From Schmidtea polychroa (Eukaryota): a stretch of DNA of 64,000 bases. A model generated the notes under the pieces. It had not been told where the DNA came from, did no database searches, and saw only the letters and a list, made by a program, of their open reading frames with translations. How positions within the stretch are numbered: the stretch's first letter is position 1; every line of letters begins with the position of its first letter. The translations under genes were made by a program, and so were the position numbers. The stretch lies in assembly GCA_044892525.1 (NCBI GenBank), contig CM097886.1, positions 128,588,001-128,652,000 of the forward strand, in the 5' to 3' direction. Of the stretch, positions 1-64,000 are shown piece after piece.

Positions 1-3000
1 CCACTCTTGTTGTTTCCATTTCCGGATAATTTCACCAAATTGTTCAGGGTACCATACGTACACCCGTCGATATTCTTCAATCGCTTTAACGATTTTTCGT
101 AGGTTTTGAATCCTTTTGCATGATTCGGCTATCCATTTTGCTAGTTCTACCACCGCTCGTCGACGATTTTTCGCCCCGTTTTGTAATATCTCCATCAACT
201 CCTTACATTTTTGTGCTTCCAACAATGTTGCTGCTTCTTCCTCATCTGCGTCGGCGTCTATTGGTAGATGTCCTGAATCAGACACTCTTCTCCTCATCAT
301 ACAGATTCTCGGTTGATTTTCTGGTATGTTCAGTCGTTGGTTCATTTCTTGTTCTGTTTCAACTTCTACTCTGATCTGGATAGCATTGTTTTTCACAAAT
401 TTTGACTGCTCATTCTCAATGTAACTTAGACGTATTAATTTAGGTGTCCCAGAAGCGATATTTTCTGATGTTGTTGGTCGTTGATAGCAGGCGCTCCTTG
501 GATCTGGTTTCAATGTTTCTTTATGCATGTTAAGGCTATCTTTCAATGGTTCGATTGCTATCGTCACTTTTCTGCTAAACGGCCATGGTACCTTGTCGTC
601 ATAATTTCCTTTGCAGATGACGAAGAATGCCGACACATAATTTCCTTTACCTATCCCGTCTCCGTTCGGGTATATTCGCAATTTCATCTTGTACTCACCT
701 AATCCTGAGTAGAACGGTGGACTTACTAATCGTGTGATTTTCTCTTCCTTTGCTGATTTTATCTTTTCCATCCAATTCTCAATTTTCCACGTGAATGGTG
801 CTAACCTTACTGGTTCTCGTATCTCCTCATCTTCTCCTGATGGTAATTCATTTTGGAATTCTTGTGGTAATATATCCTGGTAAGTATCGATCGGTTTCTC
901 TCTTACCCATACTGCTGCGATCTCTTCGGGTATATTATCTATCCAATTTGGTTCCAACTTTTGCTGCTCCCAATCCCATCGAGCTTCACTTTCGATCCAC
1001 ACTTTTTTCCATGGTATCAGTTTGCAATCTTCGTCATTGAAGGCTGCTAGTTTTAGTTTATCATCCTTTAGCCAATGGTTATAAATATCTATTATTCGAT
1101 CCATCTTTGCCCTCATTCCCCATTGGAATCTTTTAATTTGTTGCTCGGTTTTCGTGGCGTTTTTGTGCCCACCAGATGGTTCATCCATCGCGATTATATT
1201 GATGACGGCTCCATCTTCCCAGATTCCTAGTTCGTAAATTACAGTTCGGTCTCCTCTTTCTAGCATGTGCCGGTTGTACATTATTATCACATCTTCGATC
1301 ATTCCATCCTCACTATTTTCTCGAGCTTTTTGGATGATCTCTTGATCTATGATTTGCACTAACTCGTCAACTTGGCAATCGGGATTAACTTCTATTATTT
1401 GTTTCTCTTCATTTGGCAACTTCACCTTTATTTTTATCGTTTCATGCTCGCATTTGGTTCTCTCGTATTCTCCGTATTTAGATATCAATTCTGTCGCTCG
1501 TTTGTCTTCGAATCTCATAATTTCCGTGTCTCGTACGTCTTTAACAAATTGTTTCATTAGTTGTGGCCATCTTTCTCTCAATCTATTAATGTATTTCCTT
1601 GTCTGATCGATAGCTTGTTTGACTAAGATTATTTGGTTTTCTTTCATTATTTTTCGTTCGATCTTTTCCAATTCTGGTTCTACTTCATTGTTAAACACTT
1701 GTTGGATTTTCTTGAACATCTCTGCTACCGAGTCGTCATCCCTGGTTTTCTCTAAGGTTAAGATGTTAGTTTCGTTTGGCCATATCATCGCATCTACCAA
1801 ATGTATGCCTATTTTAACTTTGTAACCATCGACATATAATTGTTTATTTTTATGGCTCGTTCCCATTTTTTCCTGTACCCAGTTGTACAGTTCATCGGTA
1901 TTTGTTCCTTTTAATTCGATAGTCTGTATCTGAATCTCGGGGTGTTGAATGCTTACTTGATATTGATCTGGGCCTGCTTCCTTTAGTTTCTCTTTATATT
2001 TTGTTGCTAAATCTTTCCATGCTGCCGTTATTATACCTCCTTCACACTGGTATACTTGAGTTATAAGTTTTAAGCATTTTCTGTATGTTAACTCGTTGAT
2101 GTAGTTCTCATTTCGCTCTATTTCTGTTACTGTGTCGAGAATTTCCTCGAATATCTCTTCTTCATCTTTTTCTATCATTGATTTCATGTCATCATTTTCA
2201 CTCTCCTCACTACTTTGAGGTGTTTCACTGTTTGGGGGTGTTTTCGGTTCGTTATTTACCTCACTTGACTGAAATAATTCGCCTCCCAGGCTACTCACCT
2301 CACTTTTCTCATCTTCCTGATCCGTCTGATCGCTCCGCATTTGTCTCAGCATGTTTATTTTAGCTTTGGTATGTGGTTCCTTCTTTTCAAACCACTCATT
2401 TTTCCTGAACCAATGCTCTTTCACTTTTTCTTTTATTTGTTCCTCAGTTAATGTAGGATTTTCGTTTTTGATTCTGTCTTCGATTTTTTGTAGTAGTACC
2501 CTCTGAATTCGATTTTTTGTAATTATCTCATTGCTTTTTGGTTCGTCTTTACTCTCATCTCTCTTTTGTCTCCTTTCTTTCTCCTCTTTGGTAAATTCTT
2601 TAATCAATTGTATTTTCTCTTCACTGCTCAATTCTGTTCGTGGATCAATCTCATCTTCTTTTGTCGTTTTTATCTCCTTGTTTATTATCGGTTCACTCCC
2701 GTCGTTGTTAACACACTGCTCCGCAGTGTGCGATTCCTCTTTATTTGTTAATCTCATCATATTTATTCTTCCGGGATTCGCTTCCCGTTGTTTCCATCTT
2801 TCTTGAATTTCTCTGGCTTCCTCGTTTTGTAATCTTTGCCATTCGACTCGTTGCTGATCTTGTTGTTGCTTACTTGGTTGGTTCCGGATTTCCTCGGTGC
2901 TCTGCATCATGTTGATTCGTTGTTGTTGGTTATTAGTCGGTATTCGCAGGATCATATCTTTTAATTGTTCGATTTCCTGCATGAGGTTGATTTGTGTGTT

Positions 3001-4032
3001 CTGAACTGGATTGTTTGATCCTGGTTGATTTGGTTTGGTTCTCATCGTGCATTCTCTTGCCATGTGTCCAGGCTGATTACAATTGTAGCAGGTTCTGGTT
3101 CCTCCTCTGCTCATAGACATCATGGGTCCTCTGCAGACATTTTCCGTGTGGCCTCTTCTCCCACACTTTTGACACATCCTTGCTTTATAACATTCATTGC
3201 TCCAATGCCCTGGTCGTTGGCATATGTTGCACGTTCGATTGTTGATGTCGTTGTTCCTGAAATTATTAGTAAAATTTTGAATATTACCTCCATTGTTTTG
3301 GTTTCTTGTTTGTGGAGTTTTGAACAACTGTTGCGATCCTGGGATGAATTGATTCATTACTGGATTTGCATTATTGACTTGGTTGTTTGTGGTTGTTGCT
3401 GTTGCCGCTGGAGCTGCTGGAGCTGCTGTCATTGCTGCTACTTGTATTGGTGTTAAGTAGGTTTCACATTTGTTAGCGATTTTTAGTGCTTCTTCCAGCG
3501 TCTCTGGTGCTCGGCATCCCAAGGTTGCTCGTATATCCTCTCGTTTCATGCCATCTACGAATACGGCTATTATTTTGTCTTCCGGAACTGGTTGATTTGA
3601 ATCGAAGGCTTCTCGTGCTAGTCGTCTCAATTCGCATGCGTACAGTGCGTTGGATTCGTTATATTTCTGCTTTCGATGCAGAAAGTCTAACATTTTTCGA
3701 TTTCCCTCTTTTTCGGTACCGAATGTTTTTATTAAAAATTCCTTGATCTCTTTCCACGTTCTCAACTTAGTTGCATCACATTTCGCCTCCAAGTATACAT
3801 CTTGGGCGCTTCCCTTTAGATATAGGGGTATTCGTTCTCGTACGACTATGTCTGGCCAGTGACATATCGTAATGTATACTTCGAATTCCTTTATAAACGT
3901 TTCCAGCTGGTTTATATTTCCATCGAATGGCTCTCCTCGAAATTTCTCTCTGAATTCTCCAATGTTGACGTGCACATTACTTGTTTCCGGTGGGTCCGTT
4001 AGCCCTGTTACATTTGGAATTCCGTCTGTCAT
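1..4032 (-). CDS. gag: Gag-cargo polyprotein, 3'-partial (>=1344 aa): capsid-like Gag, 3x CCHC, 2 ubiquitin-like domains, TRAF-type MATH
   Basis: Hand translation shows the frame open from 4341 to 1, with the first ATG at 4032 (MTDGIPNV). Gag core FDGNINQLETFIKEFE...LYLKGSAQDVY...TWKEIKEFLIKTF lies at ~3930-3450. Knuckles CNICQRPGHWSNEC, CQKCGRRGHTENVC and CYNCNQPGHMAREC lie at 3231-3049. MATH PFTWKIENW...VSPPFYSG...YKMKLRIYPNGDGIGKGNYVSAFFVICKGNYDDKVPWPFSRKVTI...FVKNNAIQIRVEV lies at 798-358. Confidence 0.92.
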   Translation of the reverse strand, partial: MTDGIPNVTGLTDPPETSNVHVNIGEFREKFRGEPFDGNINQLETFIKEFEVYITICHWPDIVVRERIPLYLKGSAQDVYLEAKCDATKLRTWKEIKEFLIKTFGTEKEGNRKMLDFLHRKQKYNESNALYACELRRLAREAFDSNQPVPEDKIIAVFVDGMKREDIRATLGCRAPETLEEALKIANKCETYLTPIQVAAMTAAPAAPAATATTTNNQVNNANPVMNQFIPGSQQLFKTPQTRNQNNGGNIQNFTNNFRNNDINNRTCNICQRPGHWSNECYKARMCQKCGRRGHTENVCRGPMMSMSRGGTRTCYNCNQPGHMARECTMRTKPNQPGSNNPVQNTQINLMQEIEQLKDMILRIPTNNQQQRINMMQSTEEIRNQPSKQQQDQQRVEWQRLQNEEAREIQERWKQREANPGRINMMRLTNKEESHTAEQCVNNDGSEPIINKEIKTTKEDEIDPRTELSSEEKIQLIKEFTKEEKERRQKRDESKDEPKSNEIITKNRIQRVLLQKIEDRIKNENPTLTEEQIKEKVKEHWFRKNEWFEKKEPHTKAKINMLRQMRSDQTDQEDEKSEVSSLGGELFQSSEVNNEPKTPPNSETPQSSEESENDDMKSMIEKDEEEIFEEILDTVTEIERNENYINELTYRKCLKLITQVYQCEGGIITAAWKDLATKYKEKLKEAGPDQYQVSIQHPEIQIQTIELKGTNTDELYNWVQEKMGTSHKNKQLYVDGYKVKIGIHLVDAMIWPNETNILTLEKTRDDDSVAEMFKKIQQVFNNEVEPELEKIERKIMKENQIILVKQAIDQTRKYINRLRERWPQLMKQFVKDVRDTEIMRFEDKRATELISKYGEYERTKCEHETIKIKVKLPNEEKQIIEVNPDCQVDELVQIIDQEIIQKARENSEDGMIEDVIIMYNRHMLERGDRTVIYELGIWEDGAVINIIAMDEPSGGHKNATKTEQQIKRFQWGMRAKMDRIIDIYNHWLKDDKLKLAAFNDEDCKLIPWKKVWIESEARWDWEQQKLEPNWIDNIPEEIAAVWVREKPIDTYQDILPQEFQNELPSGEDEEIREPVRLAPFTWKIENWMEKIKSAKEEKITRLVSPPFYSGLGEYKMKLRIYPNGDGIGKGNYVSAFFVICKGNYDDKVPWPFSRKVTIAIEPLKDSLNMHKETLKPDPRSACYQRPTTSENIASGTPKLIRLSYIENEQSKFVKNNAIQIRVEVETEQEMNQRLNIPENQPRICMMRRRVSDSGHLPIDADADEEEAATLLEAQKCKELMEILQNGAKNRRRAVVELAKWIAESCKRIQNLRKIVKAIEEYRRVYVWYPEQFGEIIRKWKQQEW

Positions 4033-5123
4033 TATTTCTTGACACAAAATTGTTATATTGGTTGACTCTGAACTATTTCCTTCCTCGTCTGATGATTCAA
4101 TGTCACTTATCGGATCTAGTTCGGTTCGTTTAAGATCGTCGCTGTTCTCAAATTCGTTTGTTAAACTGTCTGATTCAAATACTGTTTCTACTGATGCTGG
4201 CTTCCTGTGTAGTTTTCTGTTGGTCTTGGCCTTTTGTATCTCTTCCTTTTCCAATAAACTGAGGTTTCCTTTACTTTTTCGCCTCGTTCGGTTAGCTATG
4301 CTATCAATTTTTCCTCCTTTTAATATCCTTTGATAAATTTTCTACTTTGTCAATCGAGCTCGATGTTTTCTAAGTATTTTTCTCGCTTTAATCTTTACGA
4401 TTCTCTAACTCTTCTTGGATTTGGTTTTATTAATTTCCTTGATTCTTCTCTTCTAATTGATTTCTCTATATCTCTTGATTTCTATTGCTTTCTTGATTTC
4501 TTTGATTTCTTTCTGAATTGTTTGCTTTATTCTAGAATAATTAACACCTCTAGTACATATCATAAATTCTCTTTATTAAACCCTTCATTTACTTTCCCTT
4601 TTCCCTTTATTTTACTGTCCCTTCGCTTCAAATTTTCTAGCTTTTCTACACTTCTCGCTATTCGCCCCATTTTGATTTTAAGTTGATTTTAAATTATCTA
4701 TAACTCGTATCAATTATCTATATAGTCGTATCAATTATCTATCCCTTTTATTATTATCATAGAAATATAATATTAATCACATAAATATCAAAATAAACAT
4801 ATCATTAATAAATAAAATTCAATAATTCAACTACTATCTATTCGTTCGCTTTTCCCCATCCAAAAACTGGTTTAATTTTCGCTTGCGCCGGCGCTTTATC
4901 ATAATTCTCCTCTACTCATTACATATTTATCGCACTTAATCTATTTCAGTTTAATCAATTTCATAGTTAATCATTGATGCTTTGGTTCGCGCGACCTCTA
5001 CATCCACCTTTATTTACCATCGGCTCTCTGGCCGGTTTGTTCAACTCCTTTATTTTCATTTAAATCATTTCACTCAATCACCATCGGCTCCTTGGCCGGT
5101 TTAATCAACTCATTTTAATCTCA

Positions 5124-5433
5124 TGAAGTCTTTTACGACTCCTAGACGCCTGGGCTTTTACACCATTACGCCATATAATCTACTATTACCCATCAACGCT
5201 TTGGTTTGTTAGACCTCCGCGTCGGCATCGGCTTCCGGCCGGTTTAATCAAAATTGAAGTCTTTTACGACTCCTAGACGCCTGGGCTTTTACACCATTAC
5301 GCCATATACTCTACTATTACCCATCAACGCTTTGGTTTGTTAGACCTCCGCGTCGGCATCGGCTTCCGGCCGGTTTAATCAAAATTGAAGTCTTTTACGA
5401 CTCCTAGACGCCTGGGCTTTTACACCATTACGC
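5124..5433. repeat. 131 bp tandem repeat (~2.4 copies) in the retroelement leader
   Basis: The unit TGAAGTCTTTTACGACTCC...GGCTTCCGGCCGGTTTAATCAAAAT restarts at 5124, 5255 and 5386, and the copies are nearly identical. Confidence 0.95.
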
Positions 5434-6840
5434 CGTATTCGCGGTCTTCGGTCCCTGACCGGTTTCAAATGCCCTAAATGAGGTTTCTTCAACCCCCAGA
5501 CGCCTTCGGTTTTAACACCTACTATCGTCCCTACCGCGATTAAATTGAGTTGACAGTTGACTTTCGGGCTAATCAAAAATTCGAGGCTCCTCCTACTCCA
5601 ACTCTTAATCTGCTGAGGCCTCACAACTGGCTCAATTCTTGGCCGCTTATTGAAAAGAGTCTAATACCGGTAACTCTAATCTCATCGCCGTTTCACTGGG
5701 CCTATCGGTACTCGGTGTGGGCATCCGGGTTTTGTACCGATCCCTGCTAGCAATAATCACGAAGAAAAAACATCCTATCTATCAGGATTTAAAAAACACG
5801 GAAATGCCTAATCGCCTTGATCGTGATTCTCAAAAGTGATGAACCAGATCTCCCGACTAGTGAAGCTAAAAGGAAATTGGGTATGCAGTTGACTCTCGGT
5901 CTCCCGCCTCACAACTGGTCCAATCTTGGTTGCCTGTTGAGTACGAGTTCTTTACCGGTTGACTCGCATCTCACAACCGTTTCACTGGGCTCCTTGATAC
6001 TCGGTGTAGGTAACTGGGTCTCTCTCGCTCGCTACCCTTCCGGGTTTTTGTATCAAGTCCCGCTAGCAACTCAAAAAGTGCGCCCAATACTCGGTGTGGC
6101 ATCCGGGTTTTTGTATTGGGTGATCCAGCATCATCAGTCCCTTGGCCGATAATCTCCTGGACACTACAGTCCGGTGGTTAGCCGCTGTACTCGGGTGCCT
6201 CATCACTCGCTAGGGAAAATCATTATTCTCATCTGATTTGAAGTCCAAAAACGGTTTCTTCAAATCCGCAGCTGCTCTCGGATTAAATTTTTAACATTTA
6301 GCGCGCGTTTTTCAATTTTTATTTTATTTTTCTATTTTTATTCACCCTTTTAGTTAGTCCCCGTCTCCCAGACAAAAAAATATAATAATCGCGTTGGTTC
6401 GTTTCCCACAAGTGGTGATCAGTCACTGGACAGAAACTCCCCAACATTTGCGATGGATCCTACTACATTCTCTCATCAGGGTGATCAGGATTTCCCCATC
6501 CGGGCAAGTGTCGTAAGGACGATTCACTTGTCATCCCCTCATTATCGTATCTCTTTATGCCAAAATAACAAACAGGAAGAAAAGAAAATTGGAAATAAAA
6601 ATCGTACTGATCTTAGCGATCAGCTCATTCATACGACTATGATCAGTCCTGCATTCAACTTTGATTTTAGTTCTAATTGCTGTGTTGCTTGTCTATTTAT
6701 TTAACGTATTTTGTGTCCTTTATATGTCTATGTTCATCGTATGTTTTACACCTTTCGGTTGCTATAATGGATTTTTAATATAATTTACTAATTTTATCAC
6801 TTCATATTCATTCACAAGAAATTTATTTGACAACATCTCC

Positions 6841-7323
6841 TTATGGGAGGTATATTACAATTTTCTCTCTAACATTCGTATCGCATACGTTGCATCGTTT
6901 AATTTTCTCTACGCAATTCTCGCAGTAGCATAAATGACCACATGGAATCGTCATTACTCGTATTTCATTGGTTCTGCATATGAAGCATTTTCTAAAATCT
7001 TTAACTTGATGTTCGATTGCTTCTTTAATTTCTTCCTCGATCGTTTCCATTTTTATCATTATCTCCTGCCATTTGATGTTAAATTTGGCATTGTCTAATC
7101 GTAAATTTTGAAGTTGATAAACTCTTTTAGTGGTCAATTCTGCATTAGGTGTCGCTATTTTCATCATTACGCATATTTCCTCAGCTTGCGGTCTTGGATT
7201 CAAGCTCATCTCATCTTGGATTTTTATCAACTGGTCCGCTTTGCGATTTAGCCGTTGTAACGAATTGTGTGTTAAATCTACGAATTTTTCGAGTCTCTTT
7301 GTAATGTAGCCGGTTGATTCCAT
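6841..7323 (-). CDS. Coiled-coil plus C-terminal IAP/MDM2-type C3HC4 RING protein (putative E3 ligase), 160 aa
   Basis: The C-terminus CFICRTNEIRVMTIPCGHLCYCENCVEKIKRCNVCDTNVREKIVIYLP matches the terminal RING pattern of IAPs, including the hydrophobic tail. ATG start, TAA stop, same strand as gag. No BIR domain seen. Confidence 0.88.
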   Translation of the reverse strand: MESTGYITKRLEKFVDLTHNSLQRLNRKADQLIKIQDEMSLNPRPQAEEICVMMKIATPNAELTTKRVYQLQNLRLDNAKFNIKWQEIMIKMETIEEEIKEAIEHQVKDFRKCFICRTNEIRVMTIPCGHLCYCENCVEKIKRCNVCDTNVREKIVIYLP

Positions 7324-8019
7324 CTAATTAAGATTTATTAATTAAAGTTCTCTTTTTATTAATATTCCGCGTCATTTTCCCCCTTTATCGTTTTCCCCCT
7401 AGTATCCAGAATACCTTATTTTATTAGTGCTTCGATAAACCTTTACATTCTACTTATTACCCTTAACAACCCCGTCTCCCTCTGTTTAATGCTTTATTCC
7501 GCGCAAATTTCTTTCATGATCTTGTGATTTTATTACAATCGTTTTAATTATATATAACCCATATCCCATTCCTTATCGCCATATTTTACACGTTTTCTGA
7601 TTAAGTTTAATTTCATGGTTCATTTGTTCTATCTTTATTAGCGTGCTATCCCCCCTTTTCCCTATTTTTAAATTTTTATTATTTCCTTATATTTACATTT
7701 TATTAATCGTTGATATTTACAATTTTATTATAATTTGTTTTCGTTTTAATTTTCGTTTATCCTCATTCATTCTATTACTGAGTTATTCGTACAGCATTCT
7801 CATACTCACTTTCAATACATCCATATGTCGTCATACTTTAAAACTTCCATCACTCATTTAAACATTTCACATACATTTTATCATATTCACATATCCATGT
7901 ACTAAGTTTAAGGGTTTGGGAAAACAATTTGCTCAATCTTGAATGCATATTACTTTATATCAGCTTTTACTCTCTCCATTATATCTATTCTCGGGTTCTT
8001 TCACCAATTAAATTTGCAA

Positions 8020-8037
8020 ATCCCGGCTGAGCCCCCA
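8020..8037 (-). promoter_or_regulatory. Primer-binding site, tRNA-Pro
   Basis: Minus strand reads TGGGGGCTCAGCCGGGAT versus the canonical Pro PBS TGGGGGCTCGTCCGGGAT (16/18). It lies 4 nt from the LTR-terminal CA. Confidence 0.9.
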
Positions 8038-8443
8038 AATTTGTATGGTGGGTTACTGGTGGTTGAATGATTGAGTGCTGTTACCAGCGTAACCCAAAAT
8101 ACAACATTGTTTTTCCGCTTGGTACCCGTTGAGTGATCAACGTTGGTACTGTACCAAGGGTTGAGTACTCGCAAAAAGTGAGCGCATCAAAGCACTATAG
8201 TTGTCGAGTACTCCGTGGGTTCACGGACTACCGATAGAAGGTGTGTGTCCGATTTCTCAGGTCCCTTTATCAAAATTGTTTTCCCAACCTTATGCACAAA
8301 CTCTCATTTCCCAGGCAATCATAAACTGTACTAGTCATTATTTTATCACTACAAAACGTGCAGTATTTTAACAAGGAACATATTATTTGAAGACTACCAC
8401 AATACATAAAAATACTACAAAACACCTAAAACCGAATATAAGT

Positions 8444-8902
8444 TCAAACAGGCTTATTGGTAGGACTGGCCAATTTCGTCGCAGCTGCTAGTGACAAATT
8501 TGCTTGTCGCTCGTATTCGGCCAGTCTAGCTTTCTTCAATTTTTCCCGAATATTTCGGCCTAACCGCTTTCTTTTGGGTTTCTCTTTCGCGGCCGGGGGG
8601 TATATTGCTGCTAGTTCCACGGTCAACGGCCGGATTTGGCTTATGGCGGCTCCGTGAACTACTTGTTCATTTCGCTCGGTTTCTAGCGCGCGGAGCTGGA
8701 GCTTCAGTGCCCGGATCTCCATCTGATCCTGCGCGGCTTGAGTCTGCAGTTGAAGGACCTGCGCCACCTTCCTTTTCATATCCTCGGGACTAAACCAGGT
8801 GCTTTCTAGTTCCCGGCACCGTCCCTTGAGCTTGTCTACTCGTATGCGGAGCTCCTCGGACTGTTTTTGAGCTTCTGCCCTATCTCTTCGCAGATTTTCC
8901 AT
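8444..8902 (-). CDS. LTR-encoded coiled-coil protein with TWFSP motif and basic NLS-like tail (ORF-B)
   Basis: GC-rich ORF, ATG at 8902 (the track starts at GTG 8914). LESTWFSPEDMKRKVAQVLQLQ and PKRKRLGR align with YEGTWFSPPQMKEERSKVLRLE and RKRKRLTR in ORF 48191-48952. Confidence 0.8.
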   Translation of the reverse strand: MENLRRDRAEAQKQSEELRIRVDKLKGRCRELESTWFSPEDMKRKVAQVLQLQTQAAQDQMEIRALKLQLRALETERNEQVVHGAAISQIRPLTVELAAIYPPAAKEKPKRKRLGRNIREKLKKARLAEYERQANLSLAAATKLASPTNKPV

Positions 8903-9124
8903 TAGTCTGAACACTAGATAAATTCAGCGATTATATTCTTGCAGCATACTATTCATTCAATTATAAAATAAAATCAATATTATAAATAAACATAGTTTCG
9001 GATGTTAAGCACGCAATACACAAGATGATTTATTAAAAGGACTGAAATAATTATCACTAAAATCAAAGTTTAATAAAATCGCAACTGAATGTTAATTTGC
9101 AAAAAACAAAATTTTGACGATGAG

Positions 9125-9490
9125 TCAGTTCAGTCGCTTGCGAGGCCTTCCCCTCTTCCGCGGGGTTGCCTCGGCCTCTTCTAGGTCCTCCACGGTTTTT
9201 CCCTCTTTTTCTGCTTGGATTTGTAGCTCGATCTTCTTGAGTCGCATCTGAGCTGCTTCTACCTCGATGGCCGCTCGGTCGCGGGCCTCTTGCAAAAAAT
9301 CGTTTGTGGGCTCTGTTTTTACCCACGCCGGAGCGTCCGGCTCCGGCCCACTCCTGATTACTGGGCCAAAGTTGTCGAGGTCCAAACCCCGATTCCAATC
9401 ATGGATACGGTGCCATATGTACCGTGTACGGAGTCTGGTAAGCATCTGTCGGTCGGCTTCTTCGTGGCTATCGCTGTCAGAGTAGGACAT
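9125..9490 (-). CDS. LTR-encoded 121 aa protein with C-terminal AT-hook (ORF-A)
   Basis: GC-rich ORF in an AT-rich context with a helical middle, ending TPRKRGRPRKRLN (AT-hook core RGRP). Confidence 0.72.
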   Translation of the reverse strand: MSYSDSDSHEEADRQMLTRLRTRYIWHRIHDWNRGLDLDNFGPVIRSGPEPDAPAWVKTEPTNDFLQEARDRAAIEVEAAQMRLKKIELQIQAEKEGKTVEDLEEAEATPRKRGRPRKRLN

Positions 9491-9991
9491 TTCTACAAAA
9501 TAATAATCAAGCCCCTCTATACTGATTGAGATACGACGTCAACCACAAGATTTTGTTGACCCTTTTTCCCTTTAAAAAAAAAATATTTTATTTTAAGACT
9601 ACCATCTATAAGTTTAGGAGCAGTGGAATAAGATTTCCTACTTTATCAAAACAAACACACAAAAAAATTTTCGTCAAAATTCGTTTGTTTAAATTAATCA
9701 TTTCCATTCAAAATTTTGTTTACCACTGAGTAGTAATTTTAATTACTATTTATAAATTTTAATTTACATATTAATAAAATGTGAATTTTTTCCTTTTTGA
9801 TCGTCATTCTTAGGCCACTAAATTCGGGCACGCTGGGGCGACAGGTACTAGCAACGAACTAAGCTCTTCGTCTGCTTACCTTTCCTTCGGTTGTGCTCGT
9901 TATGAGTGGTTTGCTCTGCATACAAGTAATTTATTTAATTTGCTAATTTCTAAATTTCCAGGTGATCGATATCGGATTGGGATATCGATTT

Positions 9992-10360
9992 TTTGTAGTT
10001 AACCGTAATAATACCAATAATAATAACAATGAAATAACGATACTAATAATAATAATAATAATGATAATAATAATATTAATAATAGCAATGATAGTAATAA
10101 TAATAAGAATAATAATAAATTTTAATAATGGTAATAATAATAATACTAATAATAGTAATAACAAGAATAATAATAAATTTTTATAATGGTACTGATAATG
10201 ATGATAATAATAATAATGCTAATTATGATATTCATAATAATGATAATAATAATATAATAATAATAAGAATAACAATACTAATAGTAATGACAATGTTGAT
10301 ACTGCTAATAGTAATAACAAGGGAAATGATCAGGATTATGATAACTATAATTTTATAATC
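9992..10360. repeat. Degenerate (AAT)n microsatellite inside the LTR
   Basis: Long interrupted AAT/GAT run; it accounts for the poly-N/poly-I spurious ORFs. Confidence 0.9.
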
Positions 10361-12570
10361 CCATGTTTTAGAATTATAAATTCATGTTTTATAATTTATA
10401 CTTTGATAATTTTCGATTTATAATTTAAAATTTTTCCATTTAGGGATTTACAATCTTGTAATTTATAATTAATTTCATATTTTGAAATTTATACATTCAT
10501 ATTTTATAAGTTATAATTGCTTAACTTATAATTTATAAGTTTATAATCTAAAATTTATACTTTTGTAATTCGTATTTTCATACTTTATAATTTGAAATTT
10601 TTAGTCGACGGAATATACTTCTTACAACTTCCTTCTATGATCAACATTGTTTTCCGCAGTACTTACAGATTTCCTGGTCCTATTTGTGGATTAAACTTCA
10701 GGGTTCTAGCGCGTCTATCGCCTATCTGTAACCAATCCTAAGTTGATTTTTATACGAAAATTGTTTACTACTATCTCTGATCAGACTTTCTCCATTAACA
10801 ATTTACATTTTCAGGATCGACGTGGTTTGTACCTAGCTATCGTAATTATTTATAACTTATAGTTTTATAGTTAACAACAAGAACATTACAACTAAGAGCC
10901 TACACATTTACAAACATTTTAAAGTGGGAGCTAGATTTAAAATGTCTATCTTTACTCGGAATCAACATATCTAGATCAAGTTATACCTGTACGTATGCCG
11001 AATATCTCTCTTTTTTCTATTACTTTATCAAAGATCCTTACTACAAAACCTAGTTCGGCATATGTCTAAGTATAATTGAAATTACCATTATGAATCAACT
11101 AGCTACATTAATGTGAGTGTAGAATTGTGTAATTTTAGGTACGAGCTCTACTCAAATTAGAACCTTAGTGTAGAGTTATTGTTCAGGATTTTAAGTGTTG
11201 AGTTTAATTGTATATTACGCAATGAGTCGGGAAGAATATTGCTTTCATGGCCTCACTGTGACCACGTCCACAAACCTTAGTGTTGTGTGCTAAGTCAACC
11301 ATTTACGGCTGACCTTAAATAAATACGAAGAGTCAGGCGGAGGGTTTCCTCGACCTAACTCCATGGCAGGACCATGAAGTAGTTCGACCTCCGGCTGACC
11401 CGAACAAAAGGAAATCATATAATAAATATCACTATAATAACGATAATGCGTGTCTGCATGTCTTGTTAATAACGATTTTAATAAATTGGATGCAGGACTG
11501 AACAACGACGCAGGAATACCAGTACGCCGTTGATCACTCATACATCGCAAAAAAAAATTTTAAGCAAAAATAAATTTAAAATACCATCTATATAATTAAA
11601 CAATTAATATACAAATAAAGATCAATGCTTACTATCGATTTTGGAAATTTTGTCACAAAAATTTGGCATAAAAGTGATTGATTGTGACTGAAACGTGTCA
11701 GTATATATACCTATTTAGTACACGTGTATGTATTGATGCATTAAAACAAACTCGAATTCTTTTTATTCCAGAATTTTCTATTTAGCGATTTTGCTATTTT
11801 TAATGACAATTTTTGTGCCATAATTTTTGTTTTTATTTTTATATTTTTATTTTTTAATTATTTTTCGTTAATTTGCCGTCCATGATGGATTTGGAACGGT
11901 TCCAGAACATTCTATTTTATTTTTAATTTAATTTTTATTTTAACTGATGTTTTGTGAATTTCTTTTAAAGATTTATTATTTTTAATACTAATTTATTTAT
12001 TTTCCTTAACTTTTGTTGTTCTAGATAACTTTTGTGATGGTCATCGCCATTTTTATAGAATGTTCTGGGTTTTTCTGGAATGTTTTACTGTTTTTATCGT
12101 CTTTTAAGTTATTCGAGTCTGTTTTTTGTAACCCTGTGTTTATTTGGTTATTTTTGAGTTAGATTTTTGCATCACTTCTTGCTTTTGTATAATTTTGTTT
12201 AATTTCTTTGTTTATGTTTTTGTTGCTTTCTCCTTTAGTTAATATTGTTTATTTGGTGTAGGTTTTAATATTTAACTATACTTGGTGCTTTTTTACTTGC
12301 TGTGTACCTACGCGTTTCAGTCACAATTAGTATTTTGGGTCTAGAAATCAGTTCTAGCCCAACATAAATTAAAAATGAAAATTATATGGAGAAATTTTGA
12401 AATTGAGTTTTAACAAGAAAGGCTGGTGAAAAACTGGGCCGCATGAGCCTGCTATGCGGTGGCTTGTAATTTCTAGTTTTGCCACTCACAAGAAACCTTT
12501 CCTGCTTGGTTCCCATCCCAATTGCTGATTCCCATAGAATTGAAATCTTCTAAATGTTAAGATTATTTAA

Positions 12571-12787
12571 CACTAGATTTACGGGTAATATTCGCTGTAA
12601 AAATAGGTATGCCTAATTCGATATGCGAAATGAGGGAAGCGGTAGAGGAGAGTAATTAATATTTACCTATATTTCATGACATATCTAAAAACCAACATAT
12701 GCATTCAAAAAATAATAAATCAGTATTATATATATGTAGCAATAGAATTTTAAATGAGTCAGATTGGCTCAGTCCGTAAATCTAGTG
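12571..12787. mobile_element. piggyBac-type MITE
   Basis: 14 bp TIR CACTAGATTTACGG at both ends, flanked by TTAA. Confidence 0.85.
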
Positions 12788-12799
12788 TTAAATAAATAA

Positions 12800-13556
12800 A
12801 TACCTCACCTTGCGTTGCTTCCGTTTGCGTAGCATTTTTGCAGAACGAATTATGGATTCAAAGTTAGGTAATAGAGTATGTCCGAATTTTGTTAGGCTAT
12901 TGTATAAGAAGATCTTGAAGTTTTTATTGACTGATATGGATGCAGAACTCTTTGAAAATCTCTCAGTTCATGGAGTGTATAATTTTGGTAAACTAAATAG
13001 AGACAAAAGATATATGTAGAAAAACATAGTGAAGTTGAATGTAAAACTCCTTATGAACCAGTACCAAGCGTTTCGTATAAAGAAGCGTTTTTGATTTTGT
13101 GGTGAGCAAATATTGTGCGAATAATTCTTCAAAACCTCTACATTCAGAACTGACCCTTTGTTGAATGTTGAAAATAAATTTTTCAATTGTCTTTTTATTT
13201 CCCATTTCGTAACAACTCGTTCTTTTTCAAAGTAGTGCAAGCATCATCCAATAAATGGTTAATGTTTATACTTTAACTGCCAATGCTTACGCATTTTTGG
13301 ATTTTCCATTTCGTATCAGTTGAAATATTGTCACTATATTCACTATAACTTTGACGTCTATTTTGTTGTAGATATCTTTTCACTTATTGATAGAAACTAC
13401 TTGCTGTGATTTCTCTCTTTGGTCTTTTTATTAAGAGTTTACTCTTGATGTTGTAAATAATCTCTTTTTCCTACGATTTCTCTCAACTGGTTTTGTGTTT
13501 TTCATTTTTGTCAATTATGTCTGGGTTCTTTAATTTGCCTTTTCATCATTATTGTT
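12800..13556 (-). pseudogene. Possible decayed Helitron Rep N-terminal region
   Basis: A K/R-rich stretch is followed by frameshifted SIGS..., LHYFEKE and NGK segments resembling the Helitron IGxM..C..C.ALHFxxE...CCxNGK zinc motif. Heavily degraded. Confidence 0.35.
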
Positions 13557-13755
13557 GCCGCTTAGGTCCATGGGAAAATGAAATGTAATATCTTTGTAAA
13601 TATTATAATCTGATAGAGCTCGACCATTTTCTGACTATTTGACAAGAGAAATTAGACATTGTTGATTTGAGGGATCCGATTTTATTTTTTACATTTTCAA
13701 TTACTACTTCCAGTGTTATTGTTTTCTTTGTTAGTATTTTGATAAATATTGGCAA
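13557..13755 (-). pseudogene. Degenerate ubiquitin
   Basis: IFIKILTKKTITLEVVIENVKNKI, then after a frameshift QQCLISLVK*SENGRALSDYNIYKDITFH..LSG. This is collinear with ubiquitin (IFVKTLTGKTITLEV...[30 protein letters not shown]), with two small deletions and a stop. Confidence 0.85.
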
Positions 13756-14617
13756 ATCTCTTTTTCCATTTGTACTATTTTTCGTAAGTGCCTTCAGAAA
13801 ATCCCTTAAAACAACCATTATTACCAATAATATCACATCTATCACAGGAATTTGCTTTTTGTTTATTATTTTTCTTTATTTACATGTATTTTATTGTAAG
13901 TTACCACAGCTGGAATTTTTACTCAAATTGATTGGTTTGTCTGTGAAATAGGATTTTAACAATTATCGATCTGACTCCAAGTGTGTTTAATAACAACAGT
14001 AATCAACTATAATCAGAAGAGGGACAATCCAAATTTGAACCCTAGACAGGGAAAGAAATTTACGCCCTTTCAAAGAAAACTGTATATATTAATAAATCAA
14101 TCAGATTTTTACAGGAAATAATAAATCCATGATTTTTTAATAATATTTTTATTGAAAATAACAACAAATATATTACAAATTAATTTTCCTTATTAAAAAT
14201 TATAATAAATCATAAAATATCTAATTTGAAAATTTCAGAAAAATTTATTAAAAAAATAATTGTTTCTGCGCTTTTTGAGATACATTGCGCCCTAGACAGG
14301 AGGAGCCCTCGTACTGCGCTGACTACAATAATGCATTAAAATTTATTATTTGAATTTAAACAAACAATTATATAAAATAAAAATGACATAATAATGGCAT
14401 CAATTTTAATCGTTTTTGGTGAATTTATCTTGTTTTTTTTCTTCTATTTTTCTTGGGTGCCTAGTATAATTGAGATGGGGGTAAAGAAATCAACAGCCGT
14501 TGGGCTACAATATAAATATTAATAATTATTATTGGAAATCGGTTATAATTAAAATTGGATCTATTCGCAATCTAAATATCAAATCTGATAAAAATGATAA
14601 ATTAAAAAGAAAAATAT

Positions 14618-14932
14618 ATGAAAAATCATTTTTGGATATTTTCTATTAGTTTCTTCTTTTCATTATTGGAATTAATTCAGACCGTCACTTATCAGGAGGC
14701 TGCCAACTCTCCGAATCCGACGGCATTTATTCGGTATGATCGTGCTTTATGGAGACGAGGTTTCCAAGCTTTGATTGCTTGTATTCTTGTTATAGGAATG
14801 CTCGTCCTGTTTATCTTGGTAGTTCAGATATATATGAAAGTTTACGGACGCAAATATAAACGTAGGAGCAGCTCGCGGATTATTGAAACGAAAATGAAGG
14901 AACAAATCACTGAAATGGTAGTGAAAACCTAA
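14618..14932 (+). CDS. Small putative type I membrane protein, 104 aa
   Basis: ATG start, hydrophobic N-terminus, short ectodomain, TM segment ALIACILVIGMLVLFILVVQIYM and basic stop-transfer GRKYKRR. No family recognised. Confidence 0.55.
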   Translation: MKNHFWIFSISFFFSLLELIQTVTYQEAANSPNPTAFIRYDRALWRRGFQALIACILVIGMLVLFILVVQIYMKVYGRKYKRRSSSRIIETKMKEQITEMVVKT

Positions 14933-17900
14933 ACAGCACAAGCTGTTTAAATTATAAAATTCAAAAAATTTATGTTAGAATAAACAGTAAGAGAATCTTT
15001 TTTGAATTTTAAATGTTATTAAGTCATTGTCTGCTGAAATGTTTGAGACTTTGTCTCCGTCTTGTATCCGTAAACCTAGCGGAGGAATAAATGATATAGC
15101 AATGGAAATGGTGTCTATCCCTAGTAGTAAAGGCATTTATTTAAAGTTTATTATTTTATTGAAAAAAACTTGCTATTTATAATTAATTATTATTTCTGTG
15201 CGGGTATTCAGTTATCATTTTTATATTGTATTATTTATAGCTTTATTTACCCATACCATTGAGTGTCAAGGCGGCAGTGCAGTTGCAGGGCACGACATTA
15301 AAATAAGTTTGAAGTAATAATTTAAATTTTCTAACAGAGAGGAAATTATATTTCTCAAATAAAGAGATTCTTGTTGTCACAAATCAACTATTTTTAAAGT
15401 TTTGATAAGAGTTGATAATCGTTGTAAAAATGAAGATCGAAAGTTTGGACTGTTCACAATTGCAAATGGAAAACATCGAAGCTCATTAAATAAAGATGTA
15501 AAATAAGATATTAAGCCAAAAAGCAAATAATGATTCTTAATCACAATTCACCAAGGGGTACTAATTTATGTACGTTAAGTCACAAATTAATTTATACAAA
15601 ATAATATAAGGACAATTTTTATGGGTGACGGCATAAATCAAGGACATTTACTACATACCAAAAGACCTAAATGACAAAAATAATAACCCAAATAATACAT
15701 TACGTGTCATTTGATAAAAGCTGAATAAAATTGTTTAAAAACTAACCAATAATAAATGTGTCCGCACGTGTTAATACAATACACATGACAACAAATAAGG
15801 GCCTTCAAATTAGAAAGTTTTAAAAATATAATGCGATTAAAAAGTTAACTCATACACACAAACCCGGTGCACAAAATTTCGATAATAAAAAATACAGCTG
15901 GTCAATAAGCCAGGGCCTAATTTTAAATGGTAAAAACGTCTTCGTGAATATATTTGATGTTTCCACATTATCAGTTATCCCATGCAACAAATATGTAAGT
16001 TTTTAATTAATTTGTTTTTTTGTTAAAAATTGTACCAAAAAATCATGGCTTCTATGAAAAAATAATACATAAATTCAAAGAATTAAAAACATATATAGAA
16101 ATCATCAAAATGTTGAATAAGAATAAATATTCAAAAATTCAAAACAATATTTTTAAAAATTTATTTTTAATCAAAAACAAAAATTAATTACTAATTAATT
16201 TAAAAATGACTATTAAAATACATTATTACATTAAAAATTAGGTTATAATAAATTATATAAATATAACCTATTCGTTAACGTAATTGACAACCTTTATTAA
16301 ATTTTATCTAGACCTAGGAAGGGTCGGATTTACATTTTTAGGGTACTAGGCAGAGGCAGATTTAGGGTCTTTATTTGCAATTTTTACTTTCTCCTCTTGG
16401 TGAAAAAGTCATGTAATCGAGCAAAAGTTTAATATTTTAAATTTGGAGAATTGTTTCTGCATTTGGAAAAGCATTTTCCACATTTTTTTCGACAATTTTT
16501 TACGTAAATCCAGCACTGGGCTCAACATTGCCAAATTTCCAAAATCACAGATCGGGACATACCGTATTTCGAACGATTAAAAAAAGGAATTAAATTTGTT
16601 TCTTTCCATTCTCCAGGCTGCACTCATTAGACTAAATATTCTTACGTAAATCGCATTGGAATGTTGAATTGAGAGTATGGAGAGATCACAGTTTCATACA
16701 AGCGAGTGATCTTTAAAAAGTATTATCCATTTCTCATCTATTATTTTTTGTTTGTTTCAGTCTTATTAAAAAATTATTTAATTAGCAGAATAGAATATCA
16801 ATATCGCAAGTAATATTAAATCATTTTGCTAAGTCAAAATGTTCAGAAGCAATGAGCGATTCAGGGTTTGTCTGTGGAACTCGGGACAGTCCCGCTCAAA
16901 TAGAGACGCCTGGAAACTCTGTGTAGACTCTTACTGTGCTTTGATTTAGAAAAGGAGAAAAATAAATCTGGTGAGAAAAAAATTCCTTTAAATAGTTGCA
17001 GTCGATAGCACCAAAATAAATTTTTTTACTAAAAAATTCTTCTTTGTTTAGACCAAAAAAATTTTTAACTATGAATTTTCCCAAATTCTTCGATCAAGGA
17101 AGAGACTGAATTTTATTTATAAATAACTGTAAAATTTTTTTTATTTACGAATAAATAATAAACTTACTTATAAAAATTCATCAAACTTTGTACTTAAAAT
17201 GCCTATAAAATAACTTATTTATATCATAATTTTTATTAAAAAGACAAAAATTATTTTCAAAAAAATTTTTACAAATAAACATAATTTTAATACAATAACA
17301 AATAAGGAAACCATAAATAATTCCAGGAACGTAGTATGTGTGTCAACACTACGTACACTACAAAAATGTTATCGACTGGAACAAGGTGTATACCAAAGCG
17401 CATAAATTATGTCCAATAAAAACAAATATTATGAGTGTTAAGTTAAAAAAATATATTTTTCATTAAATTTATATTTTAAAATTTTTTTAGTGATATTTTA
17501 AAAAATAATTTTATTGTAGTAATTTTCTTCTTGTTCCGCGACTTTGATCAATATTTGTTATTAATTTCTGAGTTTTAATTCCATAATTTATTTCGATACT
17601 TTTCTTAGACATTTTCCATAATTTCATGTAAATTATCATTTGCTAGATTCCTTAAAATGTTTTAAATTGGAATTATTATGTATGTAATTTGTATTTTATT
17701 TTTCTTATTTTTTATAATTTTTCTCAGGACCCCATTTTCTGTAAACGCGTTACTGATCTGTAGGGTGAACAAAATACTGAAACAATTTTGAAATCACGAA
17801 ATTCACCTGTTAGGAATATTCTTGAACTGACAAAAATAAATGCAATTTCAATTCATAGAATAACAAACATGTAAAAGAAATTATTTCTATAAATAATTCT

Positions 17901-17995
17901 TTGGTATAATAATAAAATAATAAAATATTTAAAAAAATTAATTTCAAAAAATATAATAAAAAAAATAAAATGGAAAATAATAAAAAAAGACTCAA

Positions 17996-19272
17996 AAAAT
18001 GAAAGGAAGGAAGGAAGAAGCATTATCAAGTTTCAAAAGAGTTTGAACAGGCGCAATGTTGACCAATCAAATTTTATCCTACAAACATCAAACATGAGAA
18101 TTATCTTATTGTAAAGCAAAAATTAATAATAAAAATTTTAAATTATTTAAATAATTAATTTAATTTAAACAATTATAATAATAATCGACTAAATTAATGT
18201 GTCCAGTTTTAACTGGAAATGAAAAATAAAATTGGTAAAATAATTATTATTATAAATATTTTATTAATCTGGGATCCAAATCATTATTATAAATATGTTT
18301 AAGGTTGACAGACTCGTGTAAATTATGATCTGATAAGCTTAGTGGGATCGCAATCCACCGCAAACGGTCATCTTTATTTGGAGTTAAATTTAAATGTTTT
18401 CTCATAGCAATAACTTCTGGATCCTCATTAAGGTTCTTGGTGCTTTCATCGTTAGATGTGTCCATCAAATTGATTCTAGGAGTTTCAATAACCAACGATT
18501 GACTGACAAAATAGCCAGGATTTTTATCATTGACATTAGATCTTGCATTTCTATATAATTCATTGACCATTTTATACCATCCGTTACTCGCACTAATCTC
18601 TCGGATTTGTTCTTCACTGTGTCCCGATTTCCTCATTTTCTGTTGAATTAGTTCATTACTATCCTTATCGGAAGGGTGTAAATCTTCATACAATTCTTCA
18701 ATGTAAAAATAATTTGGAATTCGTTTGGGAGTTTTAGTGTTTTTTAATTTCAAATGGGAACTTACCGCAATTGGAACTTTTTCTTTGAATTTTCTGGCTT
18801 TTATTACTAAATTTTTAATTTTAGGTTTTATACAATTGTTATTCGAATTATCTGATAATTTCTTTGATCTTTGCAGTGAAATGATTTTAGTACTGGCCTC
18901 ATTCATGAAATGTTCTGGAGCCTTATCTTTTACATTTTCATTCCAACTTTTATTACTACTACTTGTGGATATTATTTCAGGTGTTTTATTGAAATTATTT
19001 ATATTTAATATTTTAATCGGTTGACCAGGTCTCGGTTTGGCTGCATAAACTTGTTGAAAATTATGTTTTTTAATCAAGGGGAGACCAAATGCGGGTCTGT
19101 AACATGAATTTAGGGGATGAAAATTAATGTTAAAGCCCAATTGATTTTTGTTAATTAAAATAGTTTCAGTAAGCATTTTAATTTTTAAAATTTTCAAATA
19201 ATTGTACAAAATTGATGCAAAAAATTAATATATTAATTTTATTAAATTTTGATTGGTTTAAAAGAATTTTAA
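17996..19272 (-). repeat. Left arm of ~1.28 kb inverted duplication
   Basis: Reverse complement of 25122-26398; paired coordinates sum to 44394. Confidence 0.95.
18250..19209 (-). CDS. Orphan 319 aa basic protein, copy 1 (TTG at 19209; shared ATG at 19176)
   Basis: A long intact intronless ORF in very AT-rich DNA; differs from copy 2 by two residues plus the start codon. No domain recognised. Confidence 0.65.
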   Translation of the reverse strand: MYNYLKILKIKMLTETILINKNQLGFNINFHPLNSCYRPAFGLPLIKKHNFQQVYAAKPRPGQPIKILNINNFNKTPEIISTSSSNKSWNENVKDKAPEHFMNEASTKIISLQRSKKLSDNSNNNCIKPKIKNLVIKARKFKEKVPIAVSSHLKLKNTKTPKRIPNYFYIEELYEDLHPSDKDSNELIQQKMRKSGHSEEQIREISASNGWYKMVNELYRNARSNVNDKNPGYFVSQSLVIETPRINLMDTSNDESTKNLNEDPEVIAMRKHLNLTPNKDDRLRWIAIPLSLSDHNLHESVNLKHIYNNDLDPRLIKYL

Positions 19273-19849
19273 AATTTTTTCAATTAATATTTTTAAAATT
19301 TAAAATAAAAACTCTAGATAAAAGATTTATTTATTATCAATTTTAAAAATTTTGTTGTCATATAATTATAAATTATATTGCTGACTACCAAAGCTTTCCC
19401 TAACAATATTGGTTCCAATTTGATGCCCTCCTCTGCCAGTTTTCAGTTTCACTAATGTCATATTAATTTAAAAATAATTATTTTCTCATTGTTCGTCACT
19501 TTACCTTTACTTTATTGTTCTCATTATTTTTAAATTATTACATATTTTACAATTAAATAAATCTATCAATATAGATTTTAAAATTTTTTTTATAAATATT
19601 CAATAATAATGATTACATTTTATTTTTAAAAATTAATCAATTAATAAATTGATAATTTATAAAATCATATTTTCTCTAAAAATGGAATGCGATTGGGCGA
19701 ACCAATCAAGCTCGTATCGCGATGAATCTGAATTTCGAATATTTATTAAAATGTATATAATATATTAATACTCTGCTCTCTTCTTTTTTGAAAATATTAA
19801 AAGTGCTACATGTCTAACGCGGGAAACTTTCCGGGACAATTTTAAGAAG

Positions 19850-20400
19850 GGGGGTCAAACTTAGAAAGGATAAAAACGATTTAATTGAGAAGCCACCTTG
19901 AAGCGGAAAATGGTTTAATAAAGGCCATGGAGAAGTGTATACAAACTGAAGATCAACAATTATATACAGTTTTCGATCTATTGCGCCTTGATGACACAGA
20001 GATCCGGTGGAAAGATCTCAAATTTACAAAGAGGAAAGAACTACCTGATAGCAAAACAAGGATATGGGTTTGAGAAATATTCACACTGAAAAGCTCCATA
20101 CTGAGCAAGAATCAAGAACTGCGTTCAATAAAAAAATATTTTAATGAAATATTTTCAACGTTTGAGATTAGAGTACGCAAACTGATTATTGAAGTTTGAC
20201 CGAATTAAAGAATTACTGGCTACAAAATCAGATATGAAAATTGGAGAAACGAGAGCATGAACTAAGGCTATCGAAAATATGGATAGAGACGCAGAAGAAG
20301 TAAAAAATATCACAGAAAGAATTTGTGCAAATGTTGGTCAAACAAACTATAAAAGAAAAAAATCAGGACCGTTCTTACTTGATAACTGTATACAAATAAA
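19850..20400 (+). pseudogene. Degenerate retrotransposon gag fragment
   Basis: IKAMEKCIQTEDQQLYTVFDLLRLDDTEIRW resembles the gag segment of the element at 24k (SIEEFVTINSLNLGAAFDLLLHGDAKELW). Multiple stops. Confidence 0.45.
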
Positions 20401-21838
20401 TCAGTGTTATATTTGCTATGATTTTGGAATATTTATTTACGATTAATGCAGTACTGGCGGAAAGAGTTATATTCTACTTCTCTACCTCTATTTTTGCGTC
20501 TAGTGTCACGGAACCACTGGCTTTTACCTTAATTCGACCCTAGTCCCAGTTATATGTGAGTAGTACAGTAAAGTAGAAGTATTTGAATGCGTGTAGACTG
20601 GGAGAGACACGTCAGTCATGGATGACATGATGGAAAGTGTCGAGGAGGTATTAGATTTCTATAATTAATGTGAATATTCTTTTTTGTAATTTTTACTTTT
20701 TTAACATTATCACTTACTAAATGCTAACGGTTGTTTAAAATTTGTTTATAAGAAAATATTCTATATAAAATACCAAAATATTCTCCCTGCTCATTGAAAA
20801 ACCCTGTCTCGTATCCTTGATATATGGTAACTGAATTTGGGATAAAGTATTCTTCATATCATTGTACAAATGTATTACTGGATTCTGTATATGATACCCC
20901 AAATGCAAAAGAGAATTCTCAAAAGGTTTCCCATTTATTGAAGATTATTAGAATTATTTTTATTAGTAGCAATATTAGCGGACGGCGATGTTATCAGTGG
21001 CGATATCTCGCAATAATTAACAGCGAACTTTTACAAAGACGAAATTAGTTGCTTGTTAGCGACTACATTTGCAATTACAGACTGGCAGTTAACACTGGGC
21101 CAACTAATAGCTCGTTTATTTAATGGCATGATACATGAACCGGTCCCGTCAGATAATTGAACATTCGTGTTGGGAATGATTTGATAAATCACAGGCTCCA
21201 TTACATAATGGTTCACCTGTAACATGTAATCTGTTGACAAGTATTGAATCGCGAACATATCGCTGTTTGACATGAGTATCTTGTCTGGGTCTTCCAGGAT
21301 TTTGTTACTGCGAGGTCGCAGGTAGTGAATTCGGGGGGAAATATCATTCGGCTGTCATTACAATGAATCTCGATTATAATTATGTGAACATTTCACACAA
21401 AAATTGTGGCGCTAAATTAATATTTTGTTTGAATGAATCCAATTTAATTTTCAGACTACATTAAGGCAAAATTAAACGAAATGAATTTATTTTTAGTCTG
21501 GTAATACCACTACTGGTCTTGGTAATTGAACCTAGCCTAATGGTCTGTAGGAATCCATTAGAAATTCATTTTTAGAATCTCTCAAAAAATAATTTACCTT
21601 AGAAGGACAGTTGGAGCCACAATCCAAACCAAGATTTTATTAAAAAATTGAGAGTATAACGTGATTTTTTAAATATTTTTAACAAACTTACAAAAAGAAT
21701 TAAAATATTTTCTCATACTAGTAGAGAGACAATTTTTTAAATTTATTAATATATTAATAATATATATCTAATTAGCATATTATGTGAACAGGTAAATACA
21801 AGTTACAATATTTTAGCCAAAAAAATAATAAGAAAAGA

Positions 21839-21876
<38 letters not shown>

Positions 21877-21878
<2 letters not shown>

Positions 21879-22016
21879 GCCTTTTCCTGCGAATAATATA
21901 TTTAATACAAATGAAAAAATTTTCGACTATAGGATAGCCCTTGTCAATAATCCTACTATCTTATAGTCGAAAATTTTTTCATTTGTATTAAATATATTAT
22001 TCGCAGGAAAAGGCTT
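21877..22016. repeat. Foldback/MITE hairpin with perfect 55 bp arms
   Basis: 21877-21931 is the exact reverse complement of 21962-22016, with a 30 nt loop. A related copy lies at ~30190-30335. Confidence 0.9.
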
Positions 22017-22084
22017 AAATTATCATTTAATTGTTTTAATATTAATAATGCTAATACCAAGAAATCATCACTTTATACTAATAA

Positions 22085-24420
22085 AGTAACATTTTCATTA
22101 TAAGTAACACGTTATTTTCAAATATATATTTATTATAAAATCTGAATATTTAAACAATATATCAATTTAAATATCGTCACTCTTCCCTTCTTTAAGAACT
22201 GTGATACTCTTTCAGCCATTCAATTCTTCTGCATCTTTTCCCATCTGGATGTTCTAGTTCAACTTGGTGTTCCGTTGGAAAACCAAGAATCTTTACAGGA
22301 CCTTCGAACAAATTACCATGTTTTGATCTCTTATGTGGATTCATCTTTACTAGAACTCTTTGACCCACCTCAAAATGCATCTCTTGATCTCATTTTATCT
22401 GCCGCTACCATAACATTATTCTGTGCTGTCAATAATACTTTTTCTAGATTAAGATCTATGAATGAATTCTTTCCATGTATATTGACCTTTCTTCCAAATA
22501 GTATTTCCATTGGCGAAAATCCCGTAGAATTCTGTGTTGTTGAGTTTAAGGAATATTCAATTTTTGGTATAATGTCGTCCCAACACCTTCCAGTTTGACC
22601 ATCACTCAAAAATGTCACGATCATATCACGAACTGTTCGTATTACTCGTTCTGCTAAACCATTAGACTTATGATCATATGGCGAAGAATATATCCATTCG
22701 ATGTTAAAATTATCAACTAGGCCTTTGATTTGACTTCCCTCGAAAACCTTACCTCTATCCGAAACAATGTAAGCTGGTTTACCGAATTTGTATTTCCAAT
22801 TGTGTAAAAGTACACGATATACAGTCTTTTCATCTTGGTCGGAGTAGGCGTTAAACTAACCATCTTGCTGAACTGATCGATTATTAATACCAAATAACGG
22901 TTACGGTTTCTGGTTTCATTCATATGAGCAATATCGATTACGATTTGTTCCATCGAATTCATTATAACCCTAGGAATTAAATATTCAGCTGTTTTACTTG
23001 TCAAAACTTTCCTTCTCATGCATATATCACATTTTTTTATAATATCTCGTATATCGGTTACCATGTGTATCCAAAAGAAATAATCGTTCATATAATTTGT
23101 TGTTTTCTTAACACCTGAATGACAGAGTTCTTTGTGCATATGCTATACGACTTGTGACGCTATCTTCTGCGGAATTATTATCTTTTGCTTATCATCATTT
23201 ACTATTAATAACATATTGTCTTTTACCAATATCTGATCCAATCTTTTGAAATAAGGTGACAGTATCCAAAATAAAGTAATCGACCTTATTTGGAAACGCC
23301 AAGATTGGTGACTCGATAATACTTGTTTAAGTCTAGGGACGAATAAACTGAAGATCCGAACAAAGAATCGAATATTGTTTGAGGATCTGCTATTGGAAAA
23401 CTGAATTTTTCAGTAACTTCATTAACCTTCCTAAAATCTTGACACATCCTGATTTGCTAGTTAAATATATTTTCAATCTGATTGGTCGATAGGATATGAT
23501 CCGTCTTTCTTACCTACCACGACCGTAGGTGAGTTCCATTGGCTGTGGCATTTCCTGATAATGCCCATTTTTAATAATTTCATAATCATATCGTCCACTT
23601 TTGATTCCATCTCCATTGCAATGCGCCTATGATTTTGAATAATTGGATTTCCAGAAGTTTTTATAGTATGTGTAACCAAACTAGTACAACTAAGATCAAA
23701 ATCTGATGCCATGAAGATCGTACTATACATGGTTACTAACTCCACCAGTTTTGGGTCTGAATTTGGTCCAAAAACATCCAGCGTTTTTTTACATCGTTCG
23801 GTATCACTGTAACGAACACCAACCGTATCTGAATCTATTAATCCAACTGATGTATCTGGCACAAGTTTTATTTTAAAAGCTAAAATCAAATTCATTCCAC
23901 CTACAAAACTTGGACTTATATCCCTAACCACAATTACATTCACTTTCTGACACAATCGAAGTTGTAAAGTCACCTAAGCGTGATATCGTCTTATTTCCAA
24001 ACGCCCCCTCTGAGCGCCATATCTACCGGTTTTAAAACTGGACTGCCACACTTCTTTTGTGCGTCATTAAAGGCCATCCATAATTCTTTTGCGTCTCCAT
24101 GCAATAACAAATCGAATGCTGCTCCTAAATTGAGCGAATTTATCGTCACAAATTCTTCAATAGATACAAGTCAGTCCTTTGCATTTTCTTCTTTTCCTCC
24201 AAAAAACTTCTTTTTCACTGGATAAATTGAATTTTGAATATTCTTTGGTAAAGATTCCACAATTTTCTGCCTTTGCAGTGATCTCGTCAGAGCTGCGATT
24301 TCGGCGTGGTCGCCAGTAACATTTTCATTATAAGTCATTAAACTAACACGTTATTTTCAAATATATATTTATTATAAAATCTGAATATTTAAACAATATA
24401 TCAATTTAAATATCGTCTCT
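22085..24420 (-). mobile_element. Internally deleted Ty3/Gypsy element with ~100 bp LTRs
   Basis: Direct repeats at 22085-22181 and 24315-24420 (AGT...ACT type termini). PBS TGGCGACCACG (tRNA-Arg-like), PPT AAAGAAGGGAAG and AATAA on both flanks. Contains gag and protease fragments, the RT start (IRKCHSQWNSPTVVVGKKDGS) and integrase HKELCH...CDIC plus the rve core. Most of RT/RNase H is missing. Confidence 0.9.
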
Positions 24421-25121
24421 AATAATAATAATAATAATGAATAATTCTTTGATAAAATAAATGTTAAAATATTAAAATTTAAAAAACTATCATTTATTAA
24501 TAAATATACGAAAAATTTTTTTTTACAACTTTCAATTTTTCATTTATACATGTAAAAAACTAAACAGAATTTTTATTTTAAATTTATCCTAAATAATAAG
24601 TGTTTTTATTAAAATTACTTTTTCTTTCTGAACTCCTTGTTTTTAAAACAAGCACTAATAATTAAGAAATTTGAATAAACTAATATAAATTTTTTTATCA
24701 AAGTTAAACAAACAATGTTCAAGAAAATTAAAAAAACATATATGCGTTCAGCATAGATTTCATTTATTCATTCAACCAATCAAGTCCGGCCCGGGGTCGG
24801 CAGTTCAGTCTATCGTTTGGGGCGCTAGATTTTGTAGGACTCCGTGATACTCCAAAAAAGCGCAATGATGACTTCAAATTATCAAACAATGTTGTTAAAA
24901 AGTATAACCTAAGTCCTGAATACAACATACTTATTTTCTATCTATCATTATTTGAAATATGAAAATTATACTTTTAACCTTCTATGAAAGCATTAAAATA
25001 TTTTCTTCTAAATTAATTTTTCATCACTTTAAATTTAATGCAATTAATTTTCATTTAAAATTTTTAAGATTTAATATTTTTAAATTTAAAATATCAAAAT
25101 TTAAAGTTTGAAAATATTTAT

Positions 25122-26398
25122 TAAAATTCTTTTAAACCAATCAAAATTTAATAAAATTAATATATTAATTTTTTAGCATCAATTATGTATAATTTTTTGA
25201 AAATTTTAAAAATTAAAATGCTTACTGAAACTATTTTAATTAACAAAAACCAATTGGGCTTTAACATTAATTTTCATCCCCTAAATTCATGTTACAGACC
25301 CGCATTTGGTCTCCCCTTGATTAAAAAACATAATTTTCAACAAGTTTATGCAGCCAAACCGAGACCTGGTCAACCGATTAAAATATTAAATATAAATAAT
25401 ATCAATAAAACACCTGAAATAATATCCACAAGTAGTAGTAATAAAAGTTGGAATGAAAATGTAAAAGATAAGGCTCCAGAACATTTCATGAATGAGGCCA
25501 GTACTAAAATCATTTCACTGCAAAGATCAAAGAAATTATCAGATAATTCGAATAACAATTGTATAAAACCTAAAATTAAAAATTTAGTAATAAAAGCCAG
25601 AAAATTCAAAGAAAAAGTTCCAATTGCGGTAAGTTCCCATTTGAAATTAAAAAACACTAAAACTCCCAAACGAATTCCAAATTATTTTTACATTGAAGAA
25701 TTGTATGAAGATTTACACCCTTCCGATAAGGATAGTAATGAACTAATTCAACAGAAAATGAGGAAATCGGGACACAGTGAAGAACAAATCCGAGAGATTA
25801 GTGCGAGTAACGGATGGTATAAAATGGTCAATGAATTATATAGAAATGCAAGATCTAATGTCAATGATAAAAATCCTGGCTATTTTGTCAGTCAATCGTT
25901 GGTTATTGAAACTCCTAGAATCAATTTGATGGACACATCTAACGATGAAAGCACCAAGAACCTTAATGAGGATCCAGAAGTTATTGCTATGAGAAAACAT
26001 TTAAATTTAACTCCAAATAAAGATGACCGTTTGCGGTGGATTGCGATCCCACTAAGCTTATCAGATCATAATTTACATGAGTCTGTCAACCTTAAACATA
26101 TTTATAATAATGATTTGGATCCCAGATTAATAAAATATTTATAATAATAATTATTTTACCAATTTTATTTTTCATTTCCATTTAAAACTGGACACATTTA
26201 TTTAGTCGATTATTATTATAATTGTTTAAATTAAATTAATTATTTAAATAATTTAAAATTTTTATTATTAATTTTTGCTTTACAATAAGAAATTCTCATG
26301 TTTGATGTTTGTAGGATAAAATTTGATTGGTCAACATTGCGCATGTTGAAACTCTTTTGAAACTTGATAATGCTTCCTTCCTTCCTTCCTTTCATTTT
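25122..26398 (+). repeat. Right arm of inverted duplication
   Basis: See left arm, 17996-19272. Confidence 0.95.
25185..26144 (+). CDS. Orphan 319 aa basic protein, copy 2
   Basis: Intact ATG-to-TAA ORF; near-identical inverted copy at 18250-19209. Confidence 0.7.
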   Translation: MYNFLKILKIKMLTETILINKNQLGFNINFHPLNSCYRPAFGLPLIKKHNFQQVYAAKPRPGQPIKILNINNINKTPEIISTSSSNKSWNENVKDKAPEHFMNEASTKIISLQRSKKLSDNSNNNCIKPKIKNLVIKARKFKEKVPIAVSSHLKLKNTKTPKRIPNYFYIEELYEDLHPSDKDSNELIQQKMRKSGHSEEQIREISASNGWYKMVNELYRNARSNVNDKNPGYFVSQSLVIETPRINLMDTSNDESTKNLNEDPEVIAMRKHLNLTPNKDDRLRWIAIPLSLSDHNLHESVNLKHIYNNDLDPRLIKYL

Positions 26399-27389
26399 GT
26401 TGGGTTTTTATTTTTTAAAGTCGGTTCTCTCTCACCCTACACAAAATAACTTTATTTAATTTAAAAGTAATAAATTTTGAAAATTTCGTTCGTGAGCCCA
26501 TATCTATGTAGTGTCGGTAACAGTTAAAGAAAATTCATATTTTTGAAGAAGTTTGCATTCCCTATGGGTTTTAAGAGGATTTAGTCGATTAAATTGATGT
26601 TGAAACAGGGGTGTAATTATGATCATTTGGCTAGGGATTGGTTAAAGTGAGAATATATGATCTTGTAAGGGGATATAGTCGGTTGGATATTGATTTTTAA
26701 AGGGATAGAATTATAATGCTTTAGTGAGTTCTAATTGGTAAAATCTCAATGTTTTAAAGGAAATTACAATAAGGGGAAATATTCAGTATTTAGCAATGAT
26801 TCATTATTAGTTCATTGAATGTGTTGGAATTTTATTGTTGGTACTGAATCCTTGTGCTCTGTGTCAATTTCCAAATATGATCCAACTGATAACATTTTAT
26901 TAAAAGTCAAAAAGGTTTCATACAAGAAAATTGATGACAAAAGTTGAGAAATATTGACTTAAAAGTGATGTTATTTATCTACAACGTGTTATTTTAAGGA
27001 GATTTCAAGAGATTAAATCAACTGAATATCAGTTAACGGTAGAATATGGTCATTTGAAGGAATATAGAAATTTTATTGGATGGATAAATTTAATCTTTCA
27101 AAGGGATCTAGTCGTTTAAATGTGAATTGGACAGTAATATAAAATCTTAAAGCTATTTTATTTTAAATTTCGAGGAACGTGATTTACCACCCAAATTTTG
27201 CAAGTGTTGCACATAAAGAAGAATAATTGGAAAAATTTGTTCTTATCATTTTTTCTGGCTTTACAACTAATTTTGTACTTATCAATATTTTTATGATAAT
27301 TTTGAGGGGAAATCTATCTATAAAAAAATCATGTAATGAACGAACAACAAAATATATTTATTTGGTTGTAAACAAAAAATACATCAATA

Positions 27390-28040
27390 AATGCTATATT
27401 TTCAGTAGGATATTTCTGTATCTTTTCGCTTTCTTAATTTTTCTATATCTATTTCAATATTCGACGTTGCACATCTTAACTGATTCTCCAGATTTACGTT
27501 GGTTATTGACGCTCTATTTAAATTTGTATTGTATTTCATTTAAAAAAAAAGCTTCATAAACATGTAGATCCAAAGGCACTAACAACATTTTGAGTAAAAT
27601 GTCTGATGCGAGGGATTTTTTCCCGTTATGTATTTACTATAAAATTCAATTTTTGGAATCGTGGGGTATATATTTTTCAATTCAATATTGCATTGCAGGT
27701 CAATTAATTCCATTTGTAAGGTTTCTGAAACAGTATAAACATCAACACTAAATGAAGAGCTAAACATCTGAAATGCTTTCTCATAATCTACCAGTTCTGA
27801 AAAGCGAGTATTAAATGCTACCATAAGTTTTTTATTTCGTCAGCAAATTTAGAAAAATTCTTAATATTTCTTTCTTTCAATAATGGAAAATGTTGTGCAT
27901 TGTTATTTTTAAGTTGGCCTTCGAACAACAATAATTTCATTTGGAATACTTTTATCAGATGGTAAGCATGGGTAATTAAATTATTCTGACCTTGTAAGTC
28001 CCTATTTAGATGATTTGTTTATTCTTTAATATCTACCAGT
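27390..28040 (-). pseudogene. hAT (SPIN/GTF2IRD2-like) transposase C-terminal remnant
   Basis: LNRDLQGQNNLI...KLLLFEGQLKNNNAQHFPLL, FNTRFS...FSSSFSVDV...LQMELIDLQCN and NLENQLRCATS match the hAT C-terminal pattern. Stops and frameshifts present. Confidence 0.8.
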
Positions 28041-29411
28041 TTTACTCAAAATTTGAATTTTAATTTGAGTATTTTAGAAATCATTTAATAAATTCATAGG
28101 TATATTAAAAACAAGATCATTTATCATTCATAAATTATTGGTAAAAATATGAATATTTAAGATGGAAATTAAATCTTGATCAAAATGAAGTTTATAAATA
28201 AATTTATATCAGTTGAAGTTTCAGAAAATATTGACTTTAAGTAGATAGTTGATCCATTATCCAAAAATGAATTTCCAAATGTTTGTGATAAAACTGGAAC
28301 TGTCCAGTCGTTTTCAACTAGTAATTTATCCGATGAAAATTCACCAGAAATGGTGTCTACCTTTTACAATCAAGGCAATGGATTCAATGTCATTCTGAAT
28401 GGATCTAATGGAGCTGAACTTTATAATGCATTACCTAAAAACATAATCGAAGTTCCAACTCACGAAGGCATTGATTTGGCAGAGTAGGCGATGGCAAATA
28501 AACCTTTACATATTGCTTGTTTGTTACTGAAAGTTTGGATAAAATCGGTTGCTTATTTCTTGTCGAGTCTAAGTACTTATTGGCCTCACCACTTATATAG
28601 TTCACTTGTTGTAAATGCAATATTTCATTGCAGTACCACTGATATTTATGTATGAATTTAAGAACTTTTTATCCACATAGGATACATAAATTTAAGTGGT
28701 ACATTTAAGTCCTTAACATGCCATTGCATCATAAATGTCTTTTAAACTTTTCCAAATCGTTTGTATCAATTTCATAAGTTTCGAAGAGACCTAATCCATT
28801 CTCGATCATGGTTTTTCATTCATTTCTGTTGAATAGCTATTGATGTTATGTAAATACAAACACAGAGAAACAAAGTGCTTATCCAAATAAAATAAACATA
28901 CGATGTCAAACACGTTATTGATATCACATGTTGACATATTTATAATAAATATTATGTAAGGATAGTTCGCGAACATGATGTAATCATGTTGAAATATCCT
29001 CGCATATTTATTAATTAATTTGTAGTAGAATAAATAAGTTGTTGATTTGTATTTGGATTGTCGAGCAGGATGTTTGAAAAAATGGCTAACCTTGCAAAAT
29101 TTGAGAGAAACATGGGTCAAAAGAAATTGAAGATCATTTAAAGAATATTAAAAAAATCTTGAACCTCGAATCAGCATTGGGATTGGATTTAAAAATTGAT
29201 TTCTTCAAAAGTACTTTCTATGAAAAGATGCTCGATGAAATGGAATGTATAGAAGAGGACAAAACTAGAAATTAAAAGCTTTAGAAATATGGTCAGAGAA
29301 AACTAGCAGGATTAAGAAAATTCGAACATTAATGAATATAGTACAAGAAAATTCAGATAAAACTGGAATTCACAACGAGAATCAAAATTGAGGCAAACAA
29401 AAAAATTGATA

Positions 29412-29767
29412 CTTCCGTGTTATCTTACCCCCAAAAATTAAATTATAAATACAATTAAAATAACAATATAAAAAATGAGAGAATACATTATTGATGACGT
29501 TATTGAACATTATTGAACATGAATTTATTAAGGCTATCTGTGATTATGTGATTATGTGAGTTTATGTGGCGCAAACGTGTTCTAAGCAACCGTGCCGATG
29601 TGTTCGACACTATTCTCAACGACATTGTGGTTTTCTGGCCACCTGGATGACCATTTACAAACTCTTTACAAACATTTGCTGAGTTTGTAACTGTGATTTA
29701 GAAAATAAATATAATAATTATGTGTTCTTTTTGAATTTAATTTTTGGGGGGTAAGATAACACGGAAG
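29412..29767. mobile_element. Tc1/mariner-type MITE
   Basis: ~33 bp TIR CTTCCGTGTTATCTTACCCCC..AAAATTAAATT at both ends, with TA on each flank. Confidence 0.75.
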
Positions 29768-30189
29768 TACCAAAAAATTTATTAAATCACTTAAGTACGA
29801 ATTCACGTAAGTGGAGGGCTTAAATATATAATTTATTTGATATGTTATTATATCCATTATATTATAATATGTTACATTATAATAAAAATATATTAAAAAT
29901 GTTCAATGAAATTTGCACAGTAAATCATCATAAACAAAGATATGAGTAAAAAAAGTTCGATGATAAATAAATCTAAAAAATGTGTGGCCAGCTCATGTTA
30001 GATCTCAGTTAACCTTTTATGCCATGAGACCGTCCAACCTGATTTCGGGTCATTTATTTATTGAGATTTTTTGAAAATATATTTAGATTTCATCAAAATG
30101 ATTTAATACTTTTATCAAAATTAGTGTTTTTGATAATAATAATTATAATAATTATAATATGATGATGATGATTACTTGGTAGCAGCATT

Positions 30190-30335
30190 AATTAAATTTT
30201 AAAACAATAAAGTGATAATTTAAGCCTTTGCTGCAAATAATATATTAAATGAAAAAATTTTCGACTATAATATTTTTTCATTGAATATATTATACGCAGC
30301 AAAAGGCTTAAATTATAATTTAATTGTTTTAAAAA
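30190..30335. repeat. Second, decayed copy of the foldback hairpin family
   Basis: AAGCCTTTGCTGCAAATAATATATT...GAAAAAATTTTCGACTATA and the flank GGCTTAAATTAT.ATTTAATTGTTTTAA are shared with 21877-22045. Confidence 0.75.
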
Positions 30336-31061
30336 AGTAATAATTATTATTTTATTATTATTATTAGATTTTTTTTCTAATTTATCAGATATCGCCATTT
30401 TGACAAATTAATGAAATGTTAATAAAAATAAATATTAATTACACTAATTAAAGGTACCTGTGTAAACCTGTTACAATTGCTGACAAGTTTGTAATCTATT
30501 TAAGTTTTTGTATTAGATCATCAATCAAATTCCGCACGAATCAAAGTCATTATTTGCGGGTATCATTGGTTTTATTTATTTTAAATGTTTAAAAAACCTT
30601 ATTTTTGTTTTAATTTCGCAGTGGTACGCACTTCCTGCATCATTTCAAAGTTTCTTAAAGCAAATTTGTATTGGACTTTTCCCACAGATCACGGTCCCCA
30701 ACATTGAATCCTGAAATTTTGAAATATCAAAATTTGATTAAGTAGATAAATTTGATTCGATTTAGATTTGAAGTAAAATTTGAACTCATTTAAACAAAAA
30801 TGACAATGTTCTGGTCATTACTGAAAGATTTGATATTTGAACATTTTTGATAAAATAAAAAAAAAGAAATTTTAAATAAATTAAATTAAGAAAATATTAA
30901 GGGAATAAAAATATCAAGAATATTTTTCTTTATATTAAAACCTATTAGTTTTTGTTTAAATATTATTCTGAATTAAATTATTTTTGCTTTGAATTTATTC
31001 AATTTAGTAAATCTTATTCATATTTTTTTAATAGGTGTTTACTTTCTGAATTATAAATTTA

Positions 31062-31430
31062 ATGCCAAGTGATAAAACTCATATTAATATTGTCATTATC
31101 GGTCACGTTGATAGGGGCAAATCTACTTCTACAGGTAATCTTATCTATAAGAGCGCTGGTATCGACAAAAGAACAATGTAAAAGTTGAAAAAAAGCCCAG
31201 GAAATGGGAAGAGGTTCTTTCAGATATGCATGGATTCTAGATGATTTGAATGCAGCGTGGGAAAGGCCTATTACCAGTCACATAGATTTTATCAAGAACA
31301 TGATTATTGGCATCAACAAAGCTGATTGTGCAATTTTGGTTGTTATAGCTCGAACAGATGAATTTGGAGACGGTAGTTAAAAAGTGGTCAAACTCGAAAG
31401 CTTGTTTTTGTTGGTTTATACACTTGAGGC
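31062..31430 (+). pseudogene. EEF1A: EF1-alpha pseudogene fragment (intronless over this stretch)
   Basis: [65 protein letters not shown]...ADCAILVV. Contains stops, frameshifts and an internal deletion. Confidence 0.92.
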
Positions 31431-33317
31431 TAATAAAATACTCTACAAATCTGAAATCCCCCTCTTGAAACTCAATAACAATCAGAGTAGGTGGTACATA
31501 TATACCACGTATAGGTCAAAGATTCTAAGTATGTCTAATTGAATTCTCAATGGAATTCTGATGAAGGATTTAAAAAAAATAAAAATAATGTTGAGTTTTA
31601 AAATGAACGAAGTCTTTTGCACGATATCTGACTCAATTTATCCATGAAATGAACAATAATTCCAAAAAGTTTTTAATCTAAAATTTGCGCAATATAATAA
31701 TAAAGTAGGACAGTCTTTACCAATATAGGCGATGGCCTCATCCGAAAGCAATTGTAAAGGAAACAGGGAAACAAAATGATCTGTAGTCGTGATTTATGAC
31801 TATAAATCAATTTGTGATAATTAAATAAATAATTTTGAATAACGAAAAGGGAAACTATAATGGATCAACAATCTAGTTTTAAACGATCACGCAAATTCCG
31901 GGAACTCAGACTAATTCTTGTATCTTTTCATCAAAGATCAGCGCTGAGACAACTAAGTAGACCCAGTGTGTGACAGCTTATATTTCCTGAGGACGGTTTT
32001 CTTTCTTAGCATAAGCGGTGTTATTTTTGGCTACAATCATTTTCAATTTGTTATAAAGTTTAATATATGCCATCCGTGGATAAGGTGTTCGAGTTGAACG
32101 TTTAGCTAGCCAACATCAAACGAAACGGCTGGTGAAGGTCTCCGGATTTTTATCGTGATCAATTTGAACTGACTTTAACTTACATGCTTTTAAAATATCA
32201 TGTACAAATTGCTTTGCTTCACCTTCATTGTTCGGTGAGCTATTCAATGTTAATAGAAAGTTTTCCTGCTTTAGAATTCGTTTTAAAAAAGGATTTTTAA
32301 CATAGAGAGGAATGATCCACACGTCCAACCACGATCGCCGCCTTTGCACCAAAGAAATAACAACCTCATTTTGTATGAAAACTTTTGTCGTAAGAGCTTT
32401 TATCGGCAGTTGCGAACCCGTTAGAGAGTATAGGAGGGAGTAGTTATAATTTAGCATTTCACCAGTGTTCTGACTAACAACGACAGTGTACAGCACCAGC
32501 ATGACGATCATCATAGGTACAGTGGTCGGAGATTCGTAAATCATGGGCGTTTGCAAAGAGCCAATAGATCACTAAACTCTTTAATTGTTTATCTTTCCAT
32601 AAACGCCAACAGTATATTGTTGGGAGTTTTCACTTGAATATGTGGAGTAAATGGGATCAGGTATAAAGTAAAATTGATAATTTTGTTTAAACCGACTTTC
32701 ATTTAAATTCCAAAAAAATATTAAATATGATTCACAATTTTTATTTATAATTTATTAATTAGAAAAATGGTCCATAGTTTTACACTTATAAATAATTGAT
32801 TATAAACCAGTTTATAAGTTTCCATATAATGTATTGATTATAAATATTACCCATGATTTTCACATATAATTTATTTTAAAAATTTACTATCAGAACTTGT
32901 TGAAAATTTTCTGAAAATGTGAAGGAAAACGTCACAAAAGGCATATATTCTCCCATAGCCCGTGCTAGCTAGCCTGGCCTTGTTATGTCAACGGAAATAT
33001 TCGACTGGACAAATTTGGGTTCAACATTTCCCAATGACAATAAATGTATTCAAAATACAAAAACAACAGATTTATGTAAATATTTTCCACGATTAAATGT
33101 CCATATTTAAAACTTTCTCAAAAGTAAAACATTGGAATAAACAGGGGAATTTGGATGACCCGACAGGAAACATGAAGAAACAACGGACCAATCACGTTTA
33201 ATATTTCCACAGAAATTGCTATCAAATTAATTCATGACAATATAAACGAAAAAACCCAAATATATTAAACATATAAAGACTAGTAATGTTCACTTGAGCT
33301 GACCAACCAAAAAAAAA

Positions 33318-33536
33318 TCAACATAAAGATTTCATGGCTACCATGTTTTCAGCCCATTGCATCGGTAGCTGTATCAATTGCAGCAAAGGTTCCAAGATCG
33401 CCTTCAAAGCTCCGAAACACCCAGCAAAAGGTAAAAGAAAAACATAAACCCCCGCGAGAAAGCCTGCGAGAGGCCACGCAATAAATATTACCAACAAAAA
33501 CCACACAATCGCATTAACAATGCCAGGGCAGCCCAT
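33318..33536 (-). CDS. Small hydrophobic 72 aa protein (MGCPG...MVAMKSLC)
   Basis: Clean ORF with a long hydrophobic hairpin, preceded by a 46 nt GTGAGT...TTTAG 5'-UTR intron (33589-33544). From memory it resembles an unnamed small protein family of invertebrates; unverified. Confidence 0.75.
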   Translation of the reverse strand: MGCPGIVNAIVWFLLVIFIAWPLAGFLAGVYVFLLPFAGCFGALKAILEPLLQLIQLPMQWAENMVAMKSLC

Positions 33537-34463
33537 CAGAAATCTAAAGAATAAAATATAATTTCGTTTAATAAATCTTATCAACTCACTAATAAATAAT
33601 AATTGAAAATAATCTTAAAATACAAAATTCGGAATAATTTATCAAGATGTACATATCACATGCTACTAAAATAATTCAAAATTTGAATTTAATTAATTAA
33701 TTATTGATACATTTTTATTTCTATAACAAATTCTTTATAATATTAAAAATATTTTTTTCCAATTATTTTAAATTTAACTGCATAAAAAATTTGTGAACAA
33801 TCTTTTTAAAATTTTAAATATCTCTAAATTTTTCATTGTGCTTGTTTTAATATACAAATTGATATAAATTTTTAATATCAAATAGTCGCAATTTGACCTA
33901 GATATATTAATATATAGATTTTCTTTGATTTCCATTTAAACCAGGTAAATTTTAATATATTTCCTAAACCTTGTTCAAAAATCCTTTTCAAGTTAAAATA
34001 AATAAAAACAATTGCATAATTCTCTGTTTCTCTTAAACATAATTGATGATTAATGTTATTTGTTTTTATGTCACCATAATTACACAATTCAAAAGTTTTG
34101 GCGGCAGCAACAGTTACTAGAGTCATAGACACGGTAGTTTTGACGACTGTTTCCCTGTTTAAGGTAACTACTTTCCCTGACAACTATTTTAATATTTATA
34201 TATAAATGAATTCATGTTTTCATTATCATTAGTTTAATAAATTTTCGAATAAATAATGTTCATTTACAATTTTCACTTCAATCGAATAAATAAGCAAATT
34301 TCTTTCCATTTCAAAATGACTAACATTCAATCGATGTTGATTTTCAAGGTCAAGGAAATTTATTCGTTGATATTCACTTGATTTTTTATTAACAATTCAC
34401 TACTTATTCATTGTTATAATTATTTTTTTTCCTATAGATTAACATTATTAAAAAGGTTTCTCA

Positions 34464-37400
34464 ATGCAAACCAATAATCATAATGCTACTATATCAGTTT
34501 CACAGCCGACAATTATTCAAGTTGCCAAAAGCAATTCGACGGCTTTGCTGCAAAATGGACAACATTTATTGATAGGCAAGCTTGGTGAGTTATTAATTTA
34601 CCTTTACGAAACCTTTTTTCCTATTCAATTACTTCGCAAATAGCCCACCATTTTTAAAACGAAATTTAGTGGTTATTGAATTAGTTTTAATATGAAATTA
34701 ATCTGGGAGAATGGAAAATATGAAAAATTTAGAAATTGTACATTTGGATGTAATTAATCGATTCTTATTATTCCTGGATGGAGTTATTGAAAATGGAAAG
34801 TAAGAAATAACACCGTAAACTAAACGTGAGAAATTAATGCCGAAAATGCTTTCGTGTGCTCAGATTAACGTGCAATCCTCAAATAATTGCGTCACTTTAC
34901 GCATCAAATTCAAACCAGTTTTGTCACGTTTTTTTCTATTGTTGAATTTGAGTCAAATTTTCGTTTTAAAATTTCATTTTAATTATTGTTTTTAATTTTG
35001 AAATTTATATTTTGCGTAAGATTTATTTTCTAATCGTAATTTCAATATTTATTTCAGTAATTTATTTATTAATATTATAGGAAATAATTTATTTTGTCTA
35101 CTTATTGTTAGTAAGTAGATAAATTGCTCTTTATTTATCTTTGGGTTTGGAGGTGATTTCAATTTAGAATACCTTTGTTGAATTCGGTAGGTATTAGAGA
35201 GAGATTTATTGAATTCCAAGATTATTCGCATGATTATTATGGATGCCCTAATTGACATAACTGTCACTCTAGTGGATTACATTGGGGGGATTGATAGAAA
35301 AATGCTTTTATTTCATTCTTCAGTGTTTAAACGATGGAAAGTAAATCATAACTTATACATAGGATGATTTCTCTTTTATTAATCAATAAAATTGAATTAT
35401 AACACTTTCTTTGCACTTCCCTTTGTGTAATTTTTGAAATTTAAACGCTGTTTAACTACTTTTTATACAGATTCGGTAAGTATCAAAGACTGTTTTATTG
35501 AATTTTTGGACCATAGGCATAATTGTATATAAAATCTAAAAGCTTTATCAATTTATTTTACGTAAGTTACTCTGTGTAGATCAATAAGAATTTTTTTTTT
35601 ATTTCAACTTTGATGCTGCTAACAATGAAAAGTAGCTTTTAAAGTGTACTCCTTTTAGATTTCAAAGTTTATAAAAGAGATTAGCATACAATGTTCACCG
35701 GAACTGAGCTAATCATTTGATATCAAAAAGATATATTAATATAATTCTATCCTAAATTAGTTGGATTTGGATACTCGAATATTGAACTCGGGACGATATT
35801 GTATCATTTGTATCATAGGAAACTCAGTCAAAACCTAAATTTTTGCATTAAAATATGTGAATTTATGATTAGAAATGGGCGCCCTATGCCGACAATAAAA
35901 TTTCTCGTTCCTAATTTCGTTTATTTTCACAAACAAAATCAAATAACTTTATTAAATTTGATGGGGTTTAGAGCAAAACACTTCAAATTCGGCTGTGGAC
36001 AATCAATCTGGTAATTCATCCAGTAATACTATGCAAGCGATTTATCCACTGCAATATATTGAAACTGCGGTGGCCAATAGTAATAATAATCAAAATAACA
36101 ATGAAGGCAATAGTTCCAGTGCTTATGGAACTGCTAGCAATAAAATGTAAGACCCTTGATATTTGTTAATGGATTTCATTTGATGATACCCGAGTTTAGA
36201 TTTTACCAAGATAGCCACTCCTCAAGCATTTACACGAGTATGTCAGGTCCAACTGCAACCATCATTCCAGCATCATCAATTCAGGTATGACATAGTGTGA
36301 CTTTTGCTGATAATCAATAATGTTCGGATAGGGATGTTTTGTCCCTAGTAGTTACCCTAAGGCTCCTATTAGTATTATCCTATACTAGGGCGGAATTATC
36401 AAATGTGAAAAATTCTATTTTATAATTGTTTTATATATTTATCTTGATTATTTTAAATATTATTATTATCGATTGGCAATAAATATTAATTTAATCATTA
36501 AAATTATAATTTTACGAATTTCTTTCATTAATTAATTTTCGCTCTTAGAATAATAAATTGAAATAAAAAAAACAATCATAAATTAATTTATTTAATACTA
36601 ACAAATTATAAGTAGAATATTAAAATTTTATTGAATTTCGATCAGATCAAAAATCAGGCAAAAATTATGATCTATAGTTGAAATTTAACCGTTCGCAGAC
36701 GGAATTAATTTTAATAAGTAGTATTTTTTAGCATAATTTTTTTTAATATACGAATATCGTGGTATGATTTTTTTAAAGTTTGGCCAGCACGGCTGGCCAT
36801 TATACATTGTAGAACGTCTGGAACAAAATTCGTTGCCAGCAGTGCTGGCCTACCGTCTGCAAACGTTAAATGAAAATTTACAGAAAAAAATTAATCAAGT
36901 CACCAAAAGAATACATGAGTTTACTAAATTATCAAAAATTTTTGATATACGCCAAGATAAAGTTTTACAATTCCATGTAATGTTACATTTCATTATTCTG
37001 GAAAAACCCCATAATATCATCAAATCTGTAATAAATTTATTCATTCACAACTTTTTGATTACTTTATAATCAATTGCAATCATATACTTTCTCCCCTCAA
37101 GTCTTTGCTAAACTTGACCAAATGTTTAGAAGTTGTGAATTTGATGACCTGCATTTCTTTAAAAACTAAATTTTGCTTTATTGTCCAGAAAGGAATGAAA
37201 ATAAAAATTGATGTTATTATTATTAATTATATTGGGGACCATAATAACACAATTAGGGACAAAATCCAGCAATTCGGGATAGATTAATAATTCCAAATAG
37301 TGAAACTTTTTCATGAAGTTCTAATGAAATATTTTATTATATATATATTTATCCTGATTAATTGAAATATTATCATTATCGATTGACATTAACGATTTAT

Positions 37401-40400
37401 TTAATCACTAGCAATATAATATTAACTGAGAATATAATGTATAAACATATGATGATGTATCCATTTAATGCCGATATGAAATATATGATTGTATTTTCGC
37501 TATTATTTCGGTGAACCTGGGTTTAACTTTCGGTACAGTTGCAATTTGCAGCTCTGGCTCTAGATTTCATATAGTTTCAATTCCAACTACAACTGACAAA
37601 CTTATTCAGTGATGGGATTCAACCGAGCAGGCTGTTAATTTATTTAAATCTTCTATTTGTTACCTTTACCAACACAGCAGTTTTCTCACAGGGTGCGATG
37701 GACGGTTGGTCAGCGGTTTAAGAACAAAAGTGATACATGCTCTCTAGTTTAAATCGATACTTATTTTTTTATTATTTAGGGGATCACACAACATTTGCAA
37801 TATATTATGTGGAATATCAATTTTAAACTATTACGACATGAACGATCACTTATCTAGATTCATTTTGTAAGTTGTATTATAGTTAGCCATCTACGTACCT
37901 GCTTTCATAAATATTCTTCCACTTTAACCAACATTGGCAGTGAAACTGTTTTTCAGAACGCCACATAAATGGAAAAGCAAATATAGATAAAACTAAACTA
38001 TTCAATCATTAGAATATAGTCCAAAAAGGCGCGGTCGAAAGTGAGAAATATTAAAACGCTCATTGTAATCTCAAGATGATTTGATGTATTTTGCCGTTCT
38101 ACATTTACTGCATTACCCAATTAGAATTATTTATTTAATTCTATTCTCACTCGTAGGCCAGAGATCTCAGCAACCAACTGGCAGCTAATGTTGGCCCTAC
38201 AGTGCATATCCAAGGTGCACAACATGCACAAATTGTGCATCACGGAGGCAACGCATATCTTGTACAAAGCACAGGTCGACTGGAGGATGAATCTCCTAAC
38301 CTTTCTCACGCTACCAAGAGTAATCCAGTAACGGTATGAATTTTGAACTACATTTTCCTTATCCAATTAAACTTTAAAGATGCAGTGGCTTTACGATAAT
38401 TATGAAACTGCGGATGGGGTCAGCTTGCCTCGTTCTACACTGTATAATCATTACCTTCAACATTGCCAACAAGAGAAATTAGAGCCAATGAATCAAGCAT
38501 CATTCGGAAAATTGATTCGGTCCGTGTTCTTCGGGTTGCGAACTCGTAGGCTCGGAACGAGGTTAGTCGTTTGGAAATTGTCGAAATGTTCTATATCGAT
38601 CATTGTATATTCTAGAGGCAATTCCAAATATCATTATTATGGGATCCGAATCAAACCGAACTCTTTGTTGAATCATTACGTAGAAGATCAAACGTTCGCA
38701 ATGCGACAATACCCGTCATTTCATCGACAAAGGTTTATTGATAAGTTTATCGGTAATGATTATCATTGTGGCACTCATTTTAGTAATGATAACGATTTCC
38801 ACTGGCGGGCCAAATATTCCAGTAACGGATTGAATTATGGCGGTGTCAGTGGGGTCGGTAGTGGAGGAGCGGGTATCAATAACAATTCTGTCATCACCAG
38901 CACCAGCAGCAGCAATCCTACCAGTGGCGGCACAGGCAATAACAGCTCTATCCTCATCATGAACAACGCCACTGGTGGTAGCAATATGGCTGACTGTAGC
39001 AACAATCAGCACAGCAATTACCTCGGGGAGAGCAGCTCTGCCTTGCCGAATCTCAGTGATATCATTGCACGAGCTGAGTTGGATACGTTGATCGAGGAAG
39101 ACTGCCACAACGAGGGCGTCTCACTGGAGGACATAAACATCTTCTGCCAAATGTATCTCGATCACAGTGATGCTGTTCTCAGTGCTGTTGTTTATCTCAA
39201 TTTCAAATACATCGAAACGCTATGGCAAGAATTTTGGCGTACATCATCAAAGGTGATTGTAATGATTGATTATTGATAATAATAATTAATTTAATCAATA
39301 AATTAAATAATTAACTAATTGATTGATTTAGTCAATAAATAGAGAAAATACCTGTAGTCAAAATGTGGATGAAAGAAATTAAAAAACAAATCAAAGGCGA
39401 GAGAAAATATTATATTACTTAATAAACGGAATAATGAGTAATTTAGTCAATAAATCGAAAAACTAATTAATTTAATCAATAAATGAATTAATCAATTTGG
39501 TCAATAAATGGAATATTATATGTATTTAGTCAATAAATAGAGAATAATATTGATCTATAGTCAAAATTAAGATAAAAGAAAATTTAAAAAACATCAAATG
39601 TGAAAAATAAGTTATTTTATGTAAAAATTAATTAATTTAATCACAAAATGGAATAATTATTTATTTTAATCACTGAAATTAATAATCAATTAAATAAATA
39701 TATATCATAGTTATACTGAAAAACATTGAAGTACCATACGAAATATTTTATATAATTCAATATAATTTGTAACGCTAAATATTCTGGTTCATCTGATCCA
39801 CCAAATTGCCCATTTGACGAGCATTATCTAACTGAAACCTACTTTTCAATATTGTCTTCATCGACCTAATCTCTCAATTTAAATATATATAAACATTACA
39901 AGCTCTGTTATACCCAGTGCAAATCTCAATAGTAGACTACTTTCGAGTGTACCAGTGTTGCAATGTACCAGGGAAAGTATGCAATAGAGTTGAATCAGCA
40001 ATATTGTATACTTAACTGGCACGAAGAGAAATGATTGTTGATGTCAAAACAGTAATTAACATTTATATCGAATCCTTGAGTGCGTTTGGTTGTGGAATCT
40101 AATATGAATAACATGAAATCCTATTAAATTGAAACGAAAATAGGTCCCATCTGAATGTTGAATGAACCTCCATTGACAGCAAATAGAAATGGAAAAAGAC
40201 CTGACTTAGCGATAATGCCAAAAAGATTCGCATCATTGTCAAGAACGATGTGGATTAATTTAATTCAATTTTATCCAATGTTTTTCATCCTAAATTTCTT
40301 TTCAGCCGACCGCCAATCATTTCGAAGAGAAATTGTCGAAAGCTCAACTTCATAGACTTTTGAAAATTCCACAAATTCAAAGCTTTCTTCAACTTTTCGA

Positions 40401-42860
40401 TAACATGTTCTATCAATCTTTAGTTGAAGTTTTAATTCCGAATGTTTTGCGACCGATTCCTTCTGCACTCACACAAAACATTCGACACTTCGCTAAATCT
40501 CTTGAGGTATTCTTATTTACGCAGTTGGAGAAATTTTACAGATTAATGAATAAATCTAGAGCTGGATGGCGGCAGCAATATGTGGTCTGAATTCAGAAGT
40601 CGTTCAAATTAAAATGAGTTGCGTGTGCGCCCTGGCTCAAACATTGAGACGACATACGAGTCTAAATCACCTTGCACAGGCTGCAAGGGCAGTCCTAAAG
40701 AATGCCAGCCAAATCAGCCAAATGCTGACTGACTTGAACCGAGTTGATTTCACAAATGTCCAAGAGCAAGCATCCTGGGTGTGTGGGTGTGACAACAAAC
40801 GTGTCGATGCATTGCAACAGGAATTCAAGCGAATATTGCAACAGCAAGCGTCATTGGAGGAGTGGGCTACGTGGTTGGATCATGTTGTTTCTGATGTTTT
40901 GGAACCGTATAAAGGAACGTCTCAATATTCTAATGCAGCTCATCAATTCATTTTGAAGTGGTCATTTTACAGTTCAATGGTCATCCGAGATCTCACGTTG
41001 CGATCAGCTGCCAGTTTCGGGAGTTTCCATTTGATACGCTTATTGTATGATGAATACATTTATTATTTGGTCGAGCAAAAAGTGGCAGAGCATTTGAATT
41101 TGAGCCCAGTTGCCGTAACTGGGGAAATGGGAAGGGTAAGATACATTTTTATATTATTAATTACTGAATTGTGTGATCATTATAATCATTGATAATTAAT
41201 TTATCATTTTTATTGATTCAAATATTATTATTAACCCTTTCTAAGGCAAAGGAAAAAAAAGTGATGTAAAACTCAGTTTATTAATAATAATTATATAGTT
41301 ACAAATGATCATAAACACATCTATGGTTTCAAATATTATAAATTTATTCTCTTGTGGCTCAATATATGTCAGTAGTTGTACCAAAAGTAAAAATGATTAC
41401 CGACAGCGTTACACTTAGATATTTTTATTAGTTTAAAATGGTGTACAGTATATTGCCGCCACCTTAGAAAGGATTAATCAAATACACATGGTAATAATCT
41501 TAATAATTGTGAATGTATGTTTGTTACAATTTCTAAATACGGAAAATTTTAAATTGAATCCAATATAAAAATCCCTATAAATTGTTATTATTACAACAAA
41601 ATCACTTTGCCCCATTTAAATTCTTAGGTTAAGTCTGTTCAATTCAAATTAGCACTACTGTGGATGATTATTAAAAAAAATCCGGTAATGTAGTATTTTA
41701 TTGCATTACATTAACATTAAGCATTATGCCTTGCAATGTATAAAACTGTATTTGCCTATCTGTTCACTATTATAATCTATGGATATAAAAAAATTAGTTC
41801 TTTATTATAATAGATACAAAACCCTGAATCATTTTAAAATCATTATATTATAATTTTATTTCCCTTATAATGATACCTTAAAGACAAATGCCAATTGGAT
41901 CTGTTAATCCTTCCTTTATAAGAGTGGCAAATCGAAAGGTAAATGAAACCCCAAAGCAGTAACAATAAAGACTGGCTGGGGTTAGAACTTGGGCTGCTAC
42001 AGTAAGAGCAAACGAGATGCAAGAACAGCGACAAGCAAGAATTGTGCCCAACCAACGCCGGGTAGCCCAGTTAGTTTAATAATAAGAAAGCACTACTCAA
42101 ACTTTACATTTACTATATATTTCACCAGTTATCCTATCGTCAGATAGAATAGAGAAAAACTATAAACAAATTTTATTAATTTTAATAAATATTTTAAAAT
42201 TTAATTTAAATAATCAATTATTTTTCAATTTAGACTTTCTAAAATATTTTATAATTTTATTATATAAATTAAAAAAAAATTTTAAATCAGTTTACATAAA
42301 CATATTTCATTCACATGTGAAACGGAGAGAAAGTTATAAATTTTATCTTGGATTTGTTAATTCAGCAACCCTGTGTGAAAAATGTATAGAAACCCAAATG
42401 ATGCTAGTCTTTTTACTTCCGTGAATTTATGTATGAATTTTATTAATAATGTTTTTACAGATTATAAGAGGAAAATAAGCAAACAGTTTGTAAATTTAAA
42501 TTATAATCTCGCCTCTAATTCATGTAAAGTACAAAATGTGTTTATTATTAAGTCTAAAACTCTGACTGGATTGTGTTTTGATTTCGTTAATCTATTTACA
42601 TGGCCACATACATTGAAGAGGCTCCATGCCATCCTTATATTCGAGCTCTAGAACATTGTCGACCGAAGAGATTGATAAATATCAGTGAAAACAATAAGAG
42701 CTGTACGAGTAAAATAGATATGTCTGATTTAAAAATTTTAATAATTATTATGAACGCTAATGCTGGTAACATTTGTATTTTGAATGTTTCTAAATATCTT
42801 TTTTTATATACTACCCGATGATGAAAAATTGTCACAATATATCGTAAAACTGATGATTGA

Positions 42861-42895
<35 letters not shown>

Positions 42896-43835
42896 TGTGT
42901 ATGTAAAACTTTGATCTGTCTTTGTAGTAGATATAAGCAGGGAAATGAATTTTCTCATAGATTCCTTTACCAAATTTGTATTTTAATGTCATTCCTAGTT
43001 CATATAACATAATTCATATCTTCCTCTAACATCAATATAACATCAATACAGAAGTATCTAAGTATTCTCTTCTCCCCTCTCACCCCATTATCTACCTTAA
43101 CCAGAAATATATTTATGGCTTAATAAATAGTGAAAAGTTGCAATATGAAGCGTTTCTTTGGTTGGACTCTCATGCTTTCCTAAAATTCAGTTAGGTTATA
43201 TCATATATTAGGCCTAGTTGCAGGTAAATCCGTTGCCCAATATTCTGGTTTTCAAATCTCTAATTATAGCACATTTTCATATCATTTCATCATATATAAA
43301 CGATGAATATTGGGGAATCTGAATGGCCATTTATTCACATATTGTTTCATTTAGCAATTAATGGCGGCCGATTGTGCCAATTATGGCCACATGAGCTTAC
43401 AAGTGGAAATGGACGAATCTGCAAGAACTGACAACAATACAAAGCAACTAAAATTTAAAACGGAACAAGGAATCAAGAAAGAAGGAAACGATTCACTGAG
43501 TGGATGTAACATAAAATTAGCTGGAGATTATGGAGGACTGATTTCTTACAATGCCAGCACTCCGAATCCATCACGGATTTCTAATCTGCCAAGTACCATC
43601 GACATGGATTATCACAGGGTGTCAGGTACAAACAGTGTTGCGGCAGGAGATTCCAACCAATCAGGTTACAACAATTCCAGTGCTTTGACCGATGATCAAG
43701 TCGATGAGTCTGCTGATGATGATGAAGGGCTGGATGAAGATTTCCAGACCTCTGAACCAGTGCCATTATCTCAGCTACAGGACACAAAGAGTTTGTCAGC
43801 ACAATCTGTAATTCTGGCACCATCACAGAAGGTAA

Positions 43836-43907
<72 letters not shown>

Positions 43908-45457
43908 TTTCCGTTTGATTTCAATTATTATTTTATAATGAGTTTTACAATAATAGTTGTTACTTGTAATATTTTACTATGACAATTGATAACATAAGTT
44001 TTTTTAATTTTTATTATTTGTTTTATAATTATATATTTTTATTTTATTATCATTGTTTTTTTTATTATTTAATTTTTATTATTATTGTTTATTATTTATT
44101 TTTTAAATTTTATTTTATTTATTTTTTATTTTCTAATTTTTATATATCTCCCTATATATAAAAAAGCTAAGGGTCCCCTCCGTCCGAATTTTACCTTTTT
44201 TTATTTATTATTTTTAAATTTTTTTTTTATGAAGTATTTATTCTTTTGTACTTATCGTTCTATATTACCTAGAAACGGTTTATGCTATTATCTTTTATCA
44301 TAGTTATGTAAACATATTAATAAACTGAATTTTACTCCTGTCCAAGAATACCCTGGATATTAACTTTAACATTAAGATATTTTAAGATATTTTAATTTTA
44401 AATTATTTATTATTATTTATTTTTTCCTTATTTTTATTTATTAATTATTATAATTATTATTTTGCTATATGAATTTATTATTCCATTACAAATTGATATT
44501 GTGATTAATTATTGATTGCATCCGATCAGAATATTTGTGCGATATAGAATGATAAATTGATAAATATCCGATCGTGCTATTGGTTATCATATTATTGGCT
44601 ATTTGTGTCATTTATCGATATTTGATGTATGTGCGCGTATCAGTTCAATAGATCATGAACCCCTCACCCTCATTCCATTGTATTGTTTGTATCAACTCAC
44701 ACAACAATTGCTGGTGATGGTGATGGTCATGGTGCAAATATATGAATGGCAAGATCAGTGATTGTGTGATTAGTATTGATAAAGTTATGATTGGATGCCC
44801 AATATTAATATTTTCAGTGACAAAACTGACATTTAATAGTAATTACTCGATTCAGAAATCGGAATCGGCACCGCTGGGCTCAGTAAACAGTGCCATCACT
44901 AATACAATCAGCAATGTCAGTGCCAGTAATCAGTTGGCAACAGTTAATAGAGTAAGACAATTTATCGATGCGTCTTGCATGCCTATCACTTGTGTCTCCA
45001 GACCTCCGCGATCGGGACCGCAGGCGGCAGCAGCGTCCGCAAAACGGTAAATGTGACCACATTCGGAGAACCACTACAATCGAGCACTGCCACCACCTTG
45101 ACCAGCAGTACTGGAGGCGGAGGCGGCACTGATGTTCCCATCACTTCAACCAATAAATCCTCAACAACCGGTGCCGTATCCATGCCAACACAATTGACAA
45201 TAACCAGCACAACCTCCCTGAAAACCTCTCCAAACAGTATCAGCAACAGTCATCCGAATCCGAAAGTTACAGCTACTGCATCTGATTCTCCCCCAACTGC
45301 AACAATTGCCGCGGCGGCGGTTGCGGCTTCATCCAACATATCTGTCAGTTTATCATCGACTGCGTTGGGCAACAAGCGAATCAAACTTGTCAATAACTGC
45401 TCAATAGCCAGCAGCAGTAGCAGCAGTAATAGTGTTACTGGATCCAGCTCGATGTAA
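34464..45457 (+). CDS. RFX: RFX1/2/3-like winged-helix transcription factor, spliced
   Basis: Phase-consistent exons: 34464-34584, 35972-36146, 36200-36284, 38157-38333, 38380-38561, 38616-39252, 40306-40506, 40560-41135, 43355-43831, 44856-44951, 45002-45457. [28 protein letters not shown]...[22 protein letters not shown]^[13 protein letters not shown]; B/C and dimerisation regions ([62 protein letters not shown]). N- and C-terminal exons are less certain than the core. Confidence 0.93.
41235..41473. mobile_element. piggyBac-type MITE in RFX intron
   Basis: TTAA-CCCTTTCTAAGG ... CCTTAGAAAGGA-TTAA. Confidence 0.75.
42862..42892. repeat. (TA)n microsatellite
   Basis: Direct reading. Confidence 0.95.
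43836..43907. repeat. (ATT)n microsatellite immediately after an RFX splice donor
   Basis: Perfect triplet run; explains the poly-Y tail of ORF 43361-43918. Confidence 0.95.
44148..44372 (+). mobile_element. Interspersed repeat, Helitron/HINE-like 5' end
   Basis: TCCCTATATATAAAAAGCTAAGGGTCCCCTCCGTCCG and CTTATCGTTCTATATTAC...GGTTTATGCTATTATC...ATTAACTTTAACATTAA match the reverse complement of 59797-60034. The Helitron call is from the terminal style only. Confidence 0.55.
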
Positions 45458-45889
45458 CATTTGACCGACCAATCACGTGATGGCCTCCATGTGCCTGACA
45501 TCGGGTCGGGCCTCAATATATGCATGACAGTTTTCATTTTGTCGATCAATTTTGTGCTTGTGTTATCATCGATTATTGCTGTAAATATTGCATTTTGTTA
45601 GATACAATGATCCCCTATTCTCACTGTATCGATCCCACCAATTCACCATCCCAATTAGATGTTCCACTGGTTACCTAATTTGGTTTTGTTTTGTTTTGTC
45701 TTTATTATTTATTAATCACTATAACATTATTTCCTGGGTGCTGTGCTGTGCCATTTTAAGGATTATCGATATCATTGATTATCAATATTATTGATTATCG
45801 ATTATCAACATTATTATTATTGATTTACACTGCGAGTGTGATGATCATCGCATTTATCTGTGCCATTGTTGATTGTCATTCTTTATTTG

Positions 45890-45921
<32 letters not shown>

Positions 45922-46546
45922 TATTATTGATATTGATATTATCGATGTTGTTCCTGTTTCGGTTCATTTGTGTTAAATATTTATTATTATCATAATCATT
46001 ATCTCTCGATGGCCTTGATACGGATATTGGAGGTGGTGGGTCACGGTTCCCAGTTGATTACCGCGATTCCTGTCCTCGTGTTGCCTTAGTACGGGAGCTA
46101 ATGTGTACATTAGATGGTAGTGATGAAACTGTTTTATTTTATTTATTGGAAGTGCGATTTGTTGACATTTGGTTTTTCTTTGATTCTCGATTTCCGCTTG
46201 AAGTTGTTTTTAATAAATTTATTCGATTGGAATCTTAAGTTTTTAACACAAATGTCGGTGGTGAACTTTTCCAAGGATTTACAATTAATTTGTTGGTTAC
46301 AACATTACAATTACGCTTCATAATTTATCAACCAATAGTCAGTATCCAATGGGAATCTTATAGAAATCGTGCTAATTGATCTTGGTTGAAAGTGTAGATT
46401 GTGCTTTAATTGAATTTAATAATGATTTCTGCATATTTTCAATAACTAAAATCGTTTAAATTTGAATCACTTGAACAATAATTTGACAATGTCATTTCAG
46501 AACTAATGCTTTTGTTTTCTTCAACCAATATGGCAAACTATCATCC

Positions 46547-46550
<4 letters not shown>

Positions 46551-46592
<42 letters not shown>
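46551..46592. repeat. (TA)n microsatellite
   Basis: Direct reading. Confidence 0.95.
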
Positions 46593-46593
<1 letters not shown>

Positions 46594-47651
46594 TTGCTTT
46601 TAACATCGCAAATCACCTTGATTGCGCCTTACTCCCATTTTCTCTTCAATATCCATTTTGCCAATCACTATTTCCTAAATGATCAGGTTGTTTTCTTTGA
46701 CCAATTTTTTATTAAATTATCCTTGCTATGAAAAATATTGTTGAAAGTGTTCATAAATATCAATCTTTTTGGCTTGCGTACCTCTTGGTAGTTCATTATC
46801 CTAAATTGTACCCCTTGCATTAGAAAAAGGTTTAAAATTTAAATACTCGTAGTTGTTATTAATCGTAGATTTTTAACATCCGTCATTATCTCCACAAATA
46901 GATATTTTTTTTAATATTCCGAATATGGACAAAATGGAAACAATCTATGCTATTTGCGTTGGATTTATCATTGGGACTTTGTCAATTTTCGAAATTGTGT
47001 AATAATATTACATTTTTTAAACTTATAAATAAAATTTACAATTTAGGCATTGTAGAAGGTTCAGCAATATCTGAAACAATAGAAATAATAAATTTATTAT
47101 AACTTATAAATAAATCTTACAATATCATATTTTTTTCACCTTCGCGAAACAGAAGGGTTTTGACCAGAGCTGTGGAGCCGTATTTGTCTCGGATCCAGTT
47201 CTGGCACCGAACTCTATTATATATTATACTTAATCAATATTTTACAAAAATAAAACAATTTTTTTGAATTCTTATTTTTTTATTCATGACCGATTCTATT
47301 AAATTTGTGTTTTACAAAAGCAAATAAATAAAATACATAATTAAATTTTAGTTTCATGTAAAAAAATTTCACAATTTAGTTATGTATCCGTTTCAATTGT
47401 TATCTGCTTTATTTAAAAAAAAATACTGATGCTCTCCAATTAAGATGAACATGTATTTATACAAAAATCTTAAATATTTAAAAAAAAAACCGCAACATTT
47501 GTAAATTACGACGGTATCGTATTTTAATTTTTAATGTTACAATAAACAAAAGTAACAATGTCTTTTCAGATTTTCCTTTTAACAATTAATTTTAAATAAA
47601 AGCAACCGATATTTTATTTCATGCTTATGAATCATAGGCCTTTATTAATAT

Positions 47652-50600
47652 TGTTGGTATATGTGGGGAAAAGGAAATTATTGCACACATCATCATCTCA
47701 CACACCCTGCATCATTACCCGCTCAGATACTCCCCATACATACACCAAATGATCATGTACATATTCCCACGCATGAGCCCGTGGTGATGTTCCACGTTGG
47801 TGCTGCCCACACGGGTTGGAAAAGGTTAGCAGGTGAGCCTCTGCCTTAAGACTACTCCTAACCCTTTCTCGGTACGGGTTCTACGGTGCCTTAGAAGGTC
47901 TTACCCCTTGCTTCACACGAAATCCAGTCTGACCCTGGTCCGAAGGGACGACATTTAAGTTCGTAGCATATCTTCAGAAGTACCTTTCACTTAAATAAGT
48001 CACAGCAATCCATACATACTAGGGACAAAATCAAAGGATTTGAACAGTTATATTGAACAACAAAACCACAAAGAAATACATTTATCATTAAATAAATAAG
48101 CACAAAACATCAACGGGCGTATATAGGATAACGTCACTTCTTCGAGTTTCTTTATGCTGCACGAAAATATTTAACCACTGGAAGGGGTCATTACGGAAAC
48201 CCCTCGCCTTCCGCGATCATCGCGTCGATGTCGACGGGCAATCGGTGGTCGGACATATACTTAATACCTTCTGCTGGAATTATGCGAAAGATTTCCTTAG
48301 ATGGAATGGAATGGTTGGAGGATATTTCTTTTATGGTAAACTGAGCCACCGATAGGGACGCCTCGAGAGCAGCCATCGCGTCTCGGCGTTTCTGATTTTT
48401 CTCGGCTCGGGTCAGCCGTTTCCGTTTGCGGGACGACGGGTGGTTTTCAGTGTGCGGGGTGACGACGGGTGCCACCAGAATTGGATCCAAGATGGGGTCG
48501 GTAGGTCCACCTACCACAGGTTGAGAACCCGATAAAATTGGAGCTGGGATGGGCGGTAGGCACGATCCATGCCCTTGGCAGCTCGTAGTAGTTGGTTTGG
48601 ATACTTGGTGATGAAGAGGGAAAACGTTCGTTTTCTCTATGACGGGGAATTCCCGTACCCGCTTGGCTAGCTCTGCCTCCGTGTATACCTTGTGGAGGGC
48701 TTCTGATTGGGCTTTGATTGTAAGCCGTTGGCATCGGCTTTCCTCCAGCAAGCTATCTCTACAATGTTCTAGCCGCAATACTTTACTTCTCTCCTCCTTC
48801 ATTTGTGGCGGGGAGAACCACGTGCCTTCGTAAAGGTCGATTCTTTTCTTGAGAGCCCCGATGTAGAGGTGAAGCTGCGCGATGTCAGCATTTTTGTCCG
48901 CGCAGGAAAAACAAGGACGAAGAATTTTCTCGGTATTGATTGGGGTAGTCATCTAAAGATTAAAGATATCATATTTACTTTTCGCATTTAGTTGATCGAC
49001 GGTCATATTTGTGAAACGCGGGTTTTACCACCCTCATCCCTCATAAAATGAACTTAAAAGAAAAATTATCTCGCACATACATTCAACATTCGTCCATAAA
49101 CTCACGCATACCACAGATCATTCATGATAATTCGCACAAATCTCTTTAACCTATTTGAAAGAAAATGAGAATAGCCCCTTTAAATTTACTCGTCTATGTC
49201 AATCTGGTCGATTTTGGTTAAATATATTATTGCCGTCTCGCAACTGTTATTTTAGTATTATTAATCTGGCTTATTAAATTACCTAATTATTTTTCTTTGT
49301 ATTATGTCTCACCCGTTATCAAAATTTTAGTGTTATTGAATTAATAGAACGAGATAGTCCGATTTAGGTTCCTGACTGTATACAAAATTGATCGATTAAA
49401 CATATAGTTCGTAATTACTAATTTCACCCATTATTATTTTCAAGTGTTTGTTTTTAAATCTCTGCGGTAATGGTCGTCATAGCGATGTACCTAGTGAGTG
49501 TATGTACCATAATATGTTTATCTACTTACATTACGACTGCCGTGTGAAGATGTTATATCACTATACGAAAATTCGGCCTGCTCGTTGGTTTCTACACACA
49601 CTCTACTATCTCAGGTAAGGCCTGTTTCATTATGTAACTATGATGTCATATAGAACTCTCCTGATTGGAGTTGATGTCATCTTTGCTGGAACGAATTTCT
49701 CTACCGGGTGTGCGTGCATATGTTCGTGTGACGTTATCGATGGGAAGTTCTATTAGAGTTTTCATGAGTACACGCCTTACGTACGTGGGCGCCTGTGAGC
49801 TGCATGTGAACTGAAGCTGATTCTCTATTCTCCATGATGTTGTCAACTTAAGATAATAGCTGTCGCCGCGTTTAATGAGCTAATCGCAGTGGATATTATC
49901 ACGCTATCTTTCCTATCAAGTTCTCGTCGACCATCTCATTCGGTTAGCTATACTCTGACTGAAATTCATTTGACAATTAGACGATAATGCGGACAGCGGT
50001 TTCGTTCATATCCACCGTAAGTGTTCCGATTACTCCTCATGATTTATTTACTTTATTTTTCAGAGAAACGACGCTTATCAATAACCCGAGAGTCAATCAT
50101 TCGGCCTACAAGTGCAGTGACAATGGATTCAGCCGCCAACGCCCTGGCGATTCAAATCTCAAACAAAATATCGCAATAACCTAAATCTCCTTGAAAACTC
50201 CTCGCCCCACCGTCCAAGGACGCTCAACCCATTGTGATTCGAAAGCTTAAGGAGTACTATTTCTAATTGGAACTTAACCAAAGGTGATCGTGCACAAATA
50301 AACAGATTCTCGTCTCACGGTTTCTCCGAAAGATCTCGATGGATTTATTGCTTGCATCAAAGGCCAAAATTTCAGCTTCTCCAAAACAATGTTTTTCTAT
50401 GCCGAACGCAGACATCACTCCGTGACAGAATTTCCCGTGCGGTGGTAATATCGTCCGCCGGATGTCCTCACCCCTCCTGACCCACCTAAGGACGGCAATC
50501 ATCGCTGCCACCATCCTTAGACCGCCAGGAAGGACGATTCGATCTCCTCACTTCGTCGAAAAAGAAACTTTTGTGATAAATATGATTAAATAAATGGCAT

Positions 50601-51708
50601 GGTTTTATAAAACGATTGTTATAACAAAATTTACTTGTCTGGCGACCACGCCGTCTGAGTCTCGAATATGATGCCGTTCCACAATCATCACGATCGTTCG
50701 ATCATCTCTATTGCTATAAATCTAACTTCGTCCCGATTTTCAATGTCACTTCTAGCCGCCATCCTCGTGGCTTCTTCCACGGATTTATTTGATTTCCCGC
50801 ATCATATTGGAGTCCCAGACGACATCGTCGCCAGCACCATAGAGAGAGAGAGGAACATCTTTCGAAAATTAAAACATTTATTATACTAAAAGAGTTTATT
50901 TAATATCGAATTCATAGAAATATTGAATATCATCATCATAAAAGGCATTTAAATCAATCACCATACTTACTAAATAATATCCTTCGAGAGTGTCAAAAAC
51001 TGGTAAATGTTCGATAAATCGTTTTCCTTTTGGCTCCGCTAGATACTAGTAGTCGATTGTGTTTTCGTTGGATCGTAGTCGAAATGGTGTTCAAGATGCT
51101 GTAGAGTAGCGATTAAAAGTGGTCAAAATTAAAAAAATTTTTACCTGTAGAGTAGCGATTAAAAGTGGTACTCTACAGATTTTTCTCTTTCGTTATATAT
51201 TATTCTTCGTCCAATCAGGACGCGCCTTGTTTGTGATATTTTTTATTTATTATTATTTAGGGTTTTTTTATTGTAATGTGTTGGGTTTTAATAACTTTTC
51301 CTATTTGTATTAATATTTTATTTATTTTAGTATTTTTTTATTATTTTCCTCCCGTTTTTCCTGCGCGTTTATTGTCATTTTATCATAATATAATTCTTGT
51401 TTTAATTCGCCTATACCTTTATTTGAGGATTTCTGTTTTATTTTCTTAAATTTCTCGTTTATTTCTTACGTTTTTGTTATTTTATGTTTTTTCCTTTTCC
51501 TACCATGTGTGTTGGGTAATTTCACCTTATTTCGCCTTATGCATTCTATTGTTTTATTAGTTATTTTTATTTCTTTTATATTCTTATTTCTTTTATTGTT
51601 ATCTGCTTTAGTTATTCTTATATTTCTCGGGATTTTATTGAAAATTTGTTTTATCCTATTTATTCGTTCTTAGCCCGATTTTCGACACTCTCGAAGTTTA
51701 GCCCAACA
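47652..51708 (-). mobile_element. Solo LTR (4057 bp) related to the LTR at 8042-12363
   Basis: Perfect TGTTGG...CCAACA termini and 4 bp ATAT on both flanks. The minus-strand start TGTTGGGCTA is shared with 12363, both have an A-rich first ~500 bp, and the homologous ORF is at an equivalent position. No PBS or internal region adjacent. Confidence 0.85.
48191..48952 (-). CDS. LTR-encoded TWFSP-family protein, 253 aa
   Basis: Intact GC-rich ORF with CFSC, a coiled coil, TWFSP, a Pro-rich linker and RKRKRL. Homologous to 8444-8902. Confidence 0.8.
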   Translation of the reverse strand: MTTPINTEKILRPCFSCADKNADIAQLHLYIGALKKRIDLYEGTWFSPPQMKEERSKVLRLEHCRDSLLEESRCQRLTIKAQSEALHKVYTEAELAKRVREFPVIEKTNVFPLHHQVSKPTTTSCQGHGSCLPPIPAPILSGSQPVVGGPTDPILDPILVAPVVTPHTENHPSSRKRKRLTRAEKNQKRRDAMAALEASLSVAQFTIKEISSNHSIPSKEIFRIIPAEGIKYMSDHRLPVDIDAMIAEGEGFP

Positions 51709-53414
51709 ATATTTTCTAAAAAATATTCTTAGATACTATTAGTAAAAGCAAAAATAGTTAAATAAATGATTCTAAAAAAGATAATTCAATTGCCATACAA
51801 ATAACCGGGCCAAGCTATTCTGATTGGCTCCGACTCCATCAACTTATAATTTCGTAAAACTACAGGCTCCGGTTCCACAGCACTGGTTTTGAGATAAATT
51901 TCTGAAATACTAAGGAAATATTAAATTAATTTTAAATTTTAAAATAAATCTTGCTTCAATATCTTATTTTCACAGAAGCTCAATTTTTTCGCCATCTTTA
52001 TCTTCTAAAAATTGTTTAAAATAAAATTATTTTAGGAGTGTATCTCATTGCCTCATAAATACATTGCGTGCAGTATTTATTTTTCTAACTTTTTCAATTT
52101 CTACAGTGTACTGTACCTCATTGCACTTGGAAAGAATAACATCAAAGCGAGTAGGTATGTTTCTATATAACGTTATTGATTTTTCTTATGTTAAAAAATC
52201 TCTATCTCAATGGAGTTTGTGTAGTTATAAGGTGTGCATCCGCCATGTATATATTGAATGATTTTCTTATGTGTCAACCTGCAGAAAATATTTTTTCATT
52301 AATTAATATTTTCATATTTTAAAAAATCTTCAACCTACTAATATGTCCAGTAAAAGTGGAGCAGAATACAGAAAATATAAAAAACGAATGGAAAAGGAAT
52401 CATTTAAACATACTGCACAGTGGGAAACTTGAGAATCTTTTGTTTAAATGATTCGCTTCAATGTTCTATTTCTGTAATACTTCAGAAAATTTTCAATTTA
52501 ATTATTATTATAATAAGTCTTTTAACATATATCAACGACATCACTTCTATTTCTGTCGTTTTTTATTTTCTTTTTTAAAATAAATCAATTTTTTTCACTT
52601 CATTGTCTATTTTCTTTATTGTTGATTTTTTATTTTATTTAACTTATTTACTTAATTATTTATTTTTACCGTACAATCGTATTTTTTAATTTTACTTTAC
52701 ATATTTATTTTCCCATTCATCTTCATAGTTCAATTCCCAACAGGTTTGGCAGAATTGAAATAAAATCAATATTTTGGAAAATTCAATGCTGAAAATTCGT
52801 GTTAAATAAAATTAAAACAAAATATCGATATATTCTAATAATTGCGAAACAATTAAAACAAAACTAAGACCAATTCATATATTTGGAAAAGAAAAAATCA
52901 CAATTTATCTGATAGTTGCACAGGAAACCAAAGCTACGACAGAAAAGTTTGAGAAAGTTAAATGAGAGATTTCTCGCCATTCAGGATATGACTCGATCAG
53001 ATTTGTAACAATCTTTTTCTTTCGCTTCTTTATTTTTCTTTCTGATTTCATAAATTTGTCGATTGTCTTTGACGCGTTGAATCAGTGACTCAAATGTCAA
53101 AGTGCTGCCACTGTCGACGGTGCGGAATTGGTTCAGTCGTCTCGGCACCTGAATTTAGCCAATCAATAATTATCACTCACAAAATCATTAGCAATGAAAA
53201 ATCGAGCCTCCCAAAAGTCTAGCGAATATGAACACTCGTGTGCTTTTGTTAAAGTTTTGATGGTGTCAAAAACTGAATTATGTAATCAATCATTCGAAAT
53301 TTTACATTTTGCAATCTAATTGGTTAATTCTGATGACTCGAGTCTATGTGCACACAATTACAATTGGTTGTTGGTAATACTGTCACGTTGGAAACGGGGA
53401 ATTTATTATATTAA

Positions 53415-53599
53415 CCCCTTCAGACCTGAATTATTGTGAATGGAGAAAAAAAACTTTTTAGCAATTATTGGCCAAAATGGTAAGCTTAAAACACATGTAT
53501 GATAAAGATAATATATTTATAAAGTAAAATATATTAAATAAGGAATCTATAAGGTTTTAAATGTTATGTGCATAATTCTGCACACGGGGTCTGAAGGGG
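53415..53599. mobile_element. piggyBac-type MITE
   Basis: TTAA-CCCCTTCAGACC ... GGTCTGAAGGGG-TTAA. Confidence 0.85.
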
Positions 53600-54389
53600 T
53601 TAAACAAATTGTGATTTTGAGAGCATTTAAACAATCATTTTACCTCGAAAATATCTTCAGCATCTTTGCAATGAGTTTTCCCGTGTACAACGAGATCAAT
53701 CTGGACAAATTCATGAAATGAAATCAAAAAATTTACAAATTTACATTCAACATTTCCATCATGTCTTCTGTAATTTTATAGGGAGGACAAATCACAACAT
53801 TCGATACAAACTGGAATTAATCAAATAATAATAGCAATTATTATTATTATTATCTACTTTGCAACTGAGTACTGATAATACTCGTTCATAGAGATTCATA
53901 ATTGGATATTTCAATCCATAGATACTCTTGACTGACTAAAGACAATAAAAAACGATTTGAGGATAATTGAACACCGAGACAAACAACTGACCTCATCTGA
54001 ATAAACACCTACAATCACATACGTTCCAAGTTTGTAACATTCTTCAAGGAACATGCAATGACCAACATCTGAAATCAAAAGTTATACCAATCATACCAAA
54101 GAGAATAATTGTCAATTCTATATATACAATTCTATATTCAATTCTATATTTACATAAAGGAAATTTCACTAAATTGATAATAATGGATTGTTGGAGACAA
54201 GTTATCTGGGAAATGGCGCCTTTCCATCTCAAATATATTTAAACCCATTTTACGCGGTCATAAAAAATAATATTTTTTAATGAAATCAAATATATTTGGT
54301 TTCCAGTGTCTCTCAAATGCATATATTGCATAAAATTACCCACAAACCAAATAAATTTACATGTAAAGATATTTCTGAAATTTTACAAT

Positions 54390-54990
54390 TGGCCAGAAAA
54401 TAAGGTTTTGGCCACTGATCCTGATATTGACCGTGCTGTTAAATTTCAGCTAGACATTAAAAGCCTTGGCGCGAAATACAGTGAAATTTAAAAAGATTTA
54501 AAAAAACAAAACACAAAAATTGGTTACAGACTATTTAATAAGACGAGAAGAGCACGCTACTGGATTTGAATCCGATGATAGTAGCGATTTCGAGCCAACC
54601 AAAAAGAAAAAATTGGTTGAATTAGAATATAGTAGTGAGGAGGCGGAATAATTAAATTACAATTATTCCTTTTAATATACCTTTTAACTATGAACATGTT
54701 ATAAATTTTACAATTTAAAATTTAAATGTCGATTTTTTAAATCTATTTCTAAATAAAATTGTATTTTTTATGCCTCGTTTAACGCGAATTTCTGGAACCT
54801 ATCCCCTTACTTTATATGAACTCGAAGTCTCGATTTACGCAGATTTTTATTTTCTGGAACCTATCTATCATTTCAGATCTATATATTTTGTATAAAATAA
54901 ATAAATAAATCTATCTATCTATATATTTTGTATGAATTTGAAGTCTCGATTTACGCGGTTTCGATTTGCGGGTTAGTTTCTTGGAACGTA
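54390..54990 (+). mobile_element. Tigger/pogo-like remnant
   Basis: VLATDPDIDRAVKFQLDIK and acidic ESDDSSDFEP tail fragments, plus repeated TCGATTTACGC...TGGAAC(C/G)TATCT subterminal-like motifs. Confidence 0.4.
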
Positions 54991-56387
54991 TCTATTTATT
55001 TTTAGGGTATTGATTTGTAGAAACAAAAAATGAAATAGTTGATCATTGTTCCTAGTTGAAATAGTTTCTACATATTTTTGTAATAATTACTAAATACGTA
55101 TTAGAAAATGTTGGAACGAAAAGATAGTGTAAAATATATGACAAAAATTCAAGAAGGAATTTATCTATGGATAAAAAAGATTGAAAGTAATTTGAAAAAT
55201 AGAAAATGAGAACGTCAAGTAGATGTATGCCGTGAGTTGAATTTACTCGGAGCAACCGATTTTGAACGCGCTGGTTTTATCAAGAGAGTTTTATCAAGTT
55301 TTATCAAATAATCTTACTCCGTGAACTGAACTATTAAAAAAGAAACAATCGAATCGGCGGCAGGGTACGTTGGAACGATTTTGCAAGGAATAAAATTTAA
55401 TGAATTAAAAGAGATTTGAATTTATTATTTTTTTGTTAAATTTTTGGATTTTTTTATTTTAATAAGCAAAAATCTATTTATTATAGTTACATATTGAACT
55501 GAATTAAATTTACGTACAATTTATTAATGCAAAATTTATTATAAACACTAAAAAACTAACCGTAGAAACATAGTTTTTAAAACTCTTTATATCTCTCTCT
55601 TTTACATTCTCTCAAACTTAAAATTTCAATATGTGTGCTCAATGCTATGAAATATTTAATATCACGCAAAATCACCTAACCTAGTTAAGAAAAATTACTT
55701 TGAAAGGAACATTTTATTAATATTTTGAAAATATTATTAAATTGAAAGTTTTCAAAAAAGTTTTTCGACTTCTGGGCAATCAATAGTAATAAATTAAATA
55801 GTAATAAAATAATAAATTACTAACGAAAGAGATCAAAGGATCCTGGTACATATAAAACCTTTTCTCCAGGTCGAGGTCCTCTGATAAATTGCTGGAACTG
55901 AGCGATCTGAAGTGAGCTTGGGAGAAATCCAAAACCTTTTGTGTAACTGCTGATATTCTAAATATTGGTAATAAATATGAGATCTTGTTGTTCATTTGAT
56001 TTTGAAATAAAAATGATTTCCAGTGATTTTTACATAAAAATAAAACGTATTGACCTCGGTTAAAGGCATTTAGAAAAAGCATTAAAAGAGATCATCATGT
56101 CAGAATAGAAGAATCTTATCAATAGCGAGTAGCAAATATTCATAATTCAGTTAGAAAAGCAGTCGCCCAAAGCTATTCAAAATTTTTTTTTTCTATTATA
56201 CAGTTGTAATGTTCATGCTAATATTTATTATTTTTATTGTCATTTATTTTCCTCACAAACAAATCAAAACTGGAAATGAATTCTCTATATTAAATTTAAT
56301 AATAAATTTACTAAAAAAATTAATTATAAGAACTTCTTTCGATTTTCACCTCTGATTTCTTTTCAATTGGCATTGTTTTTATAATAA

Positions 56388-56555
56388 AATTGACTATGAA
56401 TCAGTAAAGATATCGATGTTTTTTTGGTATTCACGAATTTTCGGCACAGCCTTTTTCAACTGATTTTAGATTAAAAACAATCACTTAAAAAGGGCAGTGC
56501 CGAAAATTCCTGAATATCAAAAAACATCGATATCTTGACTGATTCATAGTCAATT
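56388..56555. repeat. Hairpin MITE with ~70 bp imperfect arms
   Basis: AATTGACTATGAATCAGT.AAGATATCGATGTTTTTTG...TTTTCGGCAC is inverted at 56487-56555. Its left ~80 bp recurs at ~57327-57407. Confidence 0.8.
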
Positions 56556-58576
56556 GTTTTATAAATATAAAGAAATTAAAATAATATCAACCTAAAAATT
56601 AAAAATTGAGGAGCTCATTCAGGGAATTCCTTGTATCAAATTATTCTCAACAGAACTAATTAGAAACCTAATAAAGAATAAATATTTTCCTTGGTCAAAA
56701 TATTCTTAATCGAATTAATTAGAGAATGCCAAGATGGAATTAATCTTTTCAGCTTCAAAGCAATAAACGTTCTTTTTACTTTTGCTAAATAAAGTTTACG
56801 TTACACTATATGACTCTAATTGTACGCACTCCAATGGATCAGATACATTATATGGGAGATGTTACTAGGCTCAACAAATTTCCATGGTCATACATATTTA
56901 TTACATAATATATGGAGTATCTCCTAGGTGAGGTAATTTAGATTTTTAGTTATGAGTAATATCTAATTAACCCAGTCACTGTTATATCTTATTGGTGATA
57001 GGCGGTGCGAACCCCGCCGGTTAAAATAGATATTGCAATCACTTATATACTGAAATTAAAAGGAGTAATAAGATATAAAAATTGCTGAAAAAGGTAGAAT
57101 ACAGATTAGAGCTGTTGAGATAAACCAGAAGAGAAAATTGAGAGCTGGGATATATAATTAATTGGGAAATTATTAAATGAATTTAAACAATATATTGTGT
57201 AAATTTAGTCATTCAGTGGGGGGGGGGGAGCGGGAGTAGGGTTAGTGCAAGATTTATTGAACCAATCTGACTCAATCTCTGCTGAAAGGTTCATAAATAG
57301 TGTACCTTTAAATATATATATAATAAGAACATTTTTCAATTTTCACCTCTGATTTCTTTTCAATCGACATTGTATTTATTAAAAAATTGACTATGAATCA
57401 GTAAAGAATTGTCACCCTCCCTCCGCAAGTACCACGGCGTTTCTGGGGTTTCCAGTAGCACTAGACACTCATCTCGATGCAGAAATCATTTCCCATTCGC
57501 CCTCACTGAGACCAGGTGTGAAAATCACACGAAATAAAAAGAATAATTAGCACAGTTTGTGCTAGTTACAAATAGTCAATAAGCAATCATGCGAGAACAT
57601 AATTTACACCGCAGCGCATCGGAAAATCAATACCGATGATTCGCGTGGATAAATTAATTGATTTAATTATTGATAATTAATTATTTTCCCAATAATATTT
57701 AATCAATTAATAACGATTTTAATGAAAAAATATTGATCATACCATTGTAGCAAATTCTCCGTTCTCAGCTGCACAGCCGTTTTCTTTCGATGCTTGTAAG
57801 AGTCTGAATGAAACCCCATTAAACCAATAACATAGACAAATTATTCATCTCAGTTTTATTGTCCACATATCAGGGGCCCAATTTCCACTTATTAATTAGA
57901 ATTAACTAATGCAAAATAGTAAGCAAAAAAATTTATTGTTTGCAGAAGTAGCTAGGAAACTCAATTTTGATGTTTTGTGATGTACTTTCTCTGGATAAAG
58001 ATTGAATAGTAAAAGCTTACAAGCTAACTCAATAAAAACAGAATCCTTGGATTAAAACTGAAAAATAAAATCTGATTTTTTCCTGAGAACATTTTAAGTC
58101 ACATTTTGACTTTAAATGAATTTTACAAGGGGTCCCTAAAATCGAGTAGTCATCAGTGCTAATTAAGTAAATCGTCAATTATAGGAGTTTCAAATAAAAT
58201 TGAACATCTTTGTACTTTTAACCAGTTACTAATATAAAAAGTGTTGTGATATTCAATGCAATTTCCAAAAGCAAGCTACTTTTCAGTAGAAACTGCGCCC
58301 AAGACGCAAACCTTTTTGGTCCTCCTAAATATTGAGAGTCCAAAGTTGGTAGTGTGCAACTTATGTGCAAAAATCCACGAAGTTTTAACACTAAAAATGA
58401 TAAAATCACCAGACAAAAGCTTTCAACTCGTAAACTTCAGCTGGCGACAGTTGTGGCTGACAAGTTTGACGTTGTTTTGAATAAAAATGAACAAATAAAT
58501 TACATTAATATACTTTTATATGCATGCTAAAGTGTAAAAATATAAAATATAGTATATATTTAAAAAAAATCTTTAA

Positions 58577-58800
58577 CCCTTTATAGGGAAAAGGCTGAAA
58601 TTGGTTAATATATTAACCAGTTGCTTTAAGGTCTAAATTTCTAATACCGCTCATATAAACATCAAATTTAATATACTTTGCCGAGAACGCTCTTTGGTTA
58701 ATTTATTGTTCTAACTGCTTGAAGTTTGCGTTTTTAAGTAGAAATCCTCTTTTATTAGTAAAAATTCATATTCCAAATAATTAATTGGTCCTATAAAGGG
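58577..58800. mobile_element. piggyBac-type MITE
   Basis: TTAA-CCCTTTATAGG ... CCTATAAAGGG-TTAA. Confidence 0.85.
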
Positions 58801-59611
58801 TTAAAGTCAAAATTTAAAGATGTTATTTTCTATATTTAATTTCTTTAAATTTCATTTGTTTCGGGGCCCTAGACTTGCACTTAGTGTTTCTATGCGTAAG
58901 TGTGCCGCTGCTGCTTTGATCTGATATGACTCACATCAGTACCATTTCAACTACCCAGAGATCTTGGAAACATTTCTAAGAACCAGGTCACTCTGACACA
59001 GACCAAATTAAAAAGCTTTTCATTAGAAATTGCAATGAATATCACAATGCGCTTAATTTTAACCAATTTAGTCACCGGATAACAATTTGATTTCATTCAA
59101 TTGCAGTTTACCCCAATTGGATGCTGTTTATGTATTTACACCTATCAGGTGCTACAATGATGACATGAGGGTCCCATACGCCTACTGTGCAAGATTTCGA
59201 ATGTATTAGGTCCTCAGACTTGATTGCAAGATAACATTTAAATATGAAATATAAATTAAGCTACAATATTTAAAAAGTATTTATTTAAAAAAAAAGTCAG
59301 TCGGGTAAGTATTTATTTTATTAGGAATGAATTCACAATTTAATGGGATAAATAGTTGCAAAACAAACAAAAGTGAGGAGCAAATGTTATTATCTTAATT
59401 ATTTACAACAATTATTATCAAGTCAGACTAATATTTCATTGAAAATTTGTTTTATTTACGTTATTAAACTATTCGATTCTTCCTTGATTTCTTCTGATCG
59501 TTGAAGCACTCGCAAATCGTGCAAGTCACTGAGAGACCTATTCTTTTAAAGACGGAACCTGTCGGTGTTTAGGATATAGCAATATGCAATACATCACGGT
59601 AATAATCAATA

Positions 59612-59757
59612 NNNNNNNNNNNNNNNNNNNNNNNNNNNNNNNNNNNNNNNNNNNNNNNNNNNNNNNNNNNNNNNNNNNNNNNNNNNNNNNNNNNNNNNNN
59701 NNNNNNNNNNNNNNNNNNNNNNNNNNNNNNNNNNNNNNNNNNNNNNNNNNNNNNNNN
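59612..59757. other. Assembly gap (N run)
   Basis: Direct reading. Confidence 1.
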
Positions 59758-60035
59758 TGTTCGCTTCGCTTCACCAACCCCGTTAGAACGTGGCGTTAAT
59801 GTTAAAGTTAATAACCAGGGTATACAGGAATAAGATTCGGTTTATTAATATAATAAAAGATAATAGCATAAACCATTTCAAAGTAATATAGAACGATAAG
59901 TACAAAAAATTAAATACATCAGAAAAAAATTAAAAATGACAACTGAAAAAAAAATTAATATCTATAACACAAATTTTCTCGTACAAACATTTCCTTATTA
60001 AAGTAAAATTCGGATGGAGGGGACCCTCAGCTTTT
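59758..60035 (-). mobile_element. Second copy of the Helitron/HINE-like repeat, between two gaps
   Basis: Homologous to 44148-44372; also carries a TCGCTTCGCT motif. Confidence 0.55.
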
Positions 60036-60219
60036 NNNNNNNNNNNNNNNNNNNNNNNNNNNNNNNNNNNNNNNNNNNNNNNNNNNNNNNNNNNNNNNNN
60101 NNNNNNNNNNNNNNNNNNNNNNNNNNNNNNNNNNNNNNNNNNNNNNNNNNNNNNNNNNNNNNNNNNNNNNNNNNNNNNNNNNNNNNNNNNNNNNNNNNNN
60201 NNNNNNNNNNNNNNNNNNN
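60036..60219. other. Assembly gap (N run)
   Basis: Direct reading. Confidence 1.
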
Positions 60220-60229
60220 TACTCGTCAT

Positions 60230-60800
60230 AAGGCGGCAGTCAAGAGTAGTAGTCATAATTCATTTTATGTTAACAGGAGTATTCGTGTGTTTGACGAACG
60301 TTTTACAGAAATTGTAAAACAGCTGGAGAACTTGACAAAATCAGCCAATGCCAAAACCAAACAAACTGCATATCAGTAGCTATGTGATTCACGTGCAGTT
60401 TGGAGTTCAGTCTGCAATTAACGTTTCGTGCAGACCGAAGTAAGTTTGATGAAAGATACCATGACATTTTTATAGCTACAAGTAACCTGACAGACGAGAT
60501 TAGAGTAGACCTGAAACCTCCAAGGCAAGCCCGAAGGCAAACCAACAGAGCAAATTCTCAGATTGATGATTGACACTTCAAAGTTACTGTGTATATTCCA
60601 TATTTGGATATTCCGGTATCATCACTTGATACGTTTCACTGAAGAAAACAAACCCATATACAACCTTCTATCCCTTCACTTTTGTTGAATGGCCATACTA
60701 AACAGAAATAAAATCAAAGACCATGTCAAATCCGTCGTCCCATCTGTACAAGCTGATCAGGCTCTCATGGCCGGGGCCTATAGCACATTCGTTAGTCATA
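60230..60800 (+). pseudogene. hAT (P52rIPK/ZMYM1-like) transposase remnant
   Basis: DLKPPRQARRQTNRAN...HFKVTVYIPYLD matches the hAT 'LPR...RQ..R.N...YY....YIPFLD' segment. Many stops. Confidence 0.7.
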
Positions 60801-62749
60801 ATCACATGGATAAAAATATTTTTAAAAAATTTTCTCCCTCCTGGAAAAGTTTCTGTGGACGCCCATGTTTGTATATTGAAGTTTTTATATTAGTATTATT
60901 ATCAAATTGGGAAATACAAAGATAGATAGATTATAATGATGATGATATAAATAATAATATTATACTAATCATTGTTTATTAATAAAAAATACAAAATATT
61001 TATCCTAACCTGTCAACGAGATCTGTTGTGGATATTCCATGAGTACGTTTAAATTCTCTGAAAAGATTGTTAATAAAACTGTCGACTTACACCGAAATTT
61101 ACTTGAATTTATTGGCAAACTTTACTTTATGATATGTATCAAGCCCATCGGCACCAACTGTTATGTCATCTGAAAATGATTATTATTCGTTTCGTCATCT
61201 AATAATTATATATATATATATCAGATTAGCTTTGGTGTGAAGCTTTAGAAGGAAGCAATAATGAATCAAGGCAATAATAAATGAAACCATCGCAGGCAGA
61301 AATATTTTGCAGGATATAATTGTTCGGTAATCTTAGTCATTTCAACTAAGATTAGCTTATAATATCTCATATAGCAAACAGCGCATATAAAGTAAAAGAA
61401 GCAATTAGAACGAGAAGAAAGTTGCAATAAGAAGAACATCCCTAAGAAAAGAAATTGGCGCTGTAAACTTTATTGAATTTGATAGTTATATTTCCATAGA
61501 CTATATTAAAAGGAAATAGATATTTGAAACTGCTAAACGAGTACAGGGCGTACAAATGGGAAATAGTTGCTTACTGGTAAACAGAATACTTACCTCCATG
61601 GGCACAGAAATCACAATTATGTTTCTCCAATATTTCTACCTCGGTTACATATGGAGCATCCTCAACAACCTGCAACATTTCCAATATTAATTATTGCAAA
61701 CTAAACAATCTCAAAAATACTGTTTAATGTTAAAAATTAGAATAATTTACTATTTAAATTAATAAGCAAAATAATTTATTTAACCTTTTCAGTCCTATCG
61801 GTACCATCTGCCAACATAACACTGACAGGGCTGTAACTTGAATTTGAAACTGCAACTTTGGTGTCAAACATTATATGTCGCATATGCAAACTATTGTAAA
61901 GCAAACTCATAAGTAGCTGTGACAACGTTTGAATTGACGGTTATTTTTGTTATTTTTCAAAGGGTTAAGGTAGGTAATAAAGGAATAAATTTCGGTTGGC
62001 GAGCGGGTCAATCGTTTTGGGGTAGTAAGGCACAAGGAAATGTTCAAGATAAAATGATTTGTTCAGCTGCGATATTGCGTAATATTACAAGGTATATATT
62101 ACGTCACAACTGGTTTCATCACAACATTATTACAGGGAAACTTTTAATAAGACAGATGATATATTTATTACAAAAAGGAAAATTAATTTAAGCTCACTAA
62201 ATTGATGATTGGACAAGTTTAATTATTTTGGAATTTTATTATTATTTGATTCCATCCGATGTCATTACAAACTTTAAATGTGCCGGCACCTATTTGGTGA
62301 CATAACGATAATATGAGTTGCTGTCTAGTTCGTGATTTTCAATGCGGTTGGGAGTGAATTGCTTACATGGTACCGATGACGGCTAAATAAGTTCGAACTA
62401 ATCTACCATTAAGGTCTAATATTTATTTGTCTAATATTTCTACTTTCTGATAAAATTCAATAATAATAAATAACAATAAAAATAATTACATGTGGAAAAA
62501 GCACTAACATACATAAATATATAATGTATGAAATATTAATGATATTACTATAACATAAATATTATCTAGAAACCATGCTAATGCAAAATATATGCCATTC
62601 ACCCCCCCCCCTCCTGCTGGACATAGCACAGATGCTCAATAAAAAATAATGTGCAATTTTTGCGATACATTTATATGAATTATCGAGTGAAAAGCCATAA
62701 ATGCCAATTAATATTAGTAATTAATATTAGTAAGCTATGAAAAACCTTA

Positions 62750-64000
62750 ATGTGCTAAAATACTTAGAAGCTTCTCAGGAATGTGTAATTATTATAGGAA
62801 ATTCATAAAAGATTACAACAGTCTAGCAGGAAGTTTAGAAACTTATTGTGGTAGTAATAAAGATAAATTAAATTAGTCTGAAACTTGTGAAGGAGCATTT
62901 AAAAAACTGAAAAGAGGGCTATAGATAGCACCGGTAATAAAATACCTAAATTTAAAAAAAAGATTTTATTTTAGACACGGATGCGAGTTTTGACACTATA
63001 GATGTTGTTTTACCATGAGATGATGAAGGGAATGAAATAGTTGTAGCGTATGGCTCACGTGCAATGAGCAAGCACGAACTAGGATAATGTATAACAATGA
63101 AGGAACTTTACGCTTTATTTATTACTTCAAACATTATCTTTGTGGGAAGTTTATATATCATAAACCAATAACATTCATGATAACTACAAAAAACCCAACA
63201 CACCTCAGTTCAAAATATGGATAAACTTTTTAAGGCGTTTGAATAGGAAAGGAACCCAACATAGAAACGCAGATGCTATGTCAAGAAATATTTGTGAAAC
63301 AAGCACCCAGTGCAGAATGCAGCATGAAGACGGAAAGAAAGAGAGAATAAAAACAAGGGCTTCAGCAATATGAACATAAAATAATTATTGGCAAGAGACA
63401 AATTGAAGCAAAACAAACACAGCAGTTTAAAATATCAAGCGATGTTGTAGTTACTGTCAAAGGCATAATTTGGGTTCCAGAGGCAGAAAGAGACCAAATT
63501 TGTCTTAGAGAGATCATAAGATGTTTTTTCATGCAGAAATCAAAAAAGTAACTGACTATATTGGAACGAAAAATGACATGAAAACCATGAATAAAATCAT
63601 AAAAATGGTAATAAATAACAGTTTAAACTGCCAAAAACAGAAGCCAATGACAACTAAAACAAAACAAGTAGCAGAAAGACAATTTGAAATAATTCATGTG
63701 AACTTTTGTGGTCCACTTCAAACAAGTTTTTGTAGTAAGAAATATATTTTCGGTATGATCTATCAATTTAGTCGACACATAAAATTGAGAGCAGTTTCAA
63801 AACAGGGCCATAAAACAACTGCAAATACAATTATGGGAAAATGGATCCTGAAATTCGGAGCTCCAAAAAAAATTCAATTTGAATCTCAAACATTTAAAAA
63901 ACTCATGAAAAAGCACTATATAAAAGTACGATATTCAAGCCCTTATCATCAGAGCGTAAATGAACTAATACACAGGCATTTCAGAACTATCGAAGACTAT
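62750..64000 (+). pseudogene. Degenerate Ty3/Gypsy pol (RNase H and integrase), runs off the window
   Basis: FILDTDASFDTI...GNEIVVAYGSRAMSKHELG*CITMKELYA (RNase H). IWVPE...HKMFFH...NCQKQK, FEIIHVNFCGP, WILKFGAPKKI and SSPYH (integrase). Many stops. Confidence 0.88.

Follow-up and report, generated by a model that had tools for sequence, protein, structure and literature searches.

Five recurring hexapeptides in the polyprotein of a Burro-type Ty3/gypsy element of Schmidtea polychroa as probable protease recognition sites

Five short words with the pattern [RKQ]-I-[NC]-[ML]-[ML]-[RQ] recur in the polyprotein of a retroelement of Schmidtea polychroa. As judged from their sequence and placement, the five words are probably recognition sites of the element's own retropepsin protease, with I-N↓M-M as the predicted register of the cut. 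The words were kept in relatives, they fitted the rule of known retropepsin sites, and similar words were found at two junctions of the Pol region. The features are listed in Table 1, in which positions refer to the window, the whole stretch of 64,000 nucleotides that was analysed.

Table 1. Features of the element and of its polyprotein (residue numbers are those of the polyprotein)
Feature	Position	Strand	Remarks
5' LTR	8046..12364	-	4,319 bp, TG...CA, 100% identical to 3' LTR
3' LTR	G000:C2:128566205-128570523		100% identical to 5' LTR
RING-finger ORF, 160 aa	6841..7323	-	5' leader, between LTR and polyprotein ORF; without the motif
Gag-cargo-Env-Pol polyprotein ORF, 5' part (1,447 aa)	1..4341	-	
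Capsid-like Gag region	3451..3960	-	residues ~128-297; aligns with Gag of relatives; Burro Gag annotation (PMC6431247)
QVAAMT, looser candidate CA/NC site	3427..3444	-	QVAVLA in relatives; rank 98
Three CCHC zinc knuckles (nucleocapsid)	3046..3240	-	
Site 1, QINLMQ	2977..2994	-	residues 450-455; predicted nucleocapsid end; QINVMQ in relatives
Site 2, RINMMQ	2902..2919	-	residues 475-480; RINVMR in P0160
Site 3, RINMMR	2752..2769	-	residues 525-530; P0160 identical
Site 4, KINMLR	2344..2361	-	residues 661-666; HINMLR in P0160 and P0010
Predicted 684-aa product	301..2352	-	residues 664-1347, 80.5 kDa, pI 5.0; predicted release
Ubl 1 (putative)	1744..1974	-	residues ~790-866; without C-terminal Gly-Gly; low-confidence beta-grasp model and alignment membership
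Ubl 2 (putative)	1186..1440	-	residues ~968-1052; weak Pfam UBXL/UBL/UBX matches below cut-off
MATH (TRAF-C type)	361..795	-	residues 1183-1327; Pfam PF22486, E 4e-30
Site 5, RICMMR	292..309	-	residues 1345-1350; RISVLE in P0010; predicted start of second module

The element, its polyprotein and the cargo domains

The element was 34,160 bp long and belonged to the high-copy, Burro-type Ty3/gypsy retroelements. A 4-bp TTTA flanked it on both sides, which is weak evidence in AT-rich sequence. The polyprotein ORF left the window and ended at G000:C2:128577969, with 4,791 codons from stop to stop and its first Met at residue 104 (4032-4030). The Pfam matches in the polyprotein were zinc knuckles (residues 368-432), MATH (1183-1327), a mononegavirus-type fusion protein (best stretch 2176-2499) and an aspartic protease (2706-2797), followed by RT, RNase H, integrase and ankyrin repeats; the capsid-like Gag region gave no Pfam match. 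Env (PF24664, E 9e-69) was in frame between Gag and Pol, and the dUTPase-like domain matched the dUTPase fold with an E of 6e-5. Furthermore, separate ORFs lay downstream, one for a BIR-RING protein and one for a protein that combines zf-TRAF with MATH.

The element belongs to a young family with many copies: of the DNA matches scored, all 40 were near-identical, and each of the 150 scored RT matches showed 100% identity. Many matches carried the 4,791-codon frame. No sister family at 40-90% identity was found among the own-genome matches listed, which were filled by near-identical copies.

Two putative ubiquitin-like (Ubl) domains before MATH are supported, weakly, by modelling and alignment. 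A seven-member Ubl profile found ubiquitin and ISG15, with E values of 2e-10 for polyubiquitin and 4e-6 for a single domain. The model of residues 641-1350, made from a two-sequence alignment (mean pLDDT 36), had the order of beta-grasp elements and was too poor for a fold search. In addition, the Atlas neighbours of the Ubl region were SUMO-like Rad60-SLD clusters at 0.83-0.85, which is under 0.9 and is a lead only. The release of Ubl domains by host deubiquitinases was considered and rejected, as Ubl 1 and Ubl 3 end without Gly-Gly and the Gly-Gly of Ubl 2 is absent in P0010.

Site 5 was followed by a helical segment, a third Ubl (~1452-1530), a BCL2-like domain (BH2-region match, E 0.0014) and Env. 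The case for a Ubl and a BCL2-like domain between MATH and Env is weak but coherent, and both are regarded as putative. A hydrophobic stretch at ~1888-1908 was read by eye as the Env signal peptide; a hydropathy scan did not flag this stretch. The first-pass annotation, made from the letters of the window, had proposed that the words bracket the cargo. This was correct for Ubl-Ubl-MATH but not for all of the cargo, because the third Ubl, the BCL2-like domain and Env lie beyond site 5. Therefore, the sites separate cargo modules and do not enclose all cargo.

Recurrence and conservation of the five words

All five words were in one reading frame on the minus strand, read from window position 4341 to 1, and started at residues 450, 475, 525, 661 and 1345, in agreement with the first-pass annotation. 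Its spacings between successive words (25, 50, 136 and 684 aa) were also correct, whereas its coordinates covered only the four-residue cores INLM, INMM, INMM, INML and ICMM. As it had noted, site 1 came soon after the knuckles, 18 aa past the last one (Pfam 416-432), and site 5 soon after MATH, 18 aa past the domain end at residue 1327. The words were all outside Pfam domains and in polar sequence, with sites 1-3 within a single Q/N-rich stretch. The model of residues 641-1350, with a mean pLDDT of only 36, predicted coil at sites 4 and 5.

The strength of the recurrence hinges on the scoring scheme. One occurrence of the pattern was found in 37 of 20,000 shuffles, and two occurrences in none of the 20,000; the pattern had been drawn from the same data, so a pattern-free control was added. 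In this control, which covered residues 1-1447, the top-scoring all-pairs family of five 6-mers consisted of exactly these five words. With a composition-adjusted matrix, the score for 6-mers was reached by 0/60 block shuffles and 0/60 global shuffles, and that for 5-mers by 1-3 of 60 shuffles. With raw BLOSUM62, it was reached by 17 of 120 block shuffles, so that the recurrence was not significant. A star-sum version with raw BLOSUM62 (17/150 shuffles) chose a Trp-driven family instead.

The identity of the flanking DNA between words was 0.23-0.38, compared with a background of 0.30 ± 0.06, which bore out the earlier statement that the words recur in otherwise unrelated sequence. The synonymous codons also differed among the five words. 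Because the flanks were unrelated at the DNA level and the synonymous codons differed, no trace of duplication was left, and a recent internal duplication was ruled out as the origin of the words. Self-comparison of the polyprotein at the protein level found no repeat.

The sister-family database proteins compared were P0160, P0010 and P0008, with a rearranged gene model, P0161, as the fourth. P0160 (49% identical) had QINVMQ, RINVMR, RINMMR and HINMLR at sites 1-4, which were kept although its spacer between sites 3 and 4 was ~130 aa longer. P0010 (49%) had HINMLR at site 4 and RISVLE at site 5, and P0008 had QINVMQ at site 1 and then RIN, the start of site 2, before a break into a repeat. 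In P0161, Ser replaced Ile at sites 1 and 2, and site 4 was KISMLQ. Thus, the words were found at the same places in relatives at ~49% identity, which answered a question raised in the first-pass annotation: 22/30 motif residues were identical, compared with 149/319 linker residues (p 0.004). Moreover, the I/L/M/V class was preserved at 15/15 motif positions and at 38/50 linker positions (p 0.03). Around HINMLR at site 4, only 1/10 upstream residues was identical. The neighbours of sites 1-3 were themselves 40-60% identical in relatives, and because of this site 4 was the sole sharp conserved island. Site 5 was the least conserved, with 2/6 residues identical in the relative.

The genomic copies were also compared. 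All 46 copies (46/46) aligned at 93-99% nucleotide identity; this set was drawn from match lists and was neither random nor independent. The 20 core codons had no shared and one private amino-acid change, and the 30 motif codons had one shared change and five changes of any kind. Among the 319 linker codons, 46 had a shared change and 108 had any change. The difference between motif and linker gave p 0.065 for shared changes and p 0.038 for any change, and p 0.18 when the motif was compared with flanks of ±12. Taken alone, the copy variation is marginal.

The protease, the proposed processing and its alternatives

The element carried an intact Asp-Thr-Gly at residues 2720-2722, in a retropepsin fold (Z 12-13). 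In the model of residues 2680-2945 (mean pLDDT 75), the protease is closest in predicted fold to Ddi1, with Ddi1 proteases as the alignment partners over model residues 21-146. The site preferences of retropepsins have been described for several enzymes. For instance, in the Ty1 protease sites VPTIN↓NVHTS, IHLIA↓AVKAV and TARAH↓NVSTS, P2 and P2' are mostly Val or Ile and P1 is hydrophilic (PMC6952103), and ASPRV1 prefers hydrophobic residues at P2 and P2' (PMC11402058). All five words fitted the retropepsin rule (5/5), with Val or Ile at P2, a hydrophobic P2' and polar P1 and P3, in the predicted register. The mean hydropathy across the five words peaked at the P2 and P2' columns. With Ile set at P2, the cut register would therefore be I-N↓M-M.

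A scoring matrix was built from the five words alone and used to rank 4,781 other positions of the polyprotein; the five words scored 16-20 on this matrix, as training words. The best match was QICTMR (2816) in the C-terminal region of the protease, followed by RIFMLR (3871) just after integrase and RICVMD (4558) between two hydrophobic segments near the C-terminus. RICLII (3402), at the RNase H/integrase junction, ranked ninth and was RICMII in 3/5 other copies. A permutation test of the matrix ranks in junction windows gave p ~0.009, which is generous because the windows were set after reading the sequence and the first match is doubtful. QICTMR corresponded to model residues 137-142, inside the stretch aligning to Ddi1 proteases, and may be the last structural strand of the protease. 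At its position, the relatives had EIIHRA, TVANKP or PINEEV, with no hydrophobic P2', and QICTMR was downgraded to a doubtful site on both grounds. RICVMD is probably a false positive, as it lies in a predicted ectodomain, out of reach of the protease.

Looser words were also found. QVAAMT was a candidate between CA and NC (Table 1), and TIAVL, with a low score (rank 47), was just before the protease fold. The dUTPase-like/RT junction had only a mirror-image word, MMNI, which was given little weight. In the six accessory ORFs, which together encode 2,182 aa outside the polyprotein and need no processing, no word scored above 6.8. The idea that the motif also marks the Pol junctions therefore held in part: RICLI marked the RNase H/integrase junction and RIFML the one after integrase, looser words occurred at CA/NC (QVAAM) and ahead of the protease (TIAVL), the match at the protease C-terminus was doubtful, and dUTPase-like/RT had only the mirror-image word.

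Eight distant relatives were searched in anchor-motif windows: seven env-bearing polyproteins, which were 28-39% identical over the region searched, and a sister family of 3,334 aa that came from the same genome. The strict five-word matrix transferred poorly to them: the Fisher p was 0.15 for the RNase H/integrase windows, 0.81 for those after the knuckles (anchor present in 5 proteins) and 0.007 for those after integrase. The top word of the whole P0002 protein was AICMMQ, just after integrase, and the top two words of P0004 were QISMLQ (after integrase) and RICALQ (RNase H/integrase). The remaining distant relatives carried the looser words VFSI, VAVI, VSML, VFTI, IGMM and IAYI. The loose pattern [IV]xx[ILVM], a rule set post hoc, occurred at RNase H/integrase in 7/8 distant relatives, compared with 0.21-0.39 at random, and after integrase in 5/7 relatives with the anchor; over both junctions, the random rates were 0.19-0.39. 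Among these proteins, P0001/P0003 and P0002/P0004 were close pairs. Matrix matches ahead of the protease were mostly inside the first protease strands and were not counted. The looser words would be expected if the protease and the sites of each lineage drift together. The strict word was absent from the 3,334-aa sister family, in which Ubl domains were present.

In the proposed processing, the aspartic protease of the element would cut each word between its third and fourth residues. The cuts would yield a nucleocapsid of residues 303-452 (pI 9.9) and spacers of 25, 50 and 136 aa, and cuts at sites 4 and 5 would free the 684-aa Ubl-Ubl-MATH protein. The order within residues 664-1347 was an acidic leader, a helical segment, a Ubl, a long helix, a Ubl and MATH, with ~125 aa of acidic and helical sequence ahead of the first Ubl. 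Accordingly, the discrete ~684-aa effector of the first-pass annotation is a reasonable prediction, but it would have at least one other cargo module beside it and would carry a ~125-aa leader. A second product, of ~560 aa (Ubl plus BCL2-like), would begin at the site 5 cut and run to the apparent internal signal peptide of Env. We infer that the protease uses all five sites and that the cargo proteins act in their released form. Furthermore, the protease site may have been reused as an expression cassette, in which captured host signalling domains between copies of one strong site would be freed at particle maturation and give a virus-like control of host immune and cell-death signalling. The products would then be a TRAF-like Ubl-Ubl-MATH protein and a membrane-anchored Ubl-BCL2-like protein, with the Env signal peptide as the anchor. 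This broader proposal is tentative and is put forward as possible rather than likely.

The sites might be used only in part, with site 1 and the Pol sites cut and sites 2-5 slow or uncut, so that Ubl-Ubl-MATH would stay joined to its neighbours. There are precedents for this: foamy-virus polyproteins, whose sites are Ty-like, undergo few cuts (PMC3185560), and Ty1 peptides vary greatly in cleavability (PMC6952103). The low conservation of site 5 points the same way. However, sites 2-5 were more alike among themselves than the Pol sites, their copy variation was as low as that of site 1, and site 4 was a conserved island, which makes partial use unlikely.

Another explanation is that the words are uncut docking strands, similar to SUMO-interacting motifs, for the Ubl domains of the element or for host SUMO or Ubl proteins. 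The SUMO-interacting motif is a psi-x-psi-psi core of Val, Ile or Leu with an acidic or phospho-Ser flank, and Met-rich cores are atypical for it. The cores of the words matched psi-x-psi-psi only when Met was allowed. A docking role would likewise account for the conservation, and the three Ubl domains in the polyprotein, together with the Rad60-SLD lead, would offer partners. Nevertheless, the flanks were not acidic, with 2-3 acidic and 1-4 basic residues within 7 aa on each side, and an acidic, Ser-rich stretch was found only further downstream of site 4. Docking would also fail to explain why similar words occur at CA/NC, ahead of the protease, at RNase H/integrase and after integrase, and the strict word is missing from the 3,334-aa sister family despite its Ubl domains. 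Docking is thus considered quite improbable.

Cleavage of the words by a host protease, either a retropepsin of the Ddi1/Ddi2 type or an Asn-specific endopeptidase, instead of the element enzyme, is very unlikely. The host enzymes might share the specificity of an element protease that is Ddi1-like in fold, and Asn was at the predicted P1 in 4/5 words; however, Cys, Ser or Phe took this place in site 5 and the Pol words, the protease of the element is intact, and it is the cognate protease that processes retroelement polyproteins (PMC8402755). Finally, it is very unlikely that the words have no common function and are either old relics of internal duplication or chance resemblances in linkers rich in Asn, Gln and Met: the raw BLOSUM62 result, the one Q/N-rich stretch shared by sites 1-3 and the lack of sites 1 and 2 in P0161 would fit this, but flank similarity was absent in DNA and protein, no composition-adjusted shuffle (0/60) reached the score, and the words were kept in relatives and genomic copies.

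With cleavage by the element's own protease as the preferred reading, the map would divide the 4,800-aa precursor into named products, each with a predicted size and N-terminus. Given this map, the MATH and BCL2-like modules could be produced for assays in the form that they probably have in nature. In addition, about ten related sites cut by one enzyme would define the specificity of a Ty3/gypsy protease unusually cleanly.

Comparison with known systems

The element shared many features with planarian Burro1/GYPSM1 (PMC6431247): one ORF of ~4,800 aa, Gag with three CCHC knuckles, MATH, a Ubl between MATH and the BCL2-like domain, Env between Gag and Pol, then PR, the dUTPase-like domain, RT, RNase H, integrase, ankyrin repeats and BIR, as well as a size of >30 kb and long LTRs. 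The ORF here was 4,791 aa from stop to stop, compared with 4,873 aa in Burro (PMC6431247). The Burro annotation names one Ubi2/SUMO-like domain after MATH, whereas two more are predicted before MATH here, and the section on planarian elements in that source (PMC6431247) describes no cleavage sites. The nearest database proteins were 49-58% identical; therefore, the element belongs to a sister family or is a counterpart from another host, and is not demonstrably Burro1.

The Burro domains and a proposed interference with host apoptosis and ubiquitination have already been published (PMC6431247). The apoptosis and ubiquitination domains of planarian elements have been reviewed as worth testing and hard to study (PMC6431247), and BURRO1 transcripts were present in planarian tissue after loss of SMEDWI-2 (PMC8532177). 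A cleavage-site map of Burro was not found in the literature searched, on which figures and supplements of the primary papers on Burro, Ty3 and Ty1 sites may bear. Hence, the element, the domain order and the cleavage chemistry are already known, the cleavage map was not found in print, and no new mechanism is involved.

Retroviral proteases have no consensus site (PMC11402058), and foamy-virus sites resemble those of yeast retrotransposons (PMC3185560). The predicted sites were similar to the sites of Ty1, Ty3, foamy virus and ASPRV1 in their beta-branched P2, hydrophobic P2', polar P1 and P3 and location in interdomain linkers (PMC6952103, PMC11402058, PMC3185560). In contrast to known retropepsin sites, the predicted words were more uniform, with Met or Leu at P1', and four of them would border spacers and captured domains of host-like type instead of the core proteins of Gag-Pol.

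Peptides of the p6 type and spacers are accessory pieces freed from retroviral polyproteins. The proposed products would resemble the extra proteins that retroviruses make within Gag or Pol and free by the cognate protease, among which dUTPase and p12 have been named (PMC3185560). Unlike these accessory proteins, the products predicted here would be large signalling modules of host type, namely Ubl-Ubl-MATH of 80 kDa and Ubl-BCL2-like of ~65 kDa.

The linker between the dUTPase-like domain and RT, and the C-terminal tail

The tetrapeptide MMNI, the mirror image of INMM, was unchanged in five of five other copies of the element. Towards the C-terminus of the 4,791-aa polyprotein, ankyrin repeats were followed by an acidic stretch and a second hydrophobic signal-like segment (residues 4293-4309), beyond which lay a beta-rich region with Cys and then a transmembrane segment (residues 4677-4693). 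The C-terminal end is predicted to be a second type I membrane protein. A tail of a similar kind was present in relatives.

Features of the element and the window (L001, L002 and L003, stretches of the same assembly outside the window; G000:C2, assembly coordinates)
Feature	Position	Strand	Remark
MMNI	ORF residues 2907-2910 (L001)		end of dUTPase-like domain/start of low-confidence linker to RT
C-terminal tail of polyprotein	ORF residues about 4293-4791; G000:C2 128579500-128577969 (L002)
Accessory ORFs	L002:451-4911; L003:8482-9504		3' (downstream) of polyprotein ORF
RING-finger ORF, 160 aa	window 6841-7323	-	5' leader of element
ORF, 324 aa	window 18250-19224	-	weak Pfam DUF7339 match, below cut-off
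ORF, 327 aa	window 25161-26144	+	weak Pfam DUF7339 match, below cut-off
RFX transcription-factor gene exons	window 38371-39276; 40560-41192	+	RFX DNA-binding and BCD domains

Accessory ORFs, 5' leader and neighbouring ORFs

The accessory ORFs encoded a zf-TRAF plus MATH protein (487 aa), a BIR-RING, IAP-like protein (392 aa), and three products without clear family (533, 269 and 341 aa). In P0008, a database protein model of the sister family, the counterpart of the RING-finger ORF was joined to Gag. The 5' leader also contained a tandem repeat of ~120 bp (window about 5120-5440), read from the sequence. Elsewhere in the window, the 324-aa and 327-aa ORFs, with opposite orientation and the same weak Pfam matches, are probably an inverted duplicate or repeat.

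Other env-bearing families and relatives

L006/L007 (G000:C4:73212736-73232735) and L014/L015, elsewhere in the assembly, represented two further families: a second env-bearing one, whose ORF of 3,334 aa encoded a BCL2-like domain and two modules of the helical-plus-Ubl type but lacked MATH, and a third that was broken. The junction words of these two families (IFAA, IFMV, YSMM and YALM) were unlike those of the element. The distant env-bearing relatives P0001-P0005 carried two or three aspartic-protease-like domains per polyprotein, one of them located C-terminal to the integrase and preceded by a word resembling the likely retropepsin cleavage sites of the element.

What the first reader, a model, noticed from the sequence alone, without database searches (positions are those of the whole stretch)
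358..1962. Retrotransposon Gag polyprotein carrying a TRAF-type MATH domain and two ubiquitin-like domains
The minus frame is uninterrupted from 4341 to the window edge; the ORF track misses it because there is no stop. After Gag and three CCHC knuckles, where a protease normally follows, there is >1000 aa of extra sequence. It contains two beta-grasp-like segments, YQVSIQHP..IQTIELKGTNTDELYNWVQEKMG...QLYVDGYKV...NILTL (1962-1753) and TIKIKVKLPNEEKQIIEVNPDCQVDELVQII...IMYNRHMLE...ELGIWEDGAVINII (1440-1192), separated by a helical stretch. A TRAF-C/MATH domain with the hallmark YPNGDG.GKG..VS.F and W-P-F motifs follows (798-358). TRAF MATH domains bind receptor tails and adaptors in TNFR/TLR signalling (established). 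A retroelement making such a module in-frame with its capsid could recruit or jam host immune/death signalling or ubiquitin machinery (inference). Giant 'Burro' Gypsy elements are known from planarians, so the literature must be checked, but I know of no description of a Gag-Ubl-Ubl-MATH fusion.
Basis: partly seen in the sequence, partly recalled or inferred. Interest (0 to 1): 0.93.

Follow-up and report, generated by a model that had tools for sequence, protein, structure and literature searches.

The report
Known giant planarian retroelement: Gag-Ubl-Ubl-MATH
This is the front end of a giant 'Burro'-type Gypsy retroelement whose capsid (Gag) polyprotein runs in one frame into two ubiquitin-like domains and a TRAF-type MATH domain; the sequence observation holds, but the Gag-MATH fusion has been in the literature since 2007-2019, so it is not a discovery.

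Summary
The minus-strand frame 4341->1 is open for all 1447 codons. It encodes a Gag-like region, three CCHC knuckles, about 360 aa of charged spacer, a probable β-grasp domain (Ubl1), a helical linker, a well-supported ubiquitin-like domain (Ubl2), a Trp-rich spacer and a TRAF-C/MATH domain (Pfam E 4e-30; human TRAF3 E 4e-31). The frame then runs off the window still open.

The claim of novelty does not hold. Burro1/GYPSM1 of Schmidtea mediterranea is described as a 4,873-aa ORF1 starting with Gag plus three CCHC knuckles and carrying MATH_TRAF_C, a SUMO-like motif, BCL2-like, BIR, ankyrin, Env-like, PR, dUTPase, RT, RH and IN (PMC6431247, citing Jurka 2007 and Grohme 2018). Meddling with host apoptosis and ubiquitination was already proposed there.

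Three details appear in no text I could read:
- the two Ubl domains upstream of MATH, which are the best-conserved cargo among relatives;
- an I-N/C-M-M/L motif recurring four times in linkers, possibly protease sites;
- a separate IAP-type RING ORF about 2.5 kb upstream of gag.

Pol and the LTRs lie outside the window, so element membership rests on architecture, not on pol.

The parts
1..4341 (-). 5' part of the element's ORF1 polyprotein. It is open for 1447 codons and still open at the window edge, with 0 stops and 0 detectable frameshifts inside the window.
4030..4032 (-). First ATG of the frame (residue 104). The ~100 codons upstream are still similar to the predicted N-termini of relatives, so the true start is unresolved.
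3442..3963 (-). Gag capsid-like region (aa ~127-300).
   Evidence: Most invariant columns of the 8-sequence alignment lie here. Relatives pass the Pfam thresholds for Retrotrans_gag or PNMA. There is a weak, non-significant hit to the dArc2 capsid.
3046..3237 (-). Three CCHC zinc knuckles (nucleocapsid-like), aa 369-432.
   Evidence: zf-CCHC E 1.5e-11; the sequence
1963..3045 (-). Charged, partly helical spacer (aa 433-793). It holds three of the four I-N-M-M/L motifs, at aa 476, 526 and 662.
   Evidence: no PDB or Pfam domain
1747..1962 (-). Ubl1: probable β-grasp domain (aa 794-865).
   Evidence: 46-54% identical in three relatives
1441..1746 (-). Long helical linker (aa 866-967).
1186..1440 (-). 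Ubl2: ubiquitin-like β-grasp domain (aa 968-1052).
   Evidence: 49-60% identical in two relatives
799..1185 (-). Trp-rich spacer with no recognised domain (aa 1053-1181).
352..798 (-). TRAF-C type MATH domain (aa 1182-1330).
289..351 (-). Linker after MATH that holds the fourth motif (aa 1346).
1..288 (-). Helical region that runs off the window (aa 1352-1447). It is 53% identical in P0008.
6841..7323 (-). Separate 160-aa ORF: a coiled-coil-like N-terminus followed by a C-terminal IAP-type RING. It is probably an accessory ORF of the same element.
   Evidence: zf-C3HC4_3 E 1e-11. The best PDB matches are the cIAP2, cIAP1 and XIAP RINGs, E 3e-9. It is 31% identical over 150 aa (E 6e-29) to the N-terminus of P0001, where it precedes a homologous gag.
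4342..6840 (-). Non-coding stretch between the RING ORF and gag. It contains a 131-nt tandem repeat (5124-5438) and a G+C-rich segment with repeated hairpin-like units.

Best explanation
Window 1 to about 7323 (minus strand) is the 5' part of a Burro-type giant Ty3/Gypsy LTR retroelement of a dugesiid planarian. It may extend to about 9950. An upstream accessory ORF encodes an IAP-type RING. About 2.5 kb downstream, the giant ORF1 polyprotein begins. Its order is: Gag capsid-like region, three CCHC knuckles, a charged spacer, Ubl1, a helical linker, Ubl2, a Trp-rich spacer, TRAF-C MATH and a helical region. ORF1 then continues beyond the window edge.

Shown: the domain identities and their order, and the same Ubl1-Ubl2-MATH-tail arrangement in a 51%-identical relative.

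Inferred:
(a) MATH is a host TRAF-C domain taken up without the TRAF RING, zinc fingers or coiled coil, so it can bind but cannot signal. It keeps 5 of the 8 TRAF2-type peptide-contact residues. Most likely it acts as a decoy or adaptor for host proteins that carry TRAF-binding motifs, with shifted specificity. This fits the element's other published cargo that resembles apoptosis regulators (BIR, RING, BCL2-like).
(b) The two Ubl domains are integral, non-conjugatable β-grasp interaction modules. They belong to the older core of this lineage, because they are present where MATH is absent.
(c) The four I-N/C-M-M/L motifs in linkers are candidate sites for the element's protease. Cleavage there would release a product of about 680 aa containing Ubl1, Ubl2 and MATH.
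For: - Open frame of 1447 codons.
- Gag homology and three CCHC knuckles.
- MATH at Pfam E 4e-30 and TRAF3 TRAF-C at E 4e-31. The closest unnamed representatives are TRAF-like proteins, 41-45% identical over MATH only.
- Ubl2 fold. Weak support for Ubl1.
- P0008 shares the whole module at 51% identity. P0005 shares Gag, Ubl1 and Ubl2 but has no MATH there.
- Identity by segment is highest in Ubl1, Ubl2 and MATH. In the most distant relative it drops in the linkers: 46-49% in the Ubls against 24-33% in the flanks.
- Contact residues: the TRAF2 list comes from PMC1334386 and was mapped through the TRAF3 alignment. The Arg, Tyr, Asp, the first Ser of the triplet and the Ser467 equivalent are kept. 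Phe->Leu, Ser->Ala and Ser->Cys are changed.
- Motif: 4 occurrences against at most 1 in 20,000 shuffles, conserved at equivalent places in P0004, P0005 and P0008.
- RING ORF homologous to the N-terminus of a relative's RING-gag protein and to IAP RINGs.
- The literature description of Burro1/GYPSM1 matches this architecture (PMC6431247). A function for the Burro1 B-IAP cargo is reported second-hand (PMC13465017).
Against: - No PR, RT, RH, IN or LTR is visible, because the window ends at codon 1447, and no second LTR copy exists in the window.
- No reference Burro sequence was available, so family membership rests on architecture and on a published description.
- No database protein exceeds 51% identity, so this may be a different Burro family or species from the one described.
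- Pfam Retrotrans_gag does not hit the window protein itself at E<=1.
- Ubl1 is not significant by any single test.
- Three of the eight TRAF contact residues differ, and four differ in P0008, so binding of classical TRAF motifs is not assured.
- There is no TRAF-N coiled coil next to MATH, so trimer avidity may be missing.
- The protease-site reading of the motif has no direct support.
Confidence: 0.8

Rival explanations
1. The identity is the same (a Burro-type element), but the cargo serves the element's own particle assembly or trafficking and does not jam host signalling. In this reading the Ubl domains and MATH dock Gag-linked products to the host ubiquitin, proteasome or sorting machinery, or to each other.
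For: The Ubl pair is conserved even in the relative that lacks MATH at this position. The TRAF contact residues have partly diverged: 3 of 8 differ here and 4 of 8 in P0008. The module sits directly after Gag-NC, so it would be made in Gag-like amounts. Dependence of retroviral Gag on ubiquitin and sorting machinery is established knowledge.
Against: The other published Burro cargo (BIR, RING, BCL2-like) points to control of cell death. The MATH domain is clearly of TRAF1/2/3/5 type and keeps the Arg, Tyr and Asp that hold the acidic residues of TRAF-binding motifs.
Confidence: 0.3
2. A domesticated gag-derived host gene (of the PNMA or Arc kind) that acquired Ubl and MATH domains, and not part of a mobile element.
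For: No pol or LTR is visible in the window. Relatives score on the Pfam PNMA model.
Against: The frame is still open at the window edge after 1447 codons. The RING-then-gag arrangement recurs in a diverged relative. Several diverged paralogues exist. The architecture matches the published Burro ORF1. The 4.3 kb of coding sequence has no introns, although the neighbouring RFX gene is split into exons.
Confidence: 0.06
3. The Ubl-Ubl-MATH stretch is a recent, copy-specific capture or an assembly chimera, carried neutrally by this one copy.
For: Only one database protein shares the full module.
Against: That protein (P0008) is only 51% identical, yet it is collinear over all 690 aa, including the spacers and the tail. 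The arrangement is therefore old and maintained. The folded domains are more conserved than the linkers. There is no stop in 1447 codons.
Confidence: 0.04

Closest known systems
[quoted passage not shown] 2018; Arkhipova & Yushenova 2019, PMC6431247)
   Same: Gag with three CCHC knuckles sits at the N-terminus of a giant single ORF. MATH_TRAF_C lies in frame downstream. There is a charged, coiled ('Smc'-like) stretch between them. The genome is AT-rich. Accessory ORFs lie upstream.
   Different: I could not compare nucleotides with the reference. Pol, Env-like, BCL2-like, BIR and the LTRs lie outside the window. The accessible text names one SUMO-like motif downstream of MATH. It mentions neither the two Ubl domains upstream of MATH nor the upstream IAP-type RING ORF.
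TRAF-C domains of TRAF3, TRAF5, TRAF2 and TRAF1 (e.g. PDB 1rf3, 4gjh, 1ca4, 5h10)
   Same: A full-length TRAF-C match (E 4e-31 to 4e-26). Five of the eight TRAF2-type peptide-contact residues are identical.
   Different: There is no TRAF RING, no TRAF zinc fingers and no adjoining TRAF-N coiled coil. The Ser triplet reads Ser-Ala-Cys and the Phe447 equivalent is Leu. The domain is embedded in a retroelement polyprotein.
Burro-like element of Dugesia (Girardia) tigrina (PMC6431247)
   Same: A giant Gag-first ORF1. Cargo moves between ORF1 and accessory ORFs.
   Different: [quoted passage not shown] Here MATH is inside ORF1 and Gag has three knuckles. The relative P0005 (three knuckles, Ubl1 and Ubl2, no MATH at this place) is an intermediate pattern.
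Ubiquitin or Ubl inserts in viral polyproteins and viral ubiquitins (cytopathic pestivirus polyproteins, baculovirus v-ubi), returned as structural hits
   Same: A β-grasp domain carried inside, or encoded by, a virus-like genome.
   Different: Those are near-exact host ubiquitin with a C-terminal Gly-Gly that host enzymes use. Here the sequences are highly diverged, and no Gly-Gly is conserved among relatives.
USP7/HAUSP (MATH plus several Ubl domains)
   Same: MATH and Ubl domains occur in one polypeptide. Ubl2 has a sub-threshold, full-length match to the Pfam UCH_UBL1 model (E 0.063).
   Different: The order is reversed and there is no protease domain. The MATH domain here is of TRAF1/2/3/5 type, whereas the USP7 MATH lacks those contact residues (PMC1334386). 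The resemblance is in the kinds of domain only.

Membership tests
Burro-type giant Ty3/Gypsy LTR retroelement | A typical Gag followed by CCHC knuckles (three in S. mediterranea) at the N-terminus of ORF1 | tested here: met
   description in PMC6431247
Burro-type giant Ty3/Gypsy LTR retroelement | MATH_TRAF_C encoded in frame inside the same ORF1 | tested here: met
Burro-type giant Ty3/Gypsy LTR retroelement | ORF1 continues into PR-(dUTPase)-RT-RH-IN of Gypsy type | not testable with these tools
   The window ends at codon 1447 with the frame still open. No contig of a relative could be fetched.
Burro-type giant Ty3/Gypsy LTR retroelement | Long terminal repeats flanking the element | tested here: inconclusive
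   Only the 5' side can lie in the window. No repeat of the 4342-10000 region occurs elsewhere in the window. A composition break at about 9.5-10.0 kb is only suggestive.
Burro-type giant Ty3/Gypsy LTR retroelement | Nucleotide similarity to the Burro1-4/GYPSM1 reference sequences | not testable with these tools
   No repeat library or planarian genome is held. The best protein relative is 51% identical.
TRAF protein family | TRAF-C (MATH) domain | tested here: met
TRAF protein family | N-terminal RING and TRAF-type zinc fingers in the same protein | tested here: not met
   Pfam finds no zf-TRAF or RING in the 1447 aa. The only RING is on a separate ORF and is of IAP type.
TRAF protein family | TRAF-N coiled coil directly upstream of TRAF-C | tested here: not met
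   The PDB alignments begin at the TRAF-C boundary and leave the chains' coiled-coil residues unmatched. The segment upstream is a Trp-rich spacer with mixed predicted structure (low confidence).
TRAF protein family | The eight TRAF2-type peptide-contact residues conserved in TRAF1, 2, 3 and 5 | tested here: inconclusive
   Five of eight are identical and three are substituted. The mapping goes through the TRAF3 alignment and the residue list in PMC1334386.
Ubiquitin-like (β-grasp) domains | β-grasp fold | tested here: met
   Ubl2. The tool does not print which part of the query aligned. I infer Ubl2 from the confidence profile and the aligned length of 85-93 columns.
Ubiquitin-like (β-grasp) domains | β-grasp fold of the first segment (Ubl1) | tested here: inconclusive
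   The secondary-structure order is consistent in two models, but pLDDT is 33-54. The ubiquitin-variant hit has E 0.42. No similarity to Ubl2 was found.
Ubiquitin-like (β-grasp) domains | A C-terminal Gly-Gly that would make it a conjugatable or DUB-cleavable modifier | tested here: not met
   A Gly-Gly follows Ubl2 in the window copy only. It is absent at that place in P0008 and P0005. None follows Ubl1.
IAP family (for the upstream RING ORF) | C-terminal C3HC4 RING of IAP type | tested here: met
IAP family (for the upstream RING ORF) | At least one BIR domain in the same protein | tested here: not met
   The 160-aa ORF has no BIR. No BIR-like Cys/His signature occurs in any frame of window 1-14000.

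The most novel reading that the evidence does not exclude
The Ubl1-linker-Ubl2-spacer-MATH stretch may be cut out of the polyprotein at the recurring I-N/C-M-M/L motifs. That would make a discrete host-mimic protein of about 680 aa, produced in Gag-like amounts. On this reading the two so far unannotated Ubl domains are an ancient core module of the Burro lineage, to which a host TRAF-C domain was later added in some branches. This would annotate part of the 'unknown half' of ORF1 and give a processing map for a giant retroelement polyprotein.
Probability: 0.3. Interest if true: 0.5.

Novelty: already known. Interest (0 to 1): 0.28.

Why it matters
The headline, a retroelement Gag polyprotein carrying a TRAF-type MATH domain, is a published feature of planarian Burro elements, so this finding should not be treated as a discovery. 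The second look adds three things:
- an independent confirmation from raw sequence that the cargo is intact in this copy;
- a domain map for about 1000 aa that the accessible literature leaves largely unannotated (two β-grasp domains, linkers, a recurring linker motif);
- the observation that the Ubl pair is more widely conserved among relatives than MATH.

These details could guide annotation of Burro ORF1 and help interpret recent work on mutualism between Burro cargo and its host.

Tried and rejected
- Fetching DNA context of relatives failed. The window's RING ORF, P0005 and P0008 are not on record in the contig index. One metagenome scan found nothing. The relatives are UniParc-only entries without names.
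- A second and a third homolog search found nothing (Ubl region; G+C-rich ORF 8444-8914). The alignments for structure prediction therefore stayed at 4 sequences.
- The 700-aa AF2 model was poor (mean pLDDT 42) and I did not use it for fold search.
- Ubl1 and Ubl2 show no mutual similarity by BLASTP or hhalign. I rejected a recent internal duplication.
- No PDB or Pfam domain was found in the post-knuckle spacer or in the post-MATH tail.
- No Rfam family and no tRNA gene was found in the window. The leader fold has z = -1.75, which is not compelling.
- No second copy or LTR-like repeat of the element exists in the window. I did not define the 5' LTR or the primer-binding site.
- No BIR signature occurs in the first 14 kb.
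- Grohme 2018 and Lee 2026 are not held, so what I say about them is second-hand.
- I considered an intron joining the RING ORF to gag. No tool predicts one, so I built and tested no splice model.
None of those letters went into a tool call, a note or a conclusion. The mapping in this report uses only the TRAF3 alignment printed and the residue list quoted.
Full report
**1. The observation**

The reverse complement of window 1-4341 translates into 1447 codons without a stop. The window has 31.6% G+C, so a chance ORF of this length is out of the question. The ORF lister misses it only because it runs off the window edge. The frame is closed just upstream of 4341, and the first ATG is at 4030-4032. 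The roughly 100 codons before that ATG still resemble the predicted N-termini of relatives, so the true start is unresolved. Inside the window, ORF1 shows no stops and no detectable frameshifts.

**2. Domains**

- Knuckles and MATH: Pfam finds CCHC knuckles (E 1.5e-11), and the sequence shows three, at aa 371-431. Pfam also finds a MATH domain at aa 1183-1327 (MATH_2 E 4e-30; TRAF-mep_MATH E 2e-27).
- MATH type: against solved structures, the best matches are the TRAF-C domains of TRAF3 (E 4e-31), TRAF5, TRAF2 and TRAF1. TRAF4 and TRAF6 are weaker, and meprin is marginal.
- Gag: the capsid-like part does not reach Pfam thresholds in the window protein itself. It aligns at 47-51% identity with proteins that do pass Retrotrans_gag or PNMA.
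- No other domain: no TRAF zinc finger, RING or other domain is found in the 1447 aa.

**3. The two 'β-grasp' segments**

A 700-aa AF2 model was poor (mean pLDDT 42). A 271-aa crop, window:1171-1983:-, gave pLDDT 80-87 for the first half of Ubl2 and 66-80 for the rest, with a ββαβ(α)β order.

Foldseek against the PDB returned only ubiquitin-like folds in the top 50: ubiquitin variants, SUMO1, NEDD8, ISG15 and the ubiquilin Ubl, with target TM 0.70-0.77 and E about 1e-4. The viral library gave viral ubiquitins and the ubiquitin inserts of pestivirus polyproteins. The tool does not print which part of the query aligned. From the confidence profile and the 85-93 aligned columns I infer that it was Ubl2. 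The sub-threshold Pfam hits of Ubl2 are mostly β-grasp families (OTU1_UBXL 0.006, UCH_UBL1 0.063, PI3K_rbd, UBX), with two unrelated weak hits alongside.

Ubl1 has the same predicted order of elements in both models, but at pLDDT 33-54. Its only PDB sequence hits at E<10 are two chains of one ubiquitin variant, aligned in register over 68 residues at E 0.42. I call Ubl1 probable, not shown. The two segments are not detectably similar to each other. A Gly-Gly follows Ubl2 in this copy only, not in relatives. These are therefore integral Ubl domains, not conjugatable modifiers.

**4. Relatives**

An exhaustive search of 1.84 billion representatives found one protein, P0008 (882 aa), that is collinear with the whole Ubl1-Ubl2-MATH-tail stretch at 51% identity. 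All the other hits match MATH only: multi-MATH proteins and TRAF-like proteins, the latter 41-45% identical.

P0005 (1497 aa) shares Gag, three knuckles, Ubl1 and Ubl2 but has unrelated sequence where MATH lies. P0004 shares Gag and Ubl1.

| Segment | P0008 | P0005 | P0004 |
|---|---|---|---|
| Ubl1 | 54% | 46% | 54% |
| Ubl2 | 60% | 49% | not aligned |
| MATH | 51% | 14% (not homologous) | not aligned |
| Helical linker | 50% | 25% | 18% |

(All.) The Ubl pair is thus the most widely conserved cargo, and MATH is a lineage-specific addition. All these relatives are unnamed UniParc entries without contigs on record, so I could not see their pol.

**5. MATH details**

PMC1334386 lists eight peptide-contact residues of TRAF2 that are conserved in TRAF1, 2, 3 and 5. 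I mapped them onto the TRAF3 alignment by their spacing. The window protein keeps the Arg, Tyr and Asp, the first Ser of the triplet and the Ser467 equivalent. It has Leu for Phe447, and Ala and Cys for the other two Ser. P0008 keeps four of the eight. The PDB alignments start at the TRAF-C boundary, so there is no adjoining TRAF-N coiled coil. This is an isolated TRAF-C domain, not a TRAF protein.

**6. Surroundings**

A 160-aa ORF at 6841-7323 on the same strand ends in an IAP-type RING (Pfam E 1e-11). Its best PDB matches are the cIAP2, cIAP1 and XIAP RINGs (E 3e-9). It is 31% identical over 150 aa (E 6e-29) to the N-terminus of P0001, where it directly precedes a gag homologous to the window's. 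RING-then-gag is therefore a conserved arrangement, and the RING ORF most likely belongs to the element.

Between it and gag lie about 2.5 kb of non-coding sequence, with a 131-nt tandem repeat (5124-5438) and a G+C-rich segment with repeated hairpin-like units. Two further G+C-rich ORFs (8444-8914 and 9125-9490) have no relatives or domains. No part of 1-10000 recurs elsewhere in the window, so the 5' LTR could not be delimited. A host RFX gene lies at about 38-41 kb.

**7. A recurring motif**

The motif I-N/C-M-M/L followed by Arg or Gln occurs four times, at aa 476, 526, 662 and 1346. In 20,000 shuffles it never occurred more than once. It recurs at equivalent places in P0004, P0005 and P0008. 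All four lie outside the recognised domains, and for the fourth the 700-aa model (low confidence) predicts coil. My reading, which is inference only, is that these are sites for the element's protease. The last two would then bracket a product of about 680 aa containing Ubl1, Ubl2 and MATH.

**8. What is known**

PMC6431247 states the following:
- Burro elements of Schmidtea mediterranea exceed 30 kb.
- Burro1 equals Repbase GYPSM1 (Jurka 2007), in which MATH_TRAF_C, Smc, AIR1, BIR and ankyrin motifs were already noted. These motifs and a BCL2-like motif also occur in Burro-2 to -4 (Grohme 2018).
- The 4,873-aa ORF1 starts with a typical Gag and three CCHC knuckles.
- A SUMO-like motif lies between MATH and BCL2.
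- A Dugesia tigrina relative has MATH in an upstream accessory ORF.
- The cargo suggests meddling with host apoptosis and ubiquitination.

PMC8532177 shows that BURRO1 is abundant, expressed and under PIWI control. PMC13465017 cites Lee et al. 2026, which I could not read, for a Burro1 RING+BIR region that protects stem cells from caspase-mediated apoptosis. The Gag-MATH fusion and its proposed meaning are therefore published. In the texts I could read, the two Ubl domains upstream of MATH, the linker motif and the upstream RING ORF are not described.

**9. Verdict**

- Identity as the 5' part of a Burro-type element: about 0.8-0.85. Pol, the LTRs and a nucleotide comparison are missing.
- Mechanism (inference): the TRAF-C domain most likely acts as a non-signalling binder of host proteins bearing TRAF motifs, and the Ubl domains as interaction modules. 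A rival reading is that they serve particle assembly or trafficking.
- Novelty: already known. Interest is low to moderate, because of the added domain map.

Noticed in passing
window 6841-7323 (-): A separate 160-aa ORF with a C-terminal IAP-type RING (closest to the cIAP2, cIAP1 and XIAP RINGs) lies about 2.5 kb upstream of gag. It is homologous to the N-terminus of relative P0001, where it precedes gag in one predicted protein. It is in the same reading frame as gag.
   Followed up: partly
window 2902-2916, 2752-2766, 2344-2358, 292-306 (-): A short motif, I-N/C-M-M/L followed by R or Q, recurs four times outside the recognised domains of the polyprotein. No shuffle out of 20,000 reached four. 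It is conserved at equivalent places in relatives and may mark protease cleavage sites.
   Followed up: partly
window 5124-5438 and about 5600-6250 (-): The stretch between the RING ORF and gag holds 2.4 copies of a 131-nt tandem repeat (98% identical) and a G+C-rich segment (about 46%). In that segment a hairpin-like unit with an ACAAAA(A)CCCGGA loop recurs three times. There is no Rfam match, and the fold z-score is only -1.75.
   Followed up: partly
window 8444-8914 (-) and 9125-9490 (-): Two G+C-rich ORFs (44-48% G+C) of 156 and 121 aa look coiled-coil-like, and the second ends in an AT-hook-like basic run. They have no Pfam hit and no homologue. It is unclear whether they are accessory ORFs or LTR content of the element, or something else.
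   Followed up: partly
window about 9500-10600: G+C falls sharply to about 23%, with a (TAA)n microsatellite at 10006-10288 and further AT-rich short repeats. This may be the outer 5' limit of the element.
   Followed up: no
window 18104-19273 and 25121-26290: An inverted duplication of 1170 nt at 97% identity, with the arms 5.8 kb apart. Each arm carries a 319-aa ORF with no Pfam hit. A further 80-nt direct repeat lies inside the interval, at 22102 and 24341.
   Followed up: no
window 38380-39276 (+) and 40566-41192 (+): Two exons of a host RFX-family transcription factor gene: the RFX DNA-binding domain (E 6e-29) and the RFX BCD domain (E 5e-74). They show that the element sits in ordinary gene-bearing host DNA.
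   Followed up: no
proteins P0001-P0003 (relatives, not in the window): These predicted proteins each contain two successive gag-knuckle units. This could be tandem elements fused by gene prediction or a real duplication.
   Followed up: no
window 59612-59757 and 60036-60219: Two runs of N (assembly gaps or masked sequence).
   Followed up: no

Follow-up and report, generated by a model that had tools for sequence, protein, structure and literature searches.

The closest described relatives of the locus analysed here are the Burro (GYPSM1) elements of planarians, gypsy-like LTR retrotransposons of giant size whose cargo includes MATH, BIR and env (PMC6431247, section 7), for which ubiquitin-like (Ubi2/SUMO-like) and BCL2-like motifs have also been reported (PMC6431247). 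The B-IAP protein of Burro1 is reported to protect planarian stem cells from apoptosis (Lee et al., Dev Cell 2026, doi 10.1016/j.devcel.2026.03.001, as related in PMC13465017), and BURRO1 RNA has been described in another setting in an article whose consulted text does not mention the ORF discussed below (PMC8532177). The window, a 64,000-nucleotide stretch of the Schmidtea polychroa genome (G000:C2:128588001-128652000), holds part of an element of about 34,160 bp with a target-site duplication of 4 bp which, as matched to the published description, is a Burro-type giant gypsy. Like those elements it exceeds 30 kb, has long LTRs, encodes a polyprotein of about 4,800-4,900 aa (Gag, CCHC, MATH, in-frame env, PR, RT, RH, IN, ankyrins) and carries BIR cargo and accessory ORFs; in contrast, section 7 of PMC6431247 names neither a RING ORF between the primer-binding site (PBS) and gag nor a separate full-length TRAF gene. 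The remark in the original prediction that an anti-apoptotic cargo had been reported for a planarian giant element agrees with what is published on B-IAP (PMC13465017) and on BIR cargo (PMC6431247). The features of the element are as follows, in window positions unless a contig position is given.

8046..12364, minus strand: 5' LTR, 4,319 bp, TG...CA
9125..9490, minus strand: LTR-encoded ORF of 121 aa, no Pfam family above cut-off
8444..8902, minus strand: LTR-encoded ORF of 152 aa
8020..8037, minus strand: PBS of 18 nt, tRNA-Pro(TGG), separated from the LTR end by 8 nt, matching the genome's tRNA-Pro(TGG) genes
7324..7340, minus strand: AT-rich stretch ending in TAG directly 5' of the RING ATG, candidate splice acceptor
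6841..7323, minus strand: upstream RING ORF of 160 aa, with predicted helices at residues 2-41, 61-76 and 85-110, then a C3HC4 RING and tail
6883..6987, minus strand: RING core C113-C147, all eight ligands kept, Asn145 where most relatives carry Pro
6844..6882, minus strand: 13-residue tail, with Asp148 as the linchpin residue and Tyr158 where cIAP1 has Phe616
5124..5438, no strand assigned: 131-bp unit repeated in tandem about 2.4 times, within the leader of 2.8 kb that separates the RING ORF from gag
1..4341, minus strand: start of the polyprotein, frame from 4341, first ATG at 4032; Gag, CCHC knuckles, MATH
361..795, minus strand: MATH inside the polyprotein, residues 1183-1327
G000:C2:128575848-128577272: full TRAF gene, 474 aa, downstream of pol, outside the window
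C2:128574529-128575707: BIR-RING B-IAP gene, 392 aa, downstream of pol, outside the window; BIR (E 9.5e-16) plus RING
G000:C2:128566205-128570523, left of the window: 3' LTR, 0 mismatches to the 5' LTR

The absence of mismatches between the two LTRs indicates a young insertion. The upstream RING ORF sits between the 5' LTR and gag with its ATG 696 nt past the PBS and its RING at the C-terminal end, as originally noted. The polyprotein frame is single and uninterrupted, with about 4,790 codons, and continues to the left of the window, where MATH is followed by a Monjiviricetes-type env-like fusion protein, PR, RT, RH, IN and ankyrins (Pfam); a 151-aa ORF, the TRAF gene, the BIR-RING gene and three further ORFs come next, the TRAF and BIR-RING genes lying 11-13 kb left of the window. 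The BIR-RING gene, which lies downstream of pol, answers to the description of Burro1 B-IAP (PMC13465017). The upstream RING ORF differs from it in being a separate gene, 20 kb upstream, with no BIR domain and with a non-canonical linchpin. The statement that no BIR is visible therefore holds for the 160-aa ORF, in which neither Pfam nor an alignment-based model revealed one, but not for the element, given its 392-aa BIR-RING gene. Elsewhere in the element a ubiquitin-like match amounts to a Pfam hint at E 0.08 without a PDB match, and Pfam matched no BCL2.

In what follows, family 1 denotes the window's Burro-type family (subfamilies A and B) and family 2 a second Burro family of the same genome. 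An identical PBS is found in subfamily B and in family 2. The gap between LTR and PBS is usually 0-3 nt; in family 1 the PBS lies 8 nt from the final CA of the LTR (window 8038-8045). No polypurine tract was apparent 5' of the 3' LTR (L012 1524-1550). By eye, a WFSP motif like that of the 152-aa LTR ORF also occurs in family-2 LTR ORFs, and a 253-aa ORF resembling a family-2 LTR ORF (window 48191-48952, minus strand) probably marks a solo LTR or a remnant of another Burro family. The window further contains a 1,170-nt inverted repeat (18104-19273 / 25121-26290, 97%) with an ORF of 308-319 aa per arm, which flanks broken gypsy pol pieces at 22717-23895, and, at 38380-43918 on the plus strand, exons that by eye read like a host RFX transcription factor.

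The RING of the upstream ORF matches zf-C3HC4_3 at residues 111-152 (Pfam, E 1.3e-11), with zinc ligands in C3HC4 spacing at C113, C116, C128, H130, C134, C137, C144 and C147, and retains loop-1 Ile115, the pre-RING helix and the tail Tyr. Its closest solved structures by sequence are cIAP2, cIAP1 and XIAP, then CGRRF1, BIRC7, IDOL and MEX3C. Since a single-sequence fold reached a pLDDT of only 40 and was discarded, a model built from a 61-row alignment was used (pLDDT 74.9, residues 42-58 unsure); it shows three helices in the N-terminal part, where the original prediction named a coiled coil. Foldseek placed cIAP2, IDOL, cIAP1 and XIAP about equal against this model (E 2e-6 to 2e-5) and MDM2/MDMX lower, while viral IAPs and viral RING proteins matched it through the RING alone. 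The proposed IAP-type assignment is thus borne out insofar as cIAP2, cIAP1 and XIAP lead the PDB matches, but IDOL scores as high as the IAPs, and the class is better described as IAP/IDOL, wider than IAP. With cIAP1/2, XIAP, BIRC7 and IDOL the upstream RING shares the spacing, the pre-RING helix, a 13-residue tail and an aromatic residue at +11 (Foldseek E 2e-6 to 5e-5); it differs from them in lacking BIR, UBA, CARD and FERM domains, in its Asp linchpin, in the missing loop proline and in a three-helix N-terminus without a match.

The ORF is a real gene under purifying selection (dN/dS about 0.1). The 150 best-scored of 3,813 candidates were all full length without stops; a search with P0002 as query recovered the second subfamily (43 rows at >=89%, with internal stops in 7/43), and the two subfamilies together account for at least 190 copies in the genome. 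Comparison of 10 subfamily-A with 20 subfamily-B loci gave dN 0.073 and dS 0.70, that is, dN/dS 0.10 over 200 A-B pairs (0.11 in the helical part and 0.09 in the RING; Fisher P 1e-22 for one A-B pair), so far below neutrality that the ORF is not a chance reading frame. In family 2, whose polyprotein is about 35% identical to that of the window, a RING ORF of 161 aa starts about 250-330 nt past the same PBS, the order PBS-RING-gag being common to both families. The N-terminal parts of the two versions are homologous over their full length (hhalign probability 95.6, E 1.3e-8, 97 columns) and the family-2 ORF has a dN/dS of 0.06-0.11 in six pairs, which indicates that the gene is old within the Burro group. 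A database gene model, P0004, fuses a 34-36% identical version of the RING to a Burro-like Gag. Downstream of pol, the TRAF gene was present and no B-IAP gene was found in 3/3 family-2 copies read. On a comparison of two families, the conserved set consists of the upstream RING, the full TRAF and four other accessory ORFs, beyond which family 1 also has the polyprotein MATH and B-IAP; since the four other accessory ORFs likewise co-occur with TRAF in both, the co-occurrence of RING and TRAF is not specific. In seven pairs (L015-L034 vs L062-L079), elements with a subfamily-B RING stand at a RING dS of 0.71-0.92 from the window's element and at a B-IAP dS of only 0.08-0.21, and are, on these distances, mosaic.

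Between the PBS and the RING start codon lie 26 ATGs, so that translation of the RING would require a transcript spliced at the AG next to its ATG. A TAG abuts the RING ATG in both subfamilies, and in family 2 a T-rich tract is followed by a YAG 2 nt upstream of it. A YAG within 5 nt of the ATG precedes 7/10 element ORFs as against 84/485 ATGs overall (P 3e-4, for a 5-nt window chosen post hoc); ORFs with TAG or CAG at this distance start at window 9490, 8902 and 7323 and at L012 8817, 8272, 6707 and 5446. The pattern suggests one long transcript resolved by cis- or spliced-leader trans-splicing, and the RING mRNA is likely a spliced or trans-spliced sub-genomic product. Contigs of four runs, presumed to be RNA, that covered parts of the region showed no joint at the predicted acceptor among the matches listed.

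The second-loop proline of RING domains contributes to E2 contact, and XIAP works as a ligase with a sub-optimal linchpin. We compared these positions in 41 distinct family-1, 30 family-2 and 49 B-IAP sequences, from loci picked by score and hence non-random. The family-1 linchpin is Asp in 40/41 and Asn in 1/41, Asp148 of the window copy aligning with Arg606 of cIAP1, and the loop proline is missing in all 41. The family-2 linchpin is basic in 30/30 (Lys 22, Arg 8), with 29 of the 30 lacking the proline, and the B-IAP RING has both Pro and Arg in 49/49. Every family-1 tail is 13 residues long (41/41), as in cIAP2, with Tyr as the aromatic at +11; the B-IAP tail has 16 residues and those of three host-type RINGs 19-21. 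Among 145 related RINGs parsed from 149 HMMER hits, the linchpin is Arg in 80, Lys in 16 and Asp in 9, and the loop proline is present in 99/145 and missing in 46/145. In RNF38, R454D binds E2~Ub 27.7-fold worse than the wild type and R454E retains trace activity (PMC12326332), and the tail aromatic acts in trans in cIAP1 (Phe616), BIRC7, RNF4 and MDM2-MDMX (PMC6349121), according to the portions of these articles consulted. Given its Asp linchpin and missing loop proline, it is doubtful that the family-1 RING works as an efficient stand-alone E3, as the original prediction had it; it is likely a weak or partner-type ligase. The combination of an intact dimer tail with a degraded E2 surface is an MDMX-like pattern in terms of sequence features. 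MDM2-MDMX, in which a scaffold RING supports an active partner through its tail, may serve by analogy as a model (PMC12326332, PMC6349121, both consulted in part), although the structural match to MDM2/MDMX is weaker (E about 1.5e-3). A family-wide pseudo-ligase was ruled out by the Lys/Arg linchpin of family 2. We also considered tail complementation, in which a B-IAP tail three residues too long would need a helper; this idea is weakened by the host-type tails of 19-21 residues, since a long tail common to B-IAP and three host-type RINGs gives no sign that B-IAP needs one.

RINGs of the same general build occur in other mobile elements of this genome. P0019, P0031, P0041, P0160 and the Burro RINGs have in common an RL motif and the missing proline, and when P0041 and P0160 were searched against G000, their nearest counterparts (best 150 each) lay outside Burro. 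Their ORFs are flanked by an rve integrase, a C5 protease and an A32-like ATPase, the Polinton/Maverick set. Such a RING ORF directly follows the polymerase frame in 6/11 neighbourhoods fetched (L094, L095, L096, L099, L100 and L103, with L108-L113); in 2/11 further ones the polymerase frame is elsewhere or the context is an array. That frame had no Pfam or PDB match and is presumed to be a polymerase from family-B-like motifs and from the neighbouring genes. One Polinton-type RING (L105/L112) lies at the opposite end, adjoining the ATPase, and others are found in tandem arrays (G000:C1:8.68-8.73 Mb and C2:188.14-188.17 Mb; L101, L102, L083, L090, L104) whose units measure about 1.03 kb; the C1 array has more than 40 listed units, the majority of them with an open frame. 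Polinton/Maverick RING proteins resemble the Burro ones in size (about 165-185 aa), in joining helices to the same RING class, in the RL motif, in lacking the proline and in the aromatic tail. Identity to the Burro RING is 30% over 113 residues; they differ in their DNA-virus-like host element, a Ser linchpin and a 12-residue tail, and similarity outside the RING is close to that of shuffled sequences.

Burro and Polinton RINGs grouped at 97/82 in a tree of 70 columns and 62 rows (44/142 outside matches sampled) and at 88/93, with two unrelated rows inside, in a tree of 70 columns and 44 rows from which two long rows were omitted. In a search with the Burro profile, P0019, P0031 and P0041 came first of about 150, those three having been pre-selected. 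A comparison restricted to the N-terminal parts gave reciprocal E values of 0.003-0.02, with one shuffle as good, and in the opposite direction was no better than shuffles (three family-2 rows included RING letters). On these sequence comparisons a common origin of the two RINGs within mobile elements is conceivable, if somewhat short of probable. The B-IAP RING stands apart from the Burro upstream RINGs in the trees and groups at 97/95 with three host-type RING exons (L180, L181 and L182; G000:C2:155.09-155.11 Mb, 76.56 Mb), which are candidate source genes of B-IAP; a grouping of the upstream RINGs with B-IAP and the host-type RINGs was not rejected by an AU test (p 0.34). RING-containing IAPs are reported as lost in sampled flatworms, in the consulted part of PMC13159474. 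A bolder scenario, which we consider improbable as a whole, is that a BIR-less RING family passed between Polinton and env-bearing Burro elements, and that the Burro lineage, on capturing a host IAP, turned its older RING MDMX-like; one transposon would then carry an active/scaffold RING pair plus TRAF, all spliced from one LTR promoter.

The original prediction paired the RING with a separately encoded MATH product, with ubiquitin-like domains, as a two-part cIAP/TRAF mimic. Both parts are encoded by one element, and a related element has a MATH in an upstream accessory ORF (PMC6431247, in the part consulted). The MATH is, however, not a separate product, being residues 1183-1327 of the single polyprotein frame, and shares 33% identity with the MATH that the TRAF gene of this element encodes. 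The ORF also lacks BIR1, the part through which cIAP2 binds TRAF2 (PMC6158389, consulted in part), and shares with P0004 no TRAF-binding peptide consensus, judged by eye. Family 2 keeps the RING, yet the alignment of its polyprotein to that of the window goes straight from residue 1123 to 1380 across about 85 codons and leaves out the MATH in 10/10 copies, and Pfam revealed no MATH or BIR in the family-2 polyprotein pieces scanned; RING and MATH are therefore not co-inherited. A TRAF/cIAP mimic is better sought in the full TRAF and B-IAP genes that lie side by side downstream of pol, and we regard the RING-MATH pair as very unlikely. What survives of the idea of a self-carried ubiquitin/TRAF/IAP kit applies to the element as a whole, and has largely been published already. 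Least probable of all, to the point of being negligible, is neutrality, with the ORF carried along as a passenger and still intact merely through the youth of its copies: although the LTRs of the window copy are identical and searches list the best-scoring copies first, a dN/dS of about 0.1 at dS 0.7-2.0 in two families (gap-free frames exclude alignment error), and an ORF length and place that stay constant across polyproteins only 35% identical, speak against it.

We tentatively favour, at somewhat less than even confidence, a conserved Burro accessory gene for a BIR-less IAP/IDOL-class RING, likely expressed from a spliced mRNA and likely dimeric, which in family 1 would likely be a weak partner-type ligase subunit that tunes B-IAP/TRAF signalling and does not pair with the polyprotein MATH. 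The protein would be made from a sub-genomic mRNA spliced to the AG adjoining its ATG and would dimerise through its pre-RING helix and tail as in cIAP1; with an Asp linchpin and no loop proline, its own subunit would activate E2~Ub less well, and its tail Tyr may assist a second, active RING in trans, in the manner of MDM2-MDMX. As that second RING, the simplest candidates would be the B-IAP of the same element, with its canonical RING domain, and a RING protein of the host. Consistent with this, Asp is the linchpin in the family with B-IAP and Lys/Arg in the family where no B-IAP was found; the correlation nevertheless comes from two families only, and neither the Asp (9/145) nor the missing proline (46/145) is unique among related RINGs. 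Moreover, the lack of the proline in family 2 and the Ser of the Polinton-type relatives indicate that the family may use another E2 or mechanism. Closely behind ranks an independent ligase, a serious possibility in its own right: an active homodimeric E3 in both families whose helices would bring in a protein of the host, either a restriction factor or a member of a TRAF complex, for ubiquitination, with Asp lowering the rate or shifting the E2. The retention of all eight ligands, Ile115, the pre-RING helix and the tail Tyr, the basic linchpin of family 2 with no B-IAP found alongside, and a helical part as constrained as the RING all argue for it, and the contrast in dS between RING and B-IAP in the same 7 elements fits old alternative versions kept by recombination. 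Against it, acidic residues count among the more harmful linchpin changes in RNF38 (PMC12326332, in the part consulted), and dN/dS bears no sign of the positive selection expected from a host arms race. A zinc-binding scaffold or decoy outside ubiquitin transfer, for instance a dominant-negative tying up host RING ligases or E2s, would accord with the variety of linchpins in the wider family (Asp, Lys/Arg, Ser or Ile) and with a proline that is nearly always missing, but is unlikely given that every group retains the tail aromatic, whose known role is to aid catalysis in trans.

A literature search, with most subscription journals outside its reach, found the upstream RING ORF named nowhere; while the element and its anti-apoptotic cargo are already known, the upstream RING features appear to be new, and the gene is apparently an accessory gene undescribed so far. 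Since the element carries a second, apparently older RING gene under strong selection and a full TRAF beside B-IAP, knocking it down by RNAi takes out several genes of ubiquitin signalling together; the element may also control the activity of its anti-apoptotic ligase. With Asp where B-IAP is present and Lys/Arg where it is not, the two natural versions make the choice between active ligase and scaffold directly testable. If true, the Polinton link would mean that a retroelement and a DNA virus-like element in the same host have shared a gene.

Follow-up and report, generated by a model that had tools for sequence, protein, structure and literature searches.

Evidence for a selected accessory gene family inside the LTRs of Burro-type giant Gypsy elements in Schmidtea polychroa

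To our knowledge, LTRs are taken as non-coding save for a few genes that overlap U3. MMTV sag, HIV nef and foamy virus bel/bet lie in or run into U3, 5′ of the transcription start, and are read from the side of the 3′ LTR. Rev and Rex of retroviruses are not LTR-encoded; Rev is a short helical hairpin, and a small basic oligomer made from fully spliced RNA is the usual answer of complex retroviruses to the export of unspliced RNA.

Several described systems of Gypsy-type elements come close to the genes reported here; statements about the papers that we cite refer to the parts of their text that were available. The C. elegans Gypsy element Cer1 depends on CERV, the product of a spliced mRNA, to export its genomic RNA (PMC10309623). 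In the Drosophila MDG1 group, sORF1 is a short, selected, nuclear accessory ORF located 5′ of gag (bioRxiv 10.1101/2025.03.14.642691). The env start codon of springer-subclade insect ERVs is completed across a splice junction, the upstream exon contributing AU (PMC12992720). The planarian elements Burro and GYPSM1 are longer than 30 kb, with an internal region of ~ 25 kb and one giant polyprotein that contains three CCHC knuckles, MATH, an env-like fusion domain between gag and pol, PR-RT-RH-IN and ankyrin; they also carry BIR, BCL2-like and accessory ORFs, a cargo of apoptosis and ubiquitin type (PMC6431247). Burro is silenced by planarian PIWI (PMC8532177).

We analysed a window of 64 kb, by which we mean the whole stretch of DNA, that contains two LTRs of this kind. 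All genes and signals of LTRs and elements given below with window coordinates are on the minus strand. LTR A is a 5′ LTR of 4,319 bp (8046–12364) with the ends TGTTGGG..CCCACCA and the TSD TAAA/TAAA. Its 3′ LTR lies 29,841 bp away and is 100% identical; 14 of 15 such LTR pairs are spaced by 29.7–30.2 kb. The 3′ end of LTR A was set by the point at which 5′ and 3′ copies diverge (15 pairs, with the PBS following one copy and unique DNA the other). Spacing and LTR add up to 34.2 kb with multi-kb LTRs, and by the layout described in PMC6431247, LTR A belongs to a 34-kb Burro-type Gypsy element. LTR B is a solo LTR of 4,057 bp (47652–51708; ends TGTTGG..CCAACA; TSD ATAT/ATAT) from a sister Burro lineage. 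It lies ~ 2 kb downstream of a host RFX transcription-factor gene and in the opposite orientation (plus strand, 38380–41192 onward to ~ 45450, with RFX DNA-binding and BCD domains). The window also holds a 1,170-nt inverted repeat (18104–19273 / 25121–26290, 97%), each arm of which has an ORF of 308–319 aa of no known family; it encloses decayed Gypsy integrase and RT-like frames (22717–23895) and an 80-nt direct repeat at 22102 and 24341.

Eight nucleotides behind LTR A is a PBS complementary to tRNA-Pro(TGG) (8020–8037), a sequence present in 1,058 copies genome-wide (control, 0). The spacer between LTR and PBS (8038–8045) is 8 nt long in both A and B types; the usual spacer is shorter. The tRNA-Pro(TGG) genes, which encode the primer tRNA of the elements, form a tandem array with 475-bp spacing (L256, G000:C1:130.90–130.95 Mb), and their 3′ motif has 1,555 matches genome-wide. 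We saw no clear polypurine tract before the 3′ LTR. Outside the LTR, a leader ORF (6841–7323) encodes a C3HC4 RING protein (Pfam zf-C3HC4_3, E 1.3e-11) with AG directly before the ATG, and between this ORF and gag is a 131-bp tandem repeat of ~ 2.4 copies (5124–5438, 98–100%). The giant polyprotein starts within the window (1–4032) with Gag, including three CCHC knuckles, followed by MATH, and continues beyond it; read separately in three pieces, its open frames are 1,344, 2,666 and 677 aa long. The internal Pfam domains are Gag with three CCHC, MATH, a viral fusion glycoprotein (E 2.6e-68), protease, RT, RNase H, integrase and ankyrin. A 3′ accessory cluster (L032:882–7823, minus strand) encodes a TRAF-like protein (zinc fingers and MATH), an IAP (BIR and RING) and four more ORFs of 153–533 aa without clear family.

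Length, polyprotein domain order, BIR and accessory ORFs are alike here and in Burro/GYPSM1, whereas the BIR here is in a separate 3′ ORF together with RING, unlike in the account in PMC6431247. No Pfam match to BCL2 was found at E 0.01 in the element pieces. The available part of that account (PMC6431247) describes no LTR-internal ORF, splicing from an LTR donor or pol-less derivatives. In the literature searched, which included the available text of PMC6431247, PMC8532177, PMC11410931 and PMC13238120, we found no report of LTR-internal Burro genes; Repbase or the primary Burro paper may already annotate them. The available text of PMC13524379 mentions neither Burro nor planarians.

The preliminary description of this DNA had proposed that the two LTRs, although unlike at the DNA level, each carry an intact ORF in the same sense near the 3′ end and that the two proteins are related. 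ORF A (8444–8913, 156 aa if a splice builds its start codon; the open frame 8444–8902 has 152 aa) stops 398 bp before the LTR end, and ORF B (48191–48952, 253 aa, with YAG immediately 5′ of the ATG) stops 539 bp before it. Comparison of the LTRs by blastn gave a single 23-nt match (E 0.05) and none at E 1e-4. Alignment of the protein profiles gave a match of 96.7% with E 3.7e-10 over 81 ungapped columns, and BLASTP of ORF A against ORF B found 15 of 37 residues identical (E 6e-7), so that each part of this proposal is confirmed. Of the motif that had been put forward for the family, TWFSP..MK...VL.L, T-W-x-x-P is invariant in the A/B alignment, but the rest is not. What had been overlooked are the probable spliced exon with its junction-built start, a second LTR gene at 9125–9490 and the Burro-type host element.

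Coiled coils inflate profile scores, a point in favour of the reading that the ORFs are non-functional by-products, either GC-rich open frames or unrelated coiled-coil look-alikes. As a control for this bias, we translated the window, internal pieces of the element and 80 further loci in six frames, which gave 5,474 ORFs, among them other coiled-coil frames of the same element, and ran HMM searches on these. With an HMM built from A types only, full-length B-type ORFs ranked right behind the A types (E 7e-10 to 1e-5); the reverse search with a B-type HMM agreed, and the matches formed two collinear blocks. This reciprocal ranking above other coiled coils argues against look-alikes, as do homologues in gene models of other genomes. 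In a search of 1.84 billion proteins, the HMM had 20 matches, 19 of them with the same hinge-and-coil block. Most of these outside homologues are fused to unrelated host domains, as gene-prediction programs would produce by merging exons of LTRs with host genes, and the ten that we looked up have no informative names.

Selection on the coding sequence, which the preliminary description had deduced from the conservation of the proteins, is borne out by the substitution rates. In pairwise NG86 comparisons with the window copy, dN/dS of ORF A was 0.07–0.21 in six diverged pairs; four other pairs were saturated, and two near-identical ones gave 0.35 and 0.44. ORF B gave 0.08–0.17 in seven pairs, with 13 more saturated. 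These pairs share one reference, the window copy, and values at dS above ~ 1.9 are rough. Among 30 close copies, dN/dS of ORF B was 0.36, as expected when neutral change after insertion is mixed in. The LTR ORF is almost certainly a real gene under purifying selection; values far below 1 at saturated synonymous sites largely refute the by-product reading, which we regard as very improbable.

A second gene in LTR A, ORF C (9125–9490, 121 aa), is preceded by an acceptor-like TAG (9493–9495). Its dN/dS was 0.10–0.16 in four diverged pairs. The C-terminus is AT-hook-like, with a motif around an RGRP core in nine of ten aligned copies; the best Pfam AT_hook match had E 0.056, with hits in four of seven members, below the cut-off. 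ORF C is tandem-duplicated in one LTR (L103:4451–5450) and frameshifted in L100, L123 and L124, with ORF A still open in L100 and L124. A weak ORF C-like match in B2 LTRs (E 0.9–5) was rejected as coding since the block is conserved in all frames.

The ATG at 8902 had been taken as the start of ORF A. It is present in only four of 30 close copies and is TTG in the other 26, although the TWFSP half upstream is conserved, and the next in-frame ATG would remove the conserved TWxxP half. Eleven bases 5′ of this ATG is a predicted acceptor YAG|TG (8914–8922), invariant in all A-type copies inspected: 13 of 13 full LTRs, 11 PBS loci, which partly overlap with these, and 23 copies of the most distant A lineages. 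The 20 nt 5′ of it diverge. At the other end of the LTR, ~ 660 bp in, is a TATA-like box (11702–11709) that marks the predicted promoter and is kept in 13 of 13 ORF-A LTRs. It is followed by an initiator-like motif, the predicted start site (11684–11693), identified with the initiator consensus, and by a predicted donor A|GTAAG (11631–11636), so that exon 1 would end in A. All 13 ORF-A LTRs have A at the donor −1 position, where eight of nine sister LTRs without ORF A have G, a difference that, like the pol difference below, stems from one or two lineages rather than from independent events. The conserved donor and acceptor suggest that splicing over 2,719 nt builds an A|TG start codon and a protein of 156 aa, a junction-built start that the predicted ORF A would have in common with springer-type env (PMC12992720). 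ORFs B, C and RING likewise follow AG, and AG|ATG is found in 30 of 30 close copies of ORF B. B-type LTRs have their own predicted TATA and donor 0.4–0.6 kb from the 5′ end (in the solo LTR, TATA at 51193–51199 and donor GT at 51143–51144), and the spacing is the same in four B1 and in three of four B2/B3 representatives. An ATG in exon 1 was rejected as a common start: some A types have it in the reading frame of the junction, but in others it is stopped or absent. Trans-splicing of a spliced leader to ORF A was also rejected, as a leader ending in AUG, which we presume to be its form, would place ORF A out of frame.

Transcript evidence came from assembled contigs. In run X6, which we guess to be RNA, one contig stops at 11684 with a tail of 22 A; we found no such A-run in the genome. 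This poly(A) end adjoins the predicted start site, and a conserved AATAAA was absent from the region around the LTR 3′ end, a pattern that points to a very short R and a U5 of ~ 3.6 kb. That the poly(A) end comes from one contig, in a run of guessed RNA status, speaks against this U5 model. No splice joints with the predicted intron ends were present in contigs of six runs, five guessed to be RNA and one other, and contigs of run X1 (guessed RNA) cross the spacer between ORFs C and A unspliced. In X1, ORFs A and C are covered more deeply than the predicted intron, but depth of contigs is no basis for ranking the parts of a gene. These observations would suit an unspliced gene, transcribed from an internal promoter, whose ORF A begins with the invariant GTG or a later ATG, the LTR being an ordinary long U3 or R. 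We consider this improbable: the A before GTG, which follows a pyrimidine tract and occupies a synonymous position, is invariant across saturated lineages, the donor −1 base is A exactly in those LTRs that have ORF A, and AG also precedes ORFs B, C and RING. Judged from these sequence signals, the gene is probably spliced and located 3′ of its promoter.

The nuclear accessory role that the preliminary description had put forward as a hypothesis is plausible. This arrangement bears on the proposed analogy with foamy and complex retroviruses, which is only partly apt. As with sag, nef and bel/bet, the coding sequence is duplicated in both LTRs. Unlike those genes, ORFs A and B are 3′ of the predicted TATA, start site and donor and of the one poly(A) end; for ORF A, these signals are 2.7 kb upstream, so that it would lack the U3 placement of sag and nef, and transcripts of the ORFs would arise in the 5′ LTR or in a solo LTR.

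Between donor and acceptor, a conserved non-coding block (11103–11409) is common to ORF-bearing and ORF-less A-type LTRs and is a candidate cis element. It is conserved in all frames, and RNAalifold predicts hairpins with weak covariation (one two-sided change). Rfam had no match in the window, this block included; elsewhere, an Rfam match to the mir-753 precursor (L095:4655–4715, 63.2 bits) was found at a B2 element, ~ 0.8 kb outside the start of its LTR.

The placement of the gene family in LTRs holds up across the genome. The distance from ORF to LTR end is fixed in 30 of 30 close copies of A and 30 of 30 of B. The preliminary description had raised the question whether homologues always lie in LTRs; this was found for 40 of 53 distant copies, which have a known LTR end downstream (for two of the 40, the placement rests on matches of 33–35 nt), while the 13 that could not be placed are old, mostly decayed B-like copies. 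No A/B homologue was found in the internal pieces examined, except for matches in neighbouring LTRs. Among the first 30 PBS sites listed, 11 LTR ends have an A-type ORF, 10 a whole or partial B-type ORF and nine neither. We also took 80 of the first 100 listed PBS sites, picked for diversity and not at random, with 6.5 kb upstream of each. An A/B match within 1.5 kb was present at 12 of 23 A-type ends, 10 of 12 B1, 11 of 11 B2/B3 and one of two other ends, and at none of 32 short LTRs (1.5–1.8 kb).

Presence of the ORF goes together with that of pol. All five ORF-bearing elements that we checked (the window element and four others, of A, B1, B2 and B3 types) have env-like, RT and integrase domains, and full elements with LTRs of the solo-LTR (B) type carry them as well; these domains are absent from all nine ORF-less elements checked, five A-type sisters and four with short LTRs. 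In eight of these nine, a 3′ LTR follows 10–13 kb in, with 99.7–100% identity over ~ 400 bp, and such near-identical LTRs indicate that the ORF-less elements are young and non-autonomous. The joint absence of pol and ORF, seen in one or two lineages, fits a factor supplied in trans. Two abundant kinds of pol-less Burro derivative keep a gag-like frame (L227–L236, L243–L251, L254–L255), and the short-LTR kind accounts for 32 of the 80 PBS loci. LTR genes and pol also differ in their divergence. Between the window element and L167, RT has pS 0.125 and pN 0, and ORF A has pS 0.73 and pN 0.41; between B2 and B3, pS is 0.14 for RT and 0.90 for ORF B. In both pairs, divergence of the LTR gene far exceeds that of RT, so that old LTR alleles appear to be present on a shared backbone.

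AlphaFold2 models ORF A as two long helices broken at TWFSP and followed by a third, basic helix (pLDDT 82, pTM 0.35); the model of ORF B has the same parts plus a long disordered linker (pLDDT 60). The layout of ORF B is an N-terminal CxxC, a hinged coiled coil, a Pro-rich linker, the basic helix and an acidic-hydrophobic tail whose character is conserved across B1–B3. The basic helix has 7–11 K/R per 17 residues in 34 of 34 A/B proteins and is helical in both models. Its patch in the window copy is Lys-rich, with four Arg among 10 basic residues, and four outside homologues have 10–12 Arg in this helix. A nuclear export-signal pattern occurs in 12 of 13 A and six of 21 B proteins (none of 11 B2/B3), and also in 25–32% of shuffled controls.

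Searches for named relatives of the proteins gave little. Pfam has no family for the A/B proteins, and Pfam REV matched none of 18 of them at E 1; one of the 20 outside homologues matched REV below the cut-off (E 0.0013, 19.1 bits against 22). PDB sequences included no specific relative, only two coiled-coil fusions at E 0.5–0.7. The ESM Atlas returned no family for ORF A or ORF C, Foldseek against BFVD and PDB no specific fold, VIA-align only generic coiled coils (best Z 7.0), and a word-indexed protein search with ORF B or the alignment as query no matches. The proteins are a real accessory family without named relatives, in an unusual place, the LTR; the element type itself is known.

Tentatively, we favour the reading that this small coiled-coil LTR protein, likely made from spliced RNA, acts in trans as a Rev/CERV-like export factor for unspliced element RNA. 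A strong 5′ donor with several acceptors, as predicted here, would mean that the element needs a route to export unspliced RNA. No genomic copy of the junction of exon 1 with exon A was found; this and the intron in both LTRs indicate that the packaged and copied RNA must keep the LTR intron. Going by the conserved motifs, the promoter would lie ~ 0.5–0.7 kb into the LTR, followed by a short first exon, and a splice over ~ 2.7 kb would, in A-type LTRs, join A to TG and create the start codon. With poly(A) addition beside the start site, as in the one contig, the genes would come to lie in a U5 of 3–5 kb; the 5′ LTR or a solo LTR would express them, and the 3′ LTR would hold no more than a copy. 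Fully spliced early RNA may yield the protein, which could oligomerise through its coiled coil, bind element RNA through the basic helix and permit export of the intron-retaining genomic RNA, whose LTR intron would be needed to rebuild the LTRs.

By the description in PMC10309623, CERV is likewise an accessory protein of a Gypsy/Ty3 element with a spliced mRNA (predicted here), a helical zipper and a basic localisation motif; the genes here differ in being 150–270 aa long and wholly inside the LTR. With HIV Rev and HTLV Rex (role as given in PMC10309623), the likeness is that of a small, predicted oligomerising basic-helix protein from predicted fully spliced RNA, and some homologues here have an Arg-rich run; unlike in Rev/Rex, there is no significant sequence match and no family-wide export signal. 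sORF1 is the nearest Gypsy analogue 5′ of gag, but its RNA is unspliced or polyadenylated early, it is depicted outside the LTR, and a helix-turn-helix is predicted for it (bioRxiv 10.1101/2025.03.14.642691).

Several features speak against an export role. The Lys-rich patch of the window copy could be a plain nuclear localisation signal, the export-signal pattern is not family-wide and is frequent in shuffled controls, the long coiled coil is unlike the short helical hairpin of Rev, and the acidic-hydrophobic tail of ORF B and the AT-hook-like motif of ORF C point to DNA and transcription. These last two features favour a different function for the same gene structure, the main rival to export: in a Tas/Tax/Tat-like role, the protein would transactivate transcription from the LTR promoter or counter its silencing. 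It would do so as a dimer formed by the coiled coil, with a basic helix that binds DNA or serves localisation and with the AT-hook protein ORF C as partner. That the tail is kept in character across B1–B3, that gene and promoter share one LTR module swapped or diversified independently of pol, and that Burro is silenced by planarian PIWI (PMC8532177) would suit such a role. However, ORF A has no acidic tail, the Arg-rich homologues are more like RNA binders, and the first 700–780 bp with the promoters are 84–88% identical when ORF A is ~ 41–44% identical, which argues against tight coevolution of protein and promoter; we rate this function as somewhat unlikely. A target in the host cell or the particle is distinctly unlikely in our estimation. 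The protein would then pair, through its coiled coil and with dominant-negative effect, with a nuclear or nucleolar protein of the host, in keeping with the several apoptosis and ubiquitin regulators of the element (IAP, TRAF/MATH, RING; PMC6431247), with structure searches that give generic coiled coils only and with a rapid turnover of LTR alleles that fits host conflict. Yet no homology to a host protein or family appeared in the searches run, and the invariant TWxxP hinge and the basic helix recur in all lineages.

Extending the export reading, one can speculate, with some doubt, that the Burro LTR is a self-contained, exchangeable cassette of a U3 of 0.5–0.7 kb, a very short R and an intron-containing U5 of 3–5 kb that encodes the Rev-like protein and, in A types, the AT-hook protein as well. 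Each solo LTR would then be an expressible gene, LTR alleles would be swapped onto a common gag-pol, pol-less derivatives would use the protein in trans, and strong-stop DNA would be several kb long.

A selected, spliced gene in U5, if this is what the LTRs contain, would be a different design from the U3 genes: copied to both ends of the element, surviving in solo LTRs and expressed from the element's first exon. How multi-kb strong-stop DNA is made would then become a question. In public databases, LTR exons are also ending up as parts of host gene models. If the export reading is true, Gypsy elements would have a second, apparently independent Rev-like factor, and Burro, a dominant repeat of a regeneration model organism, would gain a control switch like that of complex retroviruses.
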